A stretch of DNA of 64,000 bases, from positions 246,859 to 310,858 of IMG/VR virus record IMGVR_UViG_3300047558_000137; one strand, 5' to 3'. The notes beneath the pieces were generated by a model that made no database searches, was not told the DNA's origin, and saw only the letters and a list, made by a program, of their open reading frames with translations. Positions 1-64,000 of the stretch are shown here, piece by piece; positions within the stretch are counted from its first letter, which is position 1, and each line of letters starts with the position of its first letter. The DNA comes from a virus. The position numbers were made by a program, and so were the translations under genes.

Positions 1-781
1 GAATACGCCCTGCTCCGATACCGATTCCGGCCTTTTGGCTAACGTACTTGACAATACTGCTGGCAGTAGCGTTAATGGAATCAAGACTATCATCAGACTC
101 AATAAGAACGCACGAGCTGAATTGTTTTTGCGGTGTTCGTACACCAGCCATGACAGGAGTAGGTAAAGAGATATCAAAGTTAGAGATAGCATCATAGTAG
201 TCCTTGGCCCATTGTAGGCGTGTTTCTTTTGGATAGGCCATAAACAATGTAGCCGCAATCATCATGTAGGCTACCTGTGGCGTTTCGTAGATTTCACTGG
301 TTACACGATTTTGTACAAGGTACTTGCCACGCCATTGTTCCATGGCAACATAGGTAAATGTCTCATCACGGTCATGTTTGATATAATTGCCTAGTGTGTT
401 AATTTCTTCTTCTGAATAATTTTCTAGTAGTTCTTTTGTATAGTAACCGATGTCAATATTACGTTTAACTAGATCTAACAATGGCCATGGTTTGTAACCA
501 CCGTAGACTTGTTTATAGATATGATATGTTAGCAAACGACCAGCAACGTATTGATAGTTCGGTGCGTCTTCGCTAATTAAATCTGCTGCACTTTTAATTA
601 GGGTTTCTTGAATGTCTGTGCTTTTAATGCCGTTGTAAAATTGTACATGGCTGTTGATTTCCACTTCGCTAGCACTAACTCCAGTAATTCCTTGTGTTGC
701 CCAAAACACAACCTTGTGTAATTTTTCTAGATTTAGCGGCTCTTTACGTCCGTCTCTTTTTGTGACTAATATTTGACTCAT
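1..781 (-). CDS. nrdA: Ribonucleotide reductase class Ia large subunit NrdA, N-terminal part (ATP cone onward); continues beyond window start
   Basis: Minus-strand translation from ATG at 781 gives MSQILVTKRDGRKEPLNLEKLHKVVFWATQGITGVSASEVEINSHVQFYNGIKSTDIQETLIKSAADLISEDAPNYQYVAGRLL...SLPTPVMAGVRTPQKQFSSCVLIESDDSLDSINATASSIVKYVSQKAGIGIGAGRI, near-colinear with E. coli/T4 NrdA. No stop codon before position 1. Confidence 0.9.
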   Translation of the reverse strand, partial: MSQILVTKRDGRKEPLNLEKLHKVVFWATQGITGVSASEVEINSHVQFYNGIKSTDIQETLIKSAADLISEDAPNYQYVAGRLLTYHIYKQVYGGYKPWPLLDLVKRNIDIGYYTKELLENYSEEEINTLGNYIKHDRDETFTYVAMEQWRGKYLVQNRVTSEIYETPQVAYMMIAATLFMAYPKETRLQWAKDYYDAISNFDISLPTPVMAGVRTPQKQFSSCVLIESDDSLDSINATASSIVKYVSQKAGIGIGAGRI

Positions 782-794
782 TGATTCCTCTTGC

Positions 795-1241
795 TTAATT
801 TTCTATTTGTAATTTGTCTGCGGATAACACTTGATTTAGCTTTAATGTTTTATCGAAGTGTTCTTTATTTACAACCTGACCATCAATCAAATTAAGAACA
901 TATTTCCCTTGATTAAACCAAGCTAAATTATACGCATACCTAGTTTTGGGGTCGGTATACGTTCTAAACTCTACTTCTAAATTGTTTCTATGCGTAGTTA
1001 ATGATATAGTATATATTATTCCTAGGCATTTTGCAATGTCGCAGTAGTAATTTTCTTCAATTAACTGCCAAGGGCTTGGCCAATTTTCAGGATCTTTTGG
1101 GTCTAGATAATAAGGGCTAAAGGGAGCCCGGGACCATAACTCAGCGGTTTGGTCCAAGGCTTGCTCTATAGGTAAAGAATCTAACGAAAGTCGAAAATCA
1201 CGCCAAGACCTCAATCGGTCTTCGGCTGGTAGTTTGAACAT
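795..1241 (-). CDS. hypothetical protein
   Basis: 148-aa ORF, no recognisable motif; tightly packed between nrdA and the beta-helix gene. Confidence 0.5.
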   Translation of the reverse strand: MFKLPAEDRLRSWRDFRLSLDSLPIEQALDQTAELWSRAPFSPYYLDPKDPENWPSPWQLIEENYYCDIAKCLGIIYTISLTTHRNNLEVEFRTYTDPKTRYAYNLAWFNQGKYVLNLIDGQVVNKEHFDKTLKLNQVLSADKLQIEN

Positions 1242-1244
1242 TTA

Positions 1245-2582
1245 TTATACGAATTGTTTAATACTGTATTTAAAGGTTTGGCTAGCAGTGGCAGCACAAA
1301 TTACGCTACCATTGCCATGTATCCATAAGTTAGCATTTAATGTTGTACCAGATTCGGTATACTCGTCATCAAACACTACTTCGGATCCAGTGTTGTTGAA
1401 TTTTAATACGCCATATCTGTAGTTGTTACTTGAATCATTGATCTGATAATCAATTGCGCCTGCACCTGTAGCTACAGATGTAATAGTATTGCTACCAGTA
1501 GATAGACTTGCTTGACGTCCTGTACCAACTTTTAAGGCACCACTATAGATACCTGTGCGGTCACCTGATCCAAATGTGTCGCCAAAACTATAAACATTGC
1601 CCGACATTGAAGACACTGGTGTTGCTACTGTGCTACTAAAATAGTTGTTTAGACTAACAAGGCCGGAAATAAACGTTCCCGGTTGTATACCATAAGAAGT
1701 TAAACTTGTAAATTCACAATTTACTACTCTAACAGTATCAGCATATCCTGTTGCACCAATGCCCACCAATCCACCGTCAAAAGTACAATTTCTAAAAGTA
1801 GTCGATTGTGCTGTATTCACTGAAGAAGAAAAACGTACAACTTGAAGTGTAGTTGCCGCACCACAAAACTGAACGTTTTCAAAAACAGAGTCATTGGTAC
1901 TATCAAGTACAACAACTGGACTTGTGCCACTAGTTACTTCAAACTTTATTCCAGACACAAATATATGTGTAGGCATAGCTGCACTATTTGTTCCAAAATA
2001 GGCACCAACTTGATATAAGCTATCAGTTGGCTGAATGATTGTTGTTGATGTACTTTGAATTATTGTATTTTCTTTACCATCGCCTACTAAAACACAATAT
2101 GGCGGAATTAACAGTTCGCTTGATACTATATAAGTTCCAGCTGGAAAATATATTGGTCTACGAACATTAGGATGTGTGGTTAGAACAGAAGAAACGTAGA
2201 TTTGTTGTATGGCACGATTAATCGCATCAGTATCATCTGTTGTGCCATCACCTGCGGCACCAAAATCTTTTACAGAAACGTGTTCATCTAATACGCTTTG
2301 AATACTGCGTGTAATTGGTGACAAACTTGTAGCACCTGTTTGGCTGGTATAGCCAGCATCTGTGCCTTTGAATGTGTAACTGAACAAGAAACCCAGAAAG
2401 TCACTGTACTCAGTTAAAATTTCTGTTACACCTTCTGTAGGTGCGCCTTCTGTTAGTGTGCCATTACCAATAAACAAACGGCGTTGGTCAACACTCCAGC
2501 CTAATTCAGCACTTGCCAATTGTGGCAAATCTTGCTGTAGACCGCGGCGGTGCTGAATTTTTGAGATTTGTACGATTGCCAC
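1245..2582 (-). CDS. right-handed beta-helix protein (pectate-lyase/tailspike-like; possible depolymerase)
   Basis: Motif VSVKDFGAAGDGTTDDTDAINRAIQQ is typical of the pectate lyase_3/GH28 tailspike superfamily; T/S/G/N-rich repetitive sequence fits parallel beta-helix. Confidence 0.6.
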   Translation of the reverse strand: MAIVQISKIQHRRGLQQDLPQLASAELGWSVDQRRLFIGNGTLTEGAPTEGVTEILTEYSDFLGFLFSYTFKGTDAGYTSQTGATSLSPITRSIQSVLDEHVSVKDFGAAGDGTTDDTDAINRAIQQIYVSSVLTTHPNVRRPIYFPAGTYIVSSELLIPPYCVLVGDGKENTIIQSTSTTIIQPTDSLYQVGAYFGTNSAAMPTHIFVSGIKFEVTSGTSPVVVLDSTNDSVFENVQFCGAATTLQVVRFSSSVNTAQSTTFRNCTFDGGLVGIGATGYADTVRVVNCEFTSLTSYGIQPGTFISGLVSLNNYFSSTVATPVSSMSGNVYSFGDTFGSGDRTGIYSGALKVGTGRQASLSTGSNTITSVATGAGAIDYQINDSSNNYRYGVLKFNNTGSEVVFDDEYTESGTTLNANLWIHGNGSVICAATASQTFKYSIKQFV

Positions 2583-2681
2583 TTTATTTCTCCAATTTGT
2601 TACTATATTTATCGATCCAAACCCGCTTGCCTTCCTCCATTACCCAGCTTTTACTTATATACTTATTTGAACTTTAGCCAT

Positions 2682-3392
2682 TTAGCTAGTCAGGTAGTAT
2701 AGCTCTACTCGCTTAGTCCACTCGTCTGTCCAGTGATCAAATTCGTCACCTGAGACTTCAAATTCCAGGTATTTTGGCGTCTCAAGGGTACCATCTTCTA
2801 GGGTTTTGGGCTGTACAGCCATCAAAATTACACCGTCACGTATATTGGTACCATAAGTGTGATTATGTGCCTGTGCATAGGCAGCTAATTGTAAAAAGTA
2901 ATCAGTGATATATTCACGCTTCTTAATCTTGTTACTTTGCTTGAAGTCTAGGATAGCAGGACGACCTTTCCATACACCAATACAGTCTGTGGTGCCAGCA
3001 TATAACCCACTATAATATAATGGTACTTCACTGCCCCAGAATTCTGTCACGTGACTTAGTCCATGTAGAATAACTTCTGCTGCCATAAACCAACTTGGAT
3101 GTGCATAGGGATTAGGTGGCAAGGGTTTCATATCCTCTTGCAGGATATAATGCTCAAGGTAGGCGTGCATCCGTGTTCCACGGTTAGCTGCCTCTGTAGT
3201 AATCTGTTGTGCCTGTTGCTCGCCTACACGCTTTTTCCAATTGGCCAGGGCCTGCTTTGACTCTTCACTTTTAGTTCGATCTAAGATAGTTGTAACGCTG
3301 GGAACCTTGCTACCGTCAGGAGTCATGTAATGGCGCTTGCCATCTACTGTGGTTCTGTTTAAGGGGGTGTAATCGTATGGGCTTTTAATCAT
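2682..3392 (-). CDS. PD-(D/E)XK nuclease family protein
   Basis: TTDCIG...ILDFKQSNK looks like the D...(D/E)xK catalytic core; overall similar to RecB/YqaJ-like phage exonucleases. Confidence 0.45.
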   Translation of the reverse strand: MIKSPYDYTPLNRTTVDGKRHYMTPDGSKVPSVTTILDRTKSEESKQALANWKKRVGEQQAQQITTEAANRGTRMHAYLEHYILQEDMKPLPPNPYAHPSWFMAAEVILHGLSHVTEFWGSEVPLYYSGLYAGTTDCIGVWKGRPAILDFKQSNKIKKREYITDYFLQLAAYAQAHNHTYGTNIRDGVILMAVQPKTLEDGTLETPKYLEFEVSGDEFDHWTDEWTKRVELYYLTS

Positions 3393-4378
3393 GTTTCTCT
3401 TTGTGTGCTTGAGTATTCTTTAAATATTTCTACGTTCTGTGCTGCTATCTTGTACATACGGTCAATGATAGCATCTCTATCTTTATGCCTGTGTAACTCC
3501 ATTAAACTGGACAATGCGTTATATATTCGGCCAGTGGGCGACTTGGAGTAATCATATCGTTCATCAATAACATCATGGAATGTATGAAATCCACGTAGTC
3601 TAAGTTTTTCTAAACTGTGTTGCCCGGCTATTAATATAAAAGGTTTTCCTATTGCTAGGCAGCGCCCAGTCTTTTCAGTTAACCAATAATTACTAAACGC
3701 ATCGGTTTCGGATATAATTTCAATTTTGTAATTATTACATACATCAGCATAAGTTGCAACTGATTCCTGCCAGCTCATTGCACCAGATGGGCTACGACTG
3801 TGTATATCTTGATCAAACTGTTTTGTCTCTAGCCAGTCTAGTTCTTTTTTATATAATTCTTTAACCAATGCGTATTCAGAACGAATTTGTTCGAGCTGTG
3901 GCTGGAACACTGTATAGTTGTCATCGGGAAATGCTCGATCTAATTCGTATGCTAGTCTTAGTCGTGTGGGGTTTGATCTTCCTAACAGTGTACCAACAAA
4001 TTTCCCGTTGTTGCAGTTGTGACCTTTAAAATTTAAATGTTGACCTATGCCAAGAAATATTCCAGGCAACATGACTCTACTAGGGAAAGCTGTTATATCA
4101 GGATCGTGACTTTCAATTAACACCCGATCGTGTGGTATACTAAAGCATTGACAGATATATTCTACAAACTTTATAAAGCCAGTAAACTCTACATTCTCAC
4201 CATCCCAGAAGCTGACACGCAAACTTTGCCCTTTGTAGTTTTTTGCAATGGCATCAATTATTAACTCTTTACCTACTAAAGAGAAATCCTTACGAGCAAA
4301 CAAATGCCCTTGTATGTAAATTTCTTCGTCTGTTATTTCTATGGCTTTCATATTTGCCCCAGTAAATAATCTGCCCAC
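3389..4378 (-). CDS. hypothetical protein
   Basis: 329-aa ORF overlapping neighbours by 4 and 31 nt, operon-like packing. Confidence 0.5.
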   Translation of the reverse strand: MGRLFTGANMKAIEITDEEIYIQGHLFARKDFSLVGKELIIDAIAKNYKGQSLRVSFWDGENVEFTGFIKFVEYICQCFSIPHDRVLIESHDPDITAFPSRVMLPGIFLGIGQHLNFKGHNCNNGKFVGTLLGRSNPTRLRLAYELDRAFPDDNYTVFQPQLEQIRSEYALVKELYKKELDWLETKQFDQDIHSRSPSGAMSWQESVATYADVCNNYKIEIISETDAFSNYWLTEKTGRCLAIGKPFILIAGQHSLEKLRLRGFHTFHDVIDERYDYSKSPTGRIYNALSSLMELHRHKDRDAIIDRMYKIAAQNVEIFKEYSSTQRET

Positions 4379-5115
4379 ATTCGATGCCCTTGTTCGTTGG
4401 GGTGACGACTATCTTCTTTGTAGCAGTAGTCACAAGAGTCTAATAGATCCATACGTGTTTCTGCTCGAGACATAACGTCTAACACATCAGGAAAACGTGC
4501 ATCGTAATTCATCTGTTCTATGTGTTCGCTGATAACAATGTGTGTGCCATTCTGTATCCGTTCGCCTAGCATTACTTCTAACCAGCTCTGATTGCAGGGC
4601 ATAGTGCTAACACTGTCTGTAAAATTATGACCAATGATAAACTTAACTTCAGGATGCTTTAACATCAGCATGGTTATGCGACCGTATATCTCTGCTGTTA
4701 TTTTTTCTAATACCTGTTGTTGTGTACCTAGACTGCGATCAATAAGTCTCATGTCTTCATGACGACCTGATTCAGTGAGTGTAATAACACATCTCATTGG
4801 ATCTTTCATTTCACGATAATAATCTTGTAATGTCATAGTATCTAACAGCATTTCTACCCAAGATACAATTAACGAATTAGATCCACCGGGCATGGCTAGA
4901 TTAATCCAGTTTGCCTTTAGCTCTTGGGCCATTAGATTACCGTATACATGATCTAGTCTATATACTTTATCGTCTCTGCCCAGTCTTACTTTAGTATTGC
5001 CAAGACTATCGCCGTAGGTCCAACTGTCTCCTGCTGTAACCAGCAAAGACTCGCCATCATTCCAAACAAATTCGTAAGGGTTGTCTATCATTGACCACCC
5101 GGGCACTTTAAACAT
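4348..5115 (-). CDS. SGNH/GDSL-like hydrolase (putative esterase)
   Basis: N-terminal block VTAGDSWTYGDSLG resembles the GDSx block I of SGNH hydrolases. Confidence 0.4.
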   Translation of the reverse strand: MFKVPGWSMIDNPYEFVWNDGESLLVTAGDSWTYGDSLGNTKVRLGRDDKVYRLDHVYGNLMAQELKANWINLAMPGGSNSLIVSWVEMLLDTMTLQDYYREMKDPMRCVITLTESGRHEDMRLIDRSLGTQQQVLEKITAEIYGRITMLMLKHPEVKFIIGHNFTDSVSTMPCNQSWLEVMLGERIQNGTHIVISEHIEQMNYDARFPDVLDVMSRAETRMDLLDSCDYCYKEDSRHPNEQGHRMWADYLLGQI

Positions 5116-6124
5116 AATTGCGTAGATCTAAATTGTATAGACGTTGCCACTGATTGTAAACATACGTTCTAAACTGTGCTTTGTTTGCTTGGCAGCGCCC
5201 AAAGTACTTTTGATATTCTCTGTGTGGATTGTCTATGCGGTTAATTGCATCTATTGCAATCTGTGCATATTGCAGTTGTCTGCCGTGATCGCCTAGACTA
5301 GTATCTATTCGACTATAGTCAAAGACGTCCTCAAATATGTCAAAGCCATTATCCTTAAGATGTTGTCTTAATAAAGGCTGTCCATATACAAAGAATGGAC
5401 GCATACCTATAATAGGCTTAAATGTTTTTTCGCTAGTAAAAAAATTAGATTGATTAGGGTTGTCAAATTCTGTTTCAGTTACCAGGCACAACAAACTATT
5501 ACGCCAGATATCTAAATTGCCGACACTAAAAATGTCATTGAGAATTTTCCTACTAACAAAGGTTTCGTCTACACCTAGATTACCGTACTCATCCCGAATA
5601 CCTTGCTCGTCTGCAAATTCTTCTTCTAGTGTAATGGGATTACCAGGAAGCCCAAGACTAATATAACCTTGTTCGCGATAAGGTAGTAGCTGTTCTACTA
5701 GGGCACGTCTGTGCGGATGTGGTTTACGATTCAGACAGATAAACTTACGTGCGGTATCACGTAGTTCTACATCATGTTCTTCATAATTTTGAAAGTATAG
5801 ATCGCAGACCATAGCCCAAAAGTCTAATCTATACTGTCCGGCATTGCCTAAGATAAGGTATGGTACACCGGAGGTTTCAATTGCCTCAAATATCTTTGGT
5901 ACAGCCGGATCCACAAAGTTATGGCAGATGATAAAGTCTGGGTGTTTTTCTTGTATGTCTTTTTGAATGTCATTTTCATGTAACCATGTGGGGTTAATAA
6001 TCATAACCCTGTTGACATTAAGTTGTTCTCTTGCTTTGTTTTCTAATATTGAACGTATAAGTTGTTCAACCCGACCTGCCTTCCAAGCATAAGGAAAGCC
6101 GTTGGTATGTTTGATTATTTCCAT
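5108..6124 (-). CDS. hypothetical protein
   Basis: 338-aa ORF, no clear motif. Confidence 0.5.
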   Translation of the reverse strand: MEIIKHTNGFPYAWKAGRVEQLIRSILENKAREQLNVNRVMIINPTWLHENDIQKDIQEKHPDFIICHNFVDPAVPKIFEAIETSGVPYLILGNAGQYRLDFWAMVCDLYFQNYEEHDVELRDTARKFICLNRKPHPHRRALVEQLLPYREQGYISLGLPGNPITLEEEFADEQGIRDEYGNLGVDETFVSRKILNDIFSVGNLDIWRNSLLCLVTETEFDNPNQSNFFTSEKTFKPIIGMRPFFVYGQPLLRQHLKDNGFDIFEDVFDYSRIDTSLGDHGRQLQYAQIAIDAINRIDNPHREYQKYFGRCQANKAQFRTYVYNQWQRLYNLDLRNYV

Positions 6125-6492
6125 TAAACTCTAAAACTTTCTCCGCAACCACAACGGTCACGTTCATTGGGATTGCGAAATTCAAAACCTTCATTAAGAC
6201 CTTGTCTAACATAATCTATAGTCAGACCTTGTATATATGGACAGCTTTTTGGATCTACAAATATTTTACAGTCCATACAGTCTATTGCTTGATCTTCAGG
6301 GTGAGGTTTATCTACATATTCTAGCACATAAGCTAATCCTGAGCAACCTGTAGTTTTAACTCCCACCCTTATTCCAACGCCAGTGCCACGGCGTTCTAGA
6401 GTTTGTTTAATTTTTTTATTTGCTTGTTCAGTTAGAGAGATCATGTTTTTTGCGGTAGTCTTCAACTGCTGCCTTGATAGCATCTTCGGCAA
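6124..6492 (-). CDS. iscA: IscA/HesB-family iron-sulfur cluster insertion protein
   Basis: C-terminal CGCGESF motif plus TTGCSGLAY...FVDPKS...GFEF.NPN pattern are canonical HesB/IscA; true start may be the internal Met MISLTEQ. Confidence 0.85.
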   Translation of the reverse strand: MPKMLSRQQLKTTAKNMISLTEQANKKIKQTLERRGTGVGIRVGVKTTGCSGLAYVLEYVDKPHPEDQAIDCMDCKIFVDPKSCPYIQGLTIDYVRQGLNEGFEFRNPNERDRCGCGESFRV

Positions 6493-6814
6493 GAATACTG
6501 CAATGAATCTTAACTGGGGGAAGTGCTAGCTCTTCGGCTATTGCACTGTTTTTAATTGATTCGGCTTCTTGCAGAGTTTTACCTTTAACCCATTCAGTAA
6601 CCAAGCTACTACTCGCAATAGCAGACCCGCAACCATAAGTCTTAAAACGTGCGTCGGTGATAATCCCATTGTCTACCTTTATTTGTAGTTTCATAACGTC
6701 ACCACAGGCTGGTGCGCCTACCATACCTGTACCAACATCGGCGTCCTCTTTCGCAAAGGAACCCACATTACGTGGGTTCTCATAATGATCAACTACCTTG
6801 TCGCTGTATGCCAT
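6428..6814 (-). CDS. iscU: IscU/NifU-like Fe-S cluster assembly scaffold
   Basis: HYENPRNVGS, GAPACGD, TYGCGSAIASSS, LPPVKIHCSILAEDAIKAA: the three conserved Cys and LPPVK motif of IscU. Confidence 0.9.
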   Translation of the reverse strand: MAYSDKVVDHYENPRNVGSFAKEDADVGTGMVGAPACGDVMKLQIKVDNGIITDARFKTYGCGSAIASSSLVTEWVKGKTLQEAESIKNSAIAEELALPPVKIHCSILAEDAIKAAVEDYRKKHDLSN

Positions 6815-6844
6815 ATATACCCCTTAAAGGACACTATAGCAGAA

Positions 6845-7297
6845 TTAGTCACGCTTTGCAAGAGCCCTATTGGCCATTTGTGATACAGTCTTCATTGAAG
6901 CTTCTGGATCACCACCAGCATCACCGCCGGCGGCCATTGGATCAGCATCGACTACACTTGCTTCAGATGGTGTTAGGTATACATACTTCTCACCAGTCTT
7001 TTCATCGTCCTTGATGCTTTTAATCATTGCCTTGACTTTTTCATTGTCTTTAAAGGCTGCATCAAGTAGTGCATAGTTAAATGCTTCGTTACCGGGAATG
7101 GCCTGCACTCTGCTTACAACAGTACTGGCTCTTACACGAGGTGTAACTGCACTGCTAGATTCGGCTTCTTGACGTAATAATTCTAATGCTGTAATTAAAG
7201 ATGCATCGCCACGAGTGTGGGCTTCATCTTCGATGTCAGAACTAGGAAGGTCCATTCCTGGACCCAAGTTCTCGAGAATGATCTCGTTAATACGCAT
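6845..7297 (-). CDS. hypothetical acidic protein
   Basis: 150-aa ORF, acidic with Ala/Gly-rich tail. Confidence 0.45.
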   Translation of the reverse strand: MRINEIILENLGPGMDLPSSDIEDEAHTRGDASLITALELLRQEAESSSAVTPRVRASTVVSRVQAIPGNEAFNYALLDAAFKDNEKVKAMIKSIKDDEKTGEKYVYLTPSEASVVDADPMAAGGDAGGDPEASMKTVSQMANRALAKRD

Positions 7298-7298
7298 A

Positions 7299-7988
7299 TT
7301 AACGGCGCTCTCTTCCTAATTCTTCTTCACCGCCAACAGCAGCATCAGTTGCATCAAAGCCGTCTGTGTCAAAATCGCTCATTGGCTCTTCGCCTGGCAT
7401 GCCACCTAGTGCTGGATCCATACCTGCGTCAGGTGCGCCCATACCCATGTCCATTGCCATACCAACATCTTCACCTGCTAGTGCGCGAACTGCTGTGTCG
7501 CTAGATTCACGTGCTGTGCTTAGTGCTGTGTATAGTTCTGTTAGCATTGGGCTAATAGAGCCTTTAAATTGTTCTGCTTGCTCGCTACCAATTTGATCAC
7601 GGATAGTGTCAATTAGGGCAGGAACTTGTTCGTTTTGGATCTTAGAGATTTTTTCTAGCATGTCTTGAACGCTGTCAACAATGTCCTTGGCAGCTAGAAC
7701 AGCTTCGCTACGACCCATTTCGCTTTCAAATAGACCTTGCTCGCTAGTCATCCAACGGTCTAGACCTTCTTTAACTAGCATAAGTTCCATGTACTTGGCA
7801 TTCTTTTCAACGGTGTGAGCGCCAAAAGACTTTTTAATAGCAGCCATGTTTTCTGTTAATGCTTTGCTCAGGCGTTCTGCTTTAGCATAGCTTAGATTGT
7901 CATAGTCAATAGAAAAACCGAAACGGCTTTCCATTACTTTGTTAATCTTTTGCGGTGTTACCGCTGTGTGCATTTCTGATAATCTCAT
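7299..7988 (-). CDS. hypothetical protein with acidic low-complexity C-terminus (possible scaffold-like)
   Basis: 229-aa ORF; C-terminal GMDMGMGAPDAGMDPALGGMPGEEP low-complexity region. Confidence 0.45.
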   Translation of the reverse strand: MRLSEMHTAVTPQKINKVMESRFGFSIDYDNLSYAKAERLSKALTENMAAIKKSFGAHTVEKNAKYMELMLVKEGLDRWMTSEQGLFESEMGRSEAVLAAKDIVDSVQDMLEKISKIQNEQVPALIDTIRDQIGSEQAEQFKGSISPMLTELYTALSTARESSDTAVRALAGEDVGMAMDMGMGAPDAGMDPALGGMPGEEPMSDFDTDGFDATDAAVGGEEELGRERR

Positions 7989-8024
7989 AGTGGTTTATTC
8001 CCAAACTTTATGTTGTATTTAGCC

Positions 8025-8555
8025 TCATTCCCAAACTTTGGAATACTTAGCATGTTTGTGTATTTTTGATATTTTGTCCCGAGCAAACTCTAGCTTAGAT
8101 TGGGCTATTTCTAGTCTTGCACGCCTAATATCTACAATATCATAGTCCTTTTCGCGCTGAGCTTGCTCTAAACTTCTACGCAAACTTAACATGTCTGTAT
8201 AATTTTTATTTATTTCCCGATCCCATTGCAGTATTTCATCTGCCTGCATGTATCGTTGTTTGATAGTGTAAATGGTGTATAGTATGGCGCTAACTTTGCT
8301 TTCAAAGCGGTGTAGCATTTCCCGATTAAAGTTATAAACTTCGCAGGATTTATTTGGGTGTACCTGTAAACGGTACAATCCGATTCTATACCCATTCTTT
8401 ACTGGGACACAAACGGGGTTACTATTTTCTGTGCGTAAACGTTCTAGTTCGCGGTCAGTCCACCACTTAATGTAATCAGCTGCTAGGTTGATTACCTGCG
8501 TAACTTCTGTTGGAACGTCTTTAGCGGATTTTTTTCTTGTAGATGATTTGGCCAT
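8025..8555 (-). CDS. hypothetical protein
   Basis: 176-aa ORF. Confidence 0.45.
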   Translation of the reverse strand: MAKSSTRKKSAKDVPTEVTQVINLAADYIKWWTDRELERLRTENSNPVCVPVKNGYRIGLYRLQVHPNKSCEVYNFNREMLHRFESKVSAILYTIYTIKQRYMQADEILQWDREINKNYTDMLSLRRSLEQAQREKDYDIVDIRRARLEIAQSKLEFARDKISKIHKHAKYSKVWE

Positions 8556-8730
8556 TTTCTTTCAAACGCAAAAGTACATCTTGCGCTGTTAATTGATTTG
8601 CAATTACTTGCTCGCGTTCATTTAACGCATTTTTTGATATAACTGGCTCTTCAGTGAAGCGGCCCAACAAGTCAGCCTGCTCATTAGTAATGGACAGTTG
8701 TACTGTGTTGAGCAATTCGATTATTTTCAT
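8521..8730 (-). CDS. hypothetical small protein
   Basis: 69-aa ORF overlapping neighbours. Confidence 0.3.
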   Translation of the reverse strand: MKIIELLNTVQLSITNEQADLLGRFTEEPVISKNALNEREQVIANQLTAQDVLLRLKENGQIIYKKKIR

Positions 8731-8996
8731 TTGATATGTACTATAAGTGTAATTAGTGCGCCAATAAGTGCGCCGCCAATTGTAGTTCCAATGGTTAACA
8801 TCATTTTATATGGGCCCGTGGAATCTTCTGTAGGTTTGGTTGTAGAAATTGCTCCTTTGATTTCTACAATCAAACGCTCAATGGAATCCATACGTTCGTC
8901 TAAACTTCTTAGTCGTTCGTCCAAGTTCTTATACCTTTCAGCGCAAAGTTCTACGTGCGCCTCTAGGCTTTTCTTTTCAATATCGCTGGAAGCCAT
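8727..8996 (-). CDS. small coiled-coil protein with C-terminal transmembrane helix
   Basis: MMLTIGTTIGGALIGALITLIVHIK hydrophobic C-terminus. Confidence 0.45.
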   Translation of the reverse strand: MASSDIEKKSLEAHVELCAERYKNLDERLRSLDERMDSIERLIVEIKGAISTTKPTEDSTGPYKMMLTIGTTIGGALIGALITLIVHIK

Positions 8997-9090
8997 TGCT
9001 TCAATCTCCGTTGTAGTTGTCTAATGCTGTTTGTTGTGCCAGTGTATTGCCTATGTTGTGCCTAAGTGTGCCGTAGCATCGAGTTAGTAT

Positions 9091-9543
9091 TTATTCCAAA
9101 ATATGCTGCTTAAAGTATATGTTTTTAATTGCACCATGTGGATAAAAGATGGGCAACATAAAACGTGCAGTTTCTTCTAGTCCGCAAACAATAGGAACCT
9201 GCTCAAAGTCTGTAACTAGACCAATTAGCTTTTTATCGCCTATATCATAAACATCACTTTGATCAACAGTCCAGGACCATGTCCATACTCGATGCTTTCC
9301 GCTGTATAGGTCACCAAACTGGAATCCACCAACATCCATATCTGTATATTGCGGAACAGTTATGTTTTGCGGCTGCGCCCTTAGTCCAATACATTGTAGT
9401 ACTGTTTCCCAGTTACGTTGTTGATTACGTTGTATGTCATCAACATTTTTACTACGTGTGACACCGGTAGCTGTTATATCTACTAAGGTAAAGCCTTGGA
9501 ATAATTTTAGTCCGGTGTTCATGTTAGTATTTAGCGGCCACAA
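9091..9543 (-). CDS. hypothetical protein
   Basis: 150-aa ORF. Confidence 0.45.
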   Translation of the reverse strand: MWPLNTNMNTGLKLFQGFTLVDITATGVTRSKNVDDIQRNQQRNWETVLQCIGLRAQPQNITVPQYTDMDVGGFQFGDLYSGKHRVWTWSWTVDQSDVYDIGDKKLIGLVTDFEQVPIVCGLEETARFMLPIFYPHGAIKNIYFKQHILE

Positions 9544-9566
9544 AAAAAGGCACTATAAAGTGCCTT
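9542..9566 (-). terminator. rho-independent terminator (GGCACT-loop-AGTGCC followed by T7 on minus strand)
   Basis: Perfect 6-bp GC-containing hairpin plus poly-T immediately downstream of the small structural gene 9589-10023. Confidence 0.7.
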
Positions 9567-9588
9567 CTTTGTTTAATCAATTGCTTGA

Positions 9589-10023
9589 TTAGCTTGTTGC
9601 TAGTTTCAAACCAACGTTTGTTACTGTAGCTGCGTTAGCCCAGATGTTAGAACCGCCAGCACCAACAGAAGCGTTACCCAAAGATTGGATACGTGTTTGT
9701 AGAGCTGTTGCAACGCCTGTTACTACACCACCGCTGCTTGTACCAGCACCAGTTGCTTCTAACAATACGCTCAATGAACCGCTGTTAACTTGATAAGCGA
9801 TAATTGTGCCATCGATTGCCAATTGGCGTAGGAAAGTTTCAACTACACCGCCAGTAGCTGAGTCAGCTGCTGCGAAAGTTTGAGACTTGCCCAATACGAT
9901 AGAAATTGCTGTTGGAGCCTTAGTAGCACCAGTAGCGATCAAAGTACCTAGTGTACCATCGTAAGCGCCGTCAAAGTTGTTAATACCATTTGCATCACCT
10001 GCATAACGTGTTTGGATTGCCAT
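9589..10023 (-). CDS. small Ala/Gly/Thr-rich protein, probably an abundant virion protein
   Basis: 144-aa ORF; own late-promoter-like TATAAATA box upstream and strong terminator downstream suggest high expression. Confidence 0.5.
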   Translation of the reverse strand: MAIQTRYAGDANGINNFDGAYDGTLGTLIATGATKAPTAISIVLGKSQTFAAADSATGGVVETFLRQLAIDGTIIAYQVNSGSLSVLLEATGAGTSSGGVVTGVATALQTRIQSLGNASVGAGGSNIWANAATVTNVGLKLATS

Positions 10024-10072
10024 TTTGTTTTTCCTTTAAAAATTAATGAGTTCTATACGAACTGCATGTAAT

Positions 10073-10080
10073 TATTTATA
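10073..10080 (-). promoter_or_regulatory. T4-late-promoter-like TATAAATA box
   Basis: Minus strand reads TATAAATA about 50 nt upstream of the ATG at 10023. Confidence 0.35.
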
Positions 10081-10094
10081 CAAATGACAAAAAA

Positions 10095-11192
10095 CTAGGT
10101 ATTATTGCGAGGTTTATTAAAGTGTGTGCCACCGAATCCAGTAGAATCACGGATAACCAGTTTAACTAGGCCTTGTGACCCTGGGAAAACAAAGCCTTCC
10201 CCGCCGGATTTTCCGTCTACAGTTTGTGTAAAGCCCTTAACTTGGGCGTTAAGTTGTTGTACAAGATTTACTTTTAGATTGTAAATTGCCACCCAAATAG
10301 CTTCTAATGCTTGATACCCCGTAGTGTTTTGAGGGATATATCCCGTTTGATCTTCACCAATTAACTTACGATGTTGTGCAGGGTAACCCACTAGATAGTC
10401 TTCTAGCGACTCGCTAATTTGTCCTGTAATCTTTTTGTTAAAATAGGTTTTGATTGTATCAACAGCGACCTTTGTACCAAGTCCTGCTCTAAACTCGTCT
10501 GCGGCTTCGCCGTATTGTGTAATGGCTTTTTTGGCAGTGTTTAATAATTTTGTGGGTTCGTTTAATACAAACTGATTTCCTGCTGTGGGACTAATAATAG
10601 CAACGTTTCCAGAGTTGGTTAACCCGCTAACTCCGTCCCATGGGCGATCATTGTATTTGTGTACAACAACAATGCCATCTTTGCCGGCAATAATCTTGCC
10701 CATTGGACTGTTAACTGGTACAGTATATGTTACTGTAGTTGGCTCAAAAACAAAATTACCATTAGCAGGTTTTAACTGACCTGTGTGCATTAAATCGCCC
10801 ATGAAGACACCTGGAGTATTGCCTACTGCGGCCTGCAGACCTGGCCAAATTAGCTGTAACTTAGCAGGTAAATCATCGCGCACTGCGCCACGTGTCTTTG
10901 TTTGATCATATTGCAGCCATTGTTCGGGACTAGTTGCATATATACCTTTTGGATACATGTACTTGTCTGACACAAAGAATTCACCATTGGGTGTATGTCC
11001 GAAATACAGTGCAATGCCACCGTCCCATTTAATAGTAATACGGCTAGGGTCAGCAATTACATTTGCTAGGTCCTTGACTGCACGTTCTGCTTCGGCACTG
11101 CCTGTAAAGATGCTATCTTCAGGGTGAGGAATCCTTGGGTTCTTAGAATCCAAAGTTGTTTCAAAAAGGGTATCAATAAAATCTAAACGCAT
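10095..11192 (-). CDS. hypothetical protein (possibly structural)
   Basis: 365-aa ORF. Confidence 0.5.
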   Translation of the reverse strand: MRLDFIDTLFETTLDSKNPRIPHPEDSIFTGSAEAERAVKDLANVIADPSRITIKWDGGIALYFGHTPNGEFFVSDKYMYPKGIYATSPEQWLQYDQTKTRGAVRDDLPAKLQLIWPGLQAAVGNTPGVFMGDLMHTGQLKPANGNFVFEPTTVTYTVPVNSPMGKIIAGKDGIVVVHKYNDRPWDGVSGLTNSGNVAIISPTAGNQFVLNEPTKLLNTAKKAITQYGEAADEFRAGLGTKVAVDTIKTYFNKKITGQISESLEDYLVGYPAQHRKLIGEDQTGYIPQNTTGYQALEAIWVAIYNLKVNLVQQLNAQVKGFTQTVDGKSGGEGFVFPGSQGLVKLVIRDSTGFGGTHFNKPRNNT

Positions 11193-11210
11193 GATGTATT
11201 ATAACACATC

Positions 11211-11945
11211 TTATCTTTTACCGGCTGTTGCGTTTAATTTTTGATATTCTGGGCTACCTGGCATGTAGATGCCGCCTTGTGGATTTGTCCAATAGTCCTT
11301 ACCAGCCGGTCTGGTGTAAGTTTGTCCTACTTTGTCAGTGATCTCGGTACCGCCGTCGCCTGTGGGCCTAACTCTTGCTTTGCCTGTTGAAGCGGTTGTT
11401 GCCGGAGCCGCAGGCTGTTGTGGTCTATTACTTTTCCAGACGGAAGCGCCAGCTTGTGGTGTCCAGTTGGCTGGCTTTGCTGCCTTAGGTGCAGATGGAC
11501 TCATAAGTGGCATTTGACTAACCGGAGCAGATGGAGGTGGTGGACTTACACGGTCCATTATCTGTGCAAAACGCTCTGGTGCTTCTTTACCTGTTCTAAA
11601 GTCAATCCATTTACCGTATTCATCACGTTGGAATGTATTAGTCTTGTATTGGATAGTAGGAGGATCGTTATCTACCAATTCAAACTGTTGTTGGAACTTG
11701 CTACCCGGGGCCACCATTGGTAAGTCACCCGTTTTGTGTGCTTGTCTAATAGCATCCGCCGCAGCCTGCGCCGTGTTTTGGGCTAAGTCTTTCTGGCTAC
11801 GATTGTGTTTCCAATTGCCCATGGCTGCATAATTATCAGCACCAACTAGATCGCTAGCCAGATGCCCTAACACACCTTTAGCACGGCCAGTTTTTGGGTC
11901 ATATCCCATGCCCCAGGCTTCATTGACTACTTCATTAATCTTCAC
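11211..11945 (-). CDS. hypothetical protein with Pro/Ala-rich linker
   Basis: 244-aa ORF; PPPPSAPVSQMPLMSPSAPKAAKPANWTPQ linker. Confidence 0.5.
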   Translation of the reverse strand: MKINEVVNEAWGMGYDPKTGRAKGVLGHLASDLVGADNYAAMGNWKHNRSQKDLAQNTAQAAADAIRQAHKTGDLPMVAPGSKFQQQFELVDNDPPTIQYKTNTFQRDEYGKWIDFRTGKEAPERFAQIMDRVSPPPPSAPVSQMPLMSPSAPKAAKPANWTPQAGASVWKSNRPQQPAAPATTASTGKARVRPTGDGGTEITDKVGQTYTRPAGKDYWTNPQGGIYMPGSPEYQKLNATAGKR

Positions 11946-12183
11946 TTTTCAATCTCCTAACACCTCTGCGGAATTTGTCAGGTTCTTGAGTACGGATGCT
12001 GTTAATCAATCTACGTTCAAGTTCGCCTGCTTGCTCAGCATCGTAGTTCTCACGTATATAATTGATTAGATTAATTGCCCCTTGTATAACATGGGCAGCA
12101 CGGCTTTCAACCAGACTCTCACGGTCTTTGTTGCTTAGTAACGTGTCTAATTCGTCTAAAATACTGCGAGCTCGCTTTTGCAA
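11935..12183 (-). CDS. hypothetical protein
   Basis: 82-aa ORF. Confidence 0.35.
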   Translation of the reverse strand: MQKRARSILDELDTLLSNKDRESLVESRAAHVIQGAINLINYIRENYDAEQAGELERRLINSIRTQEPDKFRRGVRRLKSED

Positions 12184-12217
12184 GATATCACTCCAAGTTA
12201 GTTATATTTAGCGAGAC

Positions 12218-13657
12218 TTAATCAGATTTTTTCAATCCGGCTAGCATCGATTTAAGTTTGGTACTTTGAGCTTCGCCTTGCACTTTAGGAGCTTGTTCCC
12301 ATGCGGGTGTACCGGTTGCACGTTCAAATTTCTTAGGATCGGATTCGTTGCCCTCGTCGGATGCGGCCTTATTCTTAATTTGATTCATGATGCTGGTAAC
12401 CTTAGGTGGGCCAAACCCAGAATCTTCGCTATCTAGTCCCGGGTCAGTAATACGCATGGTTTCAATGTTGTATTCTAGATCAATCTTTTGGCCCACACCT
12501 GTACTAGAGCGAGATTTCATACACTGAATTTGATAACGTCCACGCTCTTTCATAGCACGACTTGTAAAGATACCAAACACGTTATCCGCTGTGTTAATCT
12601 TACTAATACCGCCCGAGATATGACTATGGTCAAATTCCACTTCTTCAACAGCACTACGGTTCAATTGACTTGCTGTTACAAATAATACACCAAGCTCTTT
12701 GGCCAAGTTACGCAATTCTTCTGACACATACTTGTCCTTAACAAACAAGTCGTTGGGGCTAACCTTAGCACTAACTGGCATAATCAAGTCCAAGTAGTCA
12801 ACCATAACAAAGTCTACCTTGTTACCTGTTTGAATTTGATACTCTTTTAAGAATGCACGAATATCGTTAACGTTGCTTTGTGCAGGCAACCCTTTAACTC
12901 GATACTTGCCCGACTTCTTACCAGTTAAAGATACTTTTAAAGATGTAGTTTCAATATCTTTACGAATATCCTTAGTGCCCATACCAGTTAACATAGCATC
13001 TGTACGCAAACTACAAAGTTCTTCACTCAATTCAAGTGTAATGTAAACACCACTGAGTCCCATCTGTAACCAGCTTAGAGCAATGTTCATCATAACCAAT
13101 GACTTGCCTGAGCCCGATCCGCCAGCAAAGATGTTTAATTCTCCTCGGCTAAATCCACCATATAACAGTTTGTCTAGTTGCGGCCATCCAGTTGATACTT
13201 GACCACCTGAGCTGAAGTATTTGTTAATGCGAGACGCAGGATCAGCAAAGTAGTCCGTGCCCAGGTCTTTAGTAAGTGATATCTGTACTGCATCTTTGAT
13301 TAATTTTTCAACAGGAGTAAAGTCGCCTTTTTCCAAAAGGTCAGCAGACTTTAAAATTGCACGTTCTAGTTCTTGACGTTTAGTAAAGTTTTCGAATTCA
13401 GCAATAAACCATTCACTATGCTCATGCATTTCTACAGCAGGCTTTAGTTCTACACTGGTCGTAGCTTTAATCTGTTCGGGTGTAGGTAATGTTTTATACT
13501 TGTCGCTATATTCGCTGATAAACTTCGCTGTTTCACGTAGACTGCGATCAAAGTTTTCTGCGTTGTAAATGTTTTGGACACGCACAAAGTTCTGTGCATC
13601 CGATAACATCATTTCTAAGAATAGTCGTTGTATTTCTGCGTTATATTCTTTATTCAT
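12218..13657 (-). CDS. replicative DNA helicase, DnaB family (T4 gp41-like)
   Basis: Walker A FAGGSGSGKS, DYLDLI, and the SRAMKE...RSSTG arginine finger region typical of DnaB/gp41. Confidence 0.85.
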   Translation of the reverse strand: MNKEYNAEIQRLFLEMMLSDAQNFVRVQNIYNAENFDRSLRETAKFISEYSDKYKTLPTPEQIKATTSVELKPAVEMHEHSEWFIAEFENFTKRQELERAILKSADLLEKGDFTPVEKLIKDAVQISLTKDLGTDYFADPASRINKYFSSGGQVSTGWPQLDKLLYGGFSRGELNIFAGGSGSGKSLVMMNIALSWLQMGLSGVYITLELSEELCSLRTDAMLTGMGTKDIRKDIETTSLKVSLTGKKSGKYRVKGLPAQSNVNDIRAFLKEYQIQTGNKVDFVMVDYLDLIMPVSAKVSPNDLFVKDKYVSEELRNLAKELGVLFVTASQLNRSAVEEVEFDHSHISGGISKINTADNVFGIFTSRAMKERGRYQIQCMKSRSSTGVGQKIDLEYNIETMRITDPGLDSEDSGFGPPKVTSIMNQIKNKAASDEGNESDPKKFERATGTPAWEQAPKVQGEAQSTKLKSMLAGLKKSD

Positions 13658-13659
13658 TA

Positions 13660-14715
13660 TTAACTATGTATGCGTTTACGCATCAACTCGATCTTTAATC
13701 GGCTCGTTTGACGTCCTGCCAAAATTGCCTTTAGTGTAAATAGCTTTCCGTATTGTTCTACTGCTTCGGCTGTATCTTTAACTTCTTCGTTCCATACTGG
13801 AAAACTAACAGTCCAACCATATTCAATAGCCTGTTCTACTAGACGTTCTCCGGCCCAGACTTCTCGGCCTTTAACCGACTTCATATCAAAATCTGGAACG
13901 ACGATGACTTCACGTCCCAAACTATCGATAATATCTGCCTGCACCTCACTACACTCGTTACTAAGAACAGCAACGCCGTCCACTGCCATCGCATCAAAGG
14001 GACCTTCTGTGACAATAACAAACTTAGAGCCAGGAGCCTGATTGTCCATGTTGTATACATAGTTTGGCTCATAATCTGCGTAATACTTAGGTTTGATGTT
14101 GTCGTCCAACCGCCTGGAGGTAGACCCAATTAATTCCCCTTTCCAATAACATGGAATAGTGACACGTTTGTGCATGTTATGTTCAGTATCTTCTGTCCAA
14201 TAGAAGTCATACTTAGACATATCAACTCGTCTATCTTGGACATACTTTACTGCTTGATAAAAATCTTCAGGTGCCTGTTCAAAGTCTCCCAAGGCGTAAA
14301 ATGTTGCCAACTCAGTAAATGTTTTGGCACCCTCGGGCAATGGGCGTGGTGGGAACGAAACTTCTTCAGCTGGTTCAGTTTTTATTTCTTCTGGGTTGAC
14401 CAGCTCTTTAACACGGATAGCATCAATTACTAATCGCTTGATGGAGTTTTCATCCGCGCCAAGCCAACTCAGGAGTTTACGAAACTTATAGTTTAAGTGA
14501 CGACCTGGTGTGTAGTTGGCTTTGAAGTTACAGTTGAAACAAGCATAACTGATGCTACCGTTGGCGTTAGAAATAATCCCACCACGCCCCCGAGTATCAC
14601 GGCTTTCGCCGTTGTGCTCACAACAGACTGCGTTAAAACTGGTCCATCCGCTAGTAGATGATTTTCTCTTAGCGGGTAGATATTGTTTTACTGCATCCTG
14701 TATTGTTGTTAGCAT
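13660..14715 (-). CDS. DNA primase (T4 gp61-like: Zn ribbon plus TOPRIM)
   Basis: CCEHNGES...CFNCNF zinc ribbon, TOPRIM-like VIVTEGPFDAMAV...VVPDFD; adjacent to helicase as in T4 genes 41-61. Confidence 0.8.
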   Translation of the reverse strand: MLTTIQDAVKQYLPAKRKSSTSGWTSFNAVCCEHNGESRDTRGRGGIISNANGSISYACFNCNFKANYTPGRHLNYKFRKLLSWLGADENSIKRLVIDAIRVKELVNPEEIKTEPAEEVSFPPRPLPEGAKTFTELATFYALGDFEQAPEDFYQAVKYVQDRRVDMSKYDFYWTEDTEHNMHKRVTIPCYWKGELIGSTSRRLDDNIKPKYYADYEPNYVYNMDNQAPGSKFVIVTEGPFDAMAVDGVAVLSNECSEVQADIIDSLGREVIVVPDFDMKSVKGREVWAGERLVEQAIEYGWTVSFPVWNEEVKDTAEAVEQYGKLFTLKAILAGRQTSRLKIELMRKRIHS

Positions 14716-14736
14716 TGCACTATTATATAGTGTTTG

Positions 14737-15411
14737 CTAAGGTAGATCAAATAGTATTAGCTCAGATTCTGTGTTAACGGTAATGTTGATTTGTGATTCC
14801 TGTTCAAAGGCAAACCCGTCGCCTTCTGTAAAGTTGTGCCCATTTATAGTGCCAGTGCCAGTGACCACATAAGCATAATATTTGCGACTTTCATTAAGTG
14901 TGTAGTCAAATGGCCTAGTAAAGATACCAGCAAGTAATCTGGCATCGGCATTGATCGGCAGGCGTGCTGTTATGTTGCAGAATTGGTTTAACTTATCTGC
15001 TTTAGTAAACTGATACCAATCCCAACTTGGTGTGTAGTTTTTCTTTTCTGAACGTATCCATAGTTGTAGATAACGTATGGGTTGATCTGTAGCATTGCCT
15101 TCTGTGTGCTTTAGTCCAGATCCAGCACAGATGCGTTGTACTGCGCCAGCAGGTATATCAATTACACGACCCTGACCATCTGTGTGACGACATGCTCCGG
15201 ATACTACGTATCCAAATATTTCTCTATTGGTGTGAATATGCTGCGGAGTGTGAAAACCGGGCATAACCCGGTCATCATTTATTGTTTCAAGACTGCTGTA
15301 ATTCATGTAGCGCCAGTCACGGTATGTACCAAAGGTAAATGTACGGTAACTGGCTATACTATCAGGCAATTCAGCAAAGCCCCGTGTGTTAGCAGGGCGC
15401 TGCTGGATCAC
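14737..15411 (-). CDS. pirin-family cupin protein
   Basis: FHTPQHIHTNREIFGYVVSG...DGQG metal-binding cupin motif and bicupin length (224 aa) typical of pirins. Confidence 0.6.
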   Translation of the reverse strand: MIQQRPANTRGFAELPDSIASYRTFTFGTYRDWRYMNYSSLETINDDRVMPGFHTPQHIHTNREIFGYVVSGACRHTDGQGRVIDIPAGAVQRICAGSGLKHTEGNATDQPIRYLQLWIRSEKKNYTPSWDWYQFTKADKLNQFCNITARLPINADARLLAGIFTRPFDYTLNESRKYYAYVVTGTGTINGHNFTEGDGFAFEQESQINITVNTESELILFDLP

Positions 15412-15412
15412 T

Positions 15413-16966
15413 TTAACACCACCAATCGTAATCTTCTTCGCCGGTAATGTTGAATTCGAACTTGTACATGATACGAACTTTTAACTTGCGGCTCCACTGG
15501 CCATTCATTTGCCAGTCACTACGGTAAATCATGCCATCGTCGTCGCTGAAATAATAGAAAGGATTGTTAGTTGAATCGCCGTTCCAGATTGTATTATTTT
15601 TGTATGTGTCGTATGGATCATACGAGTTGTCGTTGTCGTTGCCGGCCCAGGCAAAATTCCACTGTGTGTACTCACTGTAGTCTTTTTCTTCAGTGTAGGT
15701 CTTGCACATAACTGTACCTTTGCCACCAGTGATACCATTGCTTCTTATAGCATTGTATTCAGGCATGTCTGTTTTGTAATCAAACCAGCGATAGCCATTG
15801 TTCCAGTTACTGTTAACGGTAGTAGGTTGATAAATGTCTAGTTCAATTCTACTGTCCCAACGATACCAGTGAACTTCGATTGTATCGCCGGTGTTCCAAG
15901 TTTGTGTTGATGCCAATTCAATTTGCCAATTCTTGTTGTCGCTGTTCTTGGCGTTCCAGAAAGTGAAATCTACAGGTTCACTGCCATTAATAGTTAAGTA
16001 ACCAGAGCGATTAGTGTCACCAGTATACTTGTTTGTACTTGTACTTTCCCAACCAAACTTAGCATAAAGTCCCCAATCAGGGATAGCACTATAAGGAATC
16101 TCTAAACTGCCTGTGCTGTTTTCGCCGCCGTTTTGAGCCTTAGTAGTAACAGTTTCTAAGTATAGGGTTTTGATTTCCAACGGAGTGCCATCAAAAGTAA
16201 TGGTGTACAGGTCGCCCTCGACTGCAACCGCAGTAATGTTACGGCTAAATGTTCTACTATAGTTCTTAAAAGTAATTGCATGTCTGCTGGTATTTGTTGT
16301 TAAGTTGGCTAAGTCAGATGACACACCATGTTCAGCGGCATCAATTGTAACTGTGTTTACTGTACCAGTTTCGCTTTGATCAGGGATTAACCAACCGTAA
16401 GTGTTAGTATACATGTCAACAGTACGAGTACCTTCGGACCAGTATTTAACTGTTAATTTTTCGCCATTATTAAAGTCGTAACCATCTATGCCAATTGTTA
16501 AAATACCATCAGCATAAGTGTTATACCCTGCGGCTATTTCGTTGCCGTATGTAGCACTTCCTTTGTAGATGGTGTAACCGTTTCCTTCGGAATCTGAGTT
16601 CCACCACATGTCAGCTACTTCGGGATAGTCCGCTACGTCCAACGCCAGTGATGTTACTCCAGTTTGACTGCTAGTATAAGTGTATTCAAACAGTTTATAA
16701 CCTTCTGTTTCAAAGTCAAATTGTTTGCTTCCAGAAACTGTAGCAATACGCCAAACGTTGTCGTTTATGCCGTCTGTCCAATCGCTAGCTACATCACTGC
16801 TGCCGCTACCGGAAATAGATTCAAGGCCAGCCCATGCAGTGACGCCATCACCAACTCGTAATTCGTTGTTGGTTGTGTCGTAACCGGGTTCGCCTAAGGC
16901 CAATACTGGATTTGCACTTGCCCAATTTGCGGCTGTATCTCTACGTAATTTAATTCTAGTTGTCAT
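15413..16966 (-). CDS. tail-fibre/baseplate-like structural protein with conserved phage N-terminal domain
   Basis: N-terminus KLRRDTAANWASANPVLALGEPGYDTTNNELRVGDGVTAWAGL matches a widespread phage tail-fibre N-terminal module; remainder rich in T/N/G/Y/W. Confidence 0.55.
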   Translation of the reverse strand: MTTRIKLRRDTAANWASANPVLALGEPGYDTTNNELRVGDGVTAWAGLESISGSGSSDVASDWTDGINDNVWRIATVSGSKQFDFETEGYKLFEYTYTSSQTGVTSLALDVADYPEVADMWWNSDSEGNGYTIYKGSATYGNEIAAGYNTYADGILTIGIDGYDFNNGEKLTVKYWSEGTRTVDMYTNTYGWLIPDQSETGTVNTVTIDAAEHGVSSDLANLTTNTSRHAITFKNYSRTFSRNITAVAVEGDLYTITFDGTPLEIKTLYLETVTTKAQNGGENSTGSLEIPYSAIPDWGLYAKFGWESTSTNKYTGDTNRSGYLTINGSEPVDFTFWNAKNSDNKNWQIELASTQTWNTGDTIEVHWYRWDSRIELDIYQPTTVNSNWNNGYRWFDYKTDMPEYNAIRSNGITGGKGTVMCKTYTEEKDYSEYTQWNFAWAGNDNDNSYDPYDTYKNNTIWNGDSTNNPFYYFSDDDGMIYRSDWQMNGQWSRKLKVRIMYKFEFNITGEEDYDWWC

Positions 16967-16975
16967 GTTGTTTCC

Positions 16976-17167
16976 TTAGGCTGTTCCGCCGTTATATTCA
17001 TCTAAAAATGTTGTTGTACTAGCACGGCCACCATCTTTGTAGTGTACCGCTGTACCGTTAGCTATTGCTGTTGCAGAACTCCAGCGATCGCCTAGCCATG
17101 TGTAAGTAACAGCGTTTTCTGCTACCCATTGTTGCCCTGTTGTGGGATTTTGTGGAAATTCTACCAT
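16976..17167 (-). CDS. small structural-like protein
   Basis: 63-aa ORF within the fibre gene block. Confidence 0.35.
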   Translation of the reverse strand: MVEFPQNPTTGQQWVAENAVTYTWLGDRWSSATAIANGTAVHYKDGGRASTTTFLDEYNGGTA

Positions 17168-17190
17168 TTTTCGTCCTTATGCTATATTTA

Positions 17191-18261
17191 TTAAACTCGT
17201 GTAATTGTTACGTATCCAGAACCATTGTTAAATGCCGCTAGATTTGAGATAGCAGAACCGTTAAATGTGCTGGATCCGTCATAGTTTCCGTCGCTAGTTG
17301 ATATACCACTTGCAGTAGATATAATGTAAGAGCCCCCGCCGCCACCTTGGCTCATATAGGCGTTAGAAGCTGGGCCGCTAACGCCACCGCCTGAATAACC
17401 GCCACCTGCACCGCCGTTGATAATGCCGTTGCCTCCGCCACCACCACCAAATCCACCATAAGTAGATGCGAAAGTAGACGGATTGCTCCACTGAGTTCCG
17501 TAAGTTCCACCAATAAATCCGCTAGCATACCCAAGTCCACCACCACCATATGTTGTGCCAGGAGCAGATGTTGCGGCTGTATTATCGCCGTTTTTGCCAT
17601 TGCCGGCCCAACCGCCGCCTGAGCCACCTTTATAGACGTGTGTTTGGGAAGTATATATTCCGCCGCCAGCGCCCGCTGTACCACCAACACCCGATGCCGC
17701 TACCGCCCCCGGGCCGCCTGAGGTTGCTGTACGTCCGTTTTCGCCTGCATATCCAGTGGGTGTACCACCAGATGCATAATAACTTCCTCCACCTGCGCCG
17801 CCAGCGGCAAGCAATAATGTAGATGTTGTGGCATTTTTAACAAACGATCCACCGCCGCCACCTAAACCATGATATCCGGCTGTGGTAATTGCGGTATCTA
17901 AGTATTGCCCGCAGATGATTTCAAGCACTTGGCCTCCTACCAAATAAACTGTGCCAGAAACAATAGCACCAAGACCTGAGGCATAAGTTTGTCCCGACGA
18001 CATTTTACCTGCACGAGCTCCTGCAGCACGAATGGTGTAGTTTCCGGAGGTAGGTACTGTCCACAATTGATATCCTTGCGTGGTCATAGTAAAATAACTA
18101 GACAACCAAACCTGACCGGCATAAGCCGTTTGACAGTTTGCAAGTGTTGGGCCATTCCTGCCAGTTATGTTAGCAGTAGTAAAAGTATAAGTAGAGAAAT
18201 CAAAGAGACTTGCTTGATCGCTAATTCTACCACCCGTAATTCTTGCGCCAGATATAATCAT
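17191..18261 (-). CDS. glycine-rich fibre-like structural protein
   Basis: Long GGGGG/GGAGGG runs (GGGGGSFV, AGGAGGGSYYASGG, GGFGGGGGGNG). Confidence 0.55.
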   Translation of the reverse strand: MIISGARITGGRISDQASLFDFSTYTFTTANITGRNGPTLANCQTAYAGQVWLSSYFTMTTQGYQLWTVPTSGNYTIRAAGARAGKMSSGQTYASGLGAIVSGTVYLVGGQVLEIICGQYLDTAITTAGYHGLGGGGGSFVKNATTSTLLLAAGGAGGGSYYASGGTPTGYAGENGRTATSGGPGAVAASGVGGTAGAGGGIYTSQTHVYKGGSGGGWAGNGKNGDNTAATSAPGTTYGGGGLGYASGFIGGTYGTQWSNPSTFASTYGGFGGGGGGNGIINGGAGGGYSGGGVSGPASNAYMSQGGGGGSYIISTASGISTSDGNYDGSSTFNGSAISNLAAFNNGSGYVTITRV

Positions 18262-18262
18262 A

Positions 18263-18796
18263 TTAGACTAAACGTTCCATAACAATAAAGTTGCCTTTAT
18301 ACCCATTGCCGATACTTAAGGTAATTCTATAGAAGCGACCGTTAGTCATATCTTGCAAGTTGTAAACTGCGTTGTCATTAGCCCATGGAAAGTCCCAACC
18401 AAATGGTTGTTGCCAGTTTGTGTTTAGTGTTTTACTTTGCCAGTAGTTGGAGCCTACGTTACCTGTTCCATTAGTAGTCCAGTAAATGATACCACTAATG
18501 TGTACGCTCATTGTTCCTGCGGTTACTCTAAACTGCAAACTTCTTGGGCTCGCTGTGTTTAGTCGTACTGCAATAGTATCTAATACAACTTCAACCCCAT
18601 CGTCTACACGGGCTGATTTAAAGCCCGGTAATTGAGGGGCACTTGCAGTGGCACCAATTTTAGTTTCTAATAGACCGGTTGGGTCAGGTAACAGAATACT
18701 GTTTGCGACATCGTCAAAGAATATTTCTGTGTATTCTTTAGCAATGTCTGCTCTGTTTTCTGTTACGTTGTTTGAGTGTATTTTTCGAATTGTCAT
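18263..18796 (-). CDS. hypothetical structural protein
   Basis: 177-aa ORF between fibre genes. Confidence 0.45.
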   Translation of the reverse strand: MTIRKIHSNNVTENRADIAKEYTEIFFDDVANSILLPDPTGLLETKIGATASAPQLPGFKSARVDDGVEVVLDTIAVRLNTASPRSLQFRVTAGTMSVHISGIIYWTTNGTGNVGSNYWQSKTLNTNWQQPFGWDFPWANDNAVYNLQDMTNGRFYRITLSIGNGYKGNFIVMERLV

Positions 18797-18799
18797 CGC

Positions 18800-21700
18800 T
18801 TATCCTATGTATGTGACACCCCAGCTGTCATTGCTGTCAAAGTTAACGTTGCCCGATAATACTTTCATTCTTAGCGTATCACCAGCAGACATTTGAGCAT
18901 ATCCAGTTAAACTAAAATGCACGGCCGTACCTGTGTTAGTATCTGTTTCCCAGAACGCAACAACGTTGGCACCTGAGGTGTTGTTATTTTTCACAATAGT
19001 CACTTGATTCAATCCATTGTTAGTAGCTACACGCACAGTACCGTAGGCATGATATAGCCCCGATGCTGGAGCTGTAAATATGCCTGTGCTGTTGTTATAG
19101 TAGTTACCCTGATTGTAATCAACAGCTTGAGTACTAATTGTGGTGTTTGCTGTGTATACAGTTGAAGTGTTGCCATATACACGGAACGCCGGTCTATTAG
19201 GTGCATAGAATGGAGCAATACCACTAGCAGTAACGTTACCCGCAACAGTAACGTTAGGCATAGTCACTGTGCCCACGTTATTAAATGTTGAAGTGTAACC
19301 ACCAGCAACGATGTCTACGTTTGGAGTTGTGCCAGTTACGTTACCAGTTAACGTTCCAGTTACATTACCTGTAACAGTCCCAACTAAGTTGCCAATAAAG
19401 TTAGCGGCTGTAATGTTAGCAGTATAAGTTGCAGTAGTACCAATAGTATTACCGTAGTGTGTGCCTGTCACGTTACCTGCTGTAATGTTACCTGTTGTGG
19501 TAAATGTAGCAGTAGTTAAGTATGCAGCCACATTAGTATTACTGTATGTACCAGTTTGCGGGTTAGCAACTAGATAGCTTGCCACGTTGCTATTGCTATA
19601 CGTACCTGCCTGTGGGTTAGCTACTAGATAACTTGCCACGTTAGCATTGCTATAGATACCAGCTTGTGGGTTAGCTACTAGATAACTTGCCACGTTGGCA
19701 TTGCTATATGTGCTACTTGCTGCAACTGTGCTTAAAATGCTCACGCCGTTAGCAAACTTAAAGTCTGTGCCAATTACTGTACCTAACTCTAGATCGTCTA
19801 GTACTGCATTTGTAAAGTCAACCGTGTTGCCTGGTTGAGTGGTTACATTGCTAAACAGTTTCCAATTGCCAGCACTAGTATCGCGAACCAGACCTGTATG
19901 TTGTAACACACTGCCAACTGTGCGATGTGCAACAAATCCCAAGTCTAACGTGTCAGCTGGGTTGTTAGCGGCAATTTGTATAACGTTGTCTTCTACAGAA
20001 TAGCTTGCTGTAGAGATAGTTGTAGTTGTGCCATTAACAAACAAGTTGCCAACTGTTAAGTTGCCTATGATACTTACTGGCTCATGTGTGGGAAATGTTG
20101 TACTACCATTTGCTCCAAAGATCCAAGTACTCGATCCGGCCTTTAATGTTAGATCAGTTGGTGTTGCTAGTGCATAGTCAGGACTTGTGAATACATAAGT
20201 TCTACCACCCGAGTTGGGCCAATTAACACTAGTGGTTTTAATGGCGCCACCAAATGGGTCGTTTACACTTAAAATTGTATCAGTAAATCCTTGATTGTCT
20301 GTAACTGTCCAACCAGCCGCAACATCATTAAACGCACCCACTGAGAAATCACCACCAATGAATACCGCTAGTGTACCACCGTATCCATAACTTGGTTCGC
20401 CAGCGGTTGCTGTTGAGCCTGCAGCAGGAATAGTTCTAGCTACAACACTACCGCTACCAATTGTTAAGTTGCCGTCGACCCAAGCTGCTGTTACGTTGCC
20501 GCTGTTTAGATAGGTTGCTACATTAGAATTTGTGTACTGCGGATTAGCTGTTAAGTATGCCGCAACTTGTGTGTTGCCGTAAGCTGAGCCCGTGTAAGCT
20601 GTAGTTTGAACGGTATTGTCTGGGAATGTTATACCTGCGTTAGCAAATGTATATTTGCGTACACCTTGGTTGTAAAACTTAATGCCGTCGCTACCTGCGC
20701 CAGTGTTAAACCATGTGTAACCACTTTCAATACCTATACCATAACTCCAGTCTCCAGGGATAGGATATAGGTTAATTCTATCTTTAGTTCCACCAATTGC
20801 AGGAGCACCAATATCGTTCTGATCAAATATTAACCCGTAACCCCCAGACACTTTAATGTTGCCACCAACTTCTAGTCTTTCAGTTGGAGTAGTAAGGTTA
20901 TCACCAATACCAACTTTGCCATCGGCAGCAATATAAACTTCCGTTGTAAGAGATCCAGCAGATGCTTGTGTAATATCTGTTTCAGCAGTACGACCGATAC
21001 GAATTGGCACTGCACTATTATGTGTTAGTGCTCCTTCGATACCGTAGTATTTCATGAAGCCAAAACGCTTTTCGTTGCCAGCATCAACAATTAGACCTTT
21101 GCCTTCACTGTTGATATAGATAGTTCCAGATGTTGTTAAGGTTCCACCTGCACCAAAAGTCCATTGATGTGCTGAACCGTCATAGGAACTAATTTCTATA
21201 CTACCATCAGTTACTGTCTTAACATATTGATAGTCATTACCAATATACAATTCGCCGCCTTCGCCCGCTGTAATGTGTACATGAGGATAATCAAATGCGT
21301 TTGTTGGATAAATGTTAACCCACTGACCGTTACTGTATAACGAATCATTGGGCACTAATTCAATTGAACCCGGGTCTATTATGCTTCCATCGCCAATAAT
21401 TTTTACGCCAGAGAATGTAATATCGCCGGTATTCGCAGATCCAGCTGTGATTCCTTGTAGAATACTTTGTCCGTTGGCCCAAGTTATGTAGCTGTCCTCA
21501 GGTAATACAATGTTGCCATCTGTAAATGTAACTGCATTTTCTGCAACTACTGCTGGGTTAGTGTCAACCCATACGTTGCCAATCTTGCTGTACAATCTAC
21601 CATCTTCGGTATTGTACCATATACCGGATAATGGTGCTGTAGTTCCAGGGTTTAAATTAAACGCTGTAGTTTGTTCTGTAGTGTCTAGGAATACTAAGTT

Positions 21701-23338
21701 GCCACGCAATTCGATTGAGTTGTCGCTTTCATACTCAACCATGTTTCCGGGAATCGTTTGCGGATTTGCGTCAGCCCATTGAGTGCCATCCGCAACGTAC
21801 AGTCTACCATCGTCGGTGTTATACCATAGCGATCCTGCATTAGGTGGTTGTCCGATGTTGTCCACTAATACAATTGGATCACCTTGTTCTGTATTATCGC
21901 CTGTGTACGCTGTGTTTTGTACAGTACCGTCACCAAATACAATGTTACCGCCAATGTGGCTTGCGGGGCTTGAAGTAAAGTCCACTATAGTCGGTAATAC
22001 TAAATTGCCATCGGCAGTGAATAGCCACTTGGTGCCATCCTCATCTGTATTAATAACTACGCAATTACCACCACTGAGTCTGAGTGCATCCCCATCAATA
22101 TCTTGGTCTTGATCGATATACCCATACTCAAGCCAAATCGCACCACCAGTAGGTAAAATTAAGCTACCGTTACTATCCAAAACTGCTTCGTATTCACCAT
22201 TGGTAATTCTATCAGTTTGTACACCCCCAGTTTGGTCTACCCATTCAGTGTGATAATCGTCCCCGTCAACTTTAGCTAACACTTGCCCGGCTGTGCCACC
22301 CGATGGGACACCAACACCGGCTTCGCCCTGAATACCCTGGTCGCCTTGTGGGCCAGGATCTCCCTGCGGCCCTTGTTCACCTTGTGGGCCAGGTTCACCC
22401 TGGGGGCCAGTCTCTCCCTGTATACCCTGTTCGCCCTGTGGTCCTTGGTTACCTTGTATACCTTGTTCGCCCTGAACTCCTTGTGGTCCAATATCGCCTT
22501 GGACACCTTGCTCTCCCTGTGGCCCTTGTGGTCCAGTTTCGCCCTGTACACCCGGTTCGCCTTGGATACCTTGCTCACCAGTATCGCCTTTGTCACCACG
22601 TGGGCCAACAATAGGACCAATGTCGGCCCAACTACTAATAGTAGTGTTCCAGAAAAACAAGTTGCCTGTACTAGTAACAATATATGCTTCGCCGGCGTTG
22701 CCGCCGAAATTTAAATCCTCAGGTAATGCTACGTTACCAACTAGTGTTACGCTGACGCCTTGGTCACCTCGATCGCCTTTGATACCCTGAATGCCCTGTA
22801 TGCCTTGTGCGCCAACATTACCTTGTATACCTTGTATCCCTTGTGCGCCTACATTTCCCTGAATACCTTGTGGGCCTACATTTCCCTGAATACCTTGTGC
22901 GCCTTGTGGTCCAATGTTTCCGCGGATACCCTGAATGCCCTGTATGCCTTGTGGGCCTACATTTCCCTGAATGCCTTGTATACCTTGTTCGCCACGTGGC
23001 CCGGCATTGCCTTGGATACCCTGAATGCCTTGGATACCCTGGATACCCTGATCTCCCTGCGGGCCTTGTGGCCCGATAACATAACCAGCATCAATAGTAC
23101 TGTTATCACCTAATGTAAGTACTAAATTACCGGTTGCAACGTTTGCACTAGTAATAGTGCTGTCGCCACCGTTTGTTTGAATAATGTAACCACCCGGTGT
23201 TGACCCGTCTTGAATACGGAGAGTTTGCAATCCTGTATCAATAATTACTTCGCCGAGTGGTCCAGTATAAGAAGAGGCTGCGGCGGTATTTCCGCGTTTT
23301 AATAGGATTTGTGAAATTCTTACGTTTGCTGTTGCCAT
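18800..23338 (-). CDS. giant collagen-like repeat fibre protein (1512 aa)
   Basis: Two long Gly-X-Y tracts ([16 protein letters not shown]..., about nt 22290-23070) and C-terminal tandem [17 protein letters not shown] repeats; N-terminal [30 protein letters not shown] resembles phage fibre N-termini. Confidence 0.85.
19500..19725. repeat. intragenic tandem repeat, about 57-bp unit x about 4 (encodes repeated 19-aa motif)
   Basis: gggttagc(a/t)actagata(g/a)cttgccacgtt..attgctata..tacc.gc.tgtgg recurs head-to-tail. Confidence 0.7.
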
Positions 23339-23832
23339 TATAATGTTCCGCCGTCTACTACAATATCATTTGTTAAAGGCGCTGGTGTTGTTGTTGCATA
23401 GTATGCCGGAAGGATTTCCAAATCCAACGGAACGCCATAATTGTCATCTACATACACAGGCTTTTCTGCATCTGTGTCTTGGTTAATTGTTCTAAAAGTT
23501 AATTTATAAAACCGTTGCTCAAGACTATTCACAGTAGTACTGTCAATTGTGAACTGCCCCTGTCCTAATTGTATGTTTGCCCAAGTTACTGCATAGCTAC
23601 TAATAGTAACTTGATTAGTAGGATCTTGTATGTCTGCTTGCATAGCATATCCTGTTAAGTTAACCTTTTTCTGATCTTGGTTCTTAACGACTACTTGGAT
23701 AGGGTTGTCAATACCCTGATAAACTTTAATTGGGCGGCTGTACACTTGTCTGTTCCTCACAGTGAATATGGATGTGTCCAAAATTTGGACCTCCACTTGT
23801 TGGTCATATAAATATGCTTTGATAGTCTGCAT
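23338..23832 (-). CDS. hypothetical structural protein
   Basis: 164-aa ORF; stop/start overlap with fibre gene. Confidence 0.45.
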   Translation of the reverse strand: MQTIKAYLYDQQVEVQILDTSIFTVRNRQVYSRPIKVYQGIDNPIQVVVKNQDQKKVNLTGYAMQADIQDPTNQVTISSYAVTWANIQLGQGQFTIDSTTVNSLEQRFYKLTFRTINQDTDAEKPVYVDDNYGVPLDLEILPAYYATTTPAPLTNDIVVDGGTL

Positions 23833-23865
23833 TTTGATTATCTTTTAACATATTTAGCGGAAACT

Positions 23866-24240
23866 GTGGAAGATCACTACAAGCAATTATTAGCAAAATA
23901 CCCCTTTATTAGCTACGTTACCTATGGCGGTAACGACTACATTGGTATAATACAGAACTCAGATGAGTTAATTACAACAATTTACGACTTTGGATTGTTG
24001 AAATCAGATGACGTCAAGAAAGTTTTTCTTGAGCTTGGCGAGATGTGGTGGTGGGAAAGTAACCGACTAATCCCGATTAATGTGTTTTTAAAACAGGATT
24101 GGGCAGTGTTCAAAGTGTGCTTACGCACAATGAACAGCAAGGATGTTGAAATAAAGATGGGGCCTTACGTTAGCCTCAAAGAAATGGCTACTAAACGTAG
24201 CAAACGTAAATCAATTACACTGGTACGTAAGATTAACTAA
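23866..24240 (+). CDS. hypothetical protein (plus strand)
   Basis: 124-aa ORF, divergent from the minus-strand block; basic C-terminus. Confidence 0.45.
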   Translation: MEDHYKQLLAKYPFISYVTYGGNDYIGIIQNSDELITTIYDFGLLKSDDVKKVFLELGEMWWWESNRLIPINVFLKQDWAVFKVCLRTMNSKDVEIKMGPYVSLKEMATKRSKRKSITLVRKIN

Positions 24241-24826
24241 ATCCATAACTAATCTGTTCGCAGATTAGATTCATGTGTACTGCAACAAGATGTGCGTAAC
24301 TAACGGCGTGCGCTTTCTTAAAGAAATAACTATCATCGGTGGGCTTTTCCCAAACAGTCTTGGCAACGTCTGCCCATTTAGAACCAATTAAGTGTCGTTT
24401 AGCTGGACGAATTACACTTAGAAACATGGCCATACGCGGAATGCTGTCTACAGGCTCGGGCATCTTAATCATAGTATCGTAGTGATTACCAATGTGTATT
24501 AGCTGTTGACAAAACTCGGGCTGTAATAGTAAATCCCACAATGGCTCCTGCGACATTAACTGTTTGAGATGTTCTTCATTCTTTATCTGGGTATATAATG
24601 AAACATTCAAAAAGTCCAGTTTAGCATAGCCACGTGCTTCTGCTGTGTTGTAGTCAATGCTAGCAATACCTGTAAATGGATCTTCGGGCACATCTGTTAC
24701 ATAAACACCTGTGTTGTGCTTAATTAACTTACCATCACGAATAATGCCCGCAGGTGTGTGTTTGATTAGCTGTAGTGCAGCATCTCTATTACCAAAGTCA
24801 ATATCAATATCACTGTTAAATTTCAT
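24233..24826 (-). CDS. hypothetical protein
   Basis: 197-aa ORF. Confidence 0.45.
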   Translation of the reverse strand: MKFNSDIDIDFGNRDAALQLIKHTPAGIIRDGKLIKHNTGVYVTDVPEDPFTGIASIDYNTAEARGYAKLDFLNVSLYTQIKNEEHLKQLMSQEPLWDLLLQPEFCQQLIHIGNHYDTMIKMPEPVDSIPRMAMFLSVIRPAKRHLIGSKWADVAKTVWEKPTDDSYFFKKAHAVSYAHLVAVHMNLICEQISYGFS

Positions 24827-25031
24827 GTCCTGCCCACTTTAATTGAAATAATGTTGCGTAACTTTCGCAATGGTCTTTGAAGTAAAATACTGTTACTTTT
24901 TGTTCTGGTACAAAATGCCACTGATAGTCAACGTTTTGATTAAGCCCTTGCTCATTACACCATTTACTAAGTTCCATTGAAAATGTTGCACCATTGCGCT
25001 GATCATTCCATGGAATTTCAACTCTAATCAC
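24816..25031 (-). CDS. hypothetical small protein
   Basis: 71-aa ORF. Confidence 0.35.
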   Translation of the reverse strand: MIRVEIPWNDQRNGATFSMELSKWCNEQGLNQNVDYQWHFVPEQKVTVFYFKDHCESYATLFQLKWAGHEI

Positions 25032-25714
25032 AAGCCTGCCTTATTAAGAATATCTTTAACCCATTCTGTGTCAGCAAGGTAATCTCGAAACTTACGTTGC
25101 CAATAGTCAGGTTCAATATAAGGCAGAATTATTGCAACTTGGTCTTCGGTAAGGTTCTCCAAGAACTCCACGCCTGTGCTGCAATTAAAAACAACCCAAG
25201 GACTAATCCTGCCACTGACAATATGGTGACAAATACGATTGCCATTGCCATACTTAAAATAGTCTCTAAAACCATTCTTAAGATCTGGATGATTATCTGC
25301 ATAATCTTGCATCTCCTTTAGAGCACGTTCCAGTGCATCTTGCACCGCTTCTTTTTGTAGGTAAGTGTGCATCCACTCTGTGTATAGTGTGTCTTTGCAC
25401 CAATAGTCTAGTTTCTTATTGTTTTTCAACAACCAATCAACAAAGTTAGCAAAGTTAATACAACGAATACCTACACAGTAACGACCAAACTTAACAAAGG
25501 CTGCATAGTAAGGACTCTTAGCAAAGTCCACATAAGTTTTTAATTTGGCGCTACCCTGGCTCATTTCATAGAAACGCAGATACGCTTGGAATCCAAGCTG
25601 TACTCCCTTTTCTGTTTCTTGTTGTGCCCTACGTTTTTGCTCACAGAGATGTGCAGTAAGTGTTGACTCCTTACTGAATCCTTTTTCACAATAACGACAC
25701 TTATATTCGCTCAA
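25028..25714 (-). CDS. hypothetical protein with N-terminal C2H2-like Cys pair
   Basis: MSEYKCRYCEKGFSKESTLTAHLCEQ. Confidence 0.45.
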   Translation of the reverse strand: MSEYKCRYCEKGFSKESTLTAHLCEQKRRAQQETEKGVQLGFQAYLRFYEMSQGSAKLKTYVDFAKSPYYAAFVKFGRYCVGIRCINFANFVDWLLKNNKKLDYWCKDTLYTEWMHTYLQKEAVQDALERALKEMQDYADNHPDLKNGFRDYFKYGNGNRICHHIVSGRISPWVVFNCSTGVEFLENLTEDQVAIILPYIEPDYWQRKFRDYLADTEWVKDILNKAGL

Positions 25715-26366
25715 TTAACTTGTGTTCCTTGATATAGTTGGCCAGATGCTTAACTAATATTATAACATCACTTGAATAATGATGTCTTGCGTTTGCGGGT
25801 AGATCGTCATCTAAGTAAAAATGCTCGCAACCCTGCGCTTCCATGTACTCATTTGCAACAAAATCAAATGGAACAATGCCTGCATCATCGTATAGATCCG
25901 TTGCCTTGTGATGGCGGTCGCAGGTATTAAAAATACAGTAACCAATGTCTCGATATTTTAAGTAAGCCGTAAACATTTTTAAGTCAAGATACAATGCATC
26001 TAAGTAATGCTCGTTAATATCGTATTTGTAACGATCAATGACATAGCGACTGAGCAGTTGGTATTCTGCCGGAGATTCATAATCGTTAACGTCAGAAAAA
26101 ACAGCCTGTATACCTTGACTGTTATAGCTAACCCATGGATCTGATTTGTTAACAAATGGACTTTCTTGACGATCATAAAAGGTAAGCCCAAGTAAAACGA
26201 AATCTACATTGTTCTTATCAATATAATCAACCGTGGTTCTAATTATACGTCTATTAGAGCTGCCAGCTCGTGCTATGTTAGTAACTTCTGCCGACATTAC
26301 ATCTTTAAAGGCCTGTATGTAATGGAAGTTATCCATGAAGCTGCAACCATTAATTAGTAATTTCAT
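25701..26366 (-). CDS. hypothetical protein (possibly SGNH-like hydrolase)
   Basis: 221-aa ORF; N-terminal LINGCSFMDNF is only loosely GDSL-like. Confidence 0.35.
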   Translation of the reverse strand: MKLLINGCSFMDNFHYIQAFKDVMSAEVTNIARAGSSNRRIIRTTVDYIDKNNVDFVLLGLTFYDRQESPFVNKSDPWVSYNSQGIQAVFSDVNDYESPAEYQLLSRYVIDRYKYDINEHYLDALYLDLKMFTAYLKYRDIGYCIFNTCDRHHKATDLYDDAGIVPFDFVANEYMEAQGCEHFYLDDDLPANARHHYSSDVIILVKHLANYIKEHKLIERI

Positions 26367-26851
26367 AGATACTCTTTAATTTTCCGATCTTCCCATCCGT
26401 GCTTACGTGCCAGTTCTTTGAGAGCCGCTTTATCGTTTATCTTGGCCAATAAAGCAATTTCATCTTCCTTAGCTGTGGGATATAATTCACGTAAGAAGTT
26501 TAAAATTTTATTTTGTGCTGGATCAGTTTTTTGTTTACCTAACCATTTGTAATACTGTTTGCCCATGCCTGGACTAACTGTAGTGGCCAGTAACCACTGT
26601 AGTTTTTTGTGATGTGTTGTACTAATATCAAAGAAGTTTTTGTTTAGTCGTTCGTTACAACTTAACAGTTGATATGCCTGTAGATCATAGCTACCTGTAG
26701 TACAAGCAGACCAACGTATCATCATAAAGGGACTTAGTTGTTTTGCTTCGTCTGCGTCTAGATTATCTAGAAAGTCTCTATCTTTATTATCCAACGCTGT
26801 TAGCACACGGCTAATTTCTAATCTCTTTTTTTCTGTCATACTGGATGCCAC
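26363..26851 (-). CDS. hypothetical protein
   Basis: 162-aa ORF. Confidence 0.45.
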   Translation of the reverse strand: MASSMTEKKRLEISRVLTALDNKDRDFLDNLDADEAKQLSPFMMIRWSACTTGSYDLQAYQLLSCNERLNKNFFDISTTHHKKLQWLLATTVSPGMGKQYYKWLGKQKTDPAQNKILNFLRELYPTAKEDEIALLAKINDKAALKELARKHGWEDRKIKEYL

Positions 26852-27111
26852 ATTACTTCATCTTTTGACTCTAATAGTCTATAGTAAACTATAACACGTT
26901 CTAGTTCTTCTGCCAAGCCTGTATGGGTTTCGGCCTTGCGGCGTATTTCTCCCCATAGCTTATCTTCTTTAATCTGATCTAATTTACTGCGGGCCTTACA
27001 TGTTTGCCCAATTAGTATGCGTTCGTTAGTGCCTGCTTCTCTAGCGTAGACTGATTCGCCGCCGTCTGGGCTTTCGTAAATGTATGTTGCACCAGGTTTA
27101 AGCTGTCCCAT
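26836..27111 (-). CDS. hypothetical protein
   Basis: 91-aa ORF. Confidence 0.4.
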   Translation of the reverse strand: MGQLKPGATYIYESPDGGESVYAREAGTNERILIGQTCKARSKLDQIKEDKLWGEIRRKAETHTGLAEELERVIVYYRLLESKDEVMWHPV

Positions 27112-27452
27112 TAGTGATTCCTTGCGCCTTGGAATATGCAGTTAAAGATCATATTCATTTCGCCATCGTTAATTACTTTGTGAAACGCACCATCGGGAAT
27201 CATAATAATATCACCAGGAGCAACATCAAACGGCTCATCTGTTTCTTCGCCAACAATCATTTTACCATAGCCCTGCACAACAATATATACTTCCTCTTGT
27301 CCTGCGTGTCTATGTCCGCGAGTTTCTTTGCCGCGGTACAACTTAGTTGAACTTAACACTAGGTTTTTTAATGTCTTGTTGTCTTTGATAACGTAGGTTT
27401 CGTTGTCTTTAATAATGTTTCCACCTACATCAAACTCAGTTACCTTATCCAT
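27111..27452 (-). CDS. cupin-domain protein
   Basis: GHRHAGQEEVYIVVQGYGKMIVG...PGDIIMIPDGAFHKVIN, the two-His plus Glu cupin_2 motif. Confidence 0.6.
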   Translation of the reverse strand: MDKVTEFDVGGNIIKDNETYVIKDNKTLKNLVLSSTKLYRGKETRGHRHAGQEEVYIVVQGYGKMIVGEETDEPFDVAPGDIIMIPDGAFHKVINDGEMNMIFNCIFQGARNH

Positions 27453-27480
27453 ATTACCACACCTTTTTATACCTTATAAA

Positions 27481-27984
27481 CTACCAAACTTTGGAGTAAT
27501 CTACGACCTCGCTTTGTCTACTAATATCTTTAACAAAATAAACACATAATGGTTTTGATGTACCTGACTCTAGCGGAACTGCTAACATCTGTCCGGGTTT
27601 AAGTTTTGGAAAATACCATTTAACGTCTTGATAGATATCTACAATCTCCACTGGCTTAAATTCGGGCTTAAAACTACTTAACGGATTAAAACAAAATACA
27701 TTAAAACCTCTGTCATTGATACTAGTTAACGGAACAACTTCAAGGTCTCCTAAATCTGGTTCACCAATTAGCAATTGCCAATCCACTGGCATCTTAATAA
27801 GATGTGTGCCTATCTTTAAGACTAATGCAGGTGCATTAAAACTTTCTAAGAAGATTAAGGGTATATAAAAGTAATCGGGATTTTTTGGATCGCTATTATC
27901 TAGTACTGCAAAACGCAAATCTTCAATTTCGTCGGGAATTTCATTAAGTTCGTATGCTGTGTTTTCTAATGTTAAAATTTTCAT
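27481..27984 (-). CDS. hypothetical protein
   Basis: 167-aa ORF. Confidence 0.45.
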   Translation of the reverse strand: MKILTLENTAYELNEIPDEIEDLRFAVLDNSDPKNPDYFYIPLIFLESFNAPALVLKIGTHLIKMPVDWQLLIGEPDLGDLEVVPLTSINDRGFNVFCFNPLSSFKPEFKPVEIVDIYQDVKWYFPKLKPGQMLAVPLESGTSKPLCVYFVKDISRQSEVVDYSKVW

Positions 27985-27987
27985 TTA

Positions 27988-29514
27988 TTATTGCCATTCT
28001 ACTTTCTCAACCGCGAAAGGATAGTTCGCCTCTTTGTAAAAGGCCTTACGCTTAGTGAGGTGTCGCTTCGCAAACTTGCATGTCGAAGTGACATCCCAGA
28101 TTTGTACGAAGTCTTTGTCTTCTGCTTTTCTAATGCCGCGCCCAATGCTTTGTATAACTCGGACAAAGCTCTTTCCGGGTTCCACAAGAACCAAATTAAA
28201 AATCCTAGGGATATTAATACCCACAGCGGCCACACCATAAGTCGCCACAATAATCTTGTTATTAGCAGTTGCAACGTCGTCATACTCTTCTTTCCGGTCT
28301 GTGGCTTTAGTTGATCCACTGACAAATGCCACATCGGGTTTATCACTTAATAGACTAAACAAGGTGCTTAATTCTGCCTGTAGCATTTTACCTGTTTCAA
28401 TGCGATCCACTAGAACCAGTGTATTGCCGCCGTCTTTGATCTTATCAATTAAACGTGCCATATAGGCAATGCGGGCTGCTGTGGTAGTTAGATATTTTAA
28501 TTCGCTTTGATAGTCTTTATACTCAACGTGGTCTTGTAATTGTACTATATTTACATGGCACTGTGCAAGGTGACCGGCTTCTTGAAGTTCGCTTGCACTT
28601 AGTTTGCCTACTACTGCACCTAAACTACAGTAGATACTAACGGCTGCATATTCTTCTTTTGGCACGGTACCAGTTAGACCCCAGCGAATAGGTACACGAG
28701 CAAACACGCTGGTTAGTAATGTCTTTAGTGCATCTGCTTTGGCCATGTGTACTTCGTCTACCATAACTAAGGCAACACCATCCACTAGATCTCCAATGAT
28801 GTAATCTGTAGGATCTTTAATTAATCTGAGACTAGCAGGCTCATCTTCGGTGTTGCGACCTTCGCTGTTCTTTAGCAAGATGTTTAGACTCTGCCAGGTG
28901 CAGATAGTATGTGTATGACCGACTTCTTTACGATCACCAAAGTAAACGCCTACGTCTAGTCCTAGGTTGCGATAGTCTGCTTCTGTTTGCTTTACTAGAT
29001 CTTTGTTAGGTACAATAACAACACTCTTACCATAGCGTTCTGCCATTAGACTCAGTGCCGCAGTCATAATAGTCTTGCCTGCGCCTGTGGCAATTTCCTG
29101 TACGCTTTGCGGATTCTGTAAAAAGTTGTTTATGATTTCAACTTGATAATCCCTGAACATAATAGGCTGTCCAGCAGAGGGATGCCCTGCGGGCCAGGTC
29201 TTATGTGCAAAGGTATCTTCTTTGAACTCGTCAAATACAATTTCTCTATTGTAAGTGCGTAGGTCTTCTAGTTCAATGTCGTAGCCTTCGCTGTCTATAA
29301 TAGCGAGTATATCGGGTAATAGATTAATATAACTACTTCCGCCAAGTTGAAAGTAGCTTACTTTACCATCCCAGCGACCTAATCTAACTGCGGGCAAATA
29401 ACGTGCGCCCGGTATTTCATACTTAAATCTATCTACTAGTTTTTTGCGAGTACTAACGTCTAGGCCTTCTATCTTAACGTTTACTTCGTCTTTAATTATT
29501 AGTTTTGCTTGCAA
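27988..29514 (-). CDS. superfamily II DExH-box helicase (UvsW-like)
   Basis: Walker A ATGAGKT, DEVH box (MVDEVHMAKA), TGT motif, C-terminal helicase domain ending QSIGRGIRK. Confidence 0.75.
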   Translation of the reverse strand: MQAKLIIKDEVNVKIEGLDVSTRKKLVDRFKYEIPGARYLPAVRLGRWDGKVSYFQLGGSSYINLLPDILAIIDSEGYDIELEDLRTYNREIVFDEFKEDTFAHKTWPAGHPSAGQPIMFRDYQVEIINNFLQNPQSVQEIATGAGKTIMTAALSLMAERYGKSVVIVPNKDLVKQTEADYRNLGLDVGVYFGDRKEVGHTHTICTWQSLNILLKNSEGRNTEDEPASLRLIKDPTDYIIGDLVDGVALVMVDEVHMAKADALKTLLTSVFARVPIRWGLTGTVPKEEYAAVSIYCSLGAVVGKLSASELQEAGHLAQCHVNIVQLQDHVEYKDYQSELKYLTTTAARIAYMARLIDKIKDGGNTLVLVDRIETGKMLQAELSTLFSLLSDKPDVAFVSGSTKATDRKEEYDDVATANNKIIVATYGVAAVGINIPRIFNLVLVEPGKSFVRVIQSIGRGIRKAEDKDFVQIWDVTSTCKFAKRHLTKRKAFYKEANYPFAVEKVEWQ

Positions 29515-30700
29515 GTTTAACTACCTTCCGGGTTTTATTTCCGGCCGATCCTCCTGTATTATATACTTCGGCTGCAACATAAACAATCTTCTCACTAGCC
29601 TGAGACATATACTGTTTGTCGCCGCCAAATATCATTCCAGCACTACTAATTAACATAGGAATACGCTCTAGACTACGTAAAGGCTTGTGCGTATGAATAA
29701 ACTTCTTGCTGGGATCGATCACTGGTTTTTTCATGTTACCTACTGTTAAGATATCTTCTGCAGGATATAATTTACGTAACTGTAACAGCAAACGTTCACT
29801 TAAATCTGGCTCATAAATTACAACAGGCAACCTATTTACCTGCACAGCATAGTCTAACACACTTGCTAGGTCATCGTCAACCGTTTGTGCATCTGGGTTT
29901 ACTCGTACTTCGGTATTGCTGGCCAGCTGAAGGAACCTACTTCCCCAGTTCTGGTTAATAACTGTACGAAGATCGTCTTCGATTGTAATACCCAATAGGC
30001 TACTTGAATCTACTAACCGCAATAAATTATCGTGTGCAAACCCACCTAAGTGTTCATTAACATAGTCGCGCAGGCTCGAAGGGCAATTGGTTATCTCTAA
30101 CTGCTCGGGCCCATATTGTAATTCGATACTGTAGGGTGTTTGTTCTGCTGTTAAGATTACAGAATTGAGATCATCAATTTCTTTGGAGATTTCAAACTCA
30201 TTTGCCGATGCCCATGTATGCAACCAATTAACATTATATTCACTTAATCCAATACGCCAGGCTTTTGCATCTCTATCAAATCTTGCACTACCCTGACAGG
30301 ACTGTCTAAATGACCTAATATCATCAATTAGCTTAGTGTTAAAAGGAAAGCGAAGAACAATCTTATCATTTTCAATTGATAATCTTCTTGTATAGTCCAT
30401 TTGTCTGGGACGCACTCGCCAGACAGGAGTTTCCACTGGACTAACATCAATTCCGTGTGCAGCAAACTGACGTTGATACTTTAGTAGTATCTTGCACAAT
30501 AATCCTGCTTGTTTTTCTGTTAGGGGCTTGTTGCCAATAACCGTTTCGGACATGCTAGTCAATACATTCACATCATATCTAGCCAAGCTGATGATAGGGT
30601 CAAAATTAAAAAACCAATTAGTATTAACTTTAGTGGTTACAGAGTCTCTGTAACCGGCTAACACTTCAAGATATTCTTCTACTGTGCTGTATTTTTTCAT
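29492..30700 (-). CDS. hypothetical protein, translationally coupled to the SF2 helicase
   Basis: 402-aa ORF overlapping helicase start by 23 nt. Confidence 0.5.
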   Translation of the reverse strand: MKKYSTVEEYLEVLAGYRDSVTTKVNTNWFFNFDPIISLARYDVNVLTSMSETVIGNKPLTEKQAGLLCKILLKYQRQFAAHGIDVSPVETPVWRVRPRQMDYTRRLSIENDKIVLRFPFNTKLIDDIRSFRQSCQGSARFDRDAKAWRIGLSEYNVNWLHTWASANEFEISKEIDDLNSVILTAEQTPYSIELQYGPEQLEITNCPSSLRDYVNEHLGGFAHDNLLRLVDSSSLLGITIEDDLRTVINQNWGSRFLQLASNTEVRVNPDAQTVDDDLASVLDYAVQVNRLPVVIYEPDLSERLLLQLRKLYPAEDILTVGNMKKPVIDPSKKFIHTHKPLRSLERIPMLISSAGMIFGGDKQYMSQASEKIVYVAAEVYNTGGSAGNKTRKVVKLASKTNN

Positions 30701-30743
30701 AATAGTATTTTAACAGAGTTGGCCGTTTAAGTCAAAGAAAAAG

Positions 30744-30770
30744 CCCCCAGTTACGGGGGCAAAAATTGCG
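30744..30770 (-). terminator. rho-independent terminator (GCCCCC-loop-GGGGGC followed by T-run on minus)
   Basis: 6-bp G/C stem with 6-nt loop followed by TTTTTCTTT on the minus strand. Confidence 0.6.
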
Positions 30771-30809
30771 GTATACAAGGAGCTAAATGAAAAATGCCCG
30801 CAATTAAAT

Positions 30810-31112
30810 TTATTCTTCGTCTACAATGGGCAGGCCGTTACTGTGACGATCACGTTGTTCTTCAACGTCTTGAAATAATCTATGTTCTTGTGCTGTTAAC
30901 TTGTCTTTGTGTGTTTTGCGTGGATTCCCACAGAGGTAACAATTGGGATTACCACAATCCATGGCATGATGTTTTGCTAGCCTATGTGGCTGCTTAATAT
31001 TTGCCCGATTGTATGTACCATGTGATTTTGCAATGCGTACTTGTCTAGCAATTGCTACGTCAGTTTTATGACGTCTACGTGAGTTTAAAAATTTTGCTGT
31101 ATCGTTACTCAT
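30810..31112 (-). CDS. basic Cys/His-containing small protein (putative zinc-binding)
   Basis: HAMDCGNPNCYLCGNPRKTH. Confidence 0.4.
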   Translation of the reverse strand: MSNDTAKFLNSRRRHKTDVAIARQVRIAKSHGTYNRANIKQPHRLAKHHAMDCGNPNCYLCGNPRKTHKDKLTAQEHRLFQDVEEQRDRHSNGLPIVDEE

Positions 31113-31120
31113 ACAAATAT

Positions 31121-31378
31121 TTAATGATTAGCAACACGCCCGTTTAATTTCTTAGAAATTTCAACACGCCGTTCTTTTTGTTTCTTTGCTCGAACATTAT
31201 CTGGATGGTCTTCGCAACTAAACGAGTCACACATCTCTTCAGGGTCTTTGTGTTCTTTGTGTTTCCTGCACCAGCCGTTATCTGTGTATACATTTTCTTT
31301 ATCTGGATTAAAGTCATAGTGTACACAGAAGTCACAGCAGACGTATGCAGGGTCTCCACAAGATTTACAAAGTTTCAT
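31121..31378 (-). CDS. cysteine-rich small protein (putative zinc finger)
   Basis: CKSCGDPAYVCCDFCVH...WCRKH...CDSFSCEDH. Confidence 0.4.
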   Translation of the reverse strand: MKLCKSCGDPAYVCCDFCVHYDFNPDKENVYTDNGWCRKHKEHKDPEEMCDSFSCEDHPDNVRAKKQKERRVEISKKLNGRVANH

Positions 31379-31575
31379 TCCCAGAGAACCCTCATATTAA
31401 AATAGTCAGCAACTGGTCGGACGAGTAGCGGTAACATCAGTACTAGAATCCACGCAATTTGAATGTATTCTGATTCAGTAAACTTATATACAAAGATGTT
31501 AAACATACCTGTAAAGAAGTAAACAAAGCCAGTCCAGAACAAATAGTAACCGCCAGTGCGTCCAAACAGTTTCAT
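31375..31575 (-). CDS. small integral membrane protein
   Basis: 66-aa ORF with two hydrophobic segments. Confidence 0.4.
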   Translation of the reverse strand: MKLFGRTGGYYLFWTGFVYFFTGMFNIFVYKFTESEYIQIAWILVLMLPLLVRPVADYFNMRVLWE

Positions 31576-31576
31576 T

Positions 31577-32419
31577 TTATTTTCCTACATTAATGAAAGG
31601 CATAGCACCTGACATAACATTGGGCAAGTTACCATCCCACTTTTCAATTGCCTTCAATTGCACGTAAGCCGCGCCACCTTGGTTCTGAATAGCACTGGCT
31701 TGAATAGCAATAGCTTTAGCTTCACCTTCGGCCTGTGCAATACGGCTTTGTGCTTCAACTTTGATACGCTCTAAGTCCTGTTCAGCTTTTTGCTTTTGCT
31801 GAGTAGCAATAACTTTAGCTTCAATGGCCTTTTGGTATTCTGCTGAGAATCCAAAGTTCACTAAACTAATACCTTGCACATCAATGTCAAACGGAGCAAC
31901 CTTTGCACGAACATGGTTAAGGATTTCTGCACTAACTTGATCACGCTTGGTAATCAGTTCTTCACTGTTATAGTGAGCAGTTACAGCCTTGAACGCTTCG
32001 TTAACACCGGGGCCCAGAATCTTGTCATCCACATTAAGACCAAACTGGCTGTAGATAGTAGGAACCTTTTCGGGGCTCATACGATACTGAATAACAATAT
32101 CGGTATGCACAGACTGCAAGTCTTTGGTACCTGCTTGTGCTTCTTTCAAGTCCGCACGTTTAACTCGAATTTCAACATTTCGCACACTTGAAATTGGGTT
32201 AACAAAATTAACACCGGGTTGTAATGCAACAGGATTAACTGTACCCATTGTAACTTGAACACCCACGTGTCCTGGAGGCACAATAGTGAAACATTCAAAT
32301 ACAAAGGCAACTGCAAATACTACAGCACCTACCACAATGCCTAGTGTTCGTTGTGCAAACAAAAAGCCCCCAACGACTGCAACAATGGCAAGAAAAATAC
32401 CAAGAAAAATTCCAAACAT
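31577..32419 (-). CDS. SPFH/Band-7 (prohibitin/HflK-C-like) domain membrane protein
   Basis: N-terminal transmembrane segment; SPFH core (VQVTMGTVNP...VRNVEIRVKR...VHTDIVIQYR) and C-terminal A/E/Q-rich coiled coil typical of band-7 proteins. Confidence 0.8.
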   Translation of the reverse strand: MFGIFLGIFLAIVAVVGGFLFAQRTLGIVVGAVVFAVAFVFECFTIVPPGHVGVQVTMGTVNPVALQPGVNFVNPISSVRNVEIRVKRADLKEAQAGTKDLQSVHTDIVIQYRMSPEKVPTIYSQFGLNVDDKILGPGVNEAFKAVTAHYNSEELITKRDQVSAEILNHVRAKVAPFDIDVQGISLVNFGFSAEYQKAIEAKVIATQQKQKAEQDLERIKVEAQSRIAQAEGEAKAIAIQASAIQNQGGAAYVQLKAIEKWDGNLPNVMSGAMPFINVGK

Positions 32420-32422
32420 TAT

Positions 32423-32578
32423 TTAACTCCACAGGCCATGTTGATTTTGTCTGCTTCGACGCCGGCCTTAATAGCTTCGATGCGACACTGGTATTTGCTG
32501 TATTCCATAATGCCAACGGGTGCAAACAATGCGCCTATAACACCAACACAACAAATTGCAATCCATTTATCCATTGTT
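32423..32578 (-). CDS. small membrane protein (51 aa; below the ORF-track cutoff)
   Basis: MDKWIAICCVGVIGALFAPVGIMEYSKYQCRIEAIKAGVEADKINMACGVK read directly from the minus strand; fills the gap after the SPFH gene. Confidence 0.3.
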
Positions 32579-32848
32579 TTCTCCTTTAAGAACTTCCATT
32601 AGATTGTTGTTTTCGTATGCTTGCATTGTAGCACGAACAATCTTATTCATGTATTCAGCATATTCTTCTGCACGTTGTTCTTGATCACGTCGAGGATACA
32701 AGATACTAACCGGAAATGACATCAACACCGGGCGTTCGTCTAGTTCGTCATTGTCGTGTGCATCTGTGATAAAGTATCCAGTAATGTCACCTTTACCCTG
32801 ATCTCCCTTGGTGTGGGCTACTTTATATTCACGTTTAATTGGTTTCAC
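32567..32848 (-). CDS. hypothetical protein (probably GTG-initiated; track ORF 32567-33073 is over-extended)
   Basis: AAGAGGA Shine-Dalgarno then GTG at 32848, immediately after the stop of the upstream gene at 32853; C-terminal part (KREYKVAHTKGDQGKGD...) looks genuine. Confidence 0.4.
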   Translation of the reverse strand: MKPIKREYKVAHTKGDQGKGDITGYFITDAHDNDELDERPVLMSFPVSILYPRRDQEQRAEEYAEYMNKIVRATMQAYENNNLMEVLKGENNG

Positions 32849-32852
32849 TTCA

Positions 32853-33116
32853 TTATTCCTCTTTAAGACGGTTAAAAGTACGGACCACGGCTTCTTCATA
32901 GCCTTTTGCACGTTCAACGCACCCGATAATGTAAAACGGCCCCATGCAGATTGCACCAAATGCCATGCCTCCAAAAAATCCAAATACTTTTCCGTTTTTA
33001 ATCCCAGCAAGACCACAACAAAGAATAAACACTGCCAAAAGTAGTGTCCCAGGATGATGCCCGTATCCTTCAAGATAGCCTGCCCCTTTTATTACACGTC
33101 GAAAAAATTTAAACAT
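32853..33116 (-). CDS. small membrane protein
   Basis: 87-aa ORF with two hydrophobic helices (LLLAVFILCCGLAGI; GFFGGMAFGAICMGPFYIIG). Confidence 0.45.
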   Translation of the reverse strand: MFKFFRRVIKGAGYLEGYGHHPGTLLLAVFILCCGLAGIKNGKVFGFFGGMAFGAICMGPFYIIGCVERAKGYEEAVVRTFNRLKEE

Positions 33117-33528
33117 GTTCTTTATTTTTTAGAAACGGATTGTGCATTTCCCAAATAACGTTTGCGGCATCGGGGCACTTTGTCAACATCCATTGGTATT
33201 TGCTTTGAAGGTTTGAATAAGCGACGCGGCCACGTTTCCAAACATTGTGATCGTCGCTGTACTCATAATACCAATCGTGTTCTCGGCACATCTGCTCAAA
33301 CATTTCCAAAGCAAATGTTTCTAGAGACCAACATGCGTCACTGTAGAACTTTTTGCGAACTTCACCTTTGTCATGTTTCCAAACAGAAATGTAGACCTGT
33401 GGGTTTGTATCACCTTTGGCCAACCCTTCAGCAAATGAGTTCATCTGGTTTGGGTATTTGATATCCAGTGTTGGCGGGACGTCAATGATAGTTCCGTCAA
33501 GAGTTTCAACATGCATATTGTAGTTCAT
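33109..33528 (-). CDS. hypothetical protein
   Basis: 139-aa ORF. Confidence 0.45.
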   Translation of the reverse strand: MNYNMHVETLDGTIIDVPPTLDIKYPNQMNSFAEGLAKGDTNPQVYISVWKHDKGEVRKKFYSDACWSLETFALEMFEQMCREHDWYYEYSDDHNVWKRGRVAYSNLQSKYQWMLTKCPDAANVIWEMHNPFLKNKEHV

Positions 33529-33878
33529 TAAGCCAACTCCTCAATCTTTTCATCCTTTAGTCGGCGCACCAAGTTTTCGTTGCGACGATCTTGTTCTCGA
33601 CGGGCACGTTTCTTTTCATCACTAACACGAGTAACCATGTCGTATGAACGGGCCCATTCAATACCAATGATCCAAGTTTCAAGTTGGTTAAGTGTGCCTG
33701 TAAACAGACATGCATCACGAGCATAAACAGGCAGTTCTTCATCACGTGGATATACAGACAGCATATCTTCTTGCTCTACACCATGCCAACCAGACTGATG
33801 CTGGCCCCAACGCATACCTAGTCGATGCAATGTGTCTTCAAGACGTTTGACTTTTAGTATCAAGTTGTAGCCACTCAT
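33528..33878 (-). CDS. hypothetical protein
   Basis: 116-aa ORF. Confidence 0.45.
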   Translation of the reverse strand: MSGYNLILKVKRLEDTLHRLGMRWGQHQSGWHGVEQEDMLSVYPRDEELPVYARDACLFTGTLNQLETWIIGIEWARSYDMVTRVSDEKKRARREQDRRNENLVRRLKDEKIEELA

Positions 33879-33880
33879 TG

Positions 33881-34357
33881 TTATCTCCGATTCATTCTAA
33901 CTTTAATGCCGCCGCCTAGATCGATGATTTCATCGTCGGAGTATTCAGCATCTGGATCATGCACGTTTAAATCAATTATATTTTCATCCTCATCTTCATT
34001 GAAGCTGATATCTTCAACTACTGCAGGTTTCTTAGAACGCTTTTTTGGTGCTATGCCCAATATCTCACGTTCTTCGCTAGATAGTTTAGCTAATGCTTCT
34101 GCTTTAACACGCTCTTTGCGTTCAATCTCAGCAACTCGTGCCTGCTCACGGGCATCATCTTCTTTGTGCTTTTTCCACCATGCACGGACTTCATCGTCTT
34201 TAAGTAGTAGCAGATCTTCTACGCCGTTTGCTTCAAGCTCAGTAAGTGCTTTGCAGGCAATACGTGCCAGCATGTCAGCTTCTTTTTTAAGTGCTTTGAG
34301 TTTTCTGGAGGAATCGTTTTCACGGGTCCAATCATCACCATAACTTTGGCAAGGCAT
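33881..34357 (-). CDS. Lys/Glu-rich coiled-coil protein
   Basis: KEADMLARIACKALTELEANG...AREQARVAEIERKERVKAEALAKLSSEEREILG. Confidence 0.45.
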   Translation of the reverse strand: MPCQSYGDDWTRENDSSRKLKALKKEADMLARIACKALTELEANGVEDLLLLKDDEVRAWWKKHKEDDAREQARVAEIERKERVKAEALAKLSSEEREILGIAPKKRSKKPAVVEDISFNEDEDENIIDLNVHDPDAEYSDDEIIDLGGGIKVRMNRR

Positions 34358-34623
34358 TACTGTACTCCTAAATCTTTCATGTAGTCTGCATCAAGTCTGA
34401 TGTGACCGTAGTTGTTTTCACGTAGTGTACTTGACACTGAGTTACTCGGGCATTTAGTTGAGAACACTGTTTGGTGTACACCCCACTTGGTTTCACGTCC
34501 AGTAATGCGAGTATTGTTTACATACACTGCACCCTGGTTTGTAACTTCAATTGTAACAGTTTTTTGTTTCATTTTGACACAGCTATTAAAAAAATAAACA
34601 ATGCAACAAAAGGATGCCCACAC
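34357..34623 (-). CDS. hypothetical small protein
   Basis: 88-aa ORF. Confidence 0.35.
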   Translation of the reverse strand: MWASFCCIVYFFNSCVKMKQKTVTIEVTNQGAVYVNNTRITGRETKWGVHQTVFSTKCPSNSVSSTLRENNYGHIRLDADYMKDLGVQ

Positions 34624-34662
34624 ATAAGTGCAAACATCGCTAGTATTGTACCAAAGAACTCT

Positions 34663-34908
34663 TTATCGGAGCCCATTATCGCACCTTACGCCTTTGCCAA
34701 ACTCATCTAGAATTTGACGGGTGCTGTCTTGTGTAATGATAAACTTGTATCCTTCGATACAACGGCTTTCGGTCATACCGTTAATGCCCCAGCTAACAGA
34801 AGAACCTACTGCCGCGCCCATTACAATGTTAACCACTGTAATGCCCACAATACCGATTATCACAATGACAACCATTAGTTCAATAAGTGTAAAGCCACGC
34901 TGTTTCAT
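34663..34908 (-). CDS. type IV pilin/pseudopilin-like protein (prepilin N-terminal methylation motif)
   Basis: MKQRGFTLIELMVVIVIIGIVGI is the class III signal: K/R-G-FTLIELM plus hydrophobic helix. Confidence 0.65.
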   Translation of the reverse strand: MKQRGFTLIELMVVIVIIGIVGITVVNIVMGAAVGSSVSWGINGMTESRCIEGYKFIITQDSTRQILDEFGKGVRCDNGLR

Positions 34909-35060
34909 TGTGCAACTCCTTCAATTTGATCAGCAATATTGGCAATCTGTTCGGCCATATCTTGCAGATCATCTGCATAGTTAGGATCGCACACTTGCAA
35001 AACTTGTTGAATCAACAAAGCGGCTTCTGCCAGCATTGTAATTTGTCCATACTTATCCAT
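34905..35060 (-). CDS. small hypothetical protein (51 aa; below track cutoff)
   Basis: MDKYGQITMLAEAALLIQQVLQVCDPNYADDLQDMAEQIANIADQIEGVAQ read from the minus strand; stop overlaps the pilin-like gene start. Confidence 0.25.
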   Translation of the reverse strand: MDKYGQITMLAEAALLIQQVLQVCDPNYADDLQDMAEQIANIADQIEGVAQ

Positions 35061-35229
35061 ACGTCACCGCCTTTACAGTAAAGCCTTCTTCAATGTACAT
35101 ATCAGCTTCGTCGCTGTTATCTACACTAAACATAAACAAATCACCGTCCCAAATTTGATACATAAGTTTCTCCAAAAAGTTGGGGACTTATTGACATTGC
35201 CCCATAACACCGCTCACCTACAAAAACTA

Positions 35230-36273
35230 TTAAGCCGGCTTCATACAAGTCTTAGCCATACGCATCCAAGTTTCAGGAAAGCTCTGACGCAACTGTGCAA
35301 CCTTAATTGCCATACGCAAGCTCATTTCACGCAACTTGTTTTGATTTGTTTCCATAAATGCAATGACTTCGTCTTGTGCAATCTGCTCAAGATCCATGTC
35401 AGCAAACAGTGCGCCATCCTTAGCGATCTGTTTAATACGCAGAATCTTGTCACGCATAGTGTCAAGAGTCAAGTCAAGATAGTGACAACGTGATTGCAAG
35501 GCTTCAAGGTGATCTTTGAGCTTTTGCGATTTCATGTGGTCGAACTTGATGTTACTGATAAAGATAACACTGCCACGGAACTCAAACTGTGTAGGGATGC
35601 CTTCGCGGCGCAACAGGCTACTGTCGCTCAACCAACTAATCTTACGCTTCTTACCCGAGTCCAACGCACCTTTGAGCAAGTTCAACGAAACATCGTCAAG
35701 CAAAATGCTGTCGCAGTCATCAAACACAACCACGCAGTTAGGGTCGCTGTATTTGTAAAGTGTTTGATACAGGCCAATGGGAGTGGCCGCACCTTTGATA
35801 ACTTCTGCACGAAGACGGCGCCCAGCGATTTGATCCAGCAGTGTGGCTTTTTCGATTTCTTGTTCAACACCGAAACTCTTACCCACACCAGGGGGGCCAC
35901 TAACAATCATAGCACGGATGTCGCCATTGACTGTGGCCTTGGTCATCTCATGCAGTATTTCAAAGTTATCACGAATACGATCCATTGCTTGTTCGTCTGT
36001 TTCTACAGGTGCAGAATTTGCAACTTGTGCATCTGCGATAAATCCAATTGCGTTACTCACGTGGTGTCCTTCATTACCAACAAAGTTGTAGCTGTCGATC
36101 CCATCGACTTTGACACGAATCTGCTCTGGGAAGCCAGGAAAGGCTCCGCCGTTTGCAACGGTTACGTATCCACCGCGAGCAGTTTGTTTGTACTGCTCTA
36201 CTAACTCAAACACTTTTCCCGAAACATCAAAAGTGCGGTATGCACCTTTAATAATCTGAATGTGTGCTGTCAT
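35230..36273 (-). CDS. AAA+ ATPase
   Basis: Walker A VSGPPGVGKS, Walker B VVVFDDCDS, sensor region; 347 aa. Confidence 0.7.
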   Translation of the reverse strand: MTAHIQIIKGAYRTFDVSGKVFELVEQYKQTARGGYVTVANGGAFPGFPEQIRVKVDGIDSYNFVGNEGHHVSNAIGFIADAQVANSAPVETDEQAMDRIRDNFEILHEMTKATVNGDIRAMIVSGPPGVGKSFGVEQEIEKATLLDQIAGRRLRAEVIKGAATPIGLYQTLYKYSDPNCVVVFDDCDSILLDDVSLNLLKGALDSGKKRKISWLSDSSLLRREGIPTQFEFRGSVIFISNIKFDHMKSQKLKDHLEALQSRCHYLDLTLDTMRDKILRIKQIAKDGALFADMDLEQIAQDEVIAFMETNQNKLREMSLRMAIKVAQLRQSFPETWMRMAKTCMKPA

Positions 36274-36342
36274 TTCTAGCTCCTGTGCTGTGTTAATAAG
36301 TCACTATTATAGCACAGAATCCATTTTGGGCCTGTTGCATTT

Positions 36343-36576
36343 TCACAACAAATTGTAATACTTTAGTATTAAACCCGCTATACCCGTTGCAGTCATTACG
36401 CTGTTTACTACAATTAAACTGGCTTCACGCCAGCGTATACTAACAACTAGCCAAAGCAGGCCGCCAACGGCCAAGATTATTGGACCAGCAGGGTAGTAGC
36501 CCAAACTGTTAACTGCTGTTCCTACGATAAGAATAGCTGTTGCAGTCCATTTTAAATACCAATTTAGATCTTTCAT
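36343..36576 (-). CDS. small membrane protein
   Basis: 77-aa ORF, two transmembrane helices. Confidence 0.4.
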   Translation of the reverse strand: MKDLNWYLKWTATAILIVGTAVNSLGYYPAGPIILAVGGLLWLVVSIRWREASLIVVNSVMTATGIAGLILKYYNLL

Positions 36577-36860
36577 GAGGCTGCTAACATAACAAGTAGT
36601 GCATCTTCTTTAGAACGAAGTCCGATGTAATGACGTCTGTTCCATTGTCGACTTCCATTTTCTACACTATCCCAATAGGCTTTGCCACTGTGGCTGTACC
36701 AATCAGCGCGGCCACCGGACCACATACCGTCGGGCCCACGATTAGCTTCTAACCATCGCCTTACACGATTGTATTCGTCGTTGTAACCTTCAAACCGCAG
36801 GGCCACACGATATCCATATTGGTGTAGCTTCATGCGGTCATGCACTGTTATTAATTTCAT
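36573..36860 (-). CDS. hypothetical protein, paralog A of a tandem pair
   Basis: Shares a G-Y-x-VA-x-RF...W-L-x-x-NRGP-D/E framework with the next gene. Confidence 0.45.
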   Translation of the reverse strand: MKLITVHDRMKLHQYGYRVALRFEGYNDEYNRVRRWLEANRGPDGMWSGGRADWYSHSGKAYWDSVENGSRQWNRRHYIGLRSKEDALLVMLAAS

Positions 36861-37153
36861 AATGATTCTGCCAATGTTAACAAAATTACTGTAACGTCTG
36901 TTTCTTCTTTAAGACCAATAAAATAGGTATTAGAATCTCTCCAGGTTTTTCCACGAGCCATATGGGTTGTCCACCGATAGTCTTCGTGCTCATCGTGGAA
37001 TGAAAAATGTGCTTCGGGGCCGCGATTATCTTTTAACCAATTGGTAATCATGCTGTATTGTTTTGGTAAAAGTCCCCGTGGCTTAAATCGAAAAGCAACA
37101 GGATATCCACGTCGGCCTAATACCCAATTTTTGTGTGTTTTTACAACTTTCAT
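36857..37153 (-). CDS. hypothetical protein, paralog B of a tandem pair
   Basis: Shares RGYPVAFRF...NWLKDNRGPE...YFIGLK framework with the previous gene; ATGA stop-start overlap. Confidence 0.45.
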   Translation of the reverse strand: MKVVKTHKNWVLGRRGYPVAFRFKPRGLLPKQYSMITNWLKDNRGPEAHFSFHDEHEDYRWTTHMARGKTWRDSNTYFIGLKEETDVTVILLTLAESL

Positions 37154-37192
37154 GCCATAATTGTAACACAGAAATCTTTTTCATAAAAAAAC

Positions 37193-37216
37193 CCGCCGAA
37201 GCGGGTTAGTTATGGT
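37193..37216 (-). terminator. rho-independent terminator (CCCGC-TTCG-GCGGG followed by T7 on minus)
   Basis: GC hairpin with tetraloop followed by TTTTTTTAT. Confidence 0.7.
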
Positions 37217-37225
37217 TTAACCAAT

Positions 37226-37480
37226 TTATAGTGTGTATGCCAAAATAGCGTTTACACCAACTGCCAACTGTGTGCAGGTGATGTCACCTGACATATCATC
37301 TTGTTTGTGACCAATGTCAAATAAAACTGGTAAATTATTTAGGTTATGTTGTGCCACTACAACTTTTGCATCTTCATTTAAATCTGCAAAATATAATGCC
37401 ACTTCTTTTTCCTGACTCCAACGCATCAATGCTTCAATGCCTTCTTGGTCTTGTGTACTGTTTACATATAAATTAATCAT
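37226..37480 (-). CDS. hypothetical protein
   Basis: 84-aa ORF between two copies of the same terminator hairpin. Confidence 0.4.
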   Translation of the reverse strand: MINLYVNSTQDQEGIEALMRWSQEKEVALYFADLNEDAKVVVAQHNLNNLPVLFDIGHKQDDMSGDITCTQLAVGVNAILAYTL

Positions 37481-37510
37481 GGGTTGCTCCGTTACTGTAT
37501 TTATGCACCC

Positions 37511-37536
37511 AAAAGAAAACCCGCCGAAGCGGGTTT
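37511..37536 (-). terminator. rho-independent terminator (AAACCCGC-TTCG-GCGGGTTT followed by T-run on minus), downstream of groEL
   Basis: Same hairpin core as the 37193 terminator. Confidence 0.65.
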
Positions 37537-37551
37537 AGGGGTGATGTGTTA

Positions 37552-39469
<1,918 letters not shown>

Positions 39470-39554
39470 CATAAACTCCTTTAAAATAAAAATGTGATTA
39501 TATAATAGAAAATGCGAGTCTGTCAACAACACAACCCGCAAAATTATTTATACT

Positions 39555-40325
39555 TTAGAAATACTGAACATTAGTTCTTGGAAAGAAACACTCGTTGTTT
39601 TGTAGAGGTTTCATTTTCATTGTTTCAAGTACAGTGTCTTTGCCTAGACCCATTGCTAGACTGTAAATGAAACTTTGATTGCATATTACCAGCTGGGCAC
39701 CGGCAATAACGTTAGCGAGTTCTAGGAACCCGTTAATAGGACACAAAGGTACATCAACACCAATGTCCCTAATAAACTCTTGACGCTCAGATTCAACACC
39801 AACAAATGTTCCATTGCTGGCTAGGTCAACGTCTTTAACAATATCTTTCCATGCAGCAATGCCTTCTGGATCATTGTATCTACTAGATCTATAAACTACA
39901 ATTGGCGCCACAGGATTGGGGTCTGCTTCTAACCAGGGCTCGTCATAGTCGGACATGTTAAAAGGAATATTGAATGCAAGATGATATCCCTGCACATAGT
40001 TTCCCTCAAAAGTTCTAAACTGTACGCTACGAAAGTGATCTAGATCTACATCAGGTTCGGCATCACCTTTGTGCCACATACTAGTTGTCTGTATGTAAGG
40101 CTGACGCTCTAGCAATGGCTTGAGTTTATAGTAGTCGCTTTCTTTAAAGCGGCCAACATGTGCAGGATCTACTCGTGCCCACTCGGGATTGCCACAGCTA
40201 TACTTGGCTACACATTCTTCAATGTTGTTAATAGCAACTTTATATTCGCCACCACCCATCTTTTTAACAATGGGAAGGCTGTAGATAAGATCGCCTAGTG
40301 TTCCAGAATGCTTAAACGTTTGCAT
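39555..40325 (-). CDS. putative glycosyltransferase (GT9-like C-terminal motif)
   Basis: VICNQSFIYSLAMGLGKDTV resembles the xNDSGxxHLAAALGxP motif of heptosyltransferase-family (GT9) enzymes. Confidence 0.4.
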   Translation of the reverse strand: MQTFKHSGTLGDLIYSLPIVKKMGGGEYKVAINNIEECVAKYSCGNPEWARVDPAHVGRFKESDYYKLKPLLERQPYIQTTSMWHKGDAEPDVDLDHFRSVQFRTFEGNYVQGYHLAFNIPFNMSDYDEPWLEADPNPVAPIVVYRSSRYNDPEGIAAWKDIVKDVDLASNGTFVGVESERQEFIRDIGVDVPLCPINGFLELANVIAGAQLVICNQSFIYSLAMGLGKDTVLETMKMKPLQNNECFFPRTNVQYF

Positions 40326-40692
40326 AGCTCTTTTCTTCTACGATAGTGCTGCCGCAGAGACTGTTAATTTCACGTTTGATACGGGCACGTTCGTCGTTCA
40401 TTTGATATACTTGTCTTGCGGCACGAATAAATTCACTGCTAAAATCCTGCTCTTGTTCGCAGCGGCGTTTGAAATCTTCAATCATCCAGAGATCAGCATT
40501 GACATAGCCCAAGTCTTTCTTTAACTGTGTAATGTCCGGAAGATCTAACTTAGACAAGATAGTTTTTAATTCATCTAATTCGCGTTCTACGTTTTTTAAT
40601 TTTGCAGAGTCACGAATATTAACCATTTTGATCTCTAAGATTGTAATCTTATCAATTAATTCGCCAATGCTGATTGGTGCTAGTACTATCAT
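40312..40692 (-). CDS. hypothetical coiled-coil protein
   Basis: 126-aa ORF. Confidence 0.4.
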   Translation of the reverse strand: MIVLAPISIGELIDKITILEIKMVNIRDSAKLKNVERELDELKTILSKLDLPDITQLKKDLGYVNADLWMIEDFKRRCEQEQDFSSEFIRAARQVYQMNDERARIKREINSLCGSTIVEEKSYANV

Positions 40693-41585
40693 AGTTGTTT
40701 TAATATAGCCGCTGCTATATCCTTTGAGTTAAAATTGCTTGAGCAAGGTGTGTTGCCCTTGCTACATACTAACTGTCTCACTGGACGAGCCTGTACGTCA
40801 TTGCACCCGCGACAATCTTCTAGTGTCTGTACCACTGTGGTATTGTATCCCAGCTGGTTGTTACGATAAGGCAAGATTACTTCGGGTCGCAGATGTGTTA
40901 GCAGTGCAACTATGTGCGTCGAACTGGCACTTGCAGCCCAATAAGGACCTGAATCAATGCCAACAAATGCTTTTGCACCGTCACATAGGACCTTTAACTG
41001 TTGATCATTGAACTTAGTACGTGCATCAACAAATAGTGGATGGTCTTCGATAAACAGGTCTGTTTCGCCGCCCACTGTTACAATCTTAAAGTCTGTGCGA
41101 GTTTCAAACAGTTGTGCAAAAACTTCAAACCAAATGTCGGCATTAATGTTTTTTGCAGTCCAATGCCAGTTACGCATATGAATAACAATATAACTATCTA
41201 GTTCATTCTGGTAAGCAAAGTTCAATACCTTAGTGGAATCTTCTTCTGTGGGGAATAATTCTGTTGATTGATCTAGACCTAGTTGCCCAAATGCACGATA
41301 GAAGTAGTTGTCTACATAGTGTTCTGTTGGATTAAGTTCATATGCATCGTCGAGATTAATATAAACATCATATCTATTGTTTACTGCTGGTATTTGGTCT
41401 ACAGGAAAGACGTTACGTATGTGCGGATTATTTCTATAAATGCCCGCAAAGTCTGTGGCAACGTCAATATTGGCATTGCTACCATAACGTGCCTTTAGTT
41501 CTCTAACTACCCCAGTGGTCATTACTACATCGCCAATTGCAGCACGGCGTTGTAATAGTATGTTAATTGACTTTTCTAATTTCAT
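40689..41585 (-). CDS. glycosyltransferase family 9-like (heptosyltransferase-like)
   Basis: FVGIDSGPYWAASASSTHIVALL matches GT9 GxDSGPxHLAAA motif; N-terminal ILLQRRAAIGDVVMTT matches the GT9 LxxxRxGDxVxxxP start. Confidence 0.6.
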   Translation of the reverse strand: MKLEKSINILLQRRAAIGDVVMTTGVVRELKARYGSNANIDVATDFAGIYRNNPHIRNVFPVDQIPAVNNRYDVYINLDDAYELNPTEHYVDNYFYRAFGQLGLDQSTELFPTEEDSTKVLNFAYQNELDSYIVIHMRNWHWTAKNINADIWFEVFAQLFETRTDFKIVTVGGETDLFIEDHPLFVDARTKFNDQQLKVLCDGAKAFVGIDSGPYWAASASSTHIVALLTHLRPEVILPYRNNQLGYNTTVVQTLEDCRGCNDVQARPVRQLVCSKGNTPCSSNFNSKDIAAAILKQL

Positions 41586-42790
41586 CGTTCTATTCTAATA
41601 TTAGGGAAGTAGGTCATGAAACGATCATTTAGATTATTTCTTGTTTTAAGTATCTTAGATTTAATTTCACGATAGAAATTCCATGCCAATGGTATAAACA
41701 ATACCTGTTCATCTTCTGCAAGACGTTCAAGATAGTTAATACTTACAACAGGAATGTCTGCGCCCGGGCATAAAGTTCCTTGTTTTAAAGGATTATCGTC
41801 TACAACTGCATCTAACTCAATACCACTTGCATTAATTACAGTCATGCCCTTAGCTGCCGCACCATATCCCACAATCTTATACCCTTGTGATCTATAGTCT
41901 GCTACCGTATCACGTAGATCCCCAATAAGAGTTGCAACATCCGATGCCCAACCTCTATAGGTATTGGGATCAGTTAATCCTGCAGCCGCTTCCATTGCTA
42001 GAATGTTTTCAACTCTTTGTGTATTCTTAGGCCGTCTAGCTAGAATAAAGATATAACTGGTGCCATGTATGGGTGTTTTAACTACATCAATTAAGTGTAG
42101 ACCTGCACGTTCTGCTAATGCCTGCATACTTGTGGCGTTGTAGAAACTAATGTGTTCGTGATAGATAGTATCAAACTCACTATTGACAACCATATCGGCT
42201 TGACTTGTGCTGATAAAAATCATTCCGGTATTGGTCATACGCTGTCTAGCGGCCAATAACCAATTTAAGGGATTTGGATTGTGTGCAAAACTGTTCTGTG
42301 CGGTAATAACATCAAACTGTGTATCAAAGCCTTGATCAGTTGGCCAGAAGTCGCATATAACTTGATGTCCTTTTGCTACTGTGTCTGCGTGTAGATTCTT
42401 TGCAGGATCCACACCATATGTTTTAAACCCTAAACGTTTAAATGCATCAAGTTGACTACCATCATTGCAGCCAATATCTAGTACTGTAGTGGGCCAATGA
42501 TCGAACTGTTCACGTACAAAACGTGCATACCAATCCATGTATTCAACATAAGTCCGACTTGTGCCACTAACATAGAGATAGTGGGTATAGATTAGTGCAG
42601 GATCTACTGCGTGTGTTAGCTGTAGATGATTGCAATCGTTGCAACGGTTAATGGCCAACGGATAACGTGGCTCAACTGCTGTGGTAGACCTGAAGTTATT
42701 GGCCAATGGCTGCTCACCTAGATCTAATGTAGGTGTTAAATCTGTGCTGCCACAGGCCACACAACTGGTAATAGGATCGCAATTATTCAT
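41582..42790 (-). CDS. SAM-dependent C-methyltransferase, TylCIII/NDP-hexose 3-C-methyltransferase-like, with N-terminal Zn ribbon
   Basis: N-terminal CVACGS...CNDCNH zinc-binding domain, class I SAM motif VLDIGCNDGSQL, length 402 aa as in sugar C-methyltransferases. Confidence 0.6.
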   Translation of the reverse strand: MNNCDPITSCVACGSTDLTPTLDLGEQPLANNFRSTTAVEPRYPLAINRCNDCNHLQLTHAVDPALIYTHYLYVSGTSRTYVEYMDWYARFVREQFDHWPTTVLDIGCNDGSQLDAFKRLGFKTYGVDPAKNLHADTVAKGHQVICDFWPTDQGFDTQFDVITAQNSFAHNPNPLNWLLAARQRMTNTGMIFISTSQADMVVNSEFDTIYHEHISFYNATSMQALAERAGLHLIDVVKTPIHGTSYIFILARRPKNTQRVENILAMEAAAGLTDPNTYRGWASDVATLIGDLRDTVADYRSQGYKIVGYGAAAKGMTVINASGIELDAVVDDNPLKQGTLCPGADIPVVSINYLERLAEDEQVLFIPLAWNFYREIKSKILKTRNNLNDRFMTYFPNIRIER

Positions 42791-43506
42791 TAGTTCTTAA
42801 TCTGTACGCCGTTTGGTGCAATATGTCCTTCGACCCCAAGCAAAGGTTCGTTGTGTACGTGTTCTTGTGGTAAGAATTTATACAATACATGTTCAATGTC
42901 TACATACCCGCCATTAGCAAGGCGTTCAGCAAAGAAGTTAAAGCTATCTAGGTAAACTTGTATAACTTCATCGGTCATTGTAGTAGGCCAAGACCATAGA
43001 CGTGCCATGTATTGCAACGGTACTTGTGTAACTTCAGGCGGGAATTGACTAGGTTGTGCAGGGCCAATAACAATCTTATCTTTAATATCATCACGTTCGT
43101 AAAGATCTAATTTAAAATCATCATTGAGCAGATATCTTCCTGATACTTTGTGTACACGGTCAAATCCATTTAACATGTTTTCTTGTTGTAAGATACCAAG
43201 TACGCGACTAAAGCACATGATCTCTGTACCGTTCTTAACTACGTCCCAGTTGTCATTGTCGTATAGAGCTTGTACATCTTCATCTGTACTGCAATCAATG
43301 AACACATGGCATACTTCTTTAAGTTGATTGGCTTGTAAATCCTTAATAGGTGTGCCGCAGACTTCCATAACAACAATCAACGCATCGGGCACACGTTGTT
43401 TAATTGTGGCGATAGTGTTTAGTGTTTGGTCTAAACGCTCACGTGGACTGTATACTCCAAATTTACTGTTAATTGCGCTGGTTACGATAAATGCATGTTT
43501 AGTCAT
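42790..43506 (-). CDS. hypothetical protein in sugar island
   Basis: 238-aa ORF coupled to flanking sugar genes. Confidence 0.45.
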   Translation of the reverse strand: MTKHAFIVTSAINSKFGVYSPRERLDQTLNTIATIKQRVPDALIVVMEVCGTPIKDLQANQLKEVCHVFIDCSTDEDVQALYDNDNWDVVKNGTEIMCFSRVLGILQQENMLNGFDRVHKVSGRYLLNDDFKLDLYERDDIKDKIVIGPAQPSQFPPEVTQVPLQYMARLWSWPTTMTDEVIQVYLDSFNFFAERLANGGYVDIEHVLYKFLPQEHVHNEPLLGVEGHIAPNGVQIKN

Positions 43507-43519
43507 AATATATTCTACT

Positions 43520-44704
43520 TTAATAATCTCTGTTAGTCAATTCAATTTTAACTCGTTTACGATACGTGGCCAATGCACTACCAATAACTTGGTGCATGTC
43601 GTAGTACATGTATTCGCCTAAGCGGCCGCCGAAGATCACGTTGGGCTCTTTTTCTGTTAAACTACGGTATTGTGCAAACATTTCCATATCCTCTGGTGTC
43701 TTAACAGGATAATAAGGAACGTCATCTTGTGTTGCAGTGCGGCTAAACTCTCTACCAATTACCGTTTTTCCATCAGCTACACGACGTTCAGGATGAAAGT
43801 GTCGATGTTCTACTTCACGTGTCCACTTTACATCCGTGTCGGGATAATTTAATACAGCGACACCCTGGTAGTCGTTGGTATTTTCTGTACGGTATTCAAA
43901 ATCTAGTGTGCGCCAATTTAGTTGGCCATAGCAATAATCATAGAAAGCATCAATTGGGCCAGTGTAGACCACCAACTTTTCACGTGCCAGATGTTTTACA
44001 TCTTCCCAACAAGTGTTTAAGTGTACTGTAACGTTGTCATGTGCCAACATCTTTTCAAATATTGGTGTGTAACCGTCAACTGGTATGCCTTGATATCTAT
44101 TGTTGTTAGGATAGTAGTCTGTTCGGTAGTCTGTATAAACAGGTAAACGTTTAGCAACACTAGCAGGTAGTTCTTTAGGATCAGTTTCCCACTGCTTTTG
44201 TGTGTATCCCTGCACAAACGCATGATACAATTTAGAACCTAGCAAACTTAGTGCTTGCTCTTCAAAGTTCTTAGGATCATCATAGTGTACTTTTTGTTCT
44301 TCTAACCAACGAGCTGCGTCTGCAGGGTTAAACTCATTACCAGTAAACTTGTTTATTGTATCCAAGTTAATAGGCATGGGGTAAACTACACCTTGATGAC
44401 TTGTTTTGCAGATATGTCGGTAGTTGTTAAACTCAGTAAATTGATTTACATAGTCCCAGATTTCTTTATTATCTGTATGAAATATATGAGAACCATAACG
44501 ATGTACATTTATACCAGTCTCCGGATCAAACTCAGTATAACAGTTGCCACCAATATGATTGCGACTATCAATCACAGCAACCTGAAAGCCATCTCGGCTA
44601 GCCTGTTCAGCAACTACGCTACCAAAGAAGCCGGCACCAACTACAACTAAATCAACGTTTTTAAACATTACTTGCTTAACCAGCGTGTGTTTTCTAGGGT
44701 CCAC
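43520..44704 (-). CDS. glf: UDP-galactopyranose mutase
   Basis: N-terminal FAD fold VVGAGFFGSVVAEQ, then NHIGGNCYTE...YGSHIFHTDNKEIWDYVN...QGYTQKQW...YQGIPVDGYT...IFGGRLGEYMYYDMHQVIGSAL, colinear with E. coli Glf. Confidence 0.9.
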   Translation of the reverse strand: MDPRKHTLVKQVMFKNVDLVVVGAGFFGSVVAEQASRDGFQVAVIDSRNHIGGNCYTEFDPETGINVHRYGSHIFHTDNKEIWDYVNQFTEFNNYRHICKTSHQGVVYPMPINLDTINKFTGNEFNPADAARWLEEQKVHYDDPKNFEEQALSLLGSKLYHAFVQGYTQKQWETDPKELPASVAKRLPVYTDYRTDYYPNNNRYQGIPVDGYTPIFEKMLAHDNVTVHLNTCWEDVKHLAREKLVVYTGPIDAFYDYCYGQLNWRTLDFEYRTENTNDYQGVAVLNYPDTDVKWTREVEHRHFHPERRVADGKTVIGREFSRTATQDDVPYYPVKTPEDMEMFAQYRSLTEKEPNVIFGGRLGEYMYYDMHQVIGSALATYRKRVKIELTNRDY

Positions 44705-45708
44705 TTAGTCATTTCAGCAATGCGTTCGCTAAGTTTAATACGTGGTTCCCAACCTAGATCTTTAAGTAGGCCACCGTCTAGTGCGTAACGCAGGTCATGT
44801 CCCGGACGACTACTATGAAAATCTACCATTTCGTAGTTTAACTCTCGACCTTGCGCTTCCGCAATCCACTTAGCAAGTGTTAGATTATCAACCTCTTCTG
44901 TGCCTACTAGGTTGAACTTAGGGCAGTGTGCGTGTCCGTAATCGCCTGTGTGTTTATAGTCCTTAGGCAAGTTTTGCAAAATAAACATTAGACCTTCAGC
45001 TACATCCCTTGCATGTATGTACATTCGTGTACCAGCTTCTGTTTTCTCTGGGTTAGAGTGAATAAAAACTTTCTCACCATCACGGGCACGTTGGATGCAC
45101 ATAGGAATAAACTTCTCGGGATGCTGACGTTCGCCAAACACGTTCATAGTGTGTGTAACTACAATAGGCATCTTATAAGTGTTTTCGTACGCCACACAAA
45201 ATTCTTCGGCTGCTGCCTTGCTCGCGCTATACGGGTTGGTGCTGTTGTACCGATCATACTCTTTATAAGATACCCCGGGTGGAGCAACCCCAAAAATTTC
45301 GTCTGTTGAAAAGTAAACGAAACGTTCGAGGTTAGGTAAATTTTTTCTAGCATAATCTAACATGTTAACAGTACCAACGGTATTGTCTAACACAAACTCC
45401 ATAGGGTAAGTAATTGAACGATCTACATGCGATGATGCAGCTAGATGCAAAACAATGTCTACTGGACCAATATCTTTAACGATCATTTCGTTTAGTTCTG
45501 CCTTGATATCATGGAATATGATACGCATACGCTTGGCTATTACTGCAGGGTCATGTTCCTTTAACATGTCGTGTAATCGATTTAGATTACCACTAATGTC
45601 AAGTCTATCAAGACTAACGATATTCCAGTCTGTACTAAGTAGGATTTTATCTATAACGTGGTGGGCAATAAAACCTGCGCCACCAGTTATCAAAACTGTT
45701 TTGCTCAT
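44668..45708 (-). CDS. NDP-sugar 4,6-dehydratase (RmlB-like) / NAD-dependent epimerase-dehydratase family
   Basis: Rossmann TGGAGFIAHHV, catalytic YSASKAAAE (YxxxK), PEKFIPMCIQRARDGEKVFI matches RmlB PEKLIP...GKPLPIYG block. Confidence 0.75.
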   Translation of the reverse strand: MSKTVLITGGAGFIAHHVIDKILLSTDWNIVSLDRLDISGNLNRLHDMLKEHDPAVIAKRMRIIFHDIKAELNEMIVKDIGPVDIVLHLAASSHVDRSITYPMEFVLDNTVGTVNMLDYARKNLPNLERFVYFSTDEIFGVAPPGVSYKEYDRYNSTNPYSASKAAAEEFCVAYENTYKMPIVVTHTMNVFGERQHPEKFIPMCIQRARDGEKVFIHSNPEKTEAGTRMYIHARDVAEGLMFILQNLPKDYKHTGDYGHAHCPKFNLVGTEEVDNLTLAKWIAEAQGRELNYEMVDFHSSRPGHDLRYALDGGLLKDLGWEPRIKLSERIAEMTKWTLENTRWLSK

Positions 45709-45734
45709 TGAAACTCCGAGATTATTGAATAATA

Positions 45735-46586
45735 CTATTTATTATACGGGTATGGCGGTAAGAAATCAATTATCTTCTCACCAGAATTGGCCAATATAAA
45801 GTCTGTGTACTGCCGACAGCTGGCAGGAAAGTAGTTGTCTAGGTCAACTATCTTATATGTAGCATCAGCTGAACGATTCCATTCTTTGCCTTCGGCAATA
45901 CTTTTATCTAAATCAATCTGTGCCAGGAACTCAGGTGTATTGACTTCTGTGTGACTAAAACTCTGTGCTTTATCACGTAGGTAGTCGTTGTCGCCCATGT
46001 AACCAAAATGCCATCCAGCATGTTCAATGACTTCGCAACCTTGGTTCTTGTGTTGATATTCGGCACCAAAGAAGTTAAAACGGAAATTACGCAATTGGTT
46101 AGGTGTTATTTCTTTAAACACACTGCCCCTGCCGGCCATTGCCCAAACATCATAACGTGCTGGCTCAAAGCGCATATAGTTAAATTTAAAGTTGCTTAAT
46201 GTCATACGCATGGCAAAGATTATTTGATCTGATTGGCGTATGTATTCAACTGCTGCCGGACGAGGTATTTCATCAACATCAGATACGATCATAATGTCAT
46301 CATCTTCTGCATCAGTTAGGCAATGCAATATTGCATTACGTTGTGCTTCTTCGTTTACCCATGGATTTGGGTCTCCGGGTAAGTTGACAGGCAAATACCT
46401 AATCTTATCTGCATAAGGTTTAAATCTATCATAATGTTGTGGAAATAACGGAGTGCGAGCACGATTGGTAAATGTACTAGTGCCTTCAACAATGACAAAC
46501 ACATCCACTGTGTTGTATAATTCTTTAAGGCGTATTTCTAATAGATCGAGTTCATTGTAAAATGTAAAGCAGTCAAATATACGCAT
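45735..46586 (-). CDS. glycosyltransferase family 17-like (beta-1,4-N-acetylglucosaminyltransferase-like)
   Basis: N-terminus MRIFDCFTFYNELDLLEIRLKELYNTVDVFVIVEG matches the conserved GT17 start IxDCFxFxNELDxLExRL. Confidence 0.55.
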   Translation of the reverse strand: MRIFDCFTFYNELDLLEIRLKELYNTVDVFVIVEGTSTFTNRARTPLFPQHYDRFKPYADKIRYLPVNLPGDPNPWVNEEAQRNAILHCLTDAEDDDIMIVSDVDEIPRPAAVEYIRQSDQIIFAMRMTLSNFKFNYMRFEPARYDVWAMAGRGSVFKEITPNQLRNFRFNFFGAEYQHKNQGCEVIEHAGWHFGYMGDNDYLRDKAQSFSHTEVNTPEFLAQIDLDKSIAEGKEWNRSADATYKIVDLDNYFPASCRQYTDFILANSGEKIIDFLPPYPYNK

Positions 46587-46593
46587 ATAAATA
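46586..46593 (+). promoter_or_regulatory. T4-late-promoter-like TATAAATA box
   Basis: Exact TATAAATA 30 nt upstream of the ATG of the plus-strand methyltransferase gene. Confidence 0.45.
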
Positions 46594-46623
46594 TTTATTA
46601 ATCAATATATTGTAACAAAAACA

Positions 46624-47208
46624 ATGCAACAATTCAATACTCTAGATGGTATCCAGGTTGATGAGGCACACGTGGCCTTAATCAATGGTATCGTCAAAAG
46701 CCAAAAACCTCAACGCATACTAGAATTAGGTTTAGGATCTGGTACTACTACTGATGCAATACTAGAAGCCCTACAGTTTAATCAGCAACCGTTTGAGTTT
46801 ACTCTAGTAGACTTATGGTTAGAACGTGCCTGGGGCGGTGACCCGGATACTATGCGATCGGGCACATGCCCTCCTGAAGCTGTAGAAAAGTACAGCCAAT
46901 ATATCAACATTGTTACCAGTGACGAACGCGAGTATGTATTCAATTGTGGCAAAACATTTGATTTTATCATGAGTGATGCTGATCACCATAATACACAAAA
47001 ATGGTTTGAATACGTCTACGCAGAAGTACTAGAAGCCGGCGGCACGTTAATCTATCATGACGTAACTGACCGTAGCTTTACAAACCTAAGAGAGATATAC
47101 GAAAAATGTAAACTGTTTAATTTACGCTTTACATTGTTCAACAAGAATAGCCGCAGTGACGAACGTTGTGACCGTGGCCTGTTAGTAATCTATAAACCCG
47201 AAGAATAA
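46624..47208 (+). CDS. class I SAM-dependent methyltransferase (O-methyltransferase-like)
   Basis: RILELGLGSGTTTD motif I; 194 aa. Confidence 0.6.
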   Translation: MQQFNTLDGIQVDEAHVALINGIVKSQKPQRILELGLGSGTTTDAILEALQFNQQPFEFTLVDLWLERAWGGDPDTMRSGTCPPEAVEKYSQYINIVTSDEREYVFNCGKTFDFIMSDADHHNTQKWFEYVYAEVLEAGGTLIYHDVTDRSFTNLREIYEKCKLFNLRFTLFNKNSRSDERCDRGLLVIYKPEE

Positions 47209-47217
47209 GGAATCAAT

Positions 47218-47913
47218 ATGTACGCTGTAGTAAGCATGAGCACCCATAGTATCGCCGACCTGGCAGATCAAACAGATGGACTAAAGAAGGAATACTGTGA
47301 CCATAATGGTTATGAATTCTTTGCTATCAAAGACGAAGACTTTAAAGTATTTACTAAACCATATAGTAGCTTTATGGACTGGAACAAGGCGTTCTACGTA
47401 AACGATTTGCTAAAGTCACGCCCAGACATCGAATGGGTATTGATTAGCGAAGCAGATGCTACTATCACTAACATGACTACACGCATGGAAGATAAAGTTG
47501 ATAACAATTATCACGTTATTATTCCAGTAGACGTAAACAACTTAAACGGCGGTAACTGGTTACTTCGTAATAGCGAAGAAGGTCGTGCTTACATTCAAAT
47601 GATGGTTGATGTTGTTGAGGACTACAGAGAAGATCAAAGTCCTGATGGTAAACTAAAAGACAAATGGGGACTACAACAGGTAATGATTGATACTATTGGT
47701 CAATACGAAGCGATTGTTAAGATTGTTCCACAAAAGCACATGAACAGCTACGAACCAGAAATCTATGACTACTTAGATGTTCGCACAGACATCCTAGGAA
47801 CATCTGGCGTATGGGAAAAGGGCGATTGGATTATTCACTGGCCCGGTATTAGGCACAATGTTCGACTTGATAGAGTTAAACGATTAGAAGACGAACAAAT
47901 GATTGTTCGATAG
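47218..47913 (+). CDS. hypothetical protein (possible nucleotide-sugar transferase)
   Basis: 231-aa ORF with good AAGGA Shine-Dalgarno; co-transcribed with methyltransferase. Confidence 0.45.
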   Translation: MYAVVSMSTHSIADLADQTDGLKKEYCDHNGYEFFAIKDEDFKVFTKPYSSFMDWNKAFYVNDLLKSRPDIEWVLISEADATITNMTTRMEDKVDNNYHVIIPVDVNNLNGGNWLLRNSEEGRAYIQMMVDVVEDYREDQSPDGKLKDKWGLQQVMIDTIGQYEAIVKIVPQKHMNSYEPEIYDYLDVRTDILGTSGVWEKGDWIIHWPGIRHNVRLDRVKRLEDEQMIVR

Positions 47914-47923
47914 TCACAAAAAA

Positions 47924-47947
47924 GCCCGCCTAAGCGGGCTATTTTTT
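47924..47947 (+). terminator. rho-independent terminator (GCCCGC-CTAA-GCGGGC followed by ATTTTTT)
   Basis: Closes the two-gene plus-strand cassette. Confidence 0.7.
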
Positions 47948-47948
47948 A

Positions 47949-48110
47949 ATCTTGATCTTCGTTAGTTACTTTTTCACCTAGATACTGTTTAACACTACGC
48001 ATAAGTTTGCGTTCAGTGTCGTAAACATATTCACGTGAGTCATCTTCAGTGTTAACGACTAAGATGTAGCCATTGGCTGCTTTTCTAATTTCTAAACTTT
48101 CAAACATAGT
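47949..48110 (-). CDS. small hypothetical protein (53 aa; below track cutoff)
   Basis: MFESLEIRKAANGYILVVNTEDDSREYVYDTERKLMRSVKQYLGEKVTNEDQD read from the minus strand. Confidence 0.25.
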
Positions 48111-48394
48111 GTTTCCTTGGTTGGTTGAATAATAGGTTTGAGCACATTACATTTGCTTTCCGACCGTGGACCACATTGATAAGAATAATGACTTCCTATC
48201 TAACCACCCCTGGGTGATATTTTTCATGGTCTCGAGACTCGTTCGCGGTTCTTAAATCAATTGTACCCTCGGAAGCATCCGATATAGTCTTTCCAGGACA
48301 ACGGGGCCGGTTTGCCTTGCGGCTACACGCTAATAGAACTACCACTGGTATCAAATAGTCGCCACACTATGTGCTCAAACTTATTACATGCTAA

Positions 48395-49018
48395 TTATAA
48401 CGCAGTTGTTGTTTGTAGGTCTAGTAGATATTTGTCCAATGATTCGTTTGGCCAAACATTTTTATAAAATATTAATTTTACCAATCTTTCAGACCTAGAG
48501 AAAAACAATAAACTAGGTATCCATAATACCAAATTTGGGTCTTCATTGATCAGATGGTAACCACGTTCTTTTACAAAACCTGGGTCTGCTTTTATTGCAT
48601 CCTTAATTGGATTATCAATCGACGAATCAGCAAAGTGTACTAGTTTGCCATTTTCAAACAGTGCTTGAAAGTTCCAATATGATGCTAAAAAATTAACATC
48701 ACGATTTGTGATATTTCTTAATTGCTTCAGGTGGGCTATAAATGTCTTGTCACTGTTATATAACAACGGTATTGTTATACCTTCTCTTGCATGGTACGAA
48801 TGTAGCAATGTTTTACCGGTGATACAGTTAATAAAGTAAACTTTATCAATGTGAAGATCGTTTACTTTACTATGTATGTATTGCACATACAGATCGGAAA
48901 TATTATCGTATGGGCGAGTTAGTGAACAAATCAATACTCGCCCATTTGCGGCTATATCCTGAAATTTTATTTGCTTAATATTACCATTGTCGAGATATAA
49001 AAATTCTATATCTTCCAT
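48395..49018 (-). CDS. hypothetical protein
   Basis: 207-aa ORF. Confidence 0.45.
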   Translation of the reverse strand: MEDIEFLYLDNGNIKQIKFQDIAANGRVLICSLTRPYDNISDLYVQYIHSKVNDLHIDKVYFINCITGKTLLHSYHAREGITIPLLYNSDKTFIAHLKQLRNITNRDVNFLASYWNFQALFENGKLVHFADSSIDNPIKDAIKADPGFVKERGYHLINEDPNLVLWIPSLLFFSRSERLVKLIFYKNVWPNESLDKYLLDLQTTTAL

Positions 49019-49028
49019 TGGATCCTAA

Positions 49029-49985
49029 TTATGCTTTTAAAATCCCATTAATTAAACCAGGGGAAAATACATCTTCGTACTTAGTGTACAAAGGCTCAAC
49101 TATATCTCTCATTTTTGCAATTTCGGAATCGCTAAATTTGTAATAGCTAACCCCCAACTCATCATGGCGAGCTTGGTTAACTGCGTAGTCCTCTGCTTCT
49201 GCAACACTTTCTTCGCGTTCACGAACCGCAGCAACACGGGCAGCTTGTCTTACAAATTCTTGATCTTCAGAATCTAAACTATTCCAGAAATCTTTAGAAA
49301 TTAAGATGCTTGTTAAGTACATGCTATGTTTAGTATCAACAATGTGCTTTTGAACAGCGGTATTAGCTTCGTATTCGTAACGTGGTAATGTAGTTTCTAC
49401 TGTGTAACCATTCTTTTGTAATACTTCGCTCTTGGCATCATAGTTACGTGCGCTGATAGCAAGTGGTTCGCATCCAAAAATCTTAGCTGTATCTACCATT
49501 ACTGGGTTTGGTGCAGTAACTAGTTTAATTCCCTTTAAGTCCTCAAAGGAATTAATCTTTTTATCTGACGCTAGGCATCTATACCCGCCACTATATGTAA
49601 ATGCTAGACCATGAACAGGAGTGTTTTTTTGTAGACTATCTAATAGTCCTCGACCAATTTCTCCGTCTAGAACACGAGTTGCATGATCGTGGTCTTTAAA
49701 CAAATATGGCATTTCTAATGCAAAAAAGTCCGGTGCATTCCATACACCAATAAGGTTAGTTTGCATCTGGCTCATTTCTACGTCATTATTTTGTATCAAT
49801 GACAATGGCTCGTGTTTTACGCCATTTTTAAATTTATCTGAATATTCTTCAAGTGTGTACACTTCCACATTGATTCTGTCTCCGGTTAAGCGGGCAATTT
49901 CTTGAGAAAATGCTTTAGCAGTACGGACAAACAAGTGGATAGGTTCGTGATATAATACCCAACGTATTGTGTGATTCTTTTTCAT
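49029..49985 (-). CDS. TRAP-transporter DctP-like solute-binding protein homolog (no signal peptide)
   Basis: VHGLAFTYSGGYRCLASDKKINSFEDLKGIKLVTAPNPVMVDTAKIFGCEPLAIS colinear with DctP GLAFWDNGFK...LKMRIQSS...ALGA.P region; N-terminus lacks secretion signal. Confidence 0.6.
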   Translation of the reverse strand: MKKNHTIRWVLYHEPIHLFVRTAKAFSQEIARLTGDRINVEVYTLEEYSDKFKNGVKHEPLSLIQNNDVEMSQMQTNLIGVWNAPDFFALEMPYLFKDHDHATRVLDGEIGRGLLDSLQKNTPVHGLAFTYSGGYRCLASDKKINSFEDLKGIKLVTAPNPVMVDTAKIFGCEPLAISARNYDAKSEVLQKNGYTVETTLPRYEYEANTAVQKHIVDTKHSMYLTSILISKDFWNSLDSEDQEFVRQAARVAAVREREESVAEAEDYAVNQARHDELGVSYYKFSDSEIAKMRDIVEPLYTKYEDVFSPGLINGILKA

Positions 49986-50025
49986 GTGTGATTTCCTCTG
50001 AATAAGAGCTAAGTCTATAGTGTAT

Positions 50026-50463
50026 TTATATTTTAATTAGATATTCGTAATTAACAGAAGACTCGTTTTCGCGCATAATTATTGCCCCATTTTTTAAATG
50101 GAATCTGCGGGCCATTTCAGTTTTGGGACTTAGAGTAACAAATCTAGTAATAGTTGGGTAGCGGTTGCGTATTTCGTTGACTGTTTCTCTGAGTAGCTCT
50201 ACCCCTGCGCCCGGGGCATAACTCCATATAGTGTAAAAGATTGCTGTAGTTGGTTGCTCAGCATCGCGAGAAAGATCATCAACATCTGCTGGTACAAAGT
50301 CATGCAGACTAACACAAACGATTGCTCTAGGTTTTTCATCGACTAACGCACTAATAAACCTTTTACCTTGTACACGAAACTCTGCAGGAATTTCAGGGCG
50401 AACGGGGTCGTCCTTTATGTAGGAAAGTATTGGGCTTTGTGGGTCAGTGATAATCGATAGCAT
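50026..50463 (-). CDS. hypothetical protein (possible GNAT-fold)
   Basis: 145-aa ORF; weak acetyltransferase-like YTIWSYAPGAGVELL. Confidence 0.3.
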   Translation of the reverse strand: MLSIITDPQSPILSYIKDDPVRPEIPAEFRVQGKRFISALVDEKPRAIVCVSLHDFVPADVDDLSRDAEQPTTAIFYTIWSYAPGAGVELLRETVNEIRNRYPTITRFVTLSPKTEMARRFHLKNGAIIMRENESSVNYEYLIKI

Positions 50464-50508
50464 ACAAACTTACTTATGATTTGATTTTCAAAAGCACCAT
50501 GTTTATGA

Positions 50509-51135
50509 TTATGTAAGGGTTGTTAATACATATGGCCAACATAAAGGGCCGGGTTTCGTAACAGGACCGGTCAATCGTTGATGTGCTGTATACCAACTTT
50601 TATGTATTAATTTTGCATCATCAAAGTTTATATTGAAGTTACCATAATGGCATATCTGAGAATAAAGTAATTCATCTAGATCTTCAGTGTATAAATCTGC
50701 TGTATCAAGTAAAAGTCCAGAGCAATTGCCTACATATAATTCTGCTTGTTGACGTTCATACCGCACTGTATTGAAGTATAAGTTTCGATCTACATGTGTG
50801 AATTTTTTATATAAGTCTAATGTCACCAGTGGATCTGTTGGATATAAGAAATAGTTAACATTGCTATCAAATTGCCCTGGTCTATTTTCCCACCCCGGGT
50901 CAAAATTGGTATGAGCAAATTTAATCTGTTCATTTAAGACCTGTCTATACTTAAACTCATAACTAAACCAATTTTTACAGTTACGCTCTGCAGGATAAAC
51001 ATTTGACAGTATATAGTCAACTTTATCCGCAACAGGGCCACGATCAAAAAGAAGAAAACCGGGGTCGAGTAGTAGCAACCACCTTAAATGATTACCACAC
51101 CCGCCCCGGCAACTATGCACAATAGCACGATGCAT
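50509..51135 (-). CDS. hypothetical protein
   Basis: 208-aa ORF, stop/start overlap with phosphoesterase. Confidence 0.45.
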   Translation of the reverse strand: MHRAIVHSCRGGCGNHLRWLLLLDPGFLLFDRGPVADKVDYILSNVYPAERNCKNWFSYEFKYRQVLNEQIKFAHTNFDPGWENRPGQFDSNVNYFLYPTDPLVTLDLYKKFTHVDRNLYFNTVRYERQQAELYVGNCSGLLLDTADLYTEDLDELLYSQICHYGNFNINFDDAKLIHKSWYTAHQRLTGPVTKPGPLCWPYVLTTLT

Positions 51136-51740
51136 TACATTGTAGGCCCATTGCCATTACGCATACCAACTGTACCACCTTCTGCTGTAATGCGCTTGAT
51201 GACATCTTCAAACAGGATGGGAGCGAAGTCCGGGGTCTGTTCTACACACACGCAGTGGTAGCGGACATCGTTCTCATTACTGTACAAGACTTCACCGGTT
51301 TTGACATTATATCCACGCATCTTCTTTACACGATTAGTATGCAAGTGTCCGTGAATGTTCGTGCCAAAGCGGCCCAACGAAGCTTCGTGTACCGGAATAT
51401 GACTAAGAATCATTCCGTTCATTACATGGTATGCACGTAGTTCACGAAAGTATTCACGATATTCTTCATCACGAAAGATATCATGGTTGCCACGGATCAA
51501 GACTTTATCACCGTTTAGGCGGGCAAGCGTTTTCAAAGCCCGTCTATTGATAACAACATCGCCTAGGTGATAGACTTTGTCGTTGGGCCTTACACGGTCA
51601 TTCCAGGCCTTGACCATGGCTTCATCCATTTCATCCGGATCTGTCCACGGACGTATTTTTGTAACACCGTCCGCTTCAGTAAAGCGACATACACCGGCAT
51701 GGCCAAAGTGCGTATCGCTAACTAAGAATACTGCTGGCAT
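51135..51740 (-). CDS. calcineurin-like metallophosphoesterase
   Basis: DTHFGH, GDVV, GNHD, ...GHLH motifs in canonical order. Confidence 0.8.
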   Translation of the reverse strand: MPAVFLVSDTHFGHAGVCRFTEADGVTKIRPWTDPDEMDEAMVKAWNDRVRPNDKVYHLGDVVINRRALKTLARLNGDKVLIRGNHDIFRDEEYREYFRELRAYHVMNGMILSHIPVHEASLGRFGTNIHGHLHTNRVKKMRGYNVKTGEVLYSNENDVRYHCVCVEQTPDFAPILFEDVIKRITAEGGTVGMRNGNGPTM

Positions 51741-51822
51741 ATTCGCCTCCTTTCTGTTGCAATGACTTATTATAGCACAATTTTAAGTCAAAAAAAAGTA
51801 GTACTTAGGTACTACTTGTGTT

Positions 51823-51896
51823 TGGAGCGGGATAGCGGAATCGAACCGCTGACTTGAACTTGGAAGGATCTCGTTTTACCATTAAACTAATCCCGC
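51823..51896 (-). tRNA. tRNA, probably Gly(TCC); anticodon stem imperfect
   Basis: Cloverleaf with T-arm AGCGG-TTCGATT-CCGCT, acceptor GCGGGAT/ATCCCGC, encoded CCA; loop CTTCCAA but only 3/5 stem pairs. Confidence 0.6.
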
Positions 51897-51903
51897 ATAA
51901 ACT

Positions 51904-51978
51904 TGGTACCTTGTGACAGTTTCGAACTGCCGACCCTCTCGGTGTAAACGAGACGCTCTACCCCTGAGCTAACAAGGC
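51904..51978 (-). tRNA. tRNA-Val(TAC)
   Basis: GCCTTGT-TA-GCTCAGGGGTAGAGC-G-TCTCG-TTTACAC-CGAGA...TTCGAAA; CCA encoded. Confidence 0.8.
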
Positions 51979-52081
51979 AACTATTTTTTGTACTCTTGCA
52001 AGTACTGATTTCTTTTTGAAATCTTTTTATATCTACTTCCTTTGCCTTTACTACCAAAGTTTTCTGTTTGACTATGGCAAA

Positions 52082-52157
<76 letters not shown>

Positions 52158-52161
52158 CATA

Positions 52162-52238
52162 TTGGTTGCAGAGGCTGGATTCGAACCAGCGGCCTCCAGG
52201 TTATGAGCCTAGCGGGATGACCAACTTCCCTACCCTGC
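52162..52238 (-). tRNA. tRNA-Met(CAT), initiator-like (C1 opposite A72)
   Basis: CGCAGGG...CTAGG-CTCATAA-CCTGG...GCTGGTTCGAATCCAGC-CTCTGCA-A-CCA; unpaired 1:72 is the bacterial initiator hallmark. Confidence 0.75.
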
Positions 52239-52246
52239 GTCAATAT

Positions 52247-52882
52247 TTATACCAGCTGCTCTGCTACTAACAGAGAAACTGTATCAGCATCCAATTCGAT
52301 TTCGGTGCGAACATTAAGTTCCAACACCCGATCATTGATGCTTTGTTTTTCTTTTTTCAGGCTACGCATTTCTGCCTTGTAACCTTCAATTTGTTCTGCT
52401 GTCAACACGCCAGTGTCAACTGTGTCGCTGTACCCATACATACGGGTCTTTGAATCGCTGTCGCGAAGTTTCCGCAACTTGCCAGACAACACTTTTTCCG
52501 ATTCAACAACTTTGCCTTCGGTTAGGCTTTTTAGTTGGCCAATACGCTTATCAACGTAAGCGGCTTCTGTGAGCAAGTCTGCTACACCACTTGCGGCATT
52601 AGCACGACCAACTTGGGCACGAATTGCGTACAAGGCCTTTGTCAGCTTGTTACGGCGTGCATCGTTAGCAACAACGCCTTCACGAGCACAAGCCAACTCT
52701 TTAGCTGGATCCTGGAACTCGTTTAGTGAAAACGATGTAGTCACTTCAATGGTTTTTGTGTGTTCCTGGATTGTGTTTTGTAATGCGTTTGCTTTGCGAA
52801 GTGTAATCTTCATAATCGAGTCCCTTTCTGATTGAATTATAGCAGTGAGCGTATGGCAAGTCAATTGCCGGACAATGTGCAA
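52247..52882 (-). CDS. hypothetical coiled-coil protein (start possibly at internal MKITLRK)
   Basis: 211-aa ORF directly downstream of tRNA-Met. Confidence 0.45.
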   Translation of the reverse strand: MHIVRQLTCHTLTAIIQSERDSIMKITLRKANALQNTIQEHTKTIEVTTSFSLNEFQDPAKELACAREGVVANDARRNKLTKALYAIRAQVGRANAASGVADLLTEAAYVDKRIGQLKSLTEGKVVESEKVLSGKLRKLRDSDSKTRMYGYSDTVDTGVLTAEQIEGYKAEMRSLKKEKQSINDRVLELNVRTEIELDADTVSLLVAEQLV

Positions 52883-53108
52883 AATACATTAGCGGTTAGA
52901 CATTTTTAGGCGCCTAAATTACTAAAGCAAAATACAAGAGACAGAGGATACCAATATTCGTGAGTGTCAACAAACAAGGCAATTACGCCGGGGTCTCACA
53001 TCACTGGATCACGATTGTTAATGCAATATTTCCGTTCAAGGGAATATTACGGTGCAATCTCTCATCTCCATACACATCACCGTCCTGTTTTAATAAACAG
53101 GCAAAATC

Positions 53109-53291
53109 TTAACAATGTTCTTTAAACAACGCCTTGCGCTTTTCTTGGCCCAATGTGTTATCTAAAACATCTTTGCATCTATTCATCATACCAAAACATA
53201 AAATCAATAACTCATTCTGGTCATCGCACATCATAATCTGCTGTTCGATGGGTTGCATAAGTTCTTTTAATTTTTGATCAATAGGATGCAT
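53109..53291 (-). CDS. small hypothetical protein (track ORF 53109-53366 runs into tRNA-Cys; shortened to internal Met)
   Basis: MHPIDQKLKELMQPIEQQIMMCDDQNELLILCFGMMNRCKDVLDNTLGQEKRKALFKEHC. Confidence 0.3.
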   Translation of the reverse strand: MHPIDQKLKELMQPIEQQIMMCDDQNELLILCFGMMNRCKDVLDNTLGQEKRKALFKEHC

Positions 53292-53296
53292 AAACT

Positions 53297-53372
53297 TGGA
53301 GCACGGTGTAGGAGTTGAACCTACCTCATACCGGGTTTGCAATCCAGCGCATAACCGCTCTGCCAACCGTGC
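53297..53372 (-). tRNA. tRNA-Cys(GCA)
   Basis: GCACGGT...D-loop AGCGGTTA identical to E. coli tRNA-Cys, loop TTGCAAA, T-arm GTAGG-TTCAACT-CCTAC, CCA encoded. Confidence 0.75.
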
Positions 53373-53504
53373 ATAATTCTTTGTTTAGTGGGCTACCCCT
53401 CATGTTCTCTTACTCTTGGGTAACGTGACCAGATCGCATAGCACCGAAGAACAATCCGTACTATACTAGGCTCCCTCGCTAAAGGCATCACTAAACAAAA
53501 ACTT

Positions 53505-53596
53505 ATATGTAAACACACTACCACGGCGTTATACTGCTGTATCGCAAGCAATACTACCATGTCTACCCATTGTGCATGTAATGTGTTTGCATATAA
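53505..53596 (-). repeat. copy A of about 90-nt conserved hairpin element (arms ATGTAAACACACT / AATGTGTTTGCATAT)
   Basis: Second copy at 56129-56207 abuts the 3' end of tRNA-Lys; arms are inverted repeats of each other, inner region partly conserved (AATACTACC / AGTATTGCTACC). Confidence 0.55.
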
Positions 53597-53597
53597 G

Positions 53598-53670
53598 TGG
53601 AGGACTGAGATTACATCTCTCCCAATAGCACCTCGAGCATTATACTGCACCTTGCGAGCACAGCTTCTCT
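53598..53670 (-). pseudogene. degenerate tRNA-like remnant (3' end CTCAGTCCTCCA resembles tRNA-Lys 3' end) attached to repeat copy A
   Basis: No canonical T-loop; same junction with the hairpin element as the intact tRNA-Lys copy. Confidence 0.25.
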
Positions 53671-53928
53671 CGACATCCACGGTAACCCTTGCGGTATTAC
53701 TGTCTGCTATCAGCATCGCCGTTTTTAACGTCAGGCAGTAGACGTGTCGCTATCAGCTACTCTGTACCTTATTTCCCGTTGACCTTTAGAGCCATTCACA
53801 GTCGCTAAACTGTTACGAAACTTCTAGTACAAACCAATTTCACCTTGCGAGTTACGTTGGACTTGATTCACTTGCGTGTCAAGCATTAGATGCTTTTCAC
53901 TGATAACCGTGTCAGACTTTGCGTTTTT

Positions 53929-54000
53929 CGATGTTAGCTGGGATCGAACCAGCAGTCTATTTCTTAGAAGGAAATCGGCCTACCATTAGCCTATAACAAC
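53929..54000 (-). tRNA. tRNA-Arg(TCT), no encoded CCA, one acceptor mismatch
   Basis: GTTGTTA-TA-GGCTAATGGTAGGCC-G-ATTTC-CTTCTAA-GAAAT...GCTGGTTCGATCCCAGC-TAACATC. Confidence 0.6.
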
Positions 54001-54735
54001 CTACTATGATGAGCTGACACAGTTGATCCATACACTTTTGGTATACAGAATACAACTCACCACGTACCTTTCCTCTCGCGGAGTAATCAGTCGTTTTTTG
54101 CGATCAATGTCTACGCTAACACGTAACCACCAACCACTCAAACTGCACTACAACCCTTAGGAGCGACCCCTCGGATCATAACGCTACCCTTTCTCATACT
54201 AACTGACAAGTTGGTTTTGCTGTGAAGTCGGCACCACCCGTTACTTTCCACACACCCGAGTTCCCTTTGATGCGATCTCTGGCTCGACGATATGCGTTCT
54301 TCCCACAGCACTTGCTTCATTGTTACATCCACCGGTCTTATCAGTGAACGCTACCTCACGGTAGTGAGCAGGCTTGCTTAAATGAACTATTGCTAGCGGA
54401 GTTGCGTAGGCTTACCTCCTTTGGCTGTGTCACCACAGTTATTCTTTGTCTAGCCGGGCGAACCGACTCTACAGGACATTAAGCTGCCCTTAAATTCTTA
54501 TACAACTGCACACTCACAGGAATTGAACCTGTCTACCTGGCGACCATTTGTTCATCCAGGCTGCAATCCGCTACATCTGCGTGGCCTACGCATTTGTGTG
54601 CATGTGTATAAGAACTTCTTATACTTTAACTTTTTAAAGAACATTTTCGTCAGTTATTGCTAACTGTCTAAGTATCTATTGTTACATAAAAAACATTTAT
54701 TGTCAACTGTTTTTTAGATAAAAATAAAAATATTT

Positions 54736-54810
54736 TGGTCCGGCGTGCAGGAATCGAACCCACATTCGCGAGGTAGAAGCTCGCTGTATTATCCATTATA
54801 CTAACGCCAG
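54736..54810 (-). tRNA. tRNA-Arg(TCT), second copy; paralogous to tRNA-Arg(ACG) at 58222
   Basis: CTGGCGT-TA-GTATAATGGATAATAC-A-GCGAG-CTTCTAC-CTCGC...GTGGGTTCGATTCCTGC-ACGCCGG-A-CCA. Confidence 0.75.
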
Positions 54811-54830
54811 TTAGATATAAGTATTATACT

Positions 54831-55385
54831 ATGAGTCACCTTTATAGCCAAGAATTAAAAACATGGAACGAGCATCTTTTTCAAAGTGACTACGGCTGGG
54901 GCAACAATCAAACGTACCTCTTTCCACTTAATGCCGATACCATACTAAAAGATAACGACATTATAAAGCTAATTAAACCAAAATCAATATTAGATTATGG
55001 TTGCGGTAATGGTTTAGTATTACAAAATATTTGTCAAACTTTCCCTCATATACACGCTGTTGGCTATGACCCTTTTGTAGGAAAATACGCAGAATTTCCA
55101 CAAGGTGAGTTTGATCTAGTGTTGTCCTACCATGCAATTAACAACGTTGAGTATGACTACTGGGACGAGACCATCTCTAAGTTACAACAACTCTGCAAGT
55201 CTAATGCATTTTTTAAAGTAGTCCTAACTGGCCGATATCCAGAAAGAACCTTTAGCTGGTACAATGACGAATTTAGCAAATATTTTAAGATACGGCGTAG
55301 TTTCCATGACACTATTCCAACTACACGAAGCTCGGTGTTTGAAAACAAGACGGTGTTCTTTGGAACATTTTGGCTTACTAGATAG
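54831..55385 (+). CDS. class I SAM-dependent methyltransferase
   Basis: ILDYGCGNGLVLQNI motif I, acidic motif II GYDPF; only plus-strand gene inside the tRNA island. Confidence 0.65.
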   Translation: MSHLYSQELKTWNEHLFQSDYGWGNNQTYLFPLNADTILKDNDIIKLIKPKSILDYGCGNGLVLQNICQTFPHIHAVGYDPFVGKYAEFPQGEFDLVLSYHAINNVEYDYWDETISKLQQLCKSNAFFKVVLTGRYPERTFSWYNDEFSKYFKIRRSFHDTIPTTRSSVFENKTVFFGTFWLTR

Positions 55386-55468
55386 TGGTACCCCCGGTCA
55401 GATTCGAACTGACATATTATACTCCTCTGTTTGAGAGAGGCGACTTTACCAAATTTGTCCACAGGGGC
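55386..55468 (-). tRNA. tRNA-Leu(CAA), class II long variable arm
   Basis: GCCCCTG...CCTCT-CTCAAAC-AGAGG plus 12-nt variable arm, GTCAGTTCGAATCTGAC, CCA encoded. Confidence 0.75.
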
Positions 55469-55474
55469 ATTTAT

Positions 55475-55550
55475 TGGTGGCAAGGACTGGGGTCGAACCA
55501 GTGACACACGGATTTTCAATCCGCTGCTCTACCAACTGAGCTACATTGCC
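55475..55550 (-). tRNA. tRNA-Phe(GAA)
   Basis: GGCAATG-TA-GCTCAGTTGGTAGAGC-A-GCGGA-TTGAAAA-TCCGT...ACTGGTTCGACCCCAGT; CCA encoded. Confidence 0.8.
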
Positions 55551-55752
55551 ATATAGAAGCACTCTCAAATGCAGGCCTAGGAGGAGTCAAGCTCTGAAAC
55601 CGTTGCGTATGCATCCACTTGGGTCTCATCTCCCGCTTTGTCTTACGCCAAGAATACTTCTATATGAGCTCCACCGTTAACTGACGCTTGTCCTAGCTTT
55701 ATTTTGTGTCGGTTAATGCACGGTGGACACACATGCCGACAGATTTTTATGC

Positions 55753-55833
55753 GAACTCATTGTAGGCAGGACTCGAACCTGCAAGCGGCGACGGCTAGTC
55801 CCCGATGTCTACCAATTTCATCACTACGAGTTC
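55753..55833 (-). pseudogene. tRNA-like sequence with canonical T-arm (GCAGGTTCGAGTCCTGC) but non-canonical acceptor/anticodon geometry
   Basis: Could be a degenerate or interrupted tRNA; not foldable by hand into a standard cloverleaf. Confidence 0.3.
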
Positions 55834-56128
55834 CTGGAGTTAATTACTCCCCAGTATGGATGTTACCTGCAGATAACATTAACCATATAAAAGACAACTA
55901 CGAATATTGTGTTGCTAGCCCGGCGTTGGTCGCGAAAACCCTTTCCTTGCTACTTGGCACAATAGACTTCCAAACTACTTAGGCGCCGGCCGACGTTTTA
56001 TTTCGTAAGTTAATTGTCTTTTATATGGCGGTACATGAGTTAACCTAAAGCTAGTCTAATATCGTGGCCACAATATTTCGTCTATGTCTTAGGATATACA
56101 CGTTGGTACCTTGCGTACCTCACGCACC

Positions 56129-56207
56129 ATATGTAAACACACTGACTCTCCAGTATTGCTACCTTCACCGAGTTTGACGTCTTAGGTCGTGCAATGTGTT
56201 TGCATAT
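56129..56207 (-). repeat. copy B of the about 90-nt hairpin element, immediately 3' of tRNA-Lys(TTT)
   Basis: ATGTAAACACACT ... AATGTGTTTGCATAT, same arms as copy A. Confidence 0.55.
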
Positions 56208-56282
56208 GGTAGGACTGCCCGGACTCGAACCGGGAATTGACGGATTAAAAGTCCGCTGTGATAACCATTTCACTACAATCCC
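56207..56282 (-). tRNA. tRNA-Lys(TTT)
   Basis: GGGATTG-TA-GTGAAATGGTTATCAC-A-GCGGA-CTTTTAA-TCCGT...CCCGGTTCGAGTCCGGG; CCA encoded. Confidence 0.8.
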
Positions 56283-56286
56283 ATAT

Positions 56287-56361
56287 TGGTCCCTAACGAA
56301 GGATTCGAACCTTCAACTCGAGGATTAAGAGTCCTGTACGTTACCATTACGCCAGTTAGGG
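56287..56361 (-). tRNA. tRNA-Lys(CTT) (tentative anticodon)
   Basis: CCCTAAC-TG-GCGTAATGGTAACGT-A-CAGGA-CTCTTAA-TCCTC...GAAGGTTCGAATCCTTC-GTTAGGG-A-CCA. Confidence 0.65.
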
Positions 56362-56454
56362 TTAGTGTATTACGTTTTGTTTAACGTGCTAACCCAGACC
56401 AATACGGGATCTGAGTCAACACTAACGTTTACCACGTTTCATGTTGTTCTCCTG

Positions 56455-57078
56455 TTACATGTTTTTAAATTGAATTGTTCGCCAAGACTCAGGGTCTGGC
56501 TGCTCGTTTTCATCGTATGTCCAACCTAGTGCTTTCATCATCTTGTGCTTAACACGCAAGTTAGGAATACGAGTCTTTTCAGTGTCCTGAAAGCCCATCA
56601 TAATCCCAACTTCCGCTACTGCACCACTACGACACAAGCCAGCCATACAGTGTACTACAACACCCATTTTATTGTCAAGTGCATGTTGCAAGAGTCGCAC
56701 AATTTCTTGTGCTTGCTCATCGCTAATTTTACACTCTTCTGGGAAGTTATCCCGATCCTCAACATCCAGAAACTCAAACCTATGTGTTTCTTTAAATTTG
56801 TGTACTGGTGTGGGCCACCAGCTGGTAGCTGTATCCATGATTTGGATAAGCATACTATTCTCCCCGCAGTCATGATGAAAGCGAGCGGGAATATCGGCAG
56901 CAGCCACATTTTCGATAAAAGGCATCATACATCCTTCATTACTTGATAGAGAACAAACATTATAACACATACCAGAATTAGTACACTCATTGATGTTCTC
57001 CTTTTTGTTGGTGCCCCAGGTCGGACTCGAACCGACACGCCTCACAGCAATGGTTTCTAAGACCATCGTGGCTACCAT
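56455..57078 (-). CDS. dual-specificity (Cys-based) protein/RNA phosphatase
   Basis: Active-site VVHCMAGLCRSGAV (HCx5R P-loop) with upstream Asp; 207 aa. Confidence 0.75.
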   Translation of the reverse strand: MVATMVLETIAVRRVGSSPTWGTNKKENINECTNSGMCYNVCSLSSNEGCMMPFIENVAAADIPARFHHDCGENSMLIQIMDTATSWWPTPVHKFKETHRFEFLDVEDRDNFPEECKISDEQAQEIVRLLQHALDNKMGVVVHCMAGLCRSGAVAEVGIMMGFQDTEKTRIPNLRVKHKMMKALGWTYDENEQPDPESWRTIQFKNM

Positions 57079-57092
57079 TACACCACCGGGGC
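57009..57092 (-). tRNA. tRNA-Leu(TAG), class II
   Basis: GCCCCGG...ATGGT-CTTAGAA-ACCAT plus long variable arm, GTCGGTTCGAGTCCGAC, CCA encoded. Confidence 0.75.
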
Positions 57093-57106
57093 AGATAAAT
57101 ACTTAC

Positions 57107-57661
57107 ATGAAATTCTCTGAAATTATACAAGAAGCCCGTAACCCAGAATGGGAATACGAAGACTTTGAAAACAAAGTGATCCTACGTTTAGAAGGGTACG
57201 ATAGTCAATTTGTGACTAAACTTGCTAAATCTTTCCAAGACGTTGCTGAAGCAAAAGAAAAACTAGCTGCTCTTGAAGAAATTCATAAGCAACAGATACG
57301 TGATCTACACGAATTGTTTGATGCTGCTGATGCGCTTAAAACTCGAGAAATTGAAACAAAGAGTCTTGTTGTACAAATTAGTAAAGACCCAGCTCCTACT
57401 AAAACTCCAAAGTATAAAGAAATCTTAACTCAAATCATGACACACATGAATCCTGAGTTATTAGCAATGACTAAAAGTTTAATTGAAACTATTGTAACTG
57501 TTGTACAAAAGCCCGCGGGCGTAAAAGTTAAACCACTCGATGAGAGTACAATGAATGCCCTACTTGCATTTGCACATCAAGTAAAAGCCAAAGTACTTAA
57601 CTGGGCTAATAGTTACGATCAGAAGTTGTTAATGTTAAAAAACGCGATAGCGCGAGCTTAA
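57107..57661 (+). CDS. hypothetical coiled-coil protein (track ORF 56990-57661 trimmed to Met after the tRNA)
   Basis: MKFSEIIQEARNPEWEYEDFENKVILRLEGYD... Confidence 0.4.
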   Translation: MKFSEIIQEARNPEWEYEDFENKVILRLEGYDSQFVTKLAKSFQDVAEAKEKLAALEEIHKQQIRDLHELFDAADALKTREIETKSLVVQISKDPAPTKTPKYKEILTQIMTHMNPELLAMTKSLIETIVTVVQKPAGVKVKPLDESTMNALLAFAHQVKAKVLNWANSYDQKLLMLKNAIARA

Positions 57662-58129
57662 ATTACTTTTGTCTTTAACCATGCGGTCAAATTGGCCGCT
57701 GCGTCCATCCATATAAAACCCACTAGGATCTAAAATACGTCCACGTATTTCTACCCAACTGTGTGGTATCCAACGAAACTCATCTTCTAAGTTGTTGTTC
57801 TTTATATAGGCAACACGATCCGACTTTTTACGTGGATCTAGCTGTTGCTCACGCATGGCTAATACGTCTTTCTTTTCAAGTGCATCATATGATGTATCTG
57901 CTACATCAACATAGATCCACCCGCCGGATTTGCGTCCGTTGTGTACACGCCCAATTGGAACTATTTCTGCATTACCGTATCCTTGATTACTTAGAAAGTC
58001 TTCAAAGTCTTGGCTTGCCCCAAAGCAGTTATCTTGTACAAAATAATACTGCATCTGCTCAGGACTTGCCTGACGCCAGAAGTCTACTAGCAATGGGTCA
58101 AAAGATTGTGTAAATTCAAAAAGGCGCAT
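57635..58129 (-). CDS. hypothetical protein
   Basis: 164-aa ORF. Confidence 0.45.
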   Translation of the reverse strand: MRLFEFTQSFDPLLVDFWRQASPEQMQYYFVQDNCFGASQDFEDFLSNQGYGNAEIVPIGRVHNGRKSGGWIYVDVADTSYDALEKKDVLAMREQQLDPRKKSDRVAYIKNNNLEDEFRWIPHSWVEIRGRILDPSGFYMDGRSGQFDRMVKDKSNLSSRYRVF

Positions 58130-58139
58130 AGTATATTTA

Positions 58140-58214
58140 TGGGTTGACGTATGAGAATCGAACTCATGATAGCGGAATCACAACCCGCGGTTTTGCCATT
58201 AAACTAACGCCAAC
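58140..58214 (-). tRNA. tRNA-His(GTG) with genomically encoded G-1
   Basis: G-TTGGCGT...GCGGG-TTGTGAT-TCCGC...ATGAGTTCGATTCTCAT-ACGTCAA-C-CCA; G(-1) opposite C73. Confidence 0.8.
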
Positions 58215-58221
58215 ATAAAAC

Positions 58222-58296
58222 TGGAGCCGCTGTATGGAATCGAACCACAATTCCCACGTTCGTAGCGTAGTGTATTATCCATTATACTACAGCGAC
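58222..58296 (-). tRNA. tRNA-Arg(ACG)
   Basis: GTCGCTG-TA-GTATAATGGATAATAC-A-CTACG-CTACGAA-CGTGG...TGTGGTTCGATTCCATA; CCA encoded. Confidence 0.8.
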
Positions 58297-58302
58297 ATTA
58301 TT

Positions 58303-58378
58303 TGGTGCTCCTAGATGGAGTCGAACCATCGACTTCTCCTTACCATGGAGATGTTTTACCGTTTCAAACTATGGGAGC
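58303..58378 (-). tRNA. tRNA-Thr(GGT)
   Basis: GCTCCCA-TA-GTTTGAAACGGTAAAAC-A-TCTCC-ATGGTAA-GGAGA...GATGGTTCGACTCCATC; CCA encoded. Confidence 0.75.
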
Positions 58379-58479
58379 ATGATGCTCTGTGGGCTGTCCA
58401 CTCAAGTCCGAGCAAGACATACGTTAGTATGTTATATTTCGTCTAACGTACATTCCGGTTACGCCGGTTCGTTGAAAAC

Positions 58480-58556
58480 TGGTCGGCCCTAGAGGATTCG
58501 AACCTCTAACCAACGATTTCGAAGACCGCTACTCTATCCAGTTGAGCCAAGGGCCG
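58480..58556 (-). tRNA. tRNA-Arg(TCG) (tentative)
   Basis: CGGCCCT-TG-GCTCAACTGGATAGAGT-A-GCGGT-CTTCGAA-ATCGT...AGAGGTTCGAATCCTCT-AGGGCCG-A-CCA. Confidence 0.65.
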
Positions 58557-59706
58557 AGAATGTTACATCCAATGTGTGCTTCTTCATAATAGCCTGAAAG
58601 TCTTCAAACTTATCAGCTTTTGGCGCACAGTATCCGCACAAACACGATGATTTCTTACATTGTATAACTGGCTTAATTTCATTAGAAAGCAAATTTAATT
58701 GATCATCTAATATAGCCTGATAGTTTGACAAATTACCAATGGGTTTTGTGGTGCCATTGAAGTTCATACGACAGTCTTTGTTGTAATATACATTACCGTT
58801 AACTTGTTTGATATACAAAAAATACCAATTAACACTACAGTACCAATCAAAGAATCCTGCTTCGGGCATAAATGCCACAGGATGTTTTAAATCTTGATTG
58901 CCACATAACTTGCGGCCACCACAACAACTACGACCAACATTGCCCATCCCAACTGTTTCAGACTCAACTGCATCCATTACATCGCCAATAATGTATCTAC
59001 TGCGAGCAACAGTATTAGATTGATAATACTCTTTAAAGAATACAAATTGTTCTTTAGTATATTGCCATCCTGGTCCCGGGTAATCGTTAGCTTTGATTAC
59101 ATACTTAATATTTTGTTGTTTACAAAACTCTACTGCCGATTGACTAATATCCCATTTATCAGGATCATTATGCATAACAAAAACAATCTTTTGTCTACGA
59201 TCAATTGATTTATTGTACAAAATATTATCAAATATCTGCCGACGCTGTTTAGGTAATGCTGTACTATGAAAACTAATTGTAAATTCATCAATTAAATTTG
59301 CGACTTGTTTCCATAACACTGGGCCTGCTACTGCATTGGTTGTGCATGTCACTGTCAGTGGCCAACGATCTGCATACTTCTTGTGCCTAACACGAACTTG
59401 TTCTAATATTTCAACAATGTTGGGATGAAAAATGCTTTCGCCGCCATAGACATTTAAGATAACCATACGTTGCCACGCAGGCTTTAGTTGCATGTATCGA
59501 TCAGCATACTCATACATAAAGTCGATTGTACGCAAACAATCTTCTAACGGTGGGTGCTGAGTGCTGTTATCATGTCCACCTGTTTCAATATCATTTAAAC
59601 AATAGTCGCAATCTAAATTGCACTTCATTGTTAATTCCCAATCTAATAGAAAGGTGGGTCTATTAGACGGGTCAATGGCCGGTTCAATTGAAATGATTTT
59701 TTTCAT
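58534..59706 (-). CDS. radical SAM domain protein (with additional C-terminal Cys clusters)
   Basis: CNLDCDYC (CxxxCxxC) near N-terminus; further CCGGRKLC and CKKSSCLCGYC clusters at C-terminus suggest auxiliary Fe-S (SPASM-like) sites. Confidence 0.7.
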   Translation of the reverse strand: MKKIISIEPAIDPSNRPTFLLDWELTMKCNLDCDYCLNDIETGGHDNSTQHPPLEDCLRTIDFMYEYADRYMQLKPAWQRMVILNVYGGESIFHPNIVEILEQVRVRHKKYADRWPLTVTCTTNAVAGPVLWKQVANLIDEFTISFHSTALPKQRRQIFDNILYNKSIDRRQKIVFVMHNDPDKWDISQSAVEFCKQQNIKYVIKANDYPGPGWQYTKEQFVFFKEYYQSNTVARSRYIIGDVMDAVESETVGMGNVGRSCCGGRKLCGNQDLKHPVAFMPEAGFFDWYCSVNWYFLYIKQVNGNVYYNKDCRMNFNGTTKPIGNLSNYQAILDDQLNLLSNEIKPVIQCKKSSCLCGYCAPKADKFEDFQAIMKKHTLDVTFSALGSTG

Positions 59707-59711
59707 ATAAA

Positions 59712-59789
59712 TGGTCGGAGTTGAGGGATTCGAACCCCCGACCCTCTGGTCCCAAACCAGATGCGCTAGCCAGACTGCGCTAAACTCCG
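59712..59789 (-). tRNA. tRNA-Pro(TGG)
   Basis: CGGAGTT-TA-GCGCAGTCTGGCTAGCGC-A-TCTGG-TTTGGGA-CCAGA...GGGGGTTCGAATCCCTC; CCA encoded. Confidence 0.8.
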
Positions 59790-59793
59790 AAAC

Positions 59794-59884
59794 TGGTGGA
59801 AAGCGTGGGAATCGAACCCACTGACCTGCTCATCACAAGTCTACACCTTAGCAGGGTGCTGCATTACCGGCCTGCCCGCTTTCC
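59794..59884 (-). tRNA. tRNA-Ser(GCT), class II with 6-bp variable stem
   Basis: GGAAAGC...GCACC-CTGCTAA-GGTGT, variable arm GACTTG-TGATGAG-CAGGTC, GTGGGTTCGATTCCCAC; CCA encoded. Confidence 0.75.
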
Positions 59885-59900
59885 TAATTTTGGTGGAGAG

Positions 59901-60287
59901 TTAACGTTTTAACCCTCTGGCTGTTCTTCCTTTGCCTTTATTTTTAGCAACAAACGTATCTGTTTGACTATGACAATTAGGACATAACAGTCTTAAATTC
60001 TTTGGCTTATCATTTCCTGCATTACCATCTATGTGATCTAATTGTAACACAAGAGGTCTATTTTTGTGAGTCCCAGTGTTGCCACACTCAATGCATTTAT
60101 ACCCATGAAGATGTGTTAAACATCTTATAAGAGTTCTTCTAGTAGAAATTTCTCCCTTTAAAAACTTTGGTAATGTTTCTGTTTTAAACTGAAATTGTTG
60201 TTGGCAAGTATTATTGCAAAACTTATTTGTGTGATTTCGTTTTACTATATTCTCTTTGCCGCAGCATAAACAATTGAAATTATTCAT
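59901..60287 (-). CDS. HNH endonuclease (homing-endonuclease-like), paralog 1
   Basis: N-terminal Cys-rich zinc finger (CLCCGKE...CNNTCQ), C-terminal LQLDHIDGNAGNDKPKNLRLLCPNCHSQT HNH motif. Confidence 0.75.
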   Translation of the reverse strand: MNNFNCLCCGKENIVKRNHTNKFCNNTCQQQFQFKTETLPKFLKGEISTRRTLIRCLTHLHGYKCIECGNTGTHKNRPLVLQLDHIDGNAGNDKPKNLRLLCPNCHSQTDTFVAKNKGKGRTARGLKR

Positions 60288-60304
60288 AATGTAGTCCTCT
60301 ACAT

Positions 60305-60312
60305 TATTTATA
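60305..60312 (-). promoter_or_regulatory. TATAAATA late-promoter-like box upstream of HNH gene
   Basis: Minus strand reads TATAAATA 18 nt upstream of the ATG at 60287; spacing short, so tentative. Confidence 0.25.
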
Positions 60313-60336
60313 CAGAACTCTACATTTTTAAGTAGT

Positions 60337-60411
60337 TGGTGGAGGATAGCGGGGTCGAACCGCTGACTGAAGCTTGCAAAGCTACCGTGTTCCCAACTAT
60401 ACCAATCCCCC
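60337..60411 (-). tRNA. tRNA-Ala(TGC) with G3:U70
   Basis: GGGGGAT...GTAGC-TTTGCAA-GCTTC...AGCGGTTCGACCCCGCT-ATCCTCC-A-CCA; G3-T70 wobble is the Ala identity element. Confidence 0.75.
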
Positions 60412-60464
60412 GAATTCGTGACAGACTACTTATCTCATTATACTCCGCCTGTCAGGGAGAGTTT

Positions 60465-60540
60465 TGGTGCCCCTTGTCCGACTCGAACAGACCACCTACT
60501 GATTACAAATCAGTTGCTCTACCAGATGAGCTAAAGGGGC
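60465..60540 (-). tRNA. tRNA-Thr(TGT)
   Basis: GCCCCTT-TA-GCTCATCTGGTAGAGC-A-ACTGA-TTTGTAA-TCAGT...; CCA encoded. Confidence 0.8.
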
Positions 60541-60626
60541 GAAATACTTCCAACTGTTAGCTTACGCTCTCTCCGTTGGCGATTGAGCAGCCGACATTCT
60601 TAAAGTCTTCTCGGAACTGACTTGTT

Positions 60627-60702
60627 TGGCTCCCCAGCGTGGGATCGAACCACGGACACCTTGATTAACAGTCAAGTGCAACTACCGCTGTGCTACTGGG
60701 GA
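60627..60702 (-). tRNA. tRNA-Asn(GTT)
   Basis: TCCCCAG...CTTGA-CTGTTAA-TCAAG...CGTGGTTCGATCCCACG-CTGGGGA-G-CCA. Confidence 0.8.
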
Positions 60703-60747
60703 ATAATACAATTATATATGACAAATTATTGTTGTCAATATAAATTT

Positions 60748-60822
60748 TGGTGTCCAGGGAGAATTTCGAAATCTCGACCTATGCGTTATCAACACATTGC
60801 TCTTCCTCTGAGCTACCCGGAC
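60748..60822 (-). tRNA. tRNA-Ile(GAT)
   Basis: GTCCGGG-TA-GCTCAGAGGAAGAGC-A-ATGTG-TTGATAA-CGCAT...; CCA encoded. Confidence 0.8.
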
Positions 60823-60827
60823 ATATT

Positions 60828-61214
60828 CTAATACCACGGAAGTCCTCTGCTGCCTCTTCCGTTACCTTTATTTTTTGCTTTATGTGTTGGAGTTTTAGCA
60901 TGACAATTAGGACACAATAGCCGCAAATTTTTGGGCCGGTTATCTCCTGCATTGCCATCAATGTGATCTAACTCAAGTGGTATAGGCTCACCTAGCCACT
61001 CAGTGTTATCACAACACATGCATTTCCATCCATGGATATCAACCATATGGGCTTTCATCCATCCACGGTTTACCATCTTACCATCTAAGAAATTTTGTCG
61101 CCTATCTTTCTTTTGCCCTTCTTTAGAACAAGATACACTACAATATGTCCCAGTGGAACTTCCTATTTTAAACTTAAATTCGGTATTACAATTTTTACAA
61201 GTTGCTATTGCCAT
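60828..61214 (-). CDS. HNH endonuclease, paralog 2
   Basis: ATCKNCNTEFKF...CSVSC zinc finger plus LELDHIDGNAGDNRPKNLRLLCPNCHAKT; about 45 percent identical to paralog 1 in the HNH core. Confidence 0.75.
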   Translation of the reverse strand: MAIATCKNCNTEFKFKIGSSTGTYCSVSCSKEGQKKDRRQNFLDGKMVNRGWMKAHMVDIHGWKCMCCDNTEWLGEPIPLELDHIDGNAGDNRPKNLRLLCPNCHAKTPTHKAKNKGNGRGSRGLPWY

Positions 61215-61423
61215 GGTACGATCTCCGTCTACTTGTATTTATGCTCGTACCGCATTTTTAATTGCCAATAAATACTGTATGGAAAAGATTATCAACGAAA
61301 TGCGACAACTCTACGAATATGCCAAAGGCGAATATCGCCGAGGTCCCACGCACGTTTGTACAAATGAATATACTAATACATTTCCAAAAAAACTACCGCC
61401 TGCAATTGATCTAGACAAAACAC

Positions 61424-61663
61424 TTGTTAAGTCTGAGTTTATTACAGATGGATTACCACCGCAATACCATGGCAAACAAACGCACACTAGAGTTGATCGA
61501 AACATATATAGACCAACTCGCTAAACAGCGAACGTTTAACACACGCAGTGAATACCTAGCGTGGCGTAGTGGTGTCCTTGCAGGTTTAATTGCAACGATT
61601 GCAGATCAAGATTCCCTAATACGATCTGCACTAATATCAATAGTACGACGATCTATTAAGTAA
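61424..61663 (+). CDS. small hypothetical protein(s) on plus strand (alternative overlapping frame 61282-61524 also open)
   Basis: Two mutually overlapping plus-strand ORFs between HNH gene and tRNA-Gln; which one is real cannot be decided from sequence alone. Confidence 0.25.
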   Translation: MLSLSLLQMDYHRNTMANKRTLELIETYIDQLAKQRTFNTRSEYLAWRSGVLAGLIATIADQDSLIRSALISIVRRSIK

Positions 61664-61737
61664 TGGCACGGGAACTAGGGATCGAACCTAGGACGACAGA
61701 GTCAAAGTCTGTTGTGTTACCTCTACACCATTCCCGA
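61664..61737 (-). tRNA. tRNA-Gln(TTG)
   Basis: TCGGGAA-TG-GTGTAGAGGTAACAC-A-ACAGA-CTTTGAC-TCTGT...CTAGGTTCGATCCCTAG-TTCCCGT-G-CCA; weak 1:72 pair as in bacterial tRNA-Gln. Confidence 0.7.
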
Positions 61738-61906
61738 ACAAATTTGGCTGAGCGTATGGAGTTGTACCCCAGGCATTAATCGGCTTTTATAGCCCCCACT
61801 CAAGTAGGACCACCGTACCTCTGTTCTTTCTGCAGAAACTCTCGAGCAGTGTACACTACTGCCCTCCACTCCTAGACTAGTGTGTACATGTCTACGAATA
61901 GTACCT

Positions 61907-61982
61907 TGGCGCCCCGTAGGGGTTTCGATCCCCTTGCCTCGACAGTGACAGTGTCGCGCTCTCCCAATTGAGCTAACGGAGC
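61907..61982 (-). tRNA. tRNA-Asp(GTC)
   Basis: GCTCCGT-TA-GCTCAATTGGGAGAGC-G-CGACA-CTGTCAC-TGTCG...AGGGGATCGAAACCCCT; CCA encoded. Confidence 0.8.
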
Positions 61983-62623
61983 AATTTTAATTCTTTGCAA
62001 ATATAATCATAGATAACTCTATGACCTTTTCTATTTGGATGATAACCATCGGGAAAGAAATATTCTTTGTTATCACCTAACGATAACTGATGGTCTTTCA
62101 TTACTATGATACGATCTAATTCATTTAGATCAAATTGCCGATCAATTTTATTCATCCAGTCACTGACCCAAATTGGAGGATGCTGGAACTCGGGCCATAT
62201 TAATCTAGTAACACTAGGTATAATGGGCACAAGATTTTTAAAATCTTTAATTAAGTCTAGATTAATTTCACTACACCCGCCAATACAGTGTATAACAACA
62301 CCCATGCTGTTTAATCTAGTATAGGCATCAATTAAACATTCACGACTTTTTTCTAGTAACTTATCTATAGTATTGTATTGTTCAAACTTATGATAAGGTC
62401 TTAAATCGCGAAGTGGGTCTGATTGAAACCAAAAGATGTAATCAAATTTGTATGTAGGAATCAGCGATGAAGATATTTTATTGCTAAATCCCACACGAGA
62501 TACATTTTTTACATCTGCACCTGCTTCTGCAAAATACTGGGCAAGTCCTTGGTGTTCAACTGCACCATTAGGTGCGCCTAGCTCACCAACTCCCCAACTG
62601 TCTCCTGCTATACAAATTTTCAT
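61973..62623 (-). CDS. SGNH/GDSL-family hydrolase
   Basis: N-terminal MKICIAGDSWGVGELG block I; C-terminal DGYHPNRKGH matches block V DxxH. Confidence 0.6.
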   Translation of the reverse strand: MKICIAGDSWGVGELGAPNGAVEHQGLAQYFAEAGADVKNVSRVGFSNKISSSLIPTYKFDYIFWFQSDPLRDLRPYHKFEQYNTIDKLLEKSRECLIDAYTRLNSMGVVIHCIGGCSEINLDLIKDFKNLVPIIPSVTRLIWPEFQHPPIWVSDWMNKIDRQFDLNELDRIIVMKDHQLSLGDNKEYFFPDGYHPNRKGHRVIYDYICKELKLLR

Positions 62624-62634
62624 ACTATGTTAAA

Positions 62635-62719
62635 TGGTGGATGCGGCTGGAGTCGAACCAGCAGTGCCAGGGGCGGCGGATTTACAGTCCACTGGGGTTA
62701 CCAATTTTCCTACACATCC
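62635..62719 (-). tRNA. tRNA-Tyr(GTA), class II long variable arm
   Basis: GGATGTG...GTGGA-CTGTAAA-TCCGC plus 13-nt variable region, GCTGGTTCGACTCCAGC-CGCATCC-A-CCA. Confidence 0.7.
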
Positions 62720-62724
62720 AAATT

Positions 62725-63111
62725 TTATCTAACTGCTTTTGCTCTAGCTGTGACCATATCATCGATGTTGCCTTTAATAACAACATTGGTGTAAGTATCG
62801 ACTAGACCGCTAGCATGATCAGTAACCCTATTGTCAGGTTCGTGATACGTTCTAATACGTTCCTCGCCTGCTTGATAGCGTTCTGTATCTTTATGGAAAT
62901 GCGCTTGTACCCTACTAAGGCATGTTATATACGCATTTCGTTTATTGTCTTCACGACTCCTACTGCTAGTACCATTGGCTTTTATTCCAGTGGGTACGTG
63001 AATGCAACGACAACAGTTTTGATGTTTGTTACGGTGCTGACCTCCTTTACCGGTGCCAGAATACCATTCATATATAAATTGTTCTTCCGTAACTTTCATA
63101 ACTGCTTCCAT
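62725..63111 (-). CDS. peptidyl-tRNA hydrolase domain protein (RF-1 family GGQ; ArfB/PrfH-like ribosome rescue or release factor fragment)
   Basis: [26 protein letters not shown] = GGQ loop as in [42 protein letters not shown] = release-factor IRTYNFPQGRVTDHRI block; 128 aa, no codon-recognition domains. Confidence 0.8.
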   Translation of the reverse strand: [128 protein letters not shown]

Positions 63112-63116
63112 AAAAT

Positions 63117-63192
63117 GGTACTCGGTACGGGAATCGAACCCGTCTTACTAACGTGAAAGGCTAGTGTCCTAAACCGATAGACGAACCGAGCA
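63117..63192 (-). tRNA. tRNA-Glu(TTC)
   Basis: GCTCGGT-TC-GTCTATCGGTTTAGGAC-A-CTAGC-CTTTCAC-GTTAG...ACGGGTTCGATTCCCGT-ACCGAGT-A-CCA. Confidence 0.75.
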
Positions 63193-63994
63193 TGTTTTCT
63201 AAATCAAGTCTTTGATAAGGTCTTGTTTTAAACAGTTCCTTATTGTACTCGATAATTCTTTTATTGTCAATCCACCATTGACGCCATTGATCTATATTGG
63301 TGTTTAACAATCTTTTAACTTCATTACTGTATGCGGCCCAACGTTGGTCATTGTCAGTTATATCATCATAACTGTAATCAATGAACTCCGGGAAAGCAAA
63401 CCCATAATATGTTTTTAATCTATTAATAAACTTTGCAGTACTAAAAGGCAAAATAAAATGTCCCATAATCAATGGAGAAAAAGTCTTCTCGGTCACCGAT
63501 ATGGTATTGCCATACTCAATTGATTCTCCGTATATAGAAACAAATGTATTCCTATAGTATTCTCTATGTGGTGGTGCGTATACAATTGGTCTGTGACGAC
63601 TTATACCACGCTCTAATTCTGCAACATCTCTGCACATAGGTCTTTCTGACTGCGGAAATAGTGCTCTTGGAGGGTTGCTGTCAACGCTTCCTATATAGCC
63701 ACGATCATTAAACGATTGCAAAAGATCAACTAACATAGTCCTGTATTTTCTAGGACGATCTGTATTACGATATGTTGTGTTAGTTGAAACAAAAATTTTG
63801 TTTTTCTGCATTGCATCAGGATGATCAACTGATTCATAATCACTTGGATGACTATAGTGCAATACATGTGAACTATCACTATATTTGTAATGTTCATAAT
63901 ATGATTTGGTCATATTATATAGATAATCCAAGTAGATGATCTTAGGATGTTCTACATTTGGATCATAGGCACTAGTAAATGTTAAATCATGCAC
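63161..63994 (-). CDS. hypothetical protein (C-terminus overlaps tRNA-Glu by about 30 nt; start near window edge)
   Basis: 277-aa ORF, Tyr/Asn-rich. Confidence 0.4.
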   Translation of the reverse strand: MHDLTFTSAYDPNVEHPKIIYLDYLYNMTKSYYEHYKYSDSSHVLHYSHPSDYESVDHPDAMQKNKIFVSTNTTYRNTDRPRKYRTMLVDLLQSFNDRGYIGSVDSNPPRALFPQSERPMCRDVAELERGISRHRPIVYAPPHREYYRNTFVSIYGESIEYGNTISVTEKTFSPLIMGHFILPFSTAKFINRLKTYYGFAFPEFIDYSYDDITDNDQRWAAYSNEVKRLLNTNIDQWRQWWIDNKRIIEYNKELFKTRPYQRLDLENMLGSSIGLGH

Positions 63995-64000
63995 TGACCC

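Follow-up and report, generated by a model that had tools for sequence, protein, structure and literature searches.

The window analysed here, a 64,000-nt stretch, is part of a large uncultured aquatic phage (tail fibre, tail spike, DnaB and helicase genes and 27 tRNAs are present) and contains a sugar/glycosylation island of ten genes at 39555-47913. Judging from its gene content, we consider the island to be probably a phage-encoded glycan-building system, which would make a rare methyl-branched deoxysugar and galactofuranose (Galf) and then attach them to an acceptor. The sequence-only reading had recognized in this locus a sugar pathway consisting of a 4,6-dehydratase, a C-methyltransferase and a UDP-galactopyranose mutase (Glf). 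The positions and the minus-strand orientation of these three genes were confirmed; the neighbouring glycosyltransferases had been overlooked, and the locus is a glycosylation island, more than a sugar pathway. Eight translationally coupled genes make up a minus-strand unit (39555-46586), the genes for the dehydratase, Glf, the protein u238 and the C-methyltransferase being its middle four; overlaps of 1-4 nt between neighbouring minus-strand genes are a sign of an operon. Two divergent plus-strand genes (46624-47913) complete the island. Its GC content, 0.40, is the same as that of the remaining window, which argues against a fresh insertion.

The gene at 44668-45708 (minus strand) encodes an extended SDR of 346 aa, which, as had been proposed, is of the RmlB-like NDP-glucose 4,6-dehydratase type. 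Its best NCBIfam match is TIGR01181 (dTDP-glucose 4,6-dehydratase) with 225 bits, a score under the 365-bit equivalog cut-off, versus 93 bits for GalE, 80 for CDP-glucose dehydratase and 58 for GMD; grouping with UDP-glucose 4-epimerases did not occur. The ten best PDB matches are all dTDP-glucose 4,6-dehydratases (E 3e-48 to 3e-32), and the motifs GGAGFIA at 9, STDE at 134, YSASK at 160, PEKFIP at 197 and RPGHDLRY at 301 are present. The protein is 73-90% identical to its counterparts in related phage loci, 70-73% to those of SAR11 and 62-67% to those of cyanomyoviruses (the latter range applies to the RmlB-like SDRs of the cyanophages S-SM2 and S-SRM01).

As for the methyltransferase (41582-42790, minus strand, 402 aa), it has the full architecture of TylC3/TcaB9-type NDP-hexose C-methyltransferases, i.e., a Zn ribbon, a class I SAM methyltransferase domain and a C-terminal domain (Methyltransf_13, PF08421; Methyltransf_23, PF13489; Methyltransf_14, PF08484). 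The four Zn cysteines are kept, the motifs include CVAC at 10, CNDC at 50, DIGCNDG at 105 and IYHEH at 209, and E212 and H213 of the last motif are invariant among the 19 sequences compared. The best PDB matches are MtmC (1e-62), TcaB9 (6e-53) and a "sugar 3-C-methyl transferase" (1e-49), and grouping with non-sugar Methyltransf_13 proteins was not observed. Identity to characterised enzymes is only ~30-35%, and in a rough neighbour-joining tree, built without support values, the phage enzymes form their own clade next to those of aquatic bacteria and separate from MtmC, the Streptomyces enzymes and TcaB9. Homologues number 7582 at E<=1e-10 among 8000 candidates scored, and 564 in IMG/VR; the nearest cellular relatives belong to SAR11, Acidimicrobiaceae, candidate-phyla (CPR) lineages and betaproteobacteria, where their loci are surface-glycan-like. 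Considering these homologues, the separate phage clade and the proposal for Coxiella virenose discussed below, the view that such enzymes are otherwise known from antibiotic pathways is too narrow.

The resemblance to TcaB9, MtmC and TylC3 of actinomycete antibiotic deoxysugar pathways extends to the SAM motif and to the genetic coupling with a 4,6-dehydratase. In contrast to those pathways, the phage locus lacks a 2,3-dehydratase, a 3-ketoreductase, an aminotransferase and a 4-ketoreductase, and its surroundings are glycosyltransferases instead of a polyketide cluster. For virenose, a 6-deoxy-3-C-methyl sugar of Coxiella burnetii LPS, an in-silico model proposes the TylCIII-type enzyme CBU_0691 and a similar route to a surface glycan, from a 4,6-dehydratase through a C3-methyltransferase to reduction; its authors found no dedicated ketoreductase for the dTDP route and suggested that the methyltransferase has a dual function (PMC3539893). 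The Coxiella system differs from the phage island by its location on a bacterial chromosome, its O-antigen context and the presence of nucleotidyltransferases.

Co-location of the dehydratase and the C-methyltransferase is not due to chance: among the 61 related IMG/VR loci whose flanks are long enough, 60 have the former upstream of the latter in the same orientation (median gap 716 bp). Hundreds of viral contigs contain the pair as well, and so do SAR11 bacteria, in whose genomes the two genes are neighbours at 13 loci; such coupling, in viral loci and SAR11 chromosomes alike, is to be expected if one enzyme feeds the other, as the sequence-only reading had supposed. One SAR11 locus, L096, has pheS/pheT/lepA and a gyrB-like gene on its flanks and is therefore cellular. 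In the mini-islands of SAR11 (Pelagibacterales; L096, L137 and others) the C-methyltransferase is 43-45% identical to the phage one, and the pair is accompanied by GT9-like or GT17, GT2, Methyltransf_24 and FkbM methyltransferase genes, also without a reductase or a nucleotidyltransferase. They differ from the phage island in being cellular, in their GC content of 22-29% and in the lack of u238, Glf and GT34, and their accessory glycosyl- and methyltransferases are no close homologues of the phage ones.

The identity of Glf (43520-44668, minus strand) stood: it scores 344 bits with TIGR00031, above the cut-off of 303.75 bits, and 1.5e-74 with Pfam GLF. Its start is most likely the ATG at 44668, which shares one base with the stop codon of the dehydratase gene (TAATG), rather than the listed GTG at 44704. 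Its membership in a conserved pathway did not stand, as only 11 of 88 related loci carry it, and Glf is an accessory, optional cassette. None of the island glycosyltransferases could be assigned as a Galf-transferase.

The minus-strand unit begins with a GT17-family glycosyltransferase (45735-46586; PF04724, 6.3e-33), a family also found beside the C-methyltransferase in SAR11 (L127, L137), gammaproteobacterial and CPR loci and close to it in the huge phage LR756502. Downstream of the C-methyltransferase, and overlapping its stop by 4 nt, lies a GT9-like (heptosyltransferase-like) gene (40689-41585, 298 aa; Glyco_transf_9, 23.9 bits at a cut-off of 22; weak NCBIfam matches to heptosyltransferases I/III and RfaQ), carried by 62 of the 88 related loci. 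It is followed by a gene for a DUF6165 protein (40312-40692, 126 aa; PF19662, 9.6e-16; 9/88 loci) and by u256 (39555-40325), a second GT9-fold glycosyltransferase, assigned by fold and having no Pfam family. The GT9 relatives, like the cellular homologues, speak for LPS or a surface polysaccharide as acceptor. The plus-strand pair encodes a class I methyltransferase, probably an O-methyltransferase (46624-47208; Methyltransf_24, PF13578, 1.9e-08), whose family recurs in the SAR11 island L096 and in the phage locus L005, and a GT34-family glycosyltransferase (47218-47913; PF05637, 2.1e-15; 34/88 loci). The pair ends at a hairpin resembling a bidirectional terminator (47923-47940; consensus match only), with a 7-bp stem including 6 GC pairs and T-runs on either strand. 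A hydrophobicity scan revealed no segment of membrane-span grade in any island protein, so that all look soluble, and no flippase, polymerase or priming transferase was found in the island.

Homology and motifs indicate that the SDR oxidises and dehydrates an NDP-glucose (dTDP- or UDP-linked) provided by the host, giving NDP-4-keto-6-deoxyglucose. From the 4-keto group the Zn-ribbon SAM enzyme would then generate an enolate and methylate the neighbouring carbon, as homology and the near-invariant gene linkage suggest; the analogous enzymes TcaB9 and MtmC make C3 the most likely position, and the product would be an NDP-C-methyl-4-keto-6-deoxyhexose. The keto group could be reduced with NADPH by the C-methyltransferase itself, as MtmC does with an unmethylated substrate, or by a reductase from the host or a distant phage locus; alternatively, the keto or hydrated sugar could be transferred unreduced. 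Glf would separately turn host UDP-Galp into UDP-Galf, and five soluble glycosyltransferases (GT17, u238, the two GT9-fold proteins and GT34) together with the second methyltransferase would assemble and decorate the glycan. Its acceptor should be reachable from the cytoplasm; roughly, virion proteins have somewhat less than an even chance of being it, a host LPS-core or envelope precursor a little less again, and DNA or other molecules take the remainder.

It is quite possible, though we lean to the contrary, that the island remodels the host surface rather than glycosylates virions, its sugars being added to LPS core or an envelope precursor at the inner membrane face. In that case receptors would be altered, which would block superinfection or loss of progeny on debris. 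LPS heptosyltransferases are indeed the closest structures of both GT9-fold proteins, the closest cellular pairs of dehydratase and C-methyltransferase reside in the SAR11 mini-islands with their GT9-like, GT2 and methyltransferase genes, another close pair belongs to a gammaproteobacterial Wzx-containing cluster, and the pectate-lyase-like tail spike of the phage suggests a glycan receptor.

The RmlA and 4-ketoreductase that the branched-sugar proposal calls for were found nowhere in the 64-kb window, nor were any other nucleotidyltransferase, second SDR or 3,5-epimerase; the genome probably comprises ~300 kb more. A branched C-methyl 6-deoxysugar is thus plausible, with a pathway incomplete in the window; its final form may be reduced or 4-keto, with the methyl group at C3 or C5. 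A different sugar would result if the enzyme methylated C5, like NovU/CloU, or acted mainly as an MtmC-like 4-ketoreductase, which we regard as unlikely. The phage clade does stand apart from all characterised members, most phage and SAR11 loci have no ketoreductase nearby, and the best PDB match, sharing the identical motif EFDTIYHEH, is MtmC, a bifunctional enzyme performing both methylation and keto reduction (PMC10269268); however, the enzyme retains the SAM-binding motif and the catalytic E-H, and the relatives with characterised structures are all 3-C-methyltransferases. Somewhat more doubtful still is a textbook three-step pathway in which u238 activates hexose-1-phosphate, the SDR dehydrates, the C-methyltransferase methylates, and the GT17, GT9-like and GT34 proteins transfer. 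The 238-aa u238 (42790-43506, minus strand; no Pfam family) has a GT-A fold, its structural neighbours in Foldseek include glycosyltransferases of giant viruses, and it is probably a glycosyltransferase and less likely a sugar nucleotidyltransferase.

Hypermodification of phage DNA, with a hydroxylated or hydroxymethylated base glycosylated for protection from restriction, is very improbable, even though all island proteins look soluble and there are known phage clusters in which genes for sugar-nucleotide synthesis accompany those for DNA glycosyltransferases (bioRxiv 10.1101/2023.12.21.572611; PMC13326640): a Pfam scan of ~53 window ORFs revealed no hydroxymethylase, TET/JBP-type dioxygenase or DNA methyltransferase. 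Five glycosyltransferases and two methyltransferases imply, moreover, an oligosaccharide. To our knowledge, its size would exceed that of most DNA modifications, and none of GT17, GT34 and GT9 is a DNA-glycosyltransferase family.

Glycosylation of virions is encoded by giant viruses (Mimivirus R141/L780 and fibril glycans, chlorovirus capsid glycans) and mycobacteriophages; giant-virus clusters combine nucleotide-sugar enzymes, including a 4,6-dehydratase, with soluble glycosyltransferases and methyltransferases and vary between clades. The phage island resembles these systems in its clustering of such genes; its hosts, however, are bacteria, and virion proteins are only a candidate target of its glycan. 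We know of no C-branched sugar or Galf pathway reported for them. The cyanophage DSL-LC02 likewise possesses a GMD, a C-methyltransferase homologue, a GDP-fucose synthase and many glycosyltransferases, but its cassette is GDP-mannose-based and includes a reductase, and its C-methyltransferase is only 25% identical; the homologue in cyanophage S-SKS1 lacks the Zn ribbon.

The conserved core of the island is formed by the GT17, dehydratase, u238, C-methyltransferase and GT9-like genes. Around it, variable cassettes occupy one genomic slot shared by a clade of large aquatic phages (contigs of ~355-365 kb): Glf with an RmlD-like SDR; a nucleotidyltransferase with a RuBisCO-like protein and SDRs; a hexapeptide acyltransferase; FkbM methyltransferases; or a P4H-like oxygenase. 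Such swapping of cassettes at one slot around a conserved core suggests that an exposed glycan is under diversifying selection. The P4H-like oxygenases occur in 20 of 88 phage islands and are absent from this window; they point to a protein acceptor.

The sugar genes belong to an island of ten genes (39555-47913), eight on the minus strand (39555-46586) and two divergent genes on the plus strand (46624-47913). The minus-strand genes, joined by 1-4-nt overlaps or short gaps, encode in order a GT17 glycosyltransferase (45735-46586), an RmlB-like dehydratase (44668-45708), a UDP-galactopyranose mutase (Glf; 43520-44704 as called), the GT-A-fold protein u238 (42790-43506, 238 aa), a C-methyltransferase (41582-42790), a GT9-like protein (40689-41585), a DUF6165 protein (40312-40692) and the 256-aa GT9-fold protein u256 (39555-40325). 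The plus-strand pair, closed by a bidirectional hairpin, consists of a Methyltransf_24 methyltransferase (46624-47208) and a GT34 protein (47218-47913). Five of the ten products are probable glycosyltransferases; the others are two methyltransferases, a pair of nucleotide-sugar enzymes and a single DUF protein. The sequence-only reading, built on the dehydratase, the C-methyltransferase and Glf, took too small a gene set and missed the wider glycosyltransferase island around it; its three genes are confirmed in the interval 41582-45708, yet four minus-strand genes lie there, u238 being the additional one. No family was assigned to u238 in Pfam, NCBIfam or PHROG, and PHROGs gave no match for seven of the ten island proteins. 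AlphaFold models of u238 and u256, computed from alignments of metagenomic homologues, are confident (mean pLDDT 92). The kinship of u256 with the neighboring GT9-like protein is visible at the fold level only, as BLASTP finds no significant similarity between them.

When 50,697 phage records were searched by megablast with the 8.5-kb island, no match came up, and the phage is without a close sequenced relative among these records; its best links are to PA5oct-like jumbo phages (40% aa identity on one protein) and to Vibrio phage 2.275.O (GroEL, 60%). The window belongs to a large phage; that it is a contaminant or of cellular origin was rejected because it has phage structural and replication genes (tail fibers, a pectate-lyase-like tail spike, DnaB, helicases) and a uniform GC content, with the island at about 0.40 and the rest of the window at 0.37-0.46.

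The dehydratase is a 346-aa extended SDR, whose top curated NCBIfam family is TIGR01181 (dTDP-glucose 4,6-dehydratase, 225.3 bits), followed at a distance by GalE (93), CDP-glucose dehydratase (80) and GMD (58 bits); the lead of TIGR01181 exceeds 65 bits over other dTDP-glucose dehydratase models and reaches 130 bits over GalE. Because the score lies under the equivalog cut-off of 365.1 bits, we call the protein an RmlB-like NDP-hexose 4,6-dehydratase and stop short of claiming RmlB orthology. Its ten closest PDB structures are all dTDP-glucose 4,6-dehydratases (E 3e-48 to 3e-32), with the bacterial dTDP enzymes at 3e-48 and Mimivirus R141 (6vlo) at 1.7e-32. The NAD-binding Rossmann motif takes the form GGAGFIA (residues 9-15, GxxGxxG test), and the catalytic motifs STDE (134-137) and YSASK (160-164) align with their counterparts in the RmlBs of the PDB. 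In RmlB structures, the Asp/Glu pair beside YxxxK tells dehydratases from GalE-type epimerases. The protein also carries PEKFIP and RPGHDLRY, which we take to be RmlB-typical motifs. The SDR is therefore of the 4,6-dehydratase type, as had been proposed, and does not group with UDP-glucose 4-epimerases (TIGR01181 225 vs. GalE 93 bits).

The C-methyltransferase (402 aa) consists of a Methyltransf_13 Zn ribbon, a class I SAM domain and a Methyltransf_14 C-terminal domain; PF08421, the class I SAM methyltransferase domain and PF08484 each exceed the Pfam cut-off. Full-length alignments were obtained with three PDB proteins, MtmC (1e-62), TcaB9 (6e-53) and a "sugar 3-C-methyl transferase" (1e-49). 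The enzyme has all four Zn-binding cysteines (C10, C13, C50 and C53, CxxC...CxxC), and contains DIGCNDG as well as IYHEH at residues 209-213, where E212 and H213 do not vary across 19 homologues. This Glu-His of the Y-x-E-H motif is presumably the catalytic pair, as in mutant studies of TcaB9. Architecture and active site place the protein in the sugar C-methyltransferase family, in agreement with the initial assignment, and no grouping with non-sugar Methyltransf_13 proteins was observed. In a rough neighbor-joining tree, built without support values and without the TylC3, EvaC, NovU and CloU sequences, all phage C-methyltransferases form one clade, sister to a SAR11 clade; MtmC, the Streptomyces sequences and TcaB9 are placed elsewhere, so that the phage clade does not group with biochemically characterized members. 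Judging from these comparisons, the enzyme is a family member by architecture, and its uncharacterized, environmentally abundant branch is tied to surface-glycan-like loci rather than to antibiotic clusters. The view that this family is otherwise exclusive to antibiotic pathways was wrong: besides the phage/SAR11 branch, a TylCIII-type enzyme was proposed for virenose, an LPS sugar of Coxiella (PMC3539893).

The exact C-methyltransferase sequence was found on two short metagenomic contigs only, while homologues at 52-70% identity are numerous (7582 at E<=1e-10 among 8000 candidates scored), several of them on contigs of 200-365 kb, one labeled "uncultured Caudovirales phage". Eighty IMG/VR loci were fetched for a tblastn survey of linkage, and 61 of them had at least 3.5 kb upstream. 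In 60 of these 61 an RmlB-like dehydratase lies upstream of the C-methyltransferase on the same strand, with a median gap of 716 bp, which is exactly u238. An enzyme predicted to make the 4-keto sugar substrate thus accompanies the C-methyltransferase in nearly all of these 61 IMG/VR loci, and it does so in SAR11 loci too.

The dehydratase is 73-90% identical in most related phage loci and 56-66% in the most distant ones, far more conserved than either the C-methyltransferase (52-68%) or the glycosyltransferases (30-68%); to the cyanomyovirus and SAR11 versions its identity is 62-73%. Such conservation suggests, at the sequence level, either strong constraint or repeated exchange. Among the phages (L003-L088) it reaches 90% aa identity and equals that of GroEL.

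The rest of the island varies. With the addition of eight loci from metagenomes (L001-L008, two of them copies of the window sequence) the set of related loci numbers 88, and in these u238 is present in 65, the GT9-like gene in 62, u256 in 41, GT17 in 40, GT34 in 34 and Glf in 11. Glf itself is well supported: it scores above the TIGR00031 equivalog cut-off (344.3 vs. 303.75 bits), has the FAD-binding GxGxxG motif (GAGFFG) close to the N-terminus, and probably starts at the ATG at 44668, overlapping the dehydratase stop (TAATG). As to its place in the pathway logic, with only 11 of the 88 loci it is an accessory cassette instead of a part of that logic. No glycosyltransferase co-varies with Glf across the related loci, and the likeness of u238 to the Galf-transferases GfsA and GlfT2 is at the level of the general GT-A fold only. 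Alternative cassettes in the same slot of relatives are an RmlD-like SDR with Glf, FkbM-type methyltransferases and a hexapeptide acyltransferase. In L005 (4845-7048; also in L016 and L031) the Glf slot is occupied by an NTP_transf_3 nucleotidyltransferase-like gene followed by a gene for a 397-aa RuBisCO-like protein, with two additional SDRs alongside. The best matches of the latter protein are form III RuBisCO, MtnW enolase and OiaX, all below cut-offs. In 20 of the 88 phage loci a P4H-like 2OG-Fe(II) oxygenase (PF13640) stands directly beside the dehydratase or the C-methyltransferase (L015, 9255-9998; L025, 542-1297; L041, 178-969; L076, 8126-8893; and 16 further loci). Outside the phage clade, all 82 loci (80 from cellular genomes, two from cyanophages) lack it, and it is also absent from the window. 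The oxygenase may indicate hydroxylation-dependent protein glycosylation.

Cellular counterparts were sought with one genome per species. The nearest C-methyltransferases belong to SAR11, Acidimicrobiaceae and candidate-phyla (CPR) lineages (42-48% identity), followed by those of betaproteobacteria (36-38%) and Streptomyces (33-34%). SAR11 genomes provided 13 loci in which the gene directly upstream of the C-methyltransferase encodes an SDR that shares 70-73% identity with the phage dehydratase. One of them, L096, is clearly chromosomal, since its mini-island is set between pheS/pheT/lepA and a gyrB-like gene. This mini-island (6016-11827) encodes a GT9-like protein, the dehydratase, the C-methyltransferase, GT2, Methyltransf_24 and an FkbM methyltransferase, and neither a reductase nor a nucleotidyltransferase was found in it; a second one (L137, 5194-10048) encodes GT17, the dehydratase, the C-methyltransferase and GT2. 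Such SAR11 mini-islands are low in GC (22%). Their gene content implies an uncharacterized, predicted methyl-branched sugar on the SAR11 surface. The SAR11 GT9-like and Methyltransf_24 genes were rejected as orthologues of the phage genes, as the similarity is at the family level only. Further afield, a gammaproteobacterial MAG has a cluster of GT2, SDR, a GT2-PMT fusion, Wzx, RmlD-like SDR, C-methyltransferase and GT17 genes, and in a 642-kb huge phage GT17 lies close to the C-methyltransferase.

The order of action from dehydratase to C-methyltransferase that had been put forward is thus strongly backed by the linkage (60/61) and by SAR11; the pathway is not complete within the 64-kb window. 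In ~53 window ORFs scanned with Pfam/NCBIfam, and by tblastn, there was no sugar-1-phosphate nucleotidyltransferase (RmlA), no second SDR, RmlD or 4-ketoreductase, and no RmlC-type epimerase; the tblastn queries, namely the SDRs, the nucleotidyltransferase and the RuBisCO-like protein of relatives, matched nothing. A nucleotidyltransferase is not strictly required, because host dTDP-/UDP-glucose and UDP-galactose could serve; an NTP_transf_3 gene is present in some relatives. The absent 4-ketoreductase is a real gap in the predicted pathway. A second SDR (at least 40% identity to the reductase-like SDRs of relatives) occurs within 10 kb in only nine of the 61 viral loci. Having no reductase close by is a trait of the module and not specific to the window. 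An RmlD-like SDR accompanies Glf in seven of the 11 Glf-bearing related loci (L012, L024, L027, L030, L036, L042 and L055). In 28 cellular loci (e.g., L125, 7121-8002) and a few phages (L063, 9082-10005) an RmlD/epimerase-like SDR of 290-307 aa precedes the C-methyltransferase, replacing the RmlB-like dehydratase; it is a candidate for the dedicated 4-ketoreductase absent from the window and the SAR11 islands.

Homology and motifs indicate that the SDR yields an NDP-4-keto-6-deoxyglucose, which the C-methyltransferase, given its homology and near-invariant linkage, would methylate at the carbon adjoining the keto group, probably C3. The 4-keto group could be reduced by a bifunctional C-methyltransferase or by a host enzyme, or it could be kept. 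MtmC acts as methyltransferase or 4-ketoreductase depending on the cofactor (PMC10269268), and for Coxiella virenose a dual-function methyltransferase was suggested for want of a ketoreductase (PMC3539893). The product would be transferred by GT17 and/or u238, Glf, where present, would supply UDP-Galf, and the glycan could be extended and decorated by the GT9-fold proteins, GT34 and the second methyltransferase.

As to the acceptor, none of the ten island proteins contains a stretch with the hydrophobicity needed to cross a membrane, and no flippase, polymerase, ligase or priming transferase was found in the island; soluble enzymes without export machinery fit a cytoplasmic glycosylation target. 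The phage-restricted P4H-like oxygenases and a TibC-like fold hint at a protein acceptor, i.e., virions, to which we give slightly less than an even chance. The LPS core is suggested instead by the relatives of the GT9 proteins and by the homologues in cells, and modification of the host envelope is a serious, if somewhat less favored, possibility. DNA or another acceptor takes the small remainder, DNA ranking low because no base-modifying enzymes were found among the ~53 window ORFs scanned and five glycosyltransferases seem excessive for a DNA mark. The tail fiber encoded at 18800-23338 (1512 aa) has two collagen-like GXY runs of 36 and 33 triplets; that it is the acceptor stays speculation, since these repeats are GxQ-rich with few Pro/Lys and no P4H-like gene is present in the window. 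A bolder scenario, which we consider unlikely, is that the dehydratase and the C-methyltransferase form a self-sufficient two-enzyme route, with MtmC-like keto reduction, from host UDP-/dTDP-glucose to a C-methyl-branched 6-deoxyhexose, and that a cosmopolitan clade of ~360-kb aquatic phages with swappable cassettes (Glf, P4H-like hydroxylases) displays a hypervariable glycan on its own virion proteins.

Glycosylation encoded by viruses has been amply described for giant viruses; the phage examples are mainly from mycobacteriophages and DNA glucosylation. Like the island described here, clusters of nucleotide-sugar synthesis and glycosyltransferase genes are already known from giant viruses, cyanophages and mycobacteriophages; cyanophage DSL-LC02 has an analogous GDP-linked cassette of GMD, a C-methyltransferase homologue and GDP-fucose synthase, and its publication does not discuss the C-methyltransferase homologue. 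Among deposited phage records Glf occurs in about 90, the RmlB-like SDR in 283, including cyanomyoviruses at 62-67% identity, and the C-methyltransferase in just 10. On the sequence evidence, the island is real, coherent and widespread, with 564 relatives of the C-methyltransferase in IMG/VR, and the pathway is a prediction. We found no literature report of a C-branched sugar pathway in any virus, so the island, conserved and widely distributed, would concern a sugar class without a viral report. If the two-enzyme route and virion coating were true, no C-branched sugar would precede this one in viruses, and the phages would have an equivalent of the fibril glycosylation of giant viruses. A glycan on virions would have consequences for host recognition, for grazing or immune evasion, and for how stable the phages are in aquatic systems, while remodeling of the host envelope would represent a new kind of surface conversion by a lytic phage. 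The minimal pair of dehydratase and C-methyltransferase, which SAR11 shares and which includes no reductase, offers in addition a compact candidate for enzymatic synthesis of branched sugars and may inform on an uncharacterized SAR11 surface glycan.

Several other features of the window deserve mention. Directly downstream of the island lie phage GroES/GroEL genes (37552-39541), the GroEL being ~70% identical to gammaproteobacterial GroEL. They are preceded by a perfect 12/12 match to the sigma-70 consensus (TTGACA-18-TATAAT, 39526-39497, minus strand), and GroES probably starts at an internal Met, because this match falls within the mechanically called GroES ORF. On the other side, a TRAP-transporter solute-binding protein (DctP family, 1.6e-40; 49029-49985) and a malonyl-CoA decarboxylase C-terminal-like protein (50026-50463) are encoded, and both genes are kept beside the island in relatives L003 and L007. 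The region 51823-63191 contains 27 tRNA genes, every one of them on the minus strand. Among the small ORFs scattered between them are 58534-59706, for a radical-SAM protein, and 56455-57078, for a dual-specificity phosphatase-like protein. The Mtd_N (major tropism determinant N-terminal) domain occurs in two proteins (15413-16966 and 1245-2582), one of which also has a pectate-lyase-like depolymerase domain, and the phage genes also include those for a pirin/quercetinase-like bicupin (14737-15411) and an SPFH/Band 7 protein (31577-32419).

What the first reader, a model, noticed from the sequence alone, without database searches (positions are those of the whole stretch)
49029..49985. DctP-like TRAP solute-binding protein homolog lacking a signal peptide
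Clear similarity to TRAP substrate-binding proteins, but the N-terminus is not hydrophobic. The protein would stay cytoplasmic, and there are no DctQ/M partners. It could sequester a host metabolite (C4-dicarboxylate, sialic acid, ectoine-type ligand) or be a repurposed binding module.
Basis: partly seen in the sequence, partly recalled or inferred. Interest (0 to 1): 0.6.

Follow-up and report, generated by a model that had tools for sequence, protein, structure and literature searches.

The report
Leaderless, arginine-less TRAP-binding-protein homolog in phage
A giant phage encodes a copy of a bacterial periplasmic nutrient-binding protein that has no export signal and has lost that family's hallmark ligand-binding arginine. 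It always sits next to a cysteine-less peroxiredoxin-like gene, so it is probably a repurposed two-protein module working inside the cell, whose ligand and role are unknown.

Summary
ORF 49029-49985 (-) encodes a 318-aa DctP/TRAP solute-binding-protein homolog (Pfam 1.6e-40; AF2 pLDDT 92; TM about 0.8 to SiaP). It has no signal peptide and no room for one, and no DctQ/M gene was found in this jumbo-phage window.

It is one member of a large uncharacterised family: 363 matches in IMG/VR, none in isolate phages. The viral members are leaderless. Related Bdellovibrionota and Elusimicrobiota proteins carry classical signal peptides.

The window's clade has also lost the TRAP "selectivity-filter" arginine: HiSiaP R147 / VcSiaP R145 aligns with V156. 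It keeps the R127 equivalent (R136) and other residues aligned to the ligand site. In 34 of 35 such genes a Cys-less, peroxiredoxin-like gene lies directly downstream. It does so in 0 of 89 relatives that keep the arginine.

TctC-like and TAXI-like binding proteins in related viral contigs do have signal peptides, so the missing leader looks like a real feature rather than an annotation artefact.

Best reading: a cytoplasmic, repurposed binding module that is not a transporter subunit. It probably binds a non-canonical small anion together with its partner. Ligand and role are unknown. It is a new variant of a known kind, of moderate interest.

The parts
49029..49985 (-). Leaderless DctP/TRAP-binding-protein-fold gene (318 aa). 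It belongs to the phage 'subfamily I' that lacks the selectivity-filter Arg (V156).
   Evidence: Pfam DctP 1.6e-40. AF2 pLDDT 92.4. Foldseek hits to SiaP and other TRAP binding proteins. Alignment to VcSiaP shows R145 aligned with V156. Column table across 118 relatives.
49994..49998 (-). Shine-Dalgarno-like GAGGA, 8 nt upstream of the ATG
   Evidence: Read directly from the sequence.
48395..49018 (-). Conserved partner gene (207 aa): peroxiredoxin-like, with no conserved cysteine. It starts 10 nt after the stop of the DctP-like gene.
   Evidence: It lies directly downstream on the same strand in 34 of 35 leaderless Arg-less relatives, and in 0 of 89 relatives that keep the Arg. One member hits Pfam Redoxin at E 0.011. 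The weak AF2 model (pLDDT 49) hits only peroxiredoxins, at E about 3e-3. JGI names many homologs 'peroxiredoxin'. No Cys is conserved.
50026..50463 (-). Small protein (145 aa) matching the C-terminal domain of malonyl-CoA decarboxylase, lying upstream. It is conserved only in the closest relatives.
   Evidence: Pfam MCD 1.6e-8. Same position in L001 and L002; homologs also in L006 and L020.
50509..51135 (-). 208-aa protein of unknown function in the same transcription unit
   Evidence: No significant family match. Its start overlaps the stop of the upstream gene.
51135..51740 (-). Metallophosphoesterase, the first gene of the putative unit
   Evidence: Pfam Metallophos 5.8e-7; phrog_547 3.6e-47.
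51796..51817 (-). Terminator-like hairpin just downstream of tRNA-Gly, marking the upstream edge of the unit
47923..47940 (.). Bidirectional GC-rich terminator-like hairpin between the convergent gene blocks, marking the downstream edge of the unit
   Evidence: 7-bp stem with 6 GC pairs and T-runs on both strands.

Best explanation
The gene encodes a cytoplasmic protein with the two-lobe 'Venus-flytrap' fold of DctP-type TRAP solute-binding proteins. It no longer works as a transporter subunit. It belongs to a phage-borne clade that has lost both the export signal of its secreted bacterial relatives and the family's selectivity-filter arginine. That clade gained an obligate neighbour, a cysteine-less peroxiredoxin-fold protein encoded immediately downstream.

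Most likely mechanism: during infection the two proteins are made from one transcript. They act together in the cytoplasm as a binding module. The flytrap closes on a small, probably anionic, ligand, using the retained cleft residues H13, Q73, R136, T198/T199 and R202. It then either holds that ligand or passes it on, and the peroxiredoxin-like partner serves as co-receptor or acceptor.

Shown:
- the fold
- the absence of a leader
- the loss of the R147 equivalent
- strong conservation
- the strict pairing with the downstream gene
- the phage context

Inferred:
- that a ligand is still bound
- that the two proteins interact physically
- what the ligand is and what happens to it
For: Fold and family.

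No leader:
- All 120 best database homologs are 228-351 aa (most 310-326), and the 18 read begin with, or contain just after a short over-called extension, M-x(3-6)-[IV][RK]W.L.HEP.
- In the 50%-identity representative library, the nearest hits align from their own residue 1-7. More distant hits align from residue 20-45.

A real feature, not an artefact:
- By a strict criterion, 29 related proteins in genome collections carry a classical signal peptide; 34 of 52 have a hydrophobic N-terminal extension. One example is L108, on a 1.8-Mb Bacteriovorax contig.
- TctC-like and TAXI-like binding proteins in related viral contigs (two of them, L158 and L159, also carry window-clade DctP-like genes) have clear signal peptides.

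Arg loss: VcSiaP R145 aligns with V156, R125 with R136, and N185 with T198. This matches a BLASTP against HiSiaP and the 4xfe, 4pdd and 4p47 alignments. All 25 distinct sequences of the window's clade have A/G/V/I/T/Y at that column, while the sister leaderless clade (52 sequences) has Arg in 100%.

The cleft is still constrained: W9, H13, Q73, Y131 and R202 are invariant, and R136 and T199 nearly so, across about 118 proteins. Several of these align with SiaP ligand-contact positions: A11 with H13, R127 with R136, N187 with T198.

Pairing: 34 of 35 against 0 of 89, with gene gaps of -23 to +71 nt.

Transcription unit: bounded by terminator-like hairpins.

Wider family context: leaderless members repeatedly sit next to transporters of unrelated families and next to putative carboxylate-activating enzymes. 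The transporters are MFS in Bdellovibrionota and TctA in phages. The enzymes are novel PP-loop ATPases and AMP-binding enzymes. This fits an intracellular ligand-handling role.
Against: - No ligand, interaction or localisation was measured.
- Loss of R147 goes with relaxed constraint at seven other positions that are conserved in the sister clade: G55, K57, A163, A172, E180, Y204 and N216. This could mean that small-molecule binding was abandoned rather than retuned.
- I could not inspect model coordinates, so calling residues 'pocket residues' rests on alignment to SiaP.
- The partner's peroxiredoxin fold is only weakly supported: pLDDT 49, Foldseek E about 3e-3, Pfam E 0.011.
- Strict gene adjacency can also reflect inheritance as one cassette without a physical interaction.
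- The window contains none of the transporter or PP-loop genes seen near relatives.
- Gene calling in related loci and the signal-peptide calls used simple heuristics of my own.
Confidence: 0.4

Rival explanations
1. Ligand-independent new function. The flytrap fold and its partner serve as a protein-binding scaffold, inhibitor or mimic aimed at a host or phage macromolecule, and small-molecule binding has been lost.
For: The clade lost the 98%-conserved Arg, and constraint relaxed at several positions that are fixed in the sister clade. Both proteins look like 'dead' versions of their families, with no filter Arg and no peroxidatic Cys. Some phages carry 2-4 tandem paralogs, as is common for host-interaction genes.
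Against: Residues aligned to the ligand cleft remain invariant across the clade: H13, Q73, R136, T198/T199 and R202. No target is indicated. There is no PADLOC match and no other hint.
Confidence: 0.2
2. Binding-protein fold turned enzyme. Other type-II periplasmic-binding-protein folds have become enzymes (from my own knowledge, examples are THI5, MqnA, HisG and cyclohexadienyl dehydratase). Here the cleft would catalyse a reaction on a metabolite, perhaps within the glycan or nucleotide-modification gene islands nearby.
For: Polar residues at cleft positions are invariant: H13, Q73, R136, R202, E256 and R257. Relatives are surrounded by biosynthetic genes: PP-loop ATPases, AMP-binding enzymes, BKACE, SDR, radical SAM and 2OG oxygenase. 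In the window, sugar-modification genes lie next to the unit.
Against: Several of the invariant residues, namely the H99/H101 region, H220 and (less consistently) E256-R257, are also present in ordinary non-catalytic TRAP binding proteins (alignments). No catalytic motif was recognised. Flanking biosynthetic genes vary between phages; only the peroxiredoxin-like gene is constant.
Confidence: 0.12
3. It is still an extracytoplasmic transport component. It would be exported by a non-classical route, or released at lysis, and would feed a host or phage TRAP/TTT permease. This would make it a nutrient-uptake auxiliary gene like cyanophage PstS.
For: Related viral contigs encode full TTT and TAXI-TRAP transporters a few genes away from leaderless DctP-like genes. 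The family's ancestors are secreted.
Against: Those phage transporters come with their own binding proteins, which do carry signal peptides. The DctP-like proteins in the same contigs never do. The fold starts at residue 5. The Arg shown to be needed for high-affinity TRAP function is absent. No permease gene was found in the window.
Confidence: 0.05
4. Anti-defence or signalling sponge. The pair would soak up a host small-molecule signal or essential metabolite, such as a nucleotide-derived immune messenger, in the way the phage proteins Tad1/Tad2/Acb2 do, but using a flytrap fold.
For: The protein is a cytoplasmic member of a high-affinity-binder fold, specific to phages, widespread, sometimes multi-copy, and not tied to any one pathway. 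Sequestration needs no membrane partner.
Against: The evidence is purely circumstantial. There is no similarity to known sponges. The gene is not in a recognisable anti-defence island. Leaderless relatives also occur in bacterial chromosomes next to MFS transporters.
Confidence: 0.1
5. Decaying remnant of a captured host transporter gene with no current function.
For: The gene has no leader, filter Arg or membrane partners. GC is slightly low for the gene pair, 0.38 and 0.33 against 0.418 +/- 0.031 for 20 long ORFs.
Against: The ORF is intact, and hundreds of full-length homologs at 45-72% identity share 44 invariant columns. Gene order with the partner is conserved across phages that otherwise differ. 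The AF2 model is confident.
Confidence: 0.03

Closest known systems
DctP-type TRAP solute-binding proteins (Pfam PF03480; e.g. H. influenzae / V. cholerae SiaP, PDB 2cex, 7a5q; Pput_1203, 4xfe)
   Same: - Same two-domain fold over the full length: TM 0.76-0.83, 17-25% identity.
- Many family motifs are kept: PYLF-x-DHDH, the Arg aligned with SiaP R127, the conserved His in 'T-x-H', and the long C-terminal helix.
   Different: - No signal peptide.
- The selectivity-filter Arg (R147) is replaced by Val.
- N187 is replaced by Thr.
- New invariant residues: W9, H13, R21 and R202.
- No DctQ/M partner.
- Encoded by a phage.
- Below the TIGR00787 dctP cut-off: 102.8 against 175 bits.
Secreted 'W-x-L-A-H-E-P' DctP-like proteins of Bdellovibrionota and Elusimicrobiota MAGs (uncharacterised; e.g. 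L108, L104, L143)
   Same: These are the nearest cellular relatives, at 26-45% identity. They share W9, H13, Q73, Y131, R202 and E256-R257, and most share R136. They too lack adjacent DctQ/M genes.
   Different: They carry classical signal peptides or lipoboxes. Most keep Arg at the R147 column. Their neighbours are AMP-binding, MBOAT and SGNH-like genes, NitT/TauT-type ABC transporter genes, or methylmalonyl-CoA mutase genes, not a peroxiredoxin-like gene.
Sister leaderless clade ('subfamily II') in T4-like and jumbo viral contigs and some Bdellovibrionota chromosomes
   Same: Leaderless, same length and same invariant core.
   Different: - Keeps the R147-equivalent Arg in 100% of members.
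- Never has the peroxiredoxin-like neighbour.
- Instead lies next to novel PP-loop (SGGxDS) proteins, DUF2061, TctA/TctC-like genes, BKACE/SDR/AMP-binding genes, or MFS plus a 204-aa protein.
Phage-encoded periplasmic binding proteins used as auxiliary metabolic genes (cyanophage PstS, from my own knowledge; the TctC-like and TAXI-like proteins seen here)
   Same: A phage carries a solute-binding-protein gene taken from cells.
   Different: Those proteins are exported and plug into a membrane transporter. The TctC-like and TAXI-like ones in related contigs have signal peptides. This protein has no signal peptide.
Orphan binding proteins of the TTT (Bug) family
   Same: A binding-protein gene without a cognate membrane component nearby. 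A signalling or other non-transport role has been discussed for them (PMC5812351).
   Different: Bug orphans are periplasmic and belong to a different family (TctC).
Peroxiredoxins (Prx5/Ahp1, AhpC), for the partner gene
   Same: The pattern of secondary structure and the weak sequence and fold matches point to the peroxiredoxin/thioredoxin fold.
   Different: No conserved peroxidatic or resolving cysteine. There is an extra C-terminal region of about 60 aa in the window's form. Peroxidase chemistry is therefore unlikely.

Membership tests
DctP-type TRAP solute-binding protein (PF03480 / NF037995) | Sequence match above the curated cut-off over the whole domain | tested here: met
   Pfam 139.7 bits against a cut-off of 23.4, covering profile positions 9-284 of 286. 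NF037995 TRAP_S1: 105.6 against 50. The stricter TIGR00787 dctP model is not reached: 102.8 against 175.05.
DctP-type TRAP solute-binding protein (PF03480 / NF037995) | Two-lobe type-II binding-protein fold with the long spanning helix | tested here: met
   AF2 pLDDT 92.4. Foldseek against PDB: SiaP and other TRAP binding proteins at E 1e-26 to 1e-22, TM 0.74-0.83.
DctP-type TRAP solute-binding protein (PF03480 / NF037995) | N-terminal signal peptide or lipobox (extracytoplasmic location) | tested here: not met
   Stop codon 17 codons upstream with no alternative start. Strand 1 starts at residue 5. Maximum hydropathy 0.73. The viral relatives examined are leaderless.
DctP-type TRAP solute-binding protein (PF03480 / NF037995) | Selectivity-filter arginine (HiSiaP R147 / VcSiaP R145), present in 98% of the family | tested here: not met
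   It aligns with V156. The column is A/G/V/I/T/Y in all 25 distinct clade members. Conservation figure from PMC4646407.
DctP-type TRAP solute-binding protein (PF03480 / NF037995) | Further SiaP carboxylate ligands (R127, N187) | tested here: inconclusive
   R127 aligns with R136 and is kept. N187 aligns with T198 and is changed. These two residues are not universal in the family.
DctP-type TRAP solute-binding protein (PF03480 / NF037995) | Cognate DctQ/DctM membrane genes adjacent | tested here: not met
   None in the window. A scan for multi-helix membrane proteins over 79 viral loci found none near clade-I genes. The one DctM found (L059/L070) pairs with its own TAXI-like binding protein.
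DctP-type TRAP solute-binding protein (PF03480 / NF037995) | High-affinity binding of an organic acid and delivery to the permease | not testable with these tools
   Needs biochemistry.
Peroxiredoxin / Redoxin (partner gene 48395-49018) | Thioredoxin-type peroxiredoxin fold | tested here: inconclusive
   Pfam Redoxin at E 0.011 for one member. AF2 pLDDT 49. The top 40 or so Foldseek hits are all peroxiredoxins or related redoxins, but at E >= 3e-3 and TM 0.3-0.4. JGI's own label is 'peroxiredoxin'.
Peroxiredoxin / Redoxin (partner gene 48395-49018) | Conserved peroxidatic cysteine in the PxxxT/SxxC motif | tested here: not met
   No Cys column is conserved among 25 distinct members.
Known anti-phage defence or candidate systems (PADLOC) | Match to any model | tested here: not met
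   No hit for any of the six proteins of the unit.

The most novel reading that the evidence does not exclude
The flytrap protein and its peroxiredoxin-fold partner form a new class of phage cytoplasmic small-molecule trap. A periplasmic binding-protein fold would have been moved inside the cell and retuned, with the Arg filter removed, to capture a host metabolite or immune or signalling molecule during infection. It would be the first solute-binding-protein-fold 'sponge', and it would be widespread in uncultivated jumbo phages.
Probability: 0.12. Interest if true: 0.8.

Novelty: new variant of a known kind. Interest (0 to 1): 0.55.

Why it matters
TRAP binding proteins are understood as periplasmic shuttles, defined by an arginine that clamps the substrate's carboxylate. 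This clade of hundreds of phage proteins breaks both rules while staying strongly conserved and locked to a second 'disarmed' protein.

If it still binds a ligand, it shows how viruses re-use high-affinity receptors inside the cell. It would also give TRAP biochemists a natural experiment on what the fold can recognise without the arginine.

If it no longer binds a ligand, it is an example of a transporter part recruited as a protein scaffold.

Either way it flags a common, unannotated two-gene cassette, plus phage-encoded TTT and TAXI-TRAP transporters and unclassified PP-loop enzymes. Current pipelines would label it 'C4-dicarboxylate transport' and count it wrongly as an uptake auxiliary gene.

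Tried and rejected
- **Close relatives among sequenced phages.** Megablast of 6 kb found only tRNA matches. tblastn against 50,697 phage records found only matches at 30% identity or less, most of them in bacterial-looking or contaminant records. No isolate phage carries the family.
- **Alternative upstream start or hidden leader.** Excluded by the in-frame stop.
- **Literature.** Searches for phage DctP, viral TRAP auxiliary genes, cytoplasmic TRAP binding proteins and DUF2061 found nothing relevant; 'DctP' collides with 'dCTP'.
- **Structure of the partner protein.** Only 5 close homologs could be supplied, giving pLDDT 49. The fold search is suggestive only.
- **Identifying the PP-loop proteins next to relatives.** There was no Pfam hit, no PDB sequence hit, and only motif-level PHROG hits to QueC-like and PAPS-reductase families.
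- **Domain fusions that might reveal function.** The longer representatives are a tandem duplication or over-called starts.
- **Walking the source contig beyond the window.** Edge genes returned other, shorter contigs, with no transporter or PP-loop genes.
- **Homologs of the relatives' neighbour genes in the window.** A search for PP-loop, TctC, DUF2061, BKACE, the 204-aa protein and AMP-binding genes found none.
- **PADLOC and NCBIfam on the unit.** Nothing informative.
- **A sulfur or sulfonate theme.** I considered it on the basis of the weak sulfotransferase hit for the 208-aa protein, DUF2061 and TauT-type ABC genes. I dropped it because it was unsupported.
- **A carnitine-type pathway (2OG oxygenase, SDR, BKACE).** I considered this for subfamily II. 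It is untested and does not apply to the window.
Full report
**1. What is at the coordinates**

The finding's coordinates match one ORF exactly: 49029..49985 on the minus strand, 318 aa, ATG start. A GAGGA Shine-Dalgarno-like site lies 8 nt upstream.

The protein is an unambiguous member of the DctP/TRAP solute-binding-protein superfamily:
- Pfam PF03480 gives E 1.6e-40 over profile positions 9-284 of 286.
- NCBIfam TRAP_S1 gives 105.6 bits against a cut-off of 50. The stricter TIGR00787 dctP model is not reached, at 102.8 against 175 bits.
- 75 solved TRAP binding proteins match at E<=1e-3.
- An AlphaFold2 model built on 33 homologs is confident, with pLDDT 92.4 and pTM 0.90.
- Its best Foldseek matches in the PDB are SiaP and other TRAP binding proteins, at E about 1e-26 and TM 0.76-0.83 over the full length.

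**2. No signal peptide, and no room for one**

- Reading upstream in frame, a stop codon lies 17 codons before the ATG, with no ATG, GTG or TTG in between.
- The first beta-strand of the fold already begins at residue 5.
- The most hydrophobic 10-residue stretch in the first 40 residues averages 0.73 on the Kyte-Doolittle scale. The leaders of bacterial relatives score 2.0-3.4.
- I did not have SignalP, so this rests on hydropathy, the alignment and the model.

**3. The setting is a jumbo phage**

- The identical protein is on record on a 374,314-bp contig.
- The window encodes tail fibres, DnaB-type and other helicases, primase, DNA polymerase, GroEL/GroES, NifU, and an island of sugar-nucleotide and glycosyl/methyl-transferase genes.
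- It also carries 27 tRNA genes at 51.8-63.2 kb, all on the minus strand.
- No DctQ or DctM family was reported among the ORFs scanned.
- The gene lies in a minus-strand block bounded by terminator-like hairpins at 51817-51796 and 47940-47923.
- The gene order in that block is:
  - metallophosphoesterase (51135-51740)
  - a 208-aa unknown (50509-51135)
  - a small protein resembling the malonyl-CoA-decarboxylase C-terminal domain (50026-50463)
  - the DctP-like gene
  - a 207-aa gene starting 10 nt after its stop (48395-49018)
  - a 53-aa ORF

**4. It is one of a large, unstudied family**

- A search of 5.8 billion proteins gave 891 hits at E<=1e-5. The best 120 are 228-351 aa, most of them 310-326 aa.
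- The 18 I read begin with, or contain just after a short over-called extension, M-x(3-6)-[IV][RK]-W-x-L-x-H-E-P. That is, they are leaderless.
- They sit on contigs of up to 360 kb.
- In a library of representatives at 50% identity there are 128 clusters at E<=1e-30. The nearest align from their own residue 1-7, and the more distant ones from residue 20-45.
- IMG/VR holds 363 confirmed matches.
- Among 50,697 deposited phage records the best tblastn match has under 30% identity, and most matching records look bacterial. No cultured phage carries the family.

**5. Cellular relatives are secreted**

- In one genome per GTDB species, 74 stretches matched. Most are in Bdellovibrionota MAGs (Bacteriovorax, Pseudobdellovibrio and others) and Elusimicrobiota MAGs.
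- I called ORFs in all 157 loci and clustered them.
- Of the genome-derived proteins, 34 of 52 have a hydrophobic N-terminal extension. By a stricter criterion 29 have a classical signal peptide or lipobox.
- One example is MRLMILAVFSLFSIASLQAKEG...KIKWVLAHEP on a 1.8-Mb Bacteriovorax contig.
- None of the 88 from viral or metagenomic loci has a genuine one. The three flagged cases are over-extended ORF calls with a Met just before the motif.
- A rough neighbour-joining tree puts leader-bearing bacterial proteins in basal and intermediate positions and leaderless ones in two mainly viral clades.
- A leaderless subgroup also exists on bona fide Bdellovibrionota contigs, next to an MFS transporter and a 204-aa protein.
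- As an internal control, TctC-like and TAXI-like binding proteins in related viral contigs do have clear signal peptides. Two of those contigs, L158 and L159, also carry window-clade DctP-like genes. The missing leader on the DctP-like protein is therefore a specific feature.

**6. The hallmark arginine is gone**

- Fischer et al. showed that Arg-147 of H. influenzae SiaP clamps the ligand's carboxylate. It is present in 98% of DctP-type binding proteins and is needed for high-affinity function (PMC4646407).
- In the phmmer alignment to V. cholerae SiaP (7a5q), VcSiaP R125 aligns with window R136. VcSiaP R145, the R147 equivalent, aligns with V156, and the N of 'QENPLP' aligns with T198.
- The alignments to 4xfe, 4pdd and 4p47 give the same K-[IV]-R to K-L-V substitution.
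Its numbering is self-consistent for A11, R127, R147, N150, F170 and N187.
- Across 118 distinct relatives:
  - The window's clade ('subfamily I', 25 sequences, all from viral or metagenomic loci and leaderless) has A, G, V, I, T or Y at this column.
  - The other leaderless clade ('subfamily II', 52 sequences) has Arg in 100%.
  - Most secreted Bdellovibrionota proteins also have Arg.
- Seven further positions fixed in subfamily II are free in subfamily I: G55, K57, A163, A172, E180, Y204 and N216.
- W9, H13, Q73, H99, H101, Y131, R202, H220, E256 and R257 stay invariant everywhere, and R136 and T199 nearly so.
- By alignment, H13, R136 and T198 fall on SiaP ligand-contact positions A11, R127 and N187.
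- I read this as a remodelled cleft rather than an abandoned one. I could not inspect the model's coordinates, so this is an inference.

**7. An obligate partner**

- The downstream gene has a homolog directly downstream on the same strand, at a gap of -23 to +71 nt, in 32 loci by clustering. Two more were recovered by tblastn: one cut by a contig end and one a split ORF.
- That makes 34 of the 35 leaderless proteins lacking the arginine.
- It occurs downstream of none of the 89 proteins that keep the arginine.
- The partner family evolves fast. Only 5 homologs were found by a single-sequence search and 48 with a profile.
- It looks like a peroxiredoxin:
  - a beta-hairpin/beta-alpha-beta/beta-beta-alpha pattern
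  - motifs resembling Prx5
  - Pfam Redoxin at E 0.011 for one member
  - only peroxiredoxins and related redoxins among the top 40 or so Foldseek hits of a poor model (pLDDT 49, E >= 3e-3)
  - the label 'peroxiredoxin' given by JGI to many members
- No cysteine is conserved, so peroxidase chemistry is unlikely.
- Both genes are somewhat AT-richer than the phage average: GC 0.379 and 0.325 against 0.418 +/- 0.031.

**8. Context of the wider family**

- Around subfamily II genes the recurrent neighbours are two families of about 375-430-aa proteins with an SGGxDS PP-loop motif. These have no Pfam or PDB match and only motif-level PHROG hits to QueC-like and PAPS-reductase families.
- Other recurrent neighbours are:
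  - an 85-aa DUF2061 membrane protein
  - TctC-like secreted binding proteins
  - BKACE
  - SDR
  - AMP-binding enzymes
  - a 2OG oxygenase
  - radical-SAM genes
- Two viral contig types carry complete transporters a few genes away:
  - TctA plus a leader-bearing 276-aa protein, in L048 and L050.
  - A DctM-type permease plus a leader-bearing TAXI-like protein, in L059 and L070.
- In Bdellovibrionota the secreted homologs lie near AMP-binding, MBOAT and SGNH-like genes, NitT/TauT-type ABC transporter genes, or methylmalonyl-CoA mutase and MeaB-like genes.
- The repeated pairing of leaderless flytrap proteins with unrelated transporters and with putative carboxylate-activating enzymes suggests an intracellular ligand-handling role for the family.
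- None of these genes is in the 64-kb window. The rest of the 374-kb genome is unseen.

**9. Mechanism, ranked**

- *Most likely, about 0.4.* A cytoplasmic binding module. The flytrap, made together with its peroxiredoxin-fold partner, closes on a small and probably anionic ligand that no longer needs the R147 clamp, then holds it or hands it on.
- *Rival, 0.2.* A ligand-independent protein scaffold or mimic.
- *Rival, 0.12.* A binding-protein fold turned enzyme.
- *Rival, 0.1.* A sponge for a host signal. This is the most novel reading. I state a stricter version of it as the novel case, at probability 0.12.
- *Rival, 0.05.* A still-extracytoplasmic transport component exported by a non-classical route.
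- *Rival, 0.03.* A decaying remnant.
- The last two are contradicted by the leader-bearing controls in related contigs, the missing arginine, and the strong conservation.
- PADLOC gave no hit for any gene of the unit.

**10. Comparison and novelty**

- The protein belongs to the DctP superfamily by sequence and fold.
- It fails three functional hallmarks of a TRAP binding protein: export signal, R147 and DctQ/M partners. It should not be annotated as a 'C4-dicarboxylate transport' component.
- I found nothing in the searchable literature on leaderless or phage-borne DctP homologs.
- I rate it a new variant of a known kind. It is moderately surprising to a TRAP or phage-metabolism specialist, and its function is open.

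**11. Limits**

- Gene calls in related loci, signal-peptide calls and the tree are simple heuristics of my own.
- 'Viral' status follows IMG/VR and gene content.
- Some MAG contigs may be mis-binned phages.
- Pocket assignments come from alignment, not from coordinates.
- Nothing about binding, interaction or localisation has been measured.

Noticed in passing
L048 5106-7238 and L050 (same genes); L059 4284-5681; L070 8296-10567: Viral contigs related through the DctP-like gene encode whole binding-protein-dependent secondary transporters. One type has TctA (Pfam 1.2e-35) plus a leader-bearing 276-aa protein. The other has a DctM-type permease (Pfam 1.7e-52) plus a leader-bearing TAXI-like protein, next to a T4-like terminase. 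Phage-borne TTT and TAXI-TRAP uptake systems seem little described.
   Followed up: partly
L157 4827-6122; L158 7859-8989 and 16068-17189; L159 5226-6410 and 16464-17687; many IMG/VR loci (clusters c1, c4): Two families of proteins of about 375-430 aa carry an SGGxDS PP-loop motif. They have no Pfam or PDB match and only motif-level PHROG hits to QueC-like and PAPS-reductase families. They sit repeatedly next to TctC-like or DctP-like genes in phage contigs. They are probably novel adenylating enzymes.
   Followed up: partly
L033, L015, L008, L011, L068/L069, L159: Some phages carry 2-4 DctP-like paralogs in tandem or nearby. In some, both an Arg-keeping and an Arg-less copy occur in the same genome (e.g. 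L159 6562-7506 and 10001-10960).
   Followed up: partly
window 51823-63191: An array of 27 tRNA genes, all on the minus strand, covers most amino acids. It is interspersed with small ORFs. These include two 128-aa HNH-like ORFs (59901-60287, 60828-61214), a 128-aa RF-1-domain (peptidyl-tRNA-hydrolase-like) ORF (62725-63111) and a radical-SAM protein (58534-59706).
   Followed up: partly
window 51887-52243 (-): A 118-aa ORF listed mechanically overlaps four tRNA genes (Gly, Val, Gly, Met) and is almost certainly not a gene. It clustered with similar spurious ORFs in related loci.
   Followed up: yes
window about 37.5-47.9 kb: This region is a glycan or sugar-nucleotide island. GT17 (45735-46586), a methyltransferase (46624-47208) and GT34 (47218-47913) were located here. 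UDP-galactopyranose mutase, GDP-mannose dehydratase/epimerase and a C-methyltransferase were detected in the window without being placed. Similar islands flank the cassette in L001, L003 and L157.
   Followed up: partly
window (positions not resolved; Pfam and PHROG summary of 55 ORFs); L161 5769-6459: The phage encodes GroEL and GroES, a NifU-like scaffold plus an IscA-type Fe-S biogenesis protein, a pirin/cupin, an SPFH/Band-7 protein and collagen-repeat tail fibres with Mtd_N domains.
   Followed up: no
L103, L106, L107, L112, L114, L122, L131, L136, L154 (Bdellovibrionota MAGs): The secreted DctP-like homologs lie beside AMP-binding enzymes, an MBOAT and an SGNH/DltD-like protein. This arrangement resembles Dlt or alginate-acylation systems. 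There is also a NitT/TauT-type ABC transporter with its own NMT1-like binding protein. No DctQ/M is present, so these are an orphan periplasmic TRAP-binding-protein family of unknown role in predatory bacteria.
   Followed up: partly
L090, L093, L094, L096, L101, L137: Leaderless DctP-like genes on Bdellovibrionota contigs sit directly after an MFS transporter. In L090, L101 and L137 a 204-aa protein lies between them. It has an HxD...H pattern and may be a cupin or 2OG-oxygenase-like protein, but has no Pfam hit. The same 204-aa family occurs in some phage loci.
   Followed up: no
window 47923-47940: A perfect GC-rich hairpin with T-runs on both strands lies between convergent gene blocks. 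It is a likely bidirectional terminator.
   Followed up: no
window 50509-51135 (-): This 208-aa protein has no family match. Its only hits are a very weak sulfotransferase-domain hit (E 0.2) and other chance-level hits. Its start overlaps the stop of the phosphoesterase gene.
   Followed up: no

Follow-up and report, generated by a model that had tools for sequence, protein, structure and literature searches.

A full-length GOLLD RNA with a tRNA in its linker inside a viral tRNA island, preceded by a candidate tRNA-like module

The window analysed here, a stretch of 64,000 nucleotides taken from a viral genome record, contains a tRNA island in which 27 tRNAs lie on the same strand between 51.8 and 63.2 kb. 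Between two canonical members of this island, a tRNA-Cys(GCA) and a free-standing tRNA-Arg(TCT) with encoded CCA, positions 53,373 to 54,735 hold no credible open reading frame (ORF), and the minus strand is rich in structured RNA (Table 1). The longest ORFs within 53,380-54,740 have 107, 64 and 60 amino acids and all overlap RNA structure supported by covariation, and protein coding was rejected because the five longest ORFs matched no PHROGs or Pfam family. A preliminary description of this DNA, made from the letters of the sequence, had likewise noted the lack of a credible ORF, and every element listed in it is present within one or two bases of the position given there. On the minus strand the features would form one transcription unit, which would begin with a sigma-70-type promoter and a short conserved leader, continue with a tRNA-like module that has a long closing helix and then with an 889-nt GOLLD RNA (54490-53602), and pass through two long-stem hairpin modules before reaching tRNA-Cys. 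In this proposed unit the GOLLD RNA comprises two domains, 5' and 3', the second of which has a tRNA fused into its linker.

Table 1. Features of the stretch between tRNA-Cys and tRNA-Arg and of its borders (positions are those of the window)
Feature	Position	Strand	Basis
Flanking canonical tRNA-Cys(GCA)	53297..53372	minus	ARAGORN, Rfam
Second 3' module, 18-bp helix closing a multi-branch core	53373..53506	minus	inverted repeat I4, fold
Long hairpin with 21-bp closing stem, directly after the GOLLD 3' end	53501..53598	minus	inverted repeat I1, folds
GOLLD 3' domain, the universally conserved part, with the pseudoknot that comes right after the linker	53602..54063	minus	Rfam RF02032
Linker (J13/15) tRNA, anticodon UCU (Arg)	53929..54000	minus	ARAGORN, Rfam tRNA 60.5 bits
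GOLLD 5' domain, outside the Rfam model, with hairpin loop motif ACGGGTGGTGCCG at 54241-54229	54064..54490	minus	BLAST, RNAalifold
146-nt tRNA-like module, 13-bp outer helix running into a 7-bp acceptor-like stem	54485..54630	minus	fold, alignment A4, model R1
Conserved motif GTTCTTTAA in the leader, some 30 nt downstream from the -10 box	54634..54642	minus	nine loci
Predicted sigma-70-type promoter, TTGACA, 17-nt spacer, AACAAT, with TG upstream and an A-rich tract before	54678..54706	minus	motif search, nine-locus comparison
Flanking canonical free-standing tRNA-Arg(TCT), CCA encoded	54736..54810	minus	ARAGORN, Rfam

The stretch holds a full-length GOLLD RNA, a giant non-coding RNA already known from phages. 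GOLLD RNAs, reportedly described by Weinberg et al. in 2009, are among the largest structured RNAs of bacteria and phages. The Rfam model of the family (RF02032) matches the minus strand with 191.7 bits, above the gathering score of 150 (E = 1.8e-52), and the match covers model positions 1-416 of 416 without truncation, which establishes the membership of the conserved 3' domain in the family; all of the 16 comparison loci tested are GOLLD as well, with 197-223 bits. Members of the family reach about 800 nt or more and have a separate, structured and less conserved 5' domain, and the total of about 890 nt, the two-domain layout and the pseudoknot after the linker here are like those of RF02032 and of env-38, the GOLLD RNA solved by cryo-EM. 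GOLLD RNAs are encoded by phages near tRNA islands and their linker sometimes holds a tRNA (PMC12286853), and the locus is alike in all these respects: its homologues sit on viral contigs from IMG/VR that reach 424 kb, it lies in the tRNA island, and its embedded tRNA falls into the unpaired columns of the J13/15 linker in the model alignment. The preliminary description had suspected a structured RNA, which was right in general, and the Rfam cmscan search that it proposed settled the question in favour of GOLLD, a family missing from its list of candidates.

Upstream of the Rfam match, a 5' domain of about 430 nt is conserved in 20 viral contigs. Of the 111 pairs predicted in it by RNAalifold, 82 show double-sided (compensatory) changes; 97.2% of the cells in the alignment are paired against 38-43% in slid controls, in which only 16-25 pairs are found. 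The domain is thus both conserved and covarying. Its motif ACGGGTGGTGCCG is also present in the 5' region of env-38; in an nhmmer search of the A2 profile against that RNA, only ACGGGTGGTGCCG (E = 0.036) and CAAAACCAACTT (E = 0.32) were matched. The attempt to align the 5' domain with env-38 by sequence failed, the shared part being the 13-nt motif only, and the 5' domain here belongs to a subtype that is not alignable with env-38 by sequence beyond ACGGGTGGTGCCG.

Regarding its relatives, local BLAST found 65-77% identity over about 860 nt in some 25 viral loci, and dozens of independent contigs from viruses and metagenomes share these conserved 860 nt. Among cultured phages there was no close DNA relative, the sole match being a short N-terminal match of a protein. 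A genome scan for prophage copies gave 14 matches, 13 of them due to chance and the remaining one a genuine GOLLD, whose contig was binned with an Acidobacteriota metagenome-assembled genome.

The tRNA in the linker is conserved, and its fold is under selection. It is found at the same linker position in about 20 of 24 relatives and is flanked by the conserved motifs GTAGGTT and AAAAACGCAAAGTCTG, the last three bases of the former being positions 1-3 of the tRNA itself. The cloverleaf covaries, with the D, anticodon and T stems 96-100% paired and double-sided changes at 18 of 21 pairs. It resembles an elongator tRNA in its cloverleaf, its 7-nt anticodon loop with U33 and the purine at position 37; it lacks the fully paired 7-bp acceptor stem and the lineage-stable anticodon identity of such a tRNA. 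The copy in the window has no encoded CCA and carries a U2-U71 mismatch, as read from the sequence and the Rfam alignment; the tRNA-Arg(TCT) with an acceptor mismatch and no CCA that the preliminary description had pointed out is real, being recognised by ARAGORN and Rfam. Across the family the three outer acceptor pairs are poorly paired, with 2:71 unpaired in 13 of 21 sequences, and both the missing CCA and the weak acceptor end are common to the linker tRNAs of related loci. Since these oddities are shared by related loci and accompanied by compensatory changes, they do not point to decay.

What varies among the linker tRNAs is the anticodon. The copy in the window has an identity of 0.59 to the free tRNA-Arg(TCT) of the same window versus 0.89 to the linker tRNA-Lys(TTT) of locus L003. 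The same holds for each of 20 linker tRNAs compared, whose closer match is a linker tRNA of a different anticodon (0.69-0.99); for the 17 with a free tRNA of the same anticodon available, such a match reaches 0.57-0.67 at best. Across 55 distinct linker sequences the entropy is 1.2-1.3 bits in the anticodon columns and 0.66, 0.55 and 0.13 bits at positions 33, 37 and 38. TCT/TTT, TGG/TGA/TTG and TTT/TTA occur on near-identical bodies, and the variants include TGA where the body lacks the long variable arm of a typical tRNA-Ser, TTA, which reads ochre, and 8-nt loops; the anticodons of this proposed single lineage comprise Lys, Asn, Arg, Thr, Gln, Pro, nonsense and 4-nt types. Most of them are standard sense anticodons, and most copies keep a 7-nt loop. 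A strict rule that linker tRNAs read ANN codons, suggested by the first 20 loci, was rejected, as it applies to about two thirds of a larger sample: the ANN-reading majority is formed by Lys, Asn and Arg anticodons, and TTG, TGA, TGG, TTC, ATG and TTA fall outside it. The arrangement of a tRNA in the linker is itself known, and the drifting anticodon may be new; adaptive switching could also account for the variety in place of drift.

Comparable arrangements occur in mycobacteria, where GOLLD likewise has a tRNA or pseudo-tRNA in the single-stranded linker of the 3' domain and belongs to a large tRNA array of phage origin (PMC6582537); the embedded tRNA there is attributed to Morgado et al. 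2020, as cited in PMC12990946. Unlike those, the present RNA and its relatives come from environmental viral contigs and not from Mycobacterium, and in place of tRNA-Phe or a pseudo-tRNA the linker holds a tRNA-Arg(UCU), from a lineage in which Lys, Asn and Arg anticodons prevail.

Directly upstream of GOLLD lies the tRNA-like module, whose interior comprises a D-like hairpin, a stem of 3-4 bp capped by an NYGGA loop, a variable hairpin and, at 54532-54516, a canonical T-arm. This T-arm, ACAGGTTCAATTCCTGT, had been taken for an orphan without a foldable 5' half; it is present, one base off the earlier position, and it does have a partner half, made of a GCACAC/GTGTGC acceptor-like stem and the D-like hairpin. 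The minimum free energy fold of the leader together with the tRNA-like segment has z = -4.55, and in alignment A4 of ten loci 26 of 40 pairs show double-sided changes, with 96.7% of cells paired against 30-54% in slid controls. With a covariance model of the module (R1), the window reaches 144 bits and loci outside the training set 63-79 bits, whereas ARAGORN rejects the element at default settings and picks it up at lowered thresholds only. No Rfam family matched the module when the 211-nt sub-region holding it was searched at E <= 10. It is found again in phage tRNA arrays, both those that contain GOLLD and those that do not, near the start of tRNA-array or GOLLD transcription units and downstream of promoter and leader where those are seen. 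The module may be a new and apparently undescribed leader element; it could serve as a processing or stability element, or be a tRNA mimic in its own right, for which its recurrence in phage tRNA arrays and the lack of an Rfam match make it a candidate.

The predicted promoter has 10 of 12 consensus matches, which in this single sequence alone is indistinguishable from chance. In nine loci, TTGACA-17-TACAAT stands at the same relative position, and comparison of these sequences shows the predicted promoter to be conserved across loci; in the window this form occurs three times versus 0.09 expected, one copy (63270-63242) preceding tRNA-Glu, the tRNA with which the island begins. Transcription is predicted to start near 54671. 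The leader motif GTTCTTTAA keeps a constant distance from the promoter in the nine loci; as a motif enriched in the window it was rejected (2 matches versus 1.0 expected). A plus-strand copy of GTTCTTTAA at 53117, as read from the sequence, lies at the end of a small ORF. Two features set the RNA apart from env-38: its own predicted promoter, which is conserved among loci, and, as in a minority of its relatives, a tRNA-like module immediately before it.

Beyond GOLLD, the fold of the whole 3' flank has z = -4.76, and together with the value for the leader segment this places the local hairpins mentioned in the preliminary description above chance. The long hairpin directly after GOLLD belongs to a recurring family of spacer hairpins, its arms being found again after tRNA-Lys (56207-56129) and in several loci, and it may be a processing site. 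As a terminator it was rejected, since the U-run that follows is part of the next helix and the second copy has no U-run; a search of the minus strand gave no intrinsic terminator. The second 3' module had no homologues among the comparison loci. Taken together, the tRNA-like module and the long hairpins would be putative processing signals of RNase P, RNase Z or RNase III type, which free the GOLLD RNA.

As for what the stretch is, the preliminary description was right about structured RNA and went astray in the identities that it named. The idea of an RNase P RNA, a tmRNA, a group I intron or an intron-interrupted tRNA drew on the tRNA-like pieces and on a loose likeness of GGAAAGTAACGGGTGGTGCC to the P4 region of RNase P RNA. 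These words do stand at 54230-54249 in minus-strand sense, where they are part of the conserved hairpin loop of the GOLLD 5' domain; no RNase P RNA, tmRNA or group I intron was matched in Rfam at E <= 10 in the 1.6-kb region or the 211-nt sub-region, and ARAGORN found nothing in tmRNA mode, lowered thresholds included, and in intron mode gave low-threshold artefacts only, such as a wrong-strand 'tRNA-Pyl' with a 177-nt intron. These identities were accordingly rejected, and the chance that one of them holds is practically nil. Equally negligible is the fallback that the stretch consists of functionless, decaying tRNA duplicates and chance hairpins. The setting in a tRNA island, the tRNA with a mismatch and no CCA, and the element rejected by ARAGORN at default would fit it, but it is refuted by the full-length GOLLD match, by the conservation of some 860 nt in so many independent contigs, and by compensatory changes, which exceed those of shuffled and slid controls by a wide margin in the 5' domain as well as in the linker tRNA and the tRNA-like module; the latter two are maintained in this way across many loci. 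For the module there is a further possibility, namely that it is a phage Y RNA, a tRNA-mimicking partner which tethers the Ro60/Rsr protein to a nuclease. Y RNAs occur in phages, and bacterial and phage examples such as YrlA and Yrn1 are tRNA mimics that have a long terminal helix, conserve the D and T arms and lack a free CCA end (PMC4201824); the module shares this end-to-end architecture, and its arm order resembles that of Deinococcus radiodurans Yrn1 as described there. However, YrlA has the order T arm, loop-closed acceptor and D arm, with a GNCGAAN0-1G motif in the Ro60-binding strand (PMC4201824), while the module has the normal arm order of a tRNA and lacks the motif in its outer helix; moreover, no Rfam Y RNA or YrlA family matched it at E <= 10, and no TROVE/Ro60 protein was found among the 20 ORFs of the window scanned. 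A Y RNA identity is thus not supported, and we consider it improbable.

With respect to function, env-38 was found by cryo-EM to form a protein-free closed 14-mer nanocage, with the disordered linker pointing inward (Kretsch et al. 2025; PMC12286853). By analogy, the RNA described here would self-assemble without protein into a closed 14-mer cage, and each cage would hold 14 covalently tethered tRNA domains inside. The tethered tRNA may then be cargo or bait and not an ordinary decoder, because its acceptor end is fused to conserved GOLLD sequence, poorly paired and without CCA, because its anticodon varies among near-identical bodies and is in some cases nonsense-reading or 4-nt, and because the cloverleaf and the U33, A37, A38 frame of the loop are retained all the same. 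During infection the cage would store or shield a tRNA-shaped module, or else offer it to host factors that bind tRNA, anticodon nucleases among them; in one possible version the 14 tethered tRNAs would be decoys for these nucleases or for other tRNA-binding factors. Phage tRNAs do counter tRNA-cleaving defences (PMC10264068, PMC11464382). That the whole stretch is a minus-strand non-coding RNA transcription unit inside a phage tRNA island, with a tRNA tethered as cargo or bait in a GOLLD cage, seems to us rather probable; the joint proposal that the linker tRNA is one anticodon-varying lineage acting as bait or cargo and that the 146-nt module is a new RNA family as well is put forward only tentatively.

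The main competitor is that the embedded tRNA is a normal nested gene, excised by RNase P and 3' processing, supplied with CCA and decoding AGA codons, with GOLLD as a precursor for storage or timed release, or as a mere shared transcript; an 'inhibited storage' idea for the tRNA embedded in J13/15 has been published (PMC12990946). The element scores well as a tRNA (60.5 bits), its cloverleaf covaries with U33, A37 and A38 conserved, and most linker tRNAs have standard sense anticodons. Bacteria can also add CCA post-transcriptionally, and the kept U33/A37/A38, the mostly 7-nt loop and the ANN-reading majority, which count against the cargo reading, fit a working and releasable tRNA too. On the other hand, the window already has a canonical free tRNA-Arg(TCT) that is only distantly similar, the outer acceptor pairs of the linker family are weak, near-identical bodies bear anticodons for different amino acids, and excision would split the GOLLD 3' domain in two; in addition, the pseudo-tRNA inside a mycobacterial GOLLD was not detected as a separately expressed RNA (PMC6582537). 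We regard the nested gene as unlikely. What speaks against the preferred reading of a caged cargo or bait is that the cage is extrapolated from env-38, whose 5' domain shares only the 13-nt motif, and that a 14-mer is not assured here because GOLLD 3' domains assemble with varying stoichiometry (PMC12990946). The retention of the tRNA shape while the anticodon changes argues that a tRNA-shaped object inside the cage is what matters, and the comparative data on linker tRNAs offer a testable handle on the function of GOLLD.

The locus provides a complete example of GOLLD, with a predicted promoter conserved across loci, covariation support in both domains and a tRNA in the linker, and in annotation practice such stretches in phage tRNA islands should be tested for GOLLD before they are called tRNA pseudogenes. 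ROOL is likewise a large RNA of phages and prophages which is found near tRNA islands and forms RNA-only nanocages (PMC12286853); it is unrelated in sequence and fold to the GOLLD described here, and Rfam gave no ROOL match in the window. HNH endonuclease genes lie near the locus, as they do near GOLLD in the mycobacterial arrays (PMC6582537).

The stretch between tRNA-Cys and the free-standing tRNA-Arg(TCT) is identified with very high confidence as a GOLLD RNA, a large non-coding RNA of phages. A tRNA island of 27 genes, every one on the minus strand, occupies 51.8-63.2 kb of the window, and the Rfam scan of the whole window at gathering thresholds returned 26 tRNA matches and one GOLLD match, which spans the complete model (see table). 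In the Rfam alignment the conserved 3'-domain helices are all present, including the pseudoknot after the linker, and another tRNA-Arg(TCT), at 53929-54000, lies inside the match at the model's unpaired linker columns. The preliminary description had seen no credible ORF in this stretch, and indeed the longest ones, of 107, 64 and 60 aa, have no match in PHROGs or Pfam. It was also right in suggesting a structured RNA, but not in the identities it named, since RNase P, tmRNA and group I intron gave no Rfam match in the stretch even at E <= 10, ARAGORN called no tmRNA there, and an intron-containing tRNA was called by ARAGORN only as a low-threshold artefact.

Features of the GOLLD locus, the tRNA island and neighbouring genes (window positions)
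Feature	Position	Strand	Remarks
Cpn60/GroEL chaperonin	37552-39171	minus	
Sugar-nucleotide and glycosylation gene block	41582-46586	minus	C-methyltransferase, UDP-galactopyranose mutase, NAD-dependent epimerase/dehydratase, family 17 glycosyltransferase
DctP-like solute-binding protein	49029-49985		
Metallophosphoesterase	51135-51740	minus	within or beside tRNA island
tRNA-Cys	53297-53372	minus	3' border of stretch
Second 3' module	53373-53506	minus	18-bp helix closing multi-branch core
First 3' hairpin module	53501-53598	minus	directly after GOLLD 3' end
GOLLD RNA (RF02032), 3' domain	54063-53602	minus	191.7 bits against gathering score 150, E = 1.8e-52, model 1-416 of 416
GOLLD 5' domain	54490-54064	minus	conserved covarying fold upstream of Rfam match
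Promoter (predicted)	54706-54678	minus	TTGACA, 17 nt, AACAAT with TG; position and sequence kept in nine loci
tRNA-Arg(TCT), free-standing	54736-54810	minus	other border of stretch
SAM-dependent methyltransferase, 184 aa	54831-55385	plus	between tRNA-Arg(TCT) and tRNA-Leu, strand opposite to tRNAs
Second copy of hairpin arms	56129-56207	minus	directly after tRNA-Lys(ttt)
Dual-specificity phosphatase-like protein	56455-57078	minus	within or beside tRNA island
Radical SAM protein	58534-59706	minus	within or beside tRNA island
HNH endonucleases, two, 128 aa each	59901-60287, 60828-61214	minus	interspersed among tRNAs
RF-1 domain protein, 128 aa	62725-63111	minus	Pfam E = 7.7e-14; within tRNA island

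A degenerate pattern built on 3'-domain motifs, run over a collection of viral contigs, yielded 32 loci; all 16 tested by Rfam have a full-length GOLLD match (197-223 bits). Some 25 of the 32 can be aligned to roughly 54445-53580 of the window with 65-77% identity, a span about double that of the Rfam match, and the conserved block of the conservation profile runs from about 54506 to 53590. The window RNA is a further member of the known GOLLD family, in a well-populated environmental phage subtype. Representative bacterial genomes have almost none of this subtype: one of 14 hits there is a real GOLLD. No close cultured relative was found.

The Rfam model is limited to the conserved 3' half of GOLLD, and the additional length corresponds to a 5' domain with its own conserved fold. 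Alignment of window 54512-54050 with 20 loci gave a consensus of 111 pairs, 82 of them with double-sided changes and pairing kept (16-25 pairs in slid controls), and the share of paired cells is 97.2%, compared with 79.3% for shuffles and 38-43% for slid partners. The words once likened to the P4 region of RNase P, present at 54230-54249, make up a hairpin of 3 bp whose loop, of GUGGUG type, is invariant; this hairpin falls within a block that ranks among the best conserved of the 5' domain. The motif ACGGGTGGTGCCG is common to the window's 5' domain and env-38, a GOLLD solved by cryo-EM, but beyond it the two 5' domains do not align in sequence (nhmmer E = 0.036), consistent with the published lower conservation of the 5' region (PMC12286853). 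An invariant CAAAACCAACTT stands at 54208-54219 (minus strand), just after the GGUGGUGC loop of the 5' domain; it occurs also in env-38 at positions 478-495, where the linker of the 3' domain begins and not in the 5' domain (nhmmer E = 0.32); this may reflect chance or an interaction partner that has moved.

An embedded tRNA in the J13/15 linker of the 3' domain is already known (PMC12990946; PMC12286853; PMC6582537). About 20 of 24 close relatives have a tRNA at the same GOLLD position, bordered by conserved GTAGGTT, its final three bases forming positions 1-3 of the tRNA, and by conserved AAAAANGCAAAGTCTG. None of the linker tRNAs compared encodes CCA, their outer three acceptor pairs are weak, and 13 of the 21 sequences lack pairing at 2:71; the missing CCA and acceptor mismatch taken earlier as signs of decay are therefore common to related loci. 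The cloverleaf covaries: pairing in the D, anticodon and T stems is at 96-100%, and double-sided changes occur in 18 of 21 cloverleaf pairs, amounting to 97 cells where shuffles have 31 and slid controls 8-19. To judge from this covariation, the rest of the cloverleaf, beyond the outer acceptor pairs, is under selection.

All 20 linker tRNAs have their closer match among linker tRNAs of different anticodon (identity 0.69-0.99), while the best same-anticodon free tRNA reaches only 0.57-0.67 for the 17 having one to compare; that of the window is 0.89 identical to the linker tRNA-Lys(TTT) of viral locus L003 and only 0.59 to the window's free tRNA-Arg(TCT). With a metagenome scan the sample grew to 85 loci in which the GOLLD core motif was confirmed; these have 55 different linker sequences. 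Their anticodons are mostly GTT, TTT and TCT, more rarely TTG, TGA, TGG, TGT, GAT, TTC, ATG, ATT and the nonsense-reading TTA, and four sequences have 4-nt anticodons; a strict ANN-codon preference, suggested by fewer loci, applies in this larger sample to about two thirds. Entropy is 1.2-1.3 bits across the three anticodon columns, on a level with covarying stem positions, positions 33, 37 and 38 have 0.66, 0.55 and 0.13 bits, and near-identical bodies bear TCT/TTT, TGG/TGA/TTG or TTT/TTA. In two metagenome loci (L166 and L175) the TTA anticodon, which would read the UAA stop codon, sits on bodies close to Lys(TTT) linker tRNAs. The literature surveyed, to which Morgado et al. 2020 did not belong, held no description of a single-lineage linker tRNA with drifting anticodon, and this lineage behaviour is possibly new.

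The identity of the RNA as GOLLD is secure, and its mechanism rests on published work. env-38 assembles protein-free into a closed D7 14-mer of 380 Å, a cage with 5' domains as caps, 3' domains as rings and the disordered linker inside (PMC12286853); by analogy, a cage of the window RNA would hold up to 14 covalently attached tRNA domains inside. The main rival is that a functional tRNA is stored in GOLLD and then released, and published work has suggested "inhibited storage" as a role of the embedded tRNA (PMC12990946). We consider release of a functional tRNA rather unlikely. Because the acceptor is fused and poorly paired, CCA is lacking, the anticodon varies between near-identical bodies, and the loop frame and L-shape determinants are kept, the linker tRNA would be tRNA-shaped cargo or bait and not a decoder. 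As one candidate role, such bait would be a decoy for host defences that target tRNAs, such defences being a known driver of tRNA evolution in phages (PMC10264068, PMC11464382). Our confidence in a cage with tethered tRNA cargo or bait as the function is moderate to low.

Ahead of GOLLD lies the T-arm sequence (54516-54532) that had been described as an orphan. At lowered thresholds only, ARAGORN reports 95 nt at 54507-54601 as tRNA-like; the acceptor stem and T-arm are good, while the anticodon region is aberrant. Folding of 54672-54470 (MFE, z = -4.55) supplies the 5' half supposed to be missing: a 13-bp outer helix (AAGUUCUUAUACA/UGUAUAAGAAUUU) leads through a small internal loop to a 7-bp acceptor-like stem, which closes a junction of D-like hairpin, short stem-loop, variable hairpin and T-arm. 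A pattern scan with the T-arm and 3' acceptor strand gave 14 viral loci; the module is followed by GOLLD in the window, L014, L028, L033 and L037, and directly by ordinary tRNAs in L034-L036, L038-L041 and L043. The consensus of ten distinct copies has 40 pairs, 26 with double-sided changes (3-7 in slid controls), and the fold pairs 96.7% of cells, whereas slid controls pair 30-54%. A covariance model from these copies scores 144 bits on the window (54485-54630, single copy) and found copies outside the training set in L027 (79 bits), L004 (77 bits) and L006 (63 bits), the last downstream of that locus's GOLLD; 7 of 45 further GOLLD loci carry the module. An Rfam search of it gave no match. 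Its architecture is similar to that of Y RNAs; however, the permuted arm order and GNCGAA motif of YrlA (PMC4201824) are both absent and no Ro60/TROVE protein occurs in the 20 window ORFs scanned, hence the likeness was set aside. The module is apparently an independent, undescribed element sometimes linked to GOLLD, and as a tRNA-like leader it is possibly new.

Promoter-like sites in the window alone are not above chance frequency. Each of the nine loci that share the site upstream of GOLLD has an A-rich tract before it and GTTCTTTAA some 30 nt after it, and this promoter form is found three times in the window where 0.09 copies are expected. From this conservation and over-representation, GOLLD seems to be transcribed from a promoter of its own; the predicted start is near 54671. 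One of the other copies, with the extended form TTGACAATAAA...TACAAT, lies at 63270-63242 (minus strand) immediately before tRNA-Glu, with which the island begins, and suggests that the tRNA array and GOLLD share a promoter class.

On the other side, the 230 nt between GOLLD and tRNA-Cys form two modules in the predicted fold (z = -4.76), each with a long closing helix. The first belongs to a recurring long-hairpin family with the arms (C)TTATATGCAAACACA / TGTGTTTACATATAAG, which return after tRNA-Lys(ttt) and occur as short exact matches in several other phage tRNA arrays (L001, L007, L016, L003, L018, L033); in L001 they are the closing helix of its tRNA-like element. The second module is conserved in none of the comparison loci, and a very weak ARAGORN tRNA-like call (53415-53495, only at -ps70) falls within it. 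A terminator role for the hairpin of the first module was rejected as unsupported. An RNase III-type processing role would be plausible, and the recurring long hairpins may be candidate processing sites.

Of the sizeable plus-strand genes scanned in the island, the methyltransferase gene alone has a Pfam match. The RF-1 domain protein resembles ArfB-type ribosome-rescue peptidyl-tRNA hydrolases in size and domain. As for the HNH endonuclease genes, such genes are reported beside GOLLD in mycobacterial tRNA arrays (PMC6582537), a neighbourhood those arrays have in common with the window.
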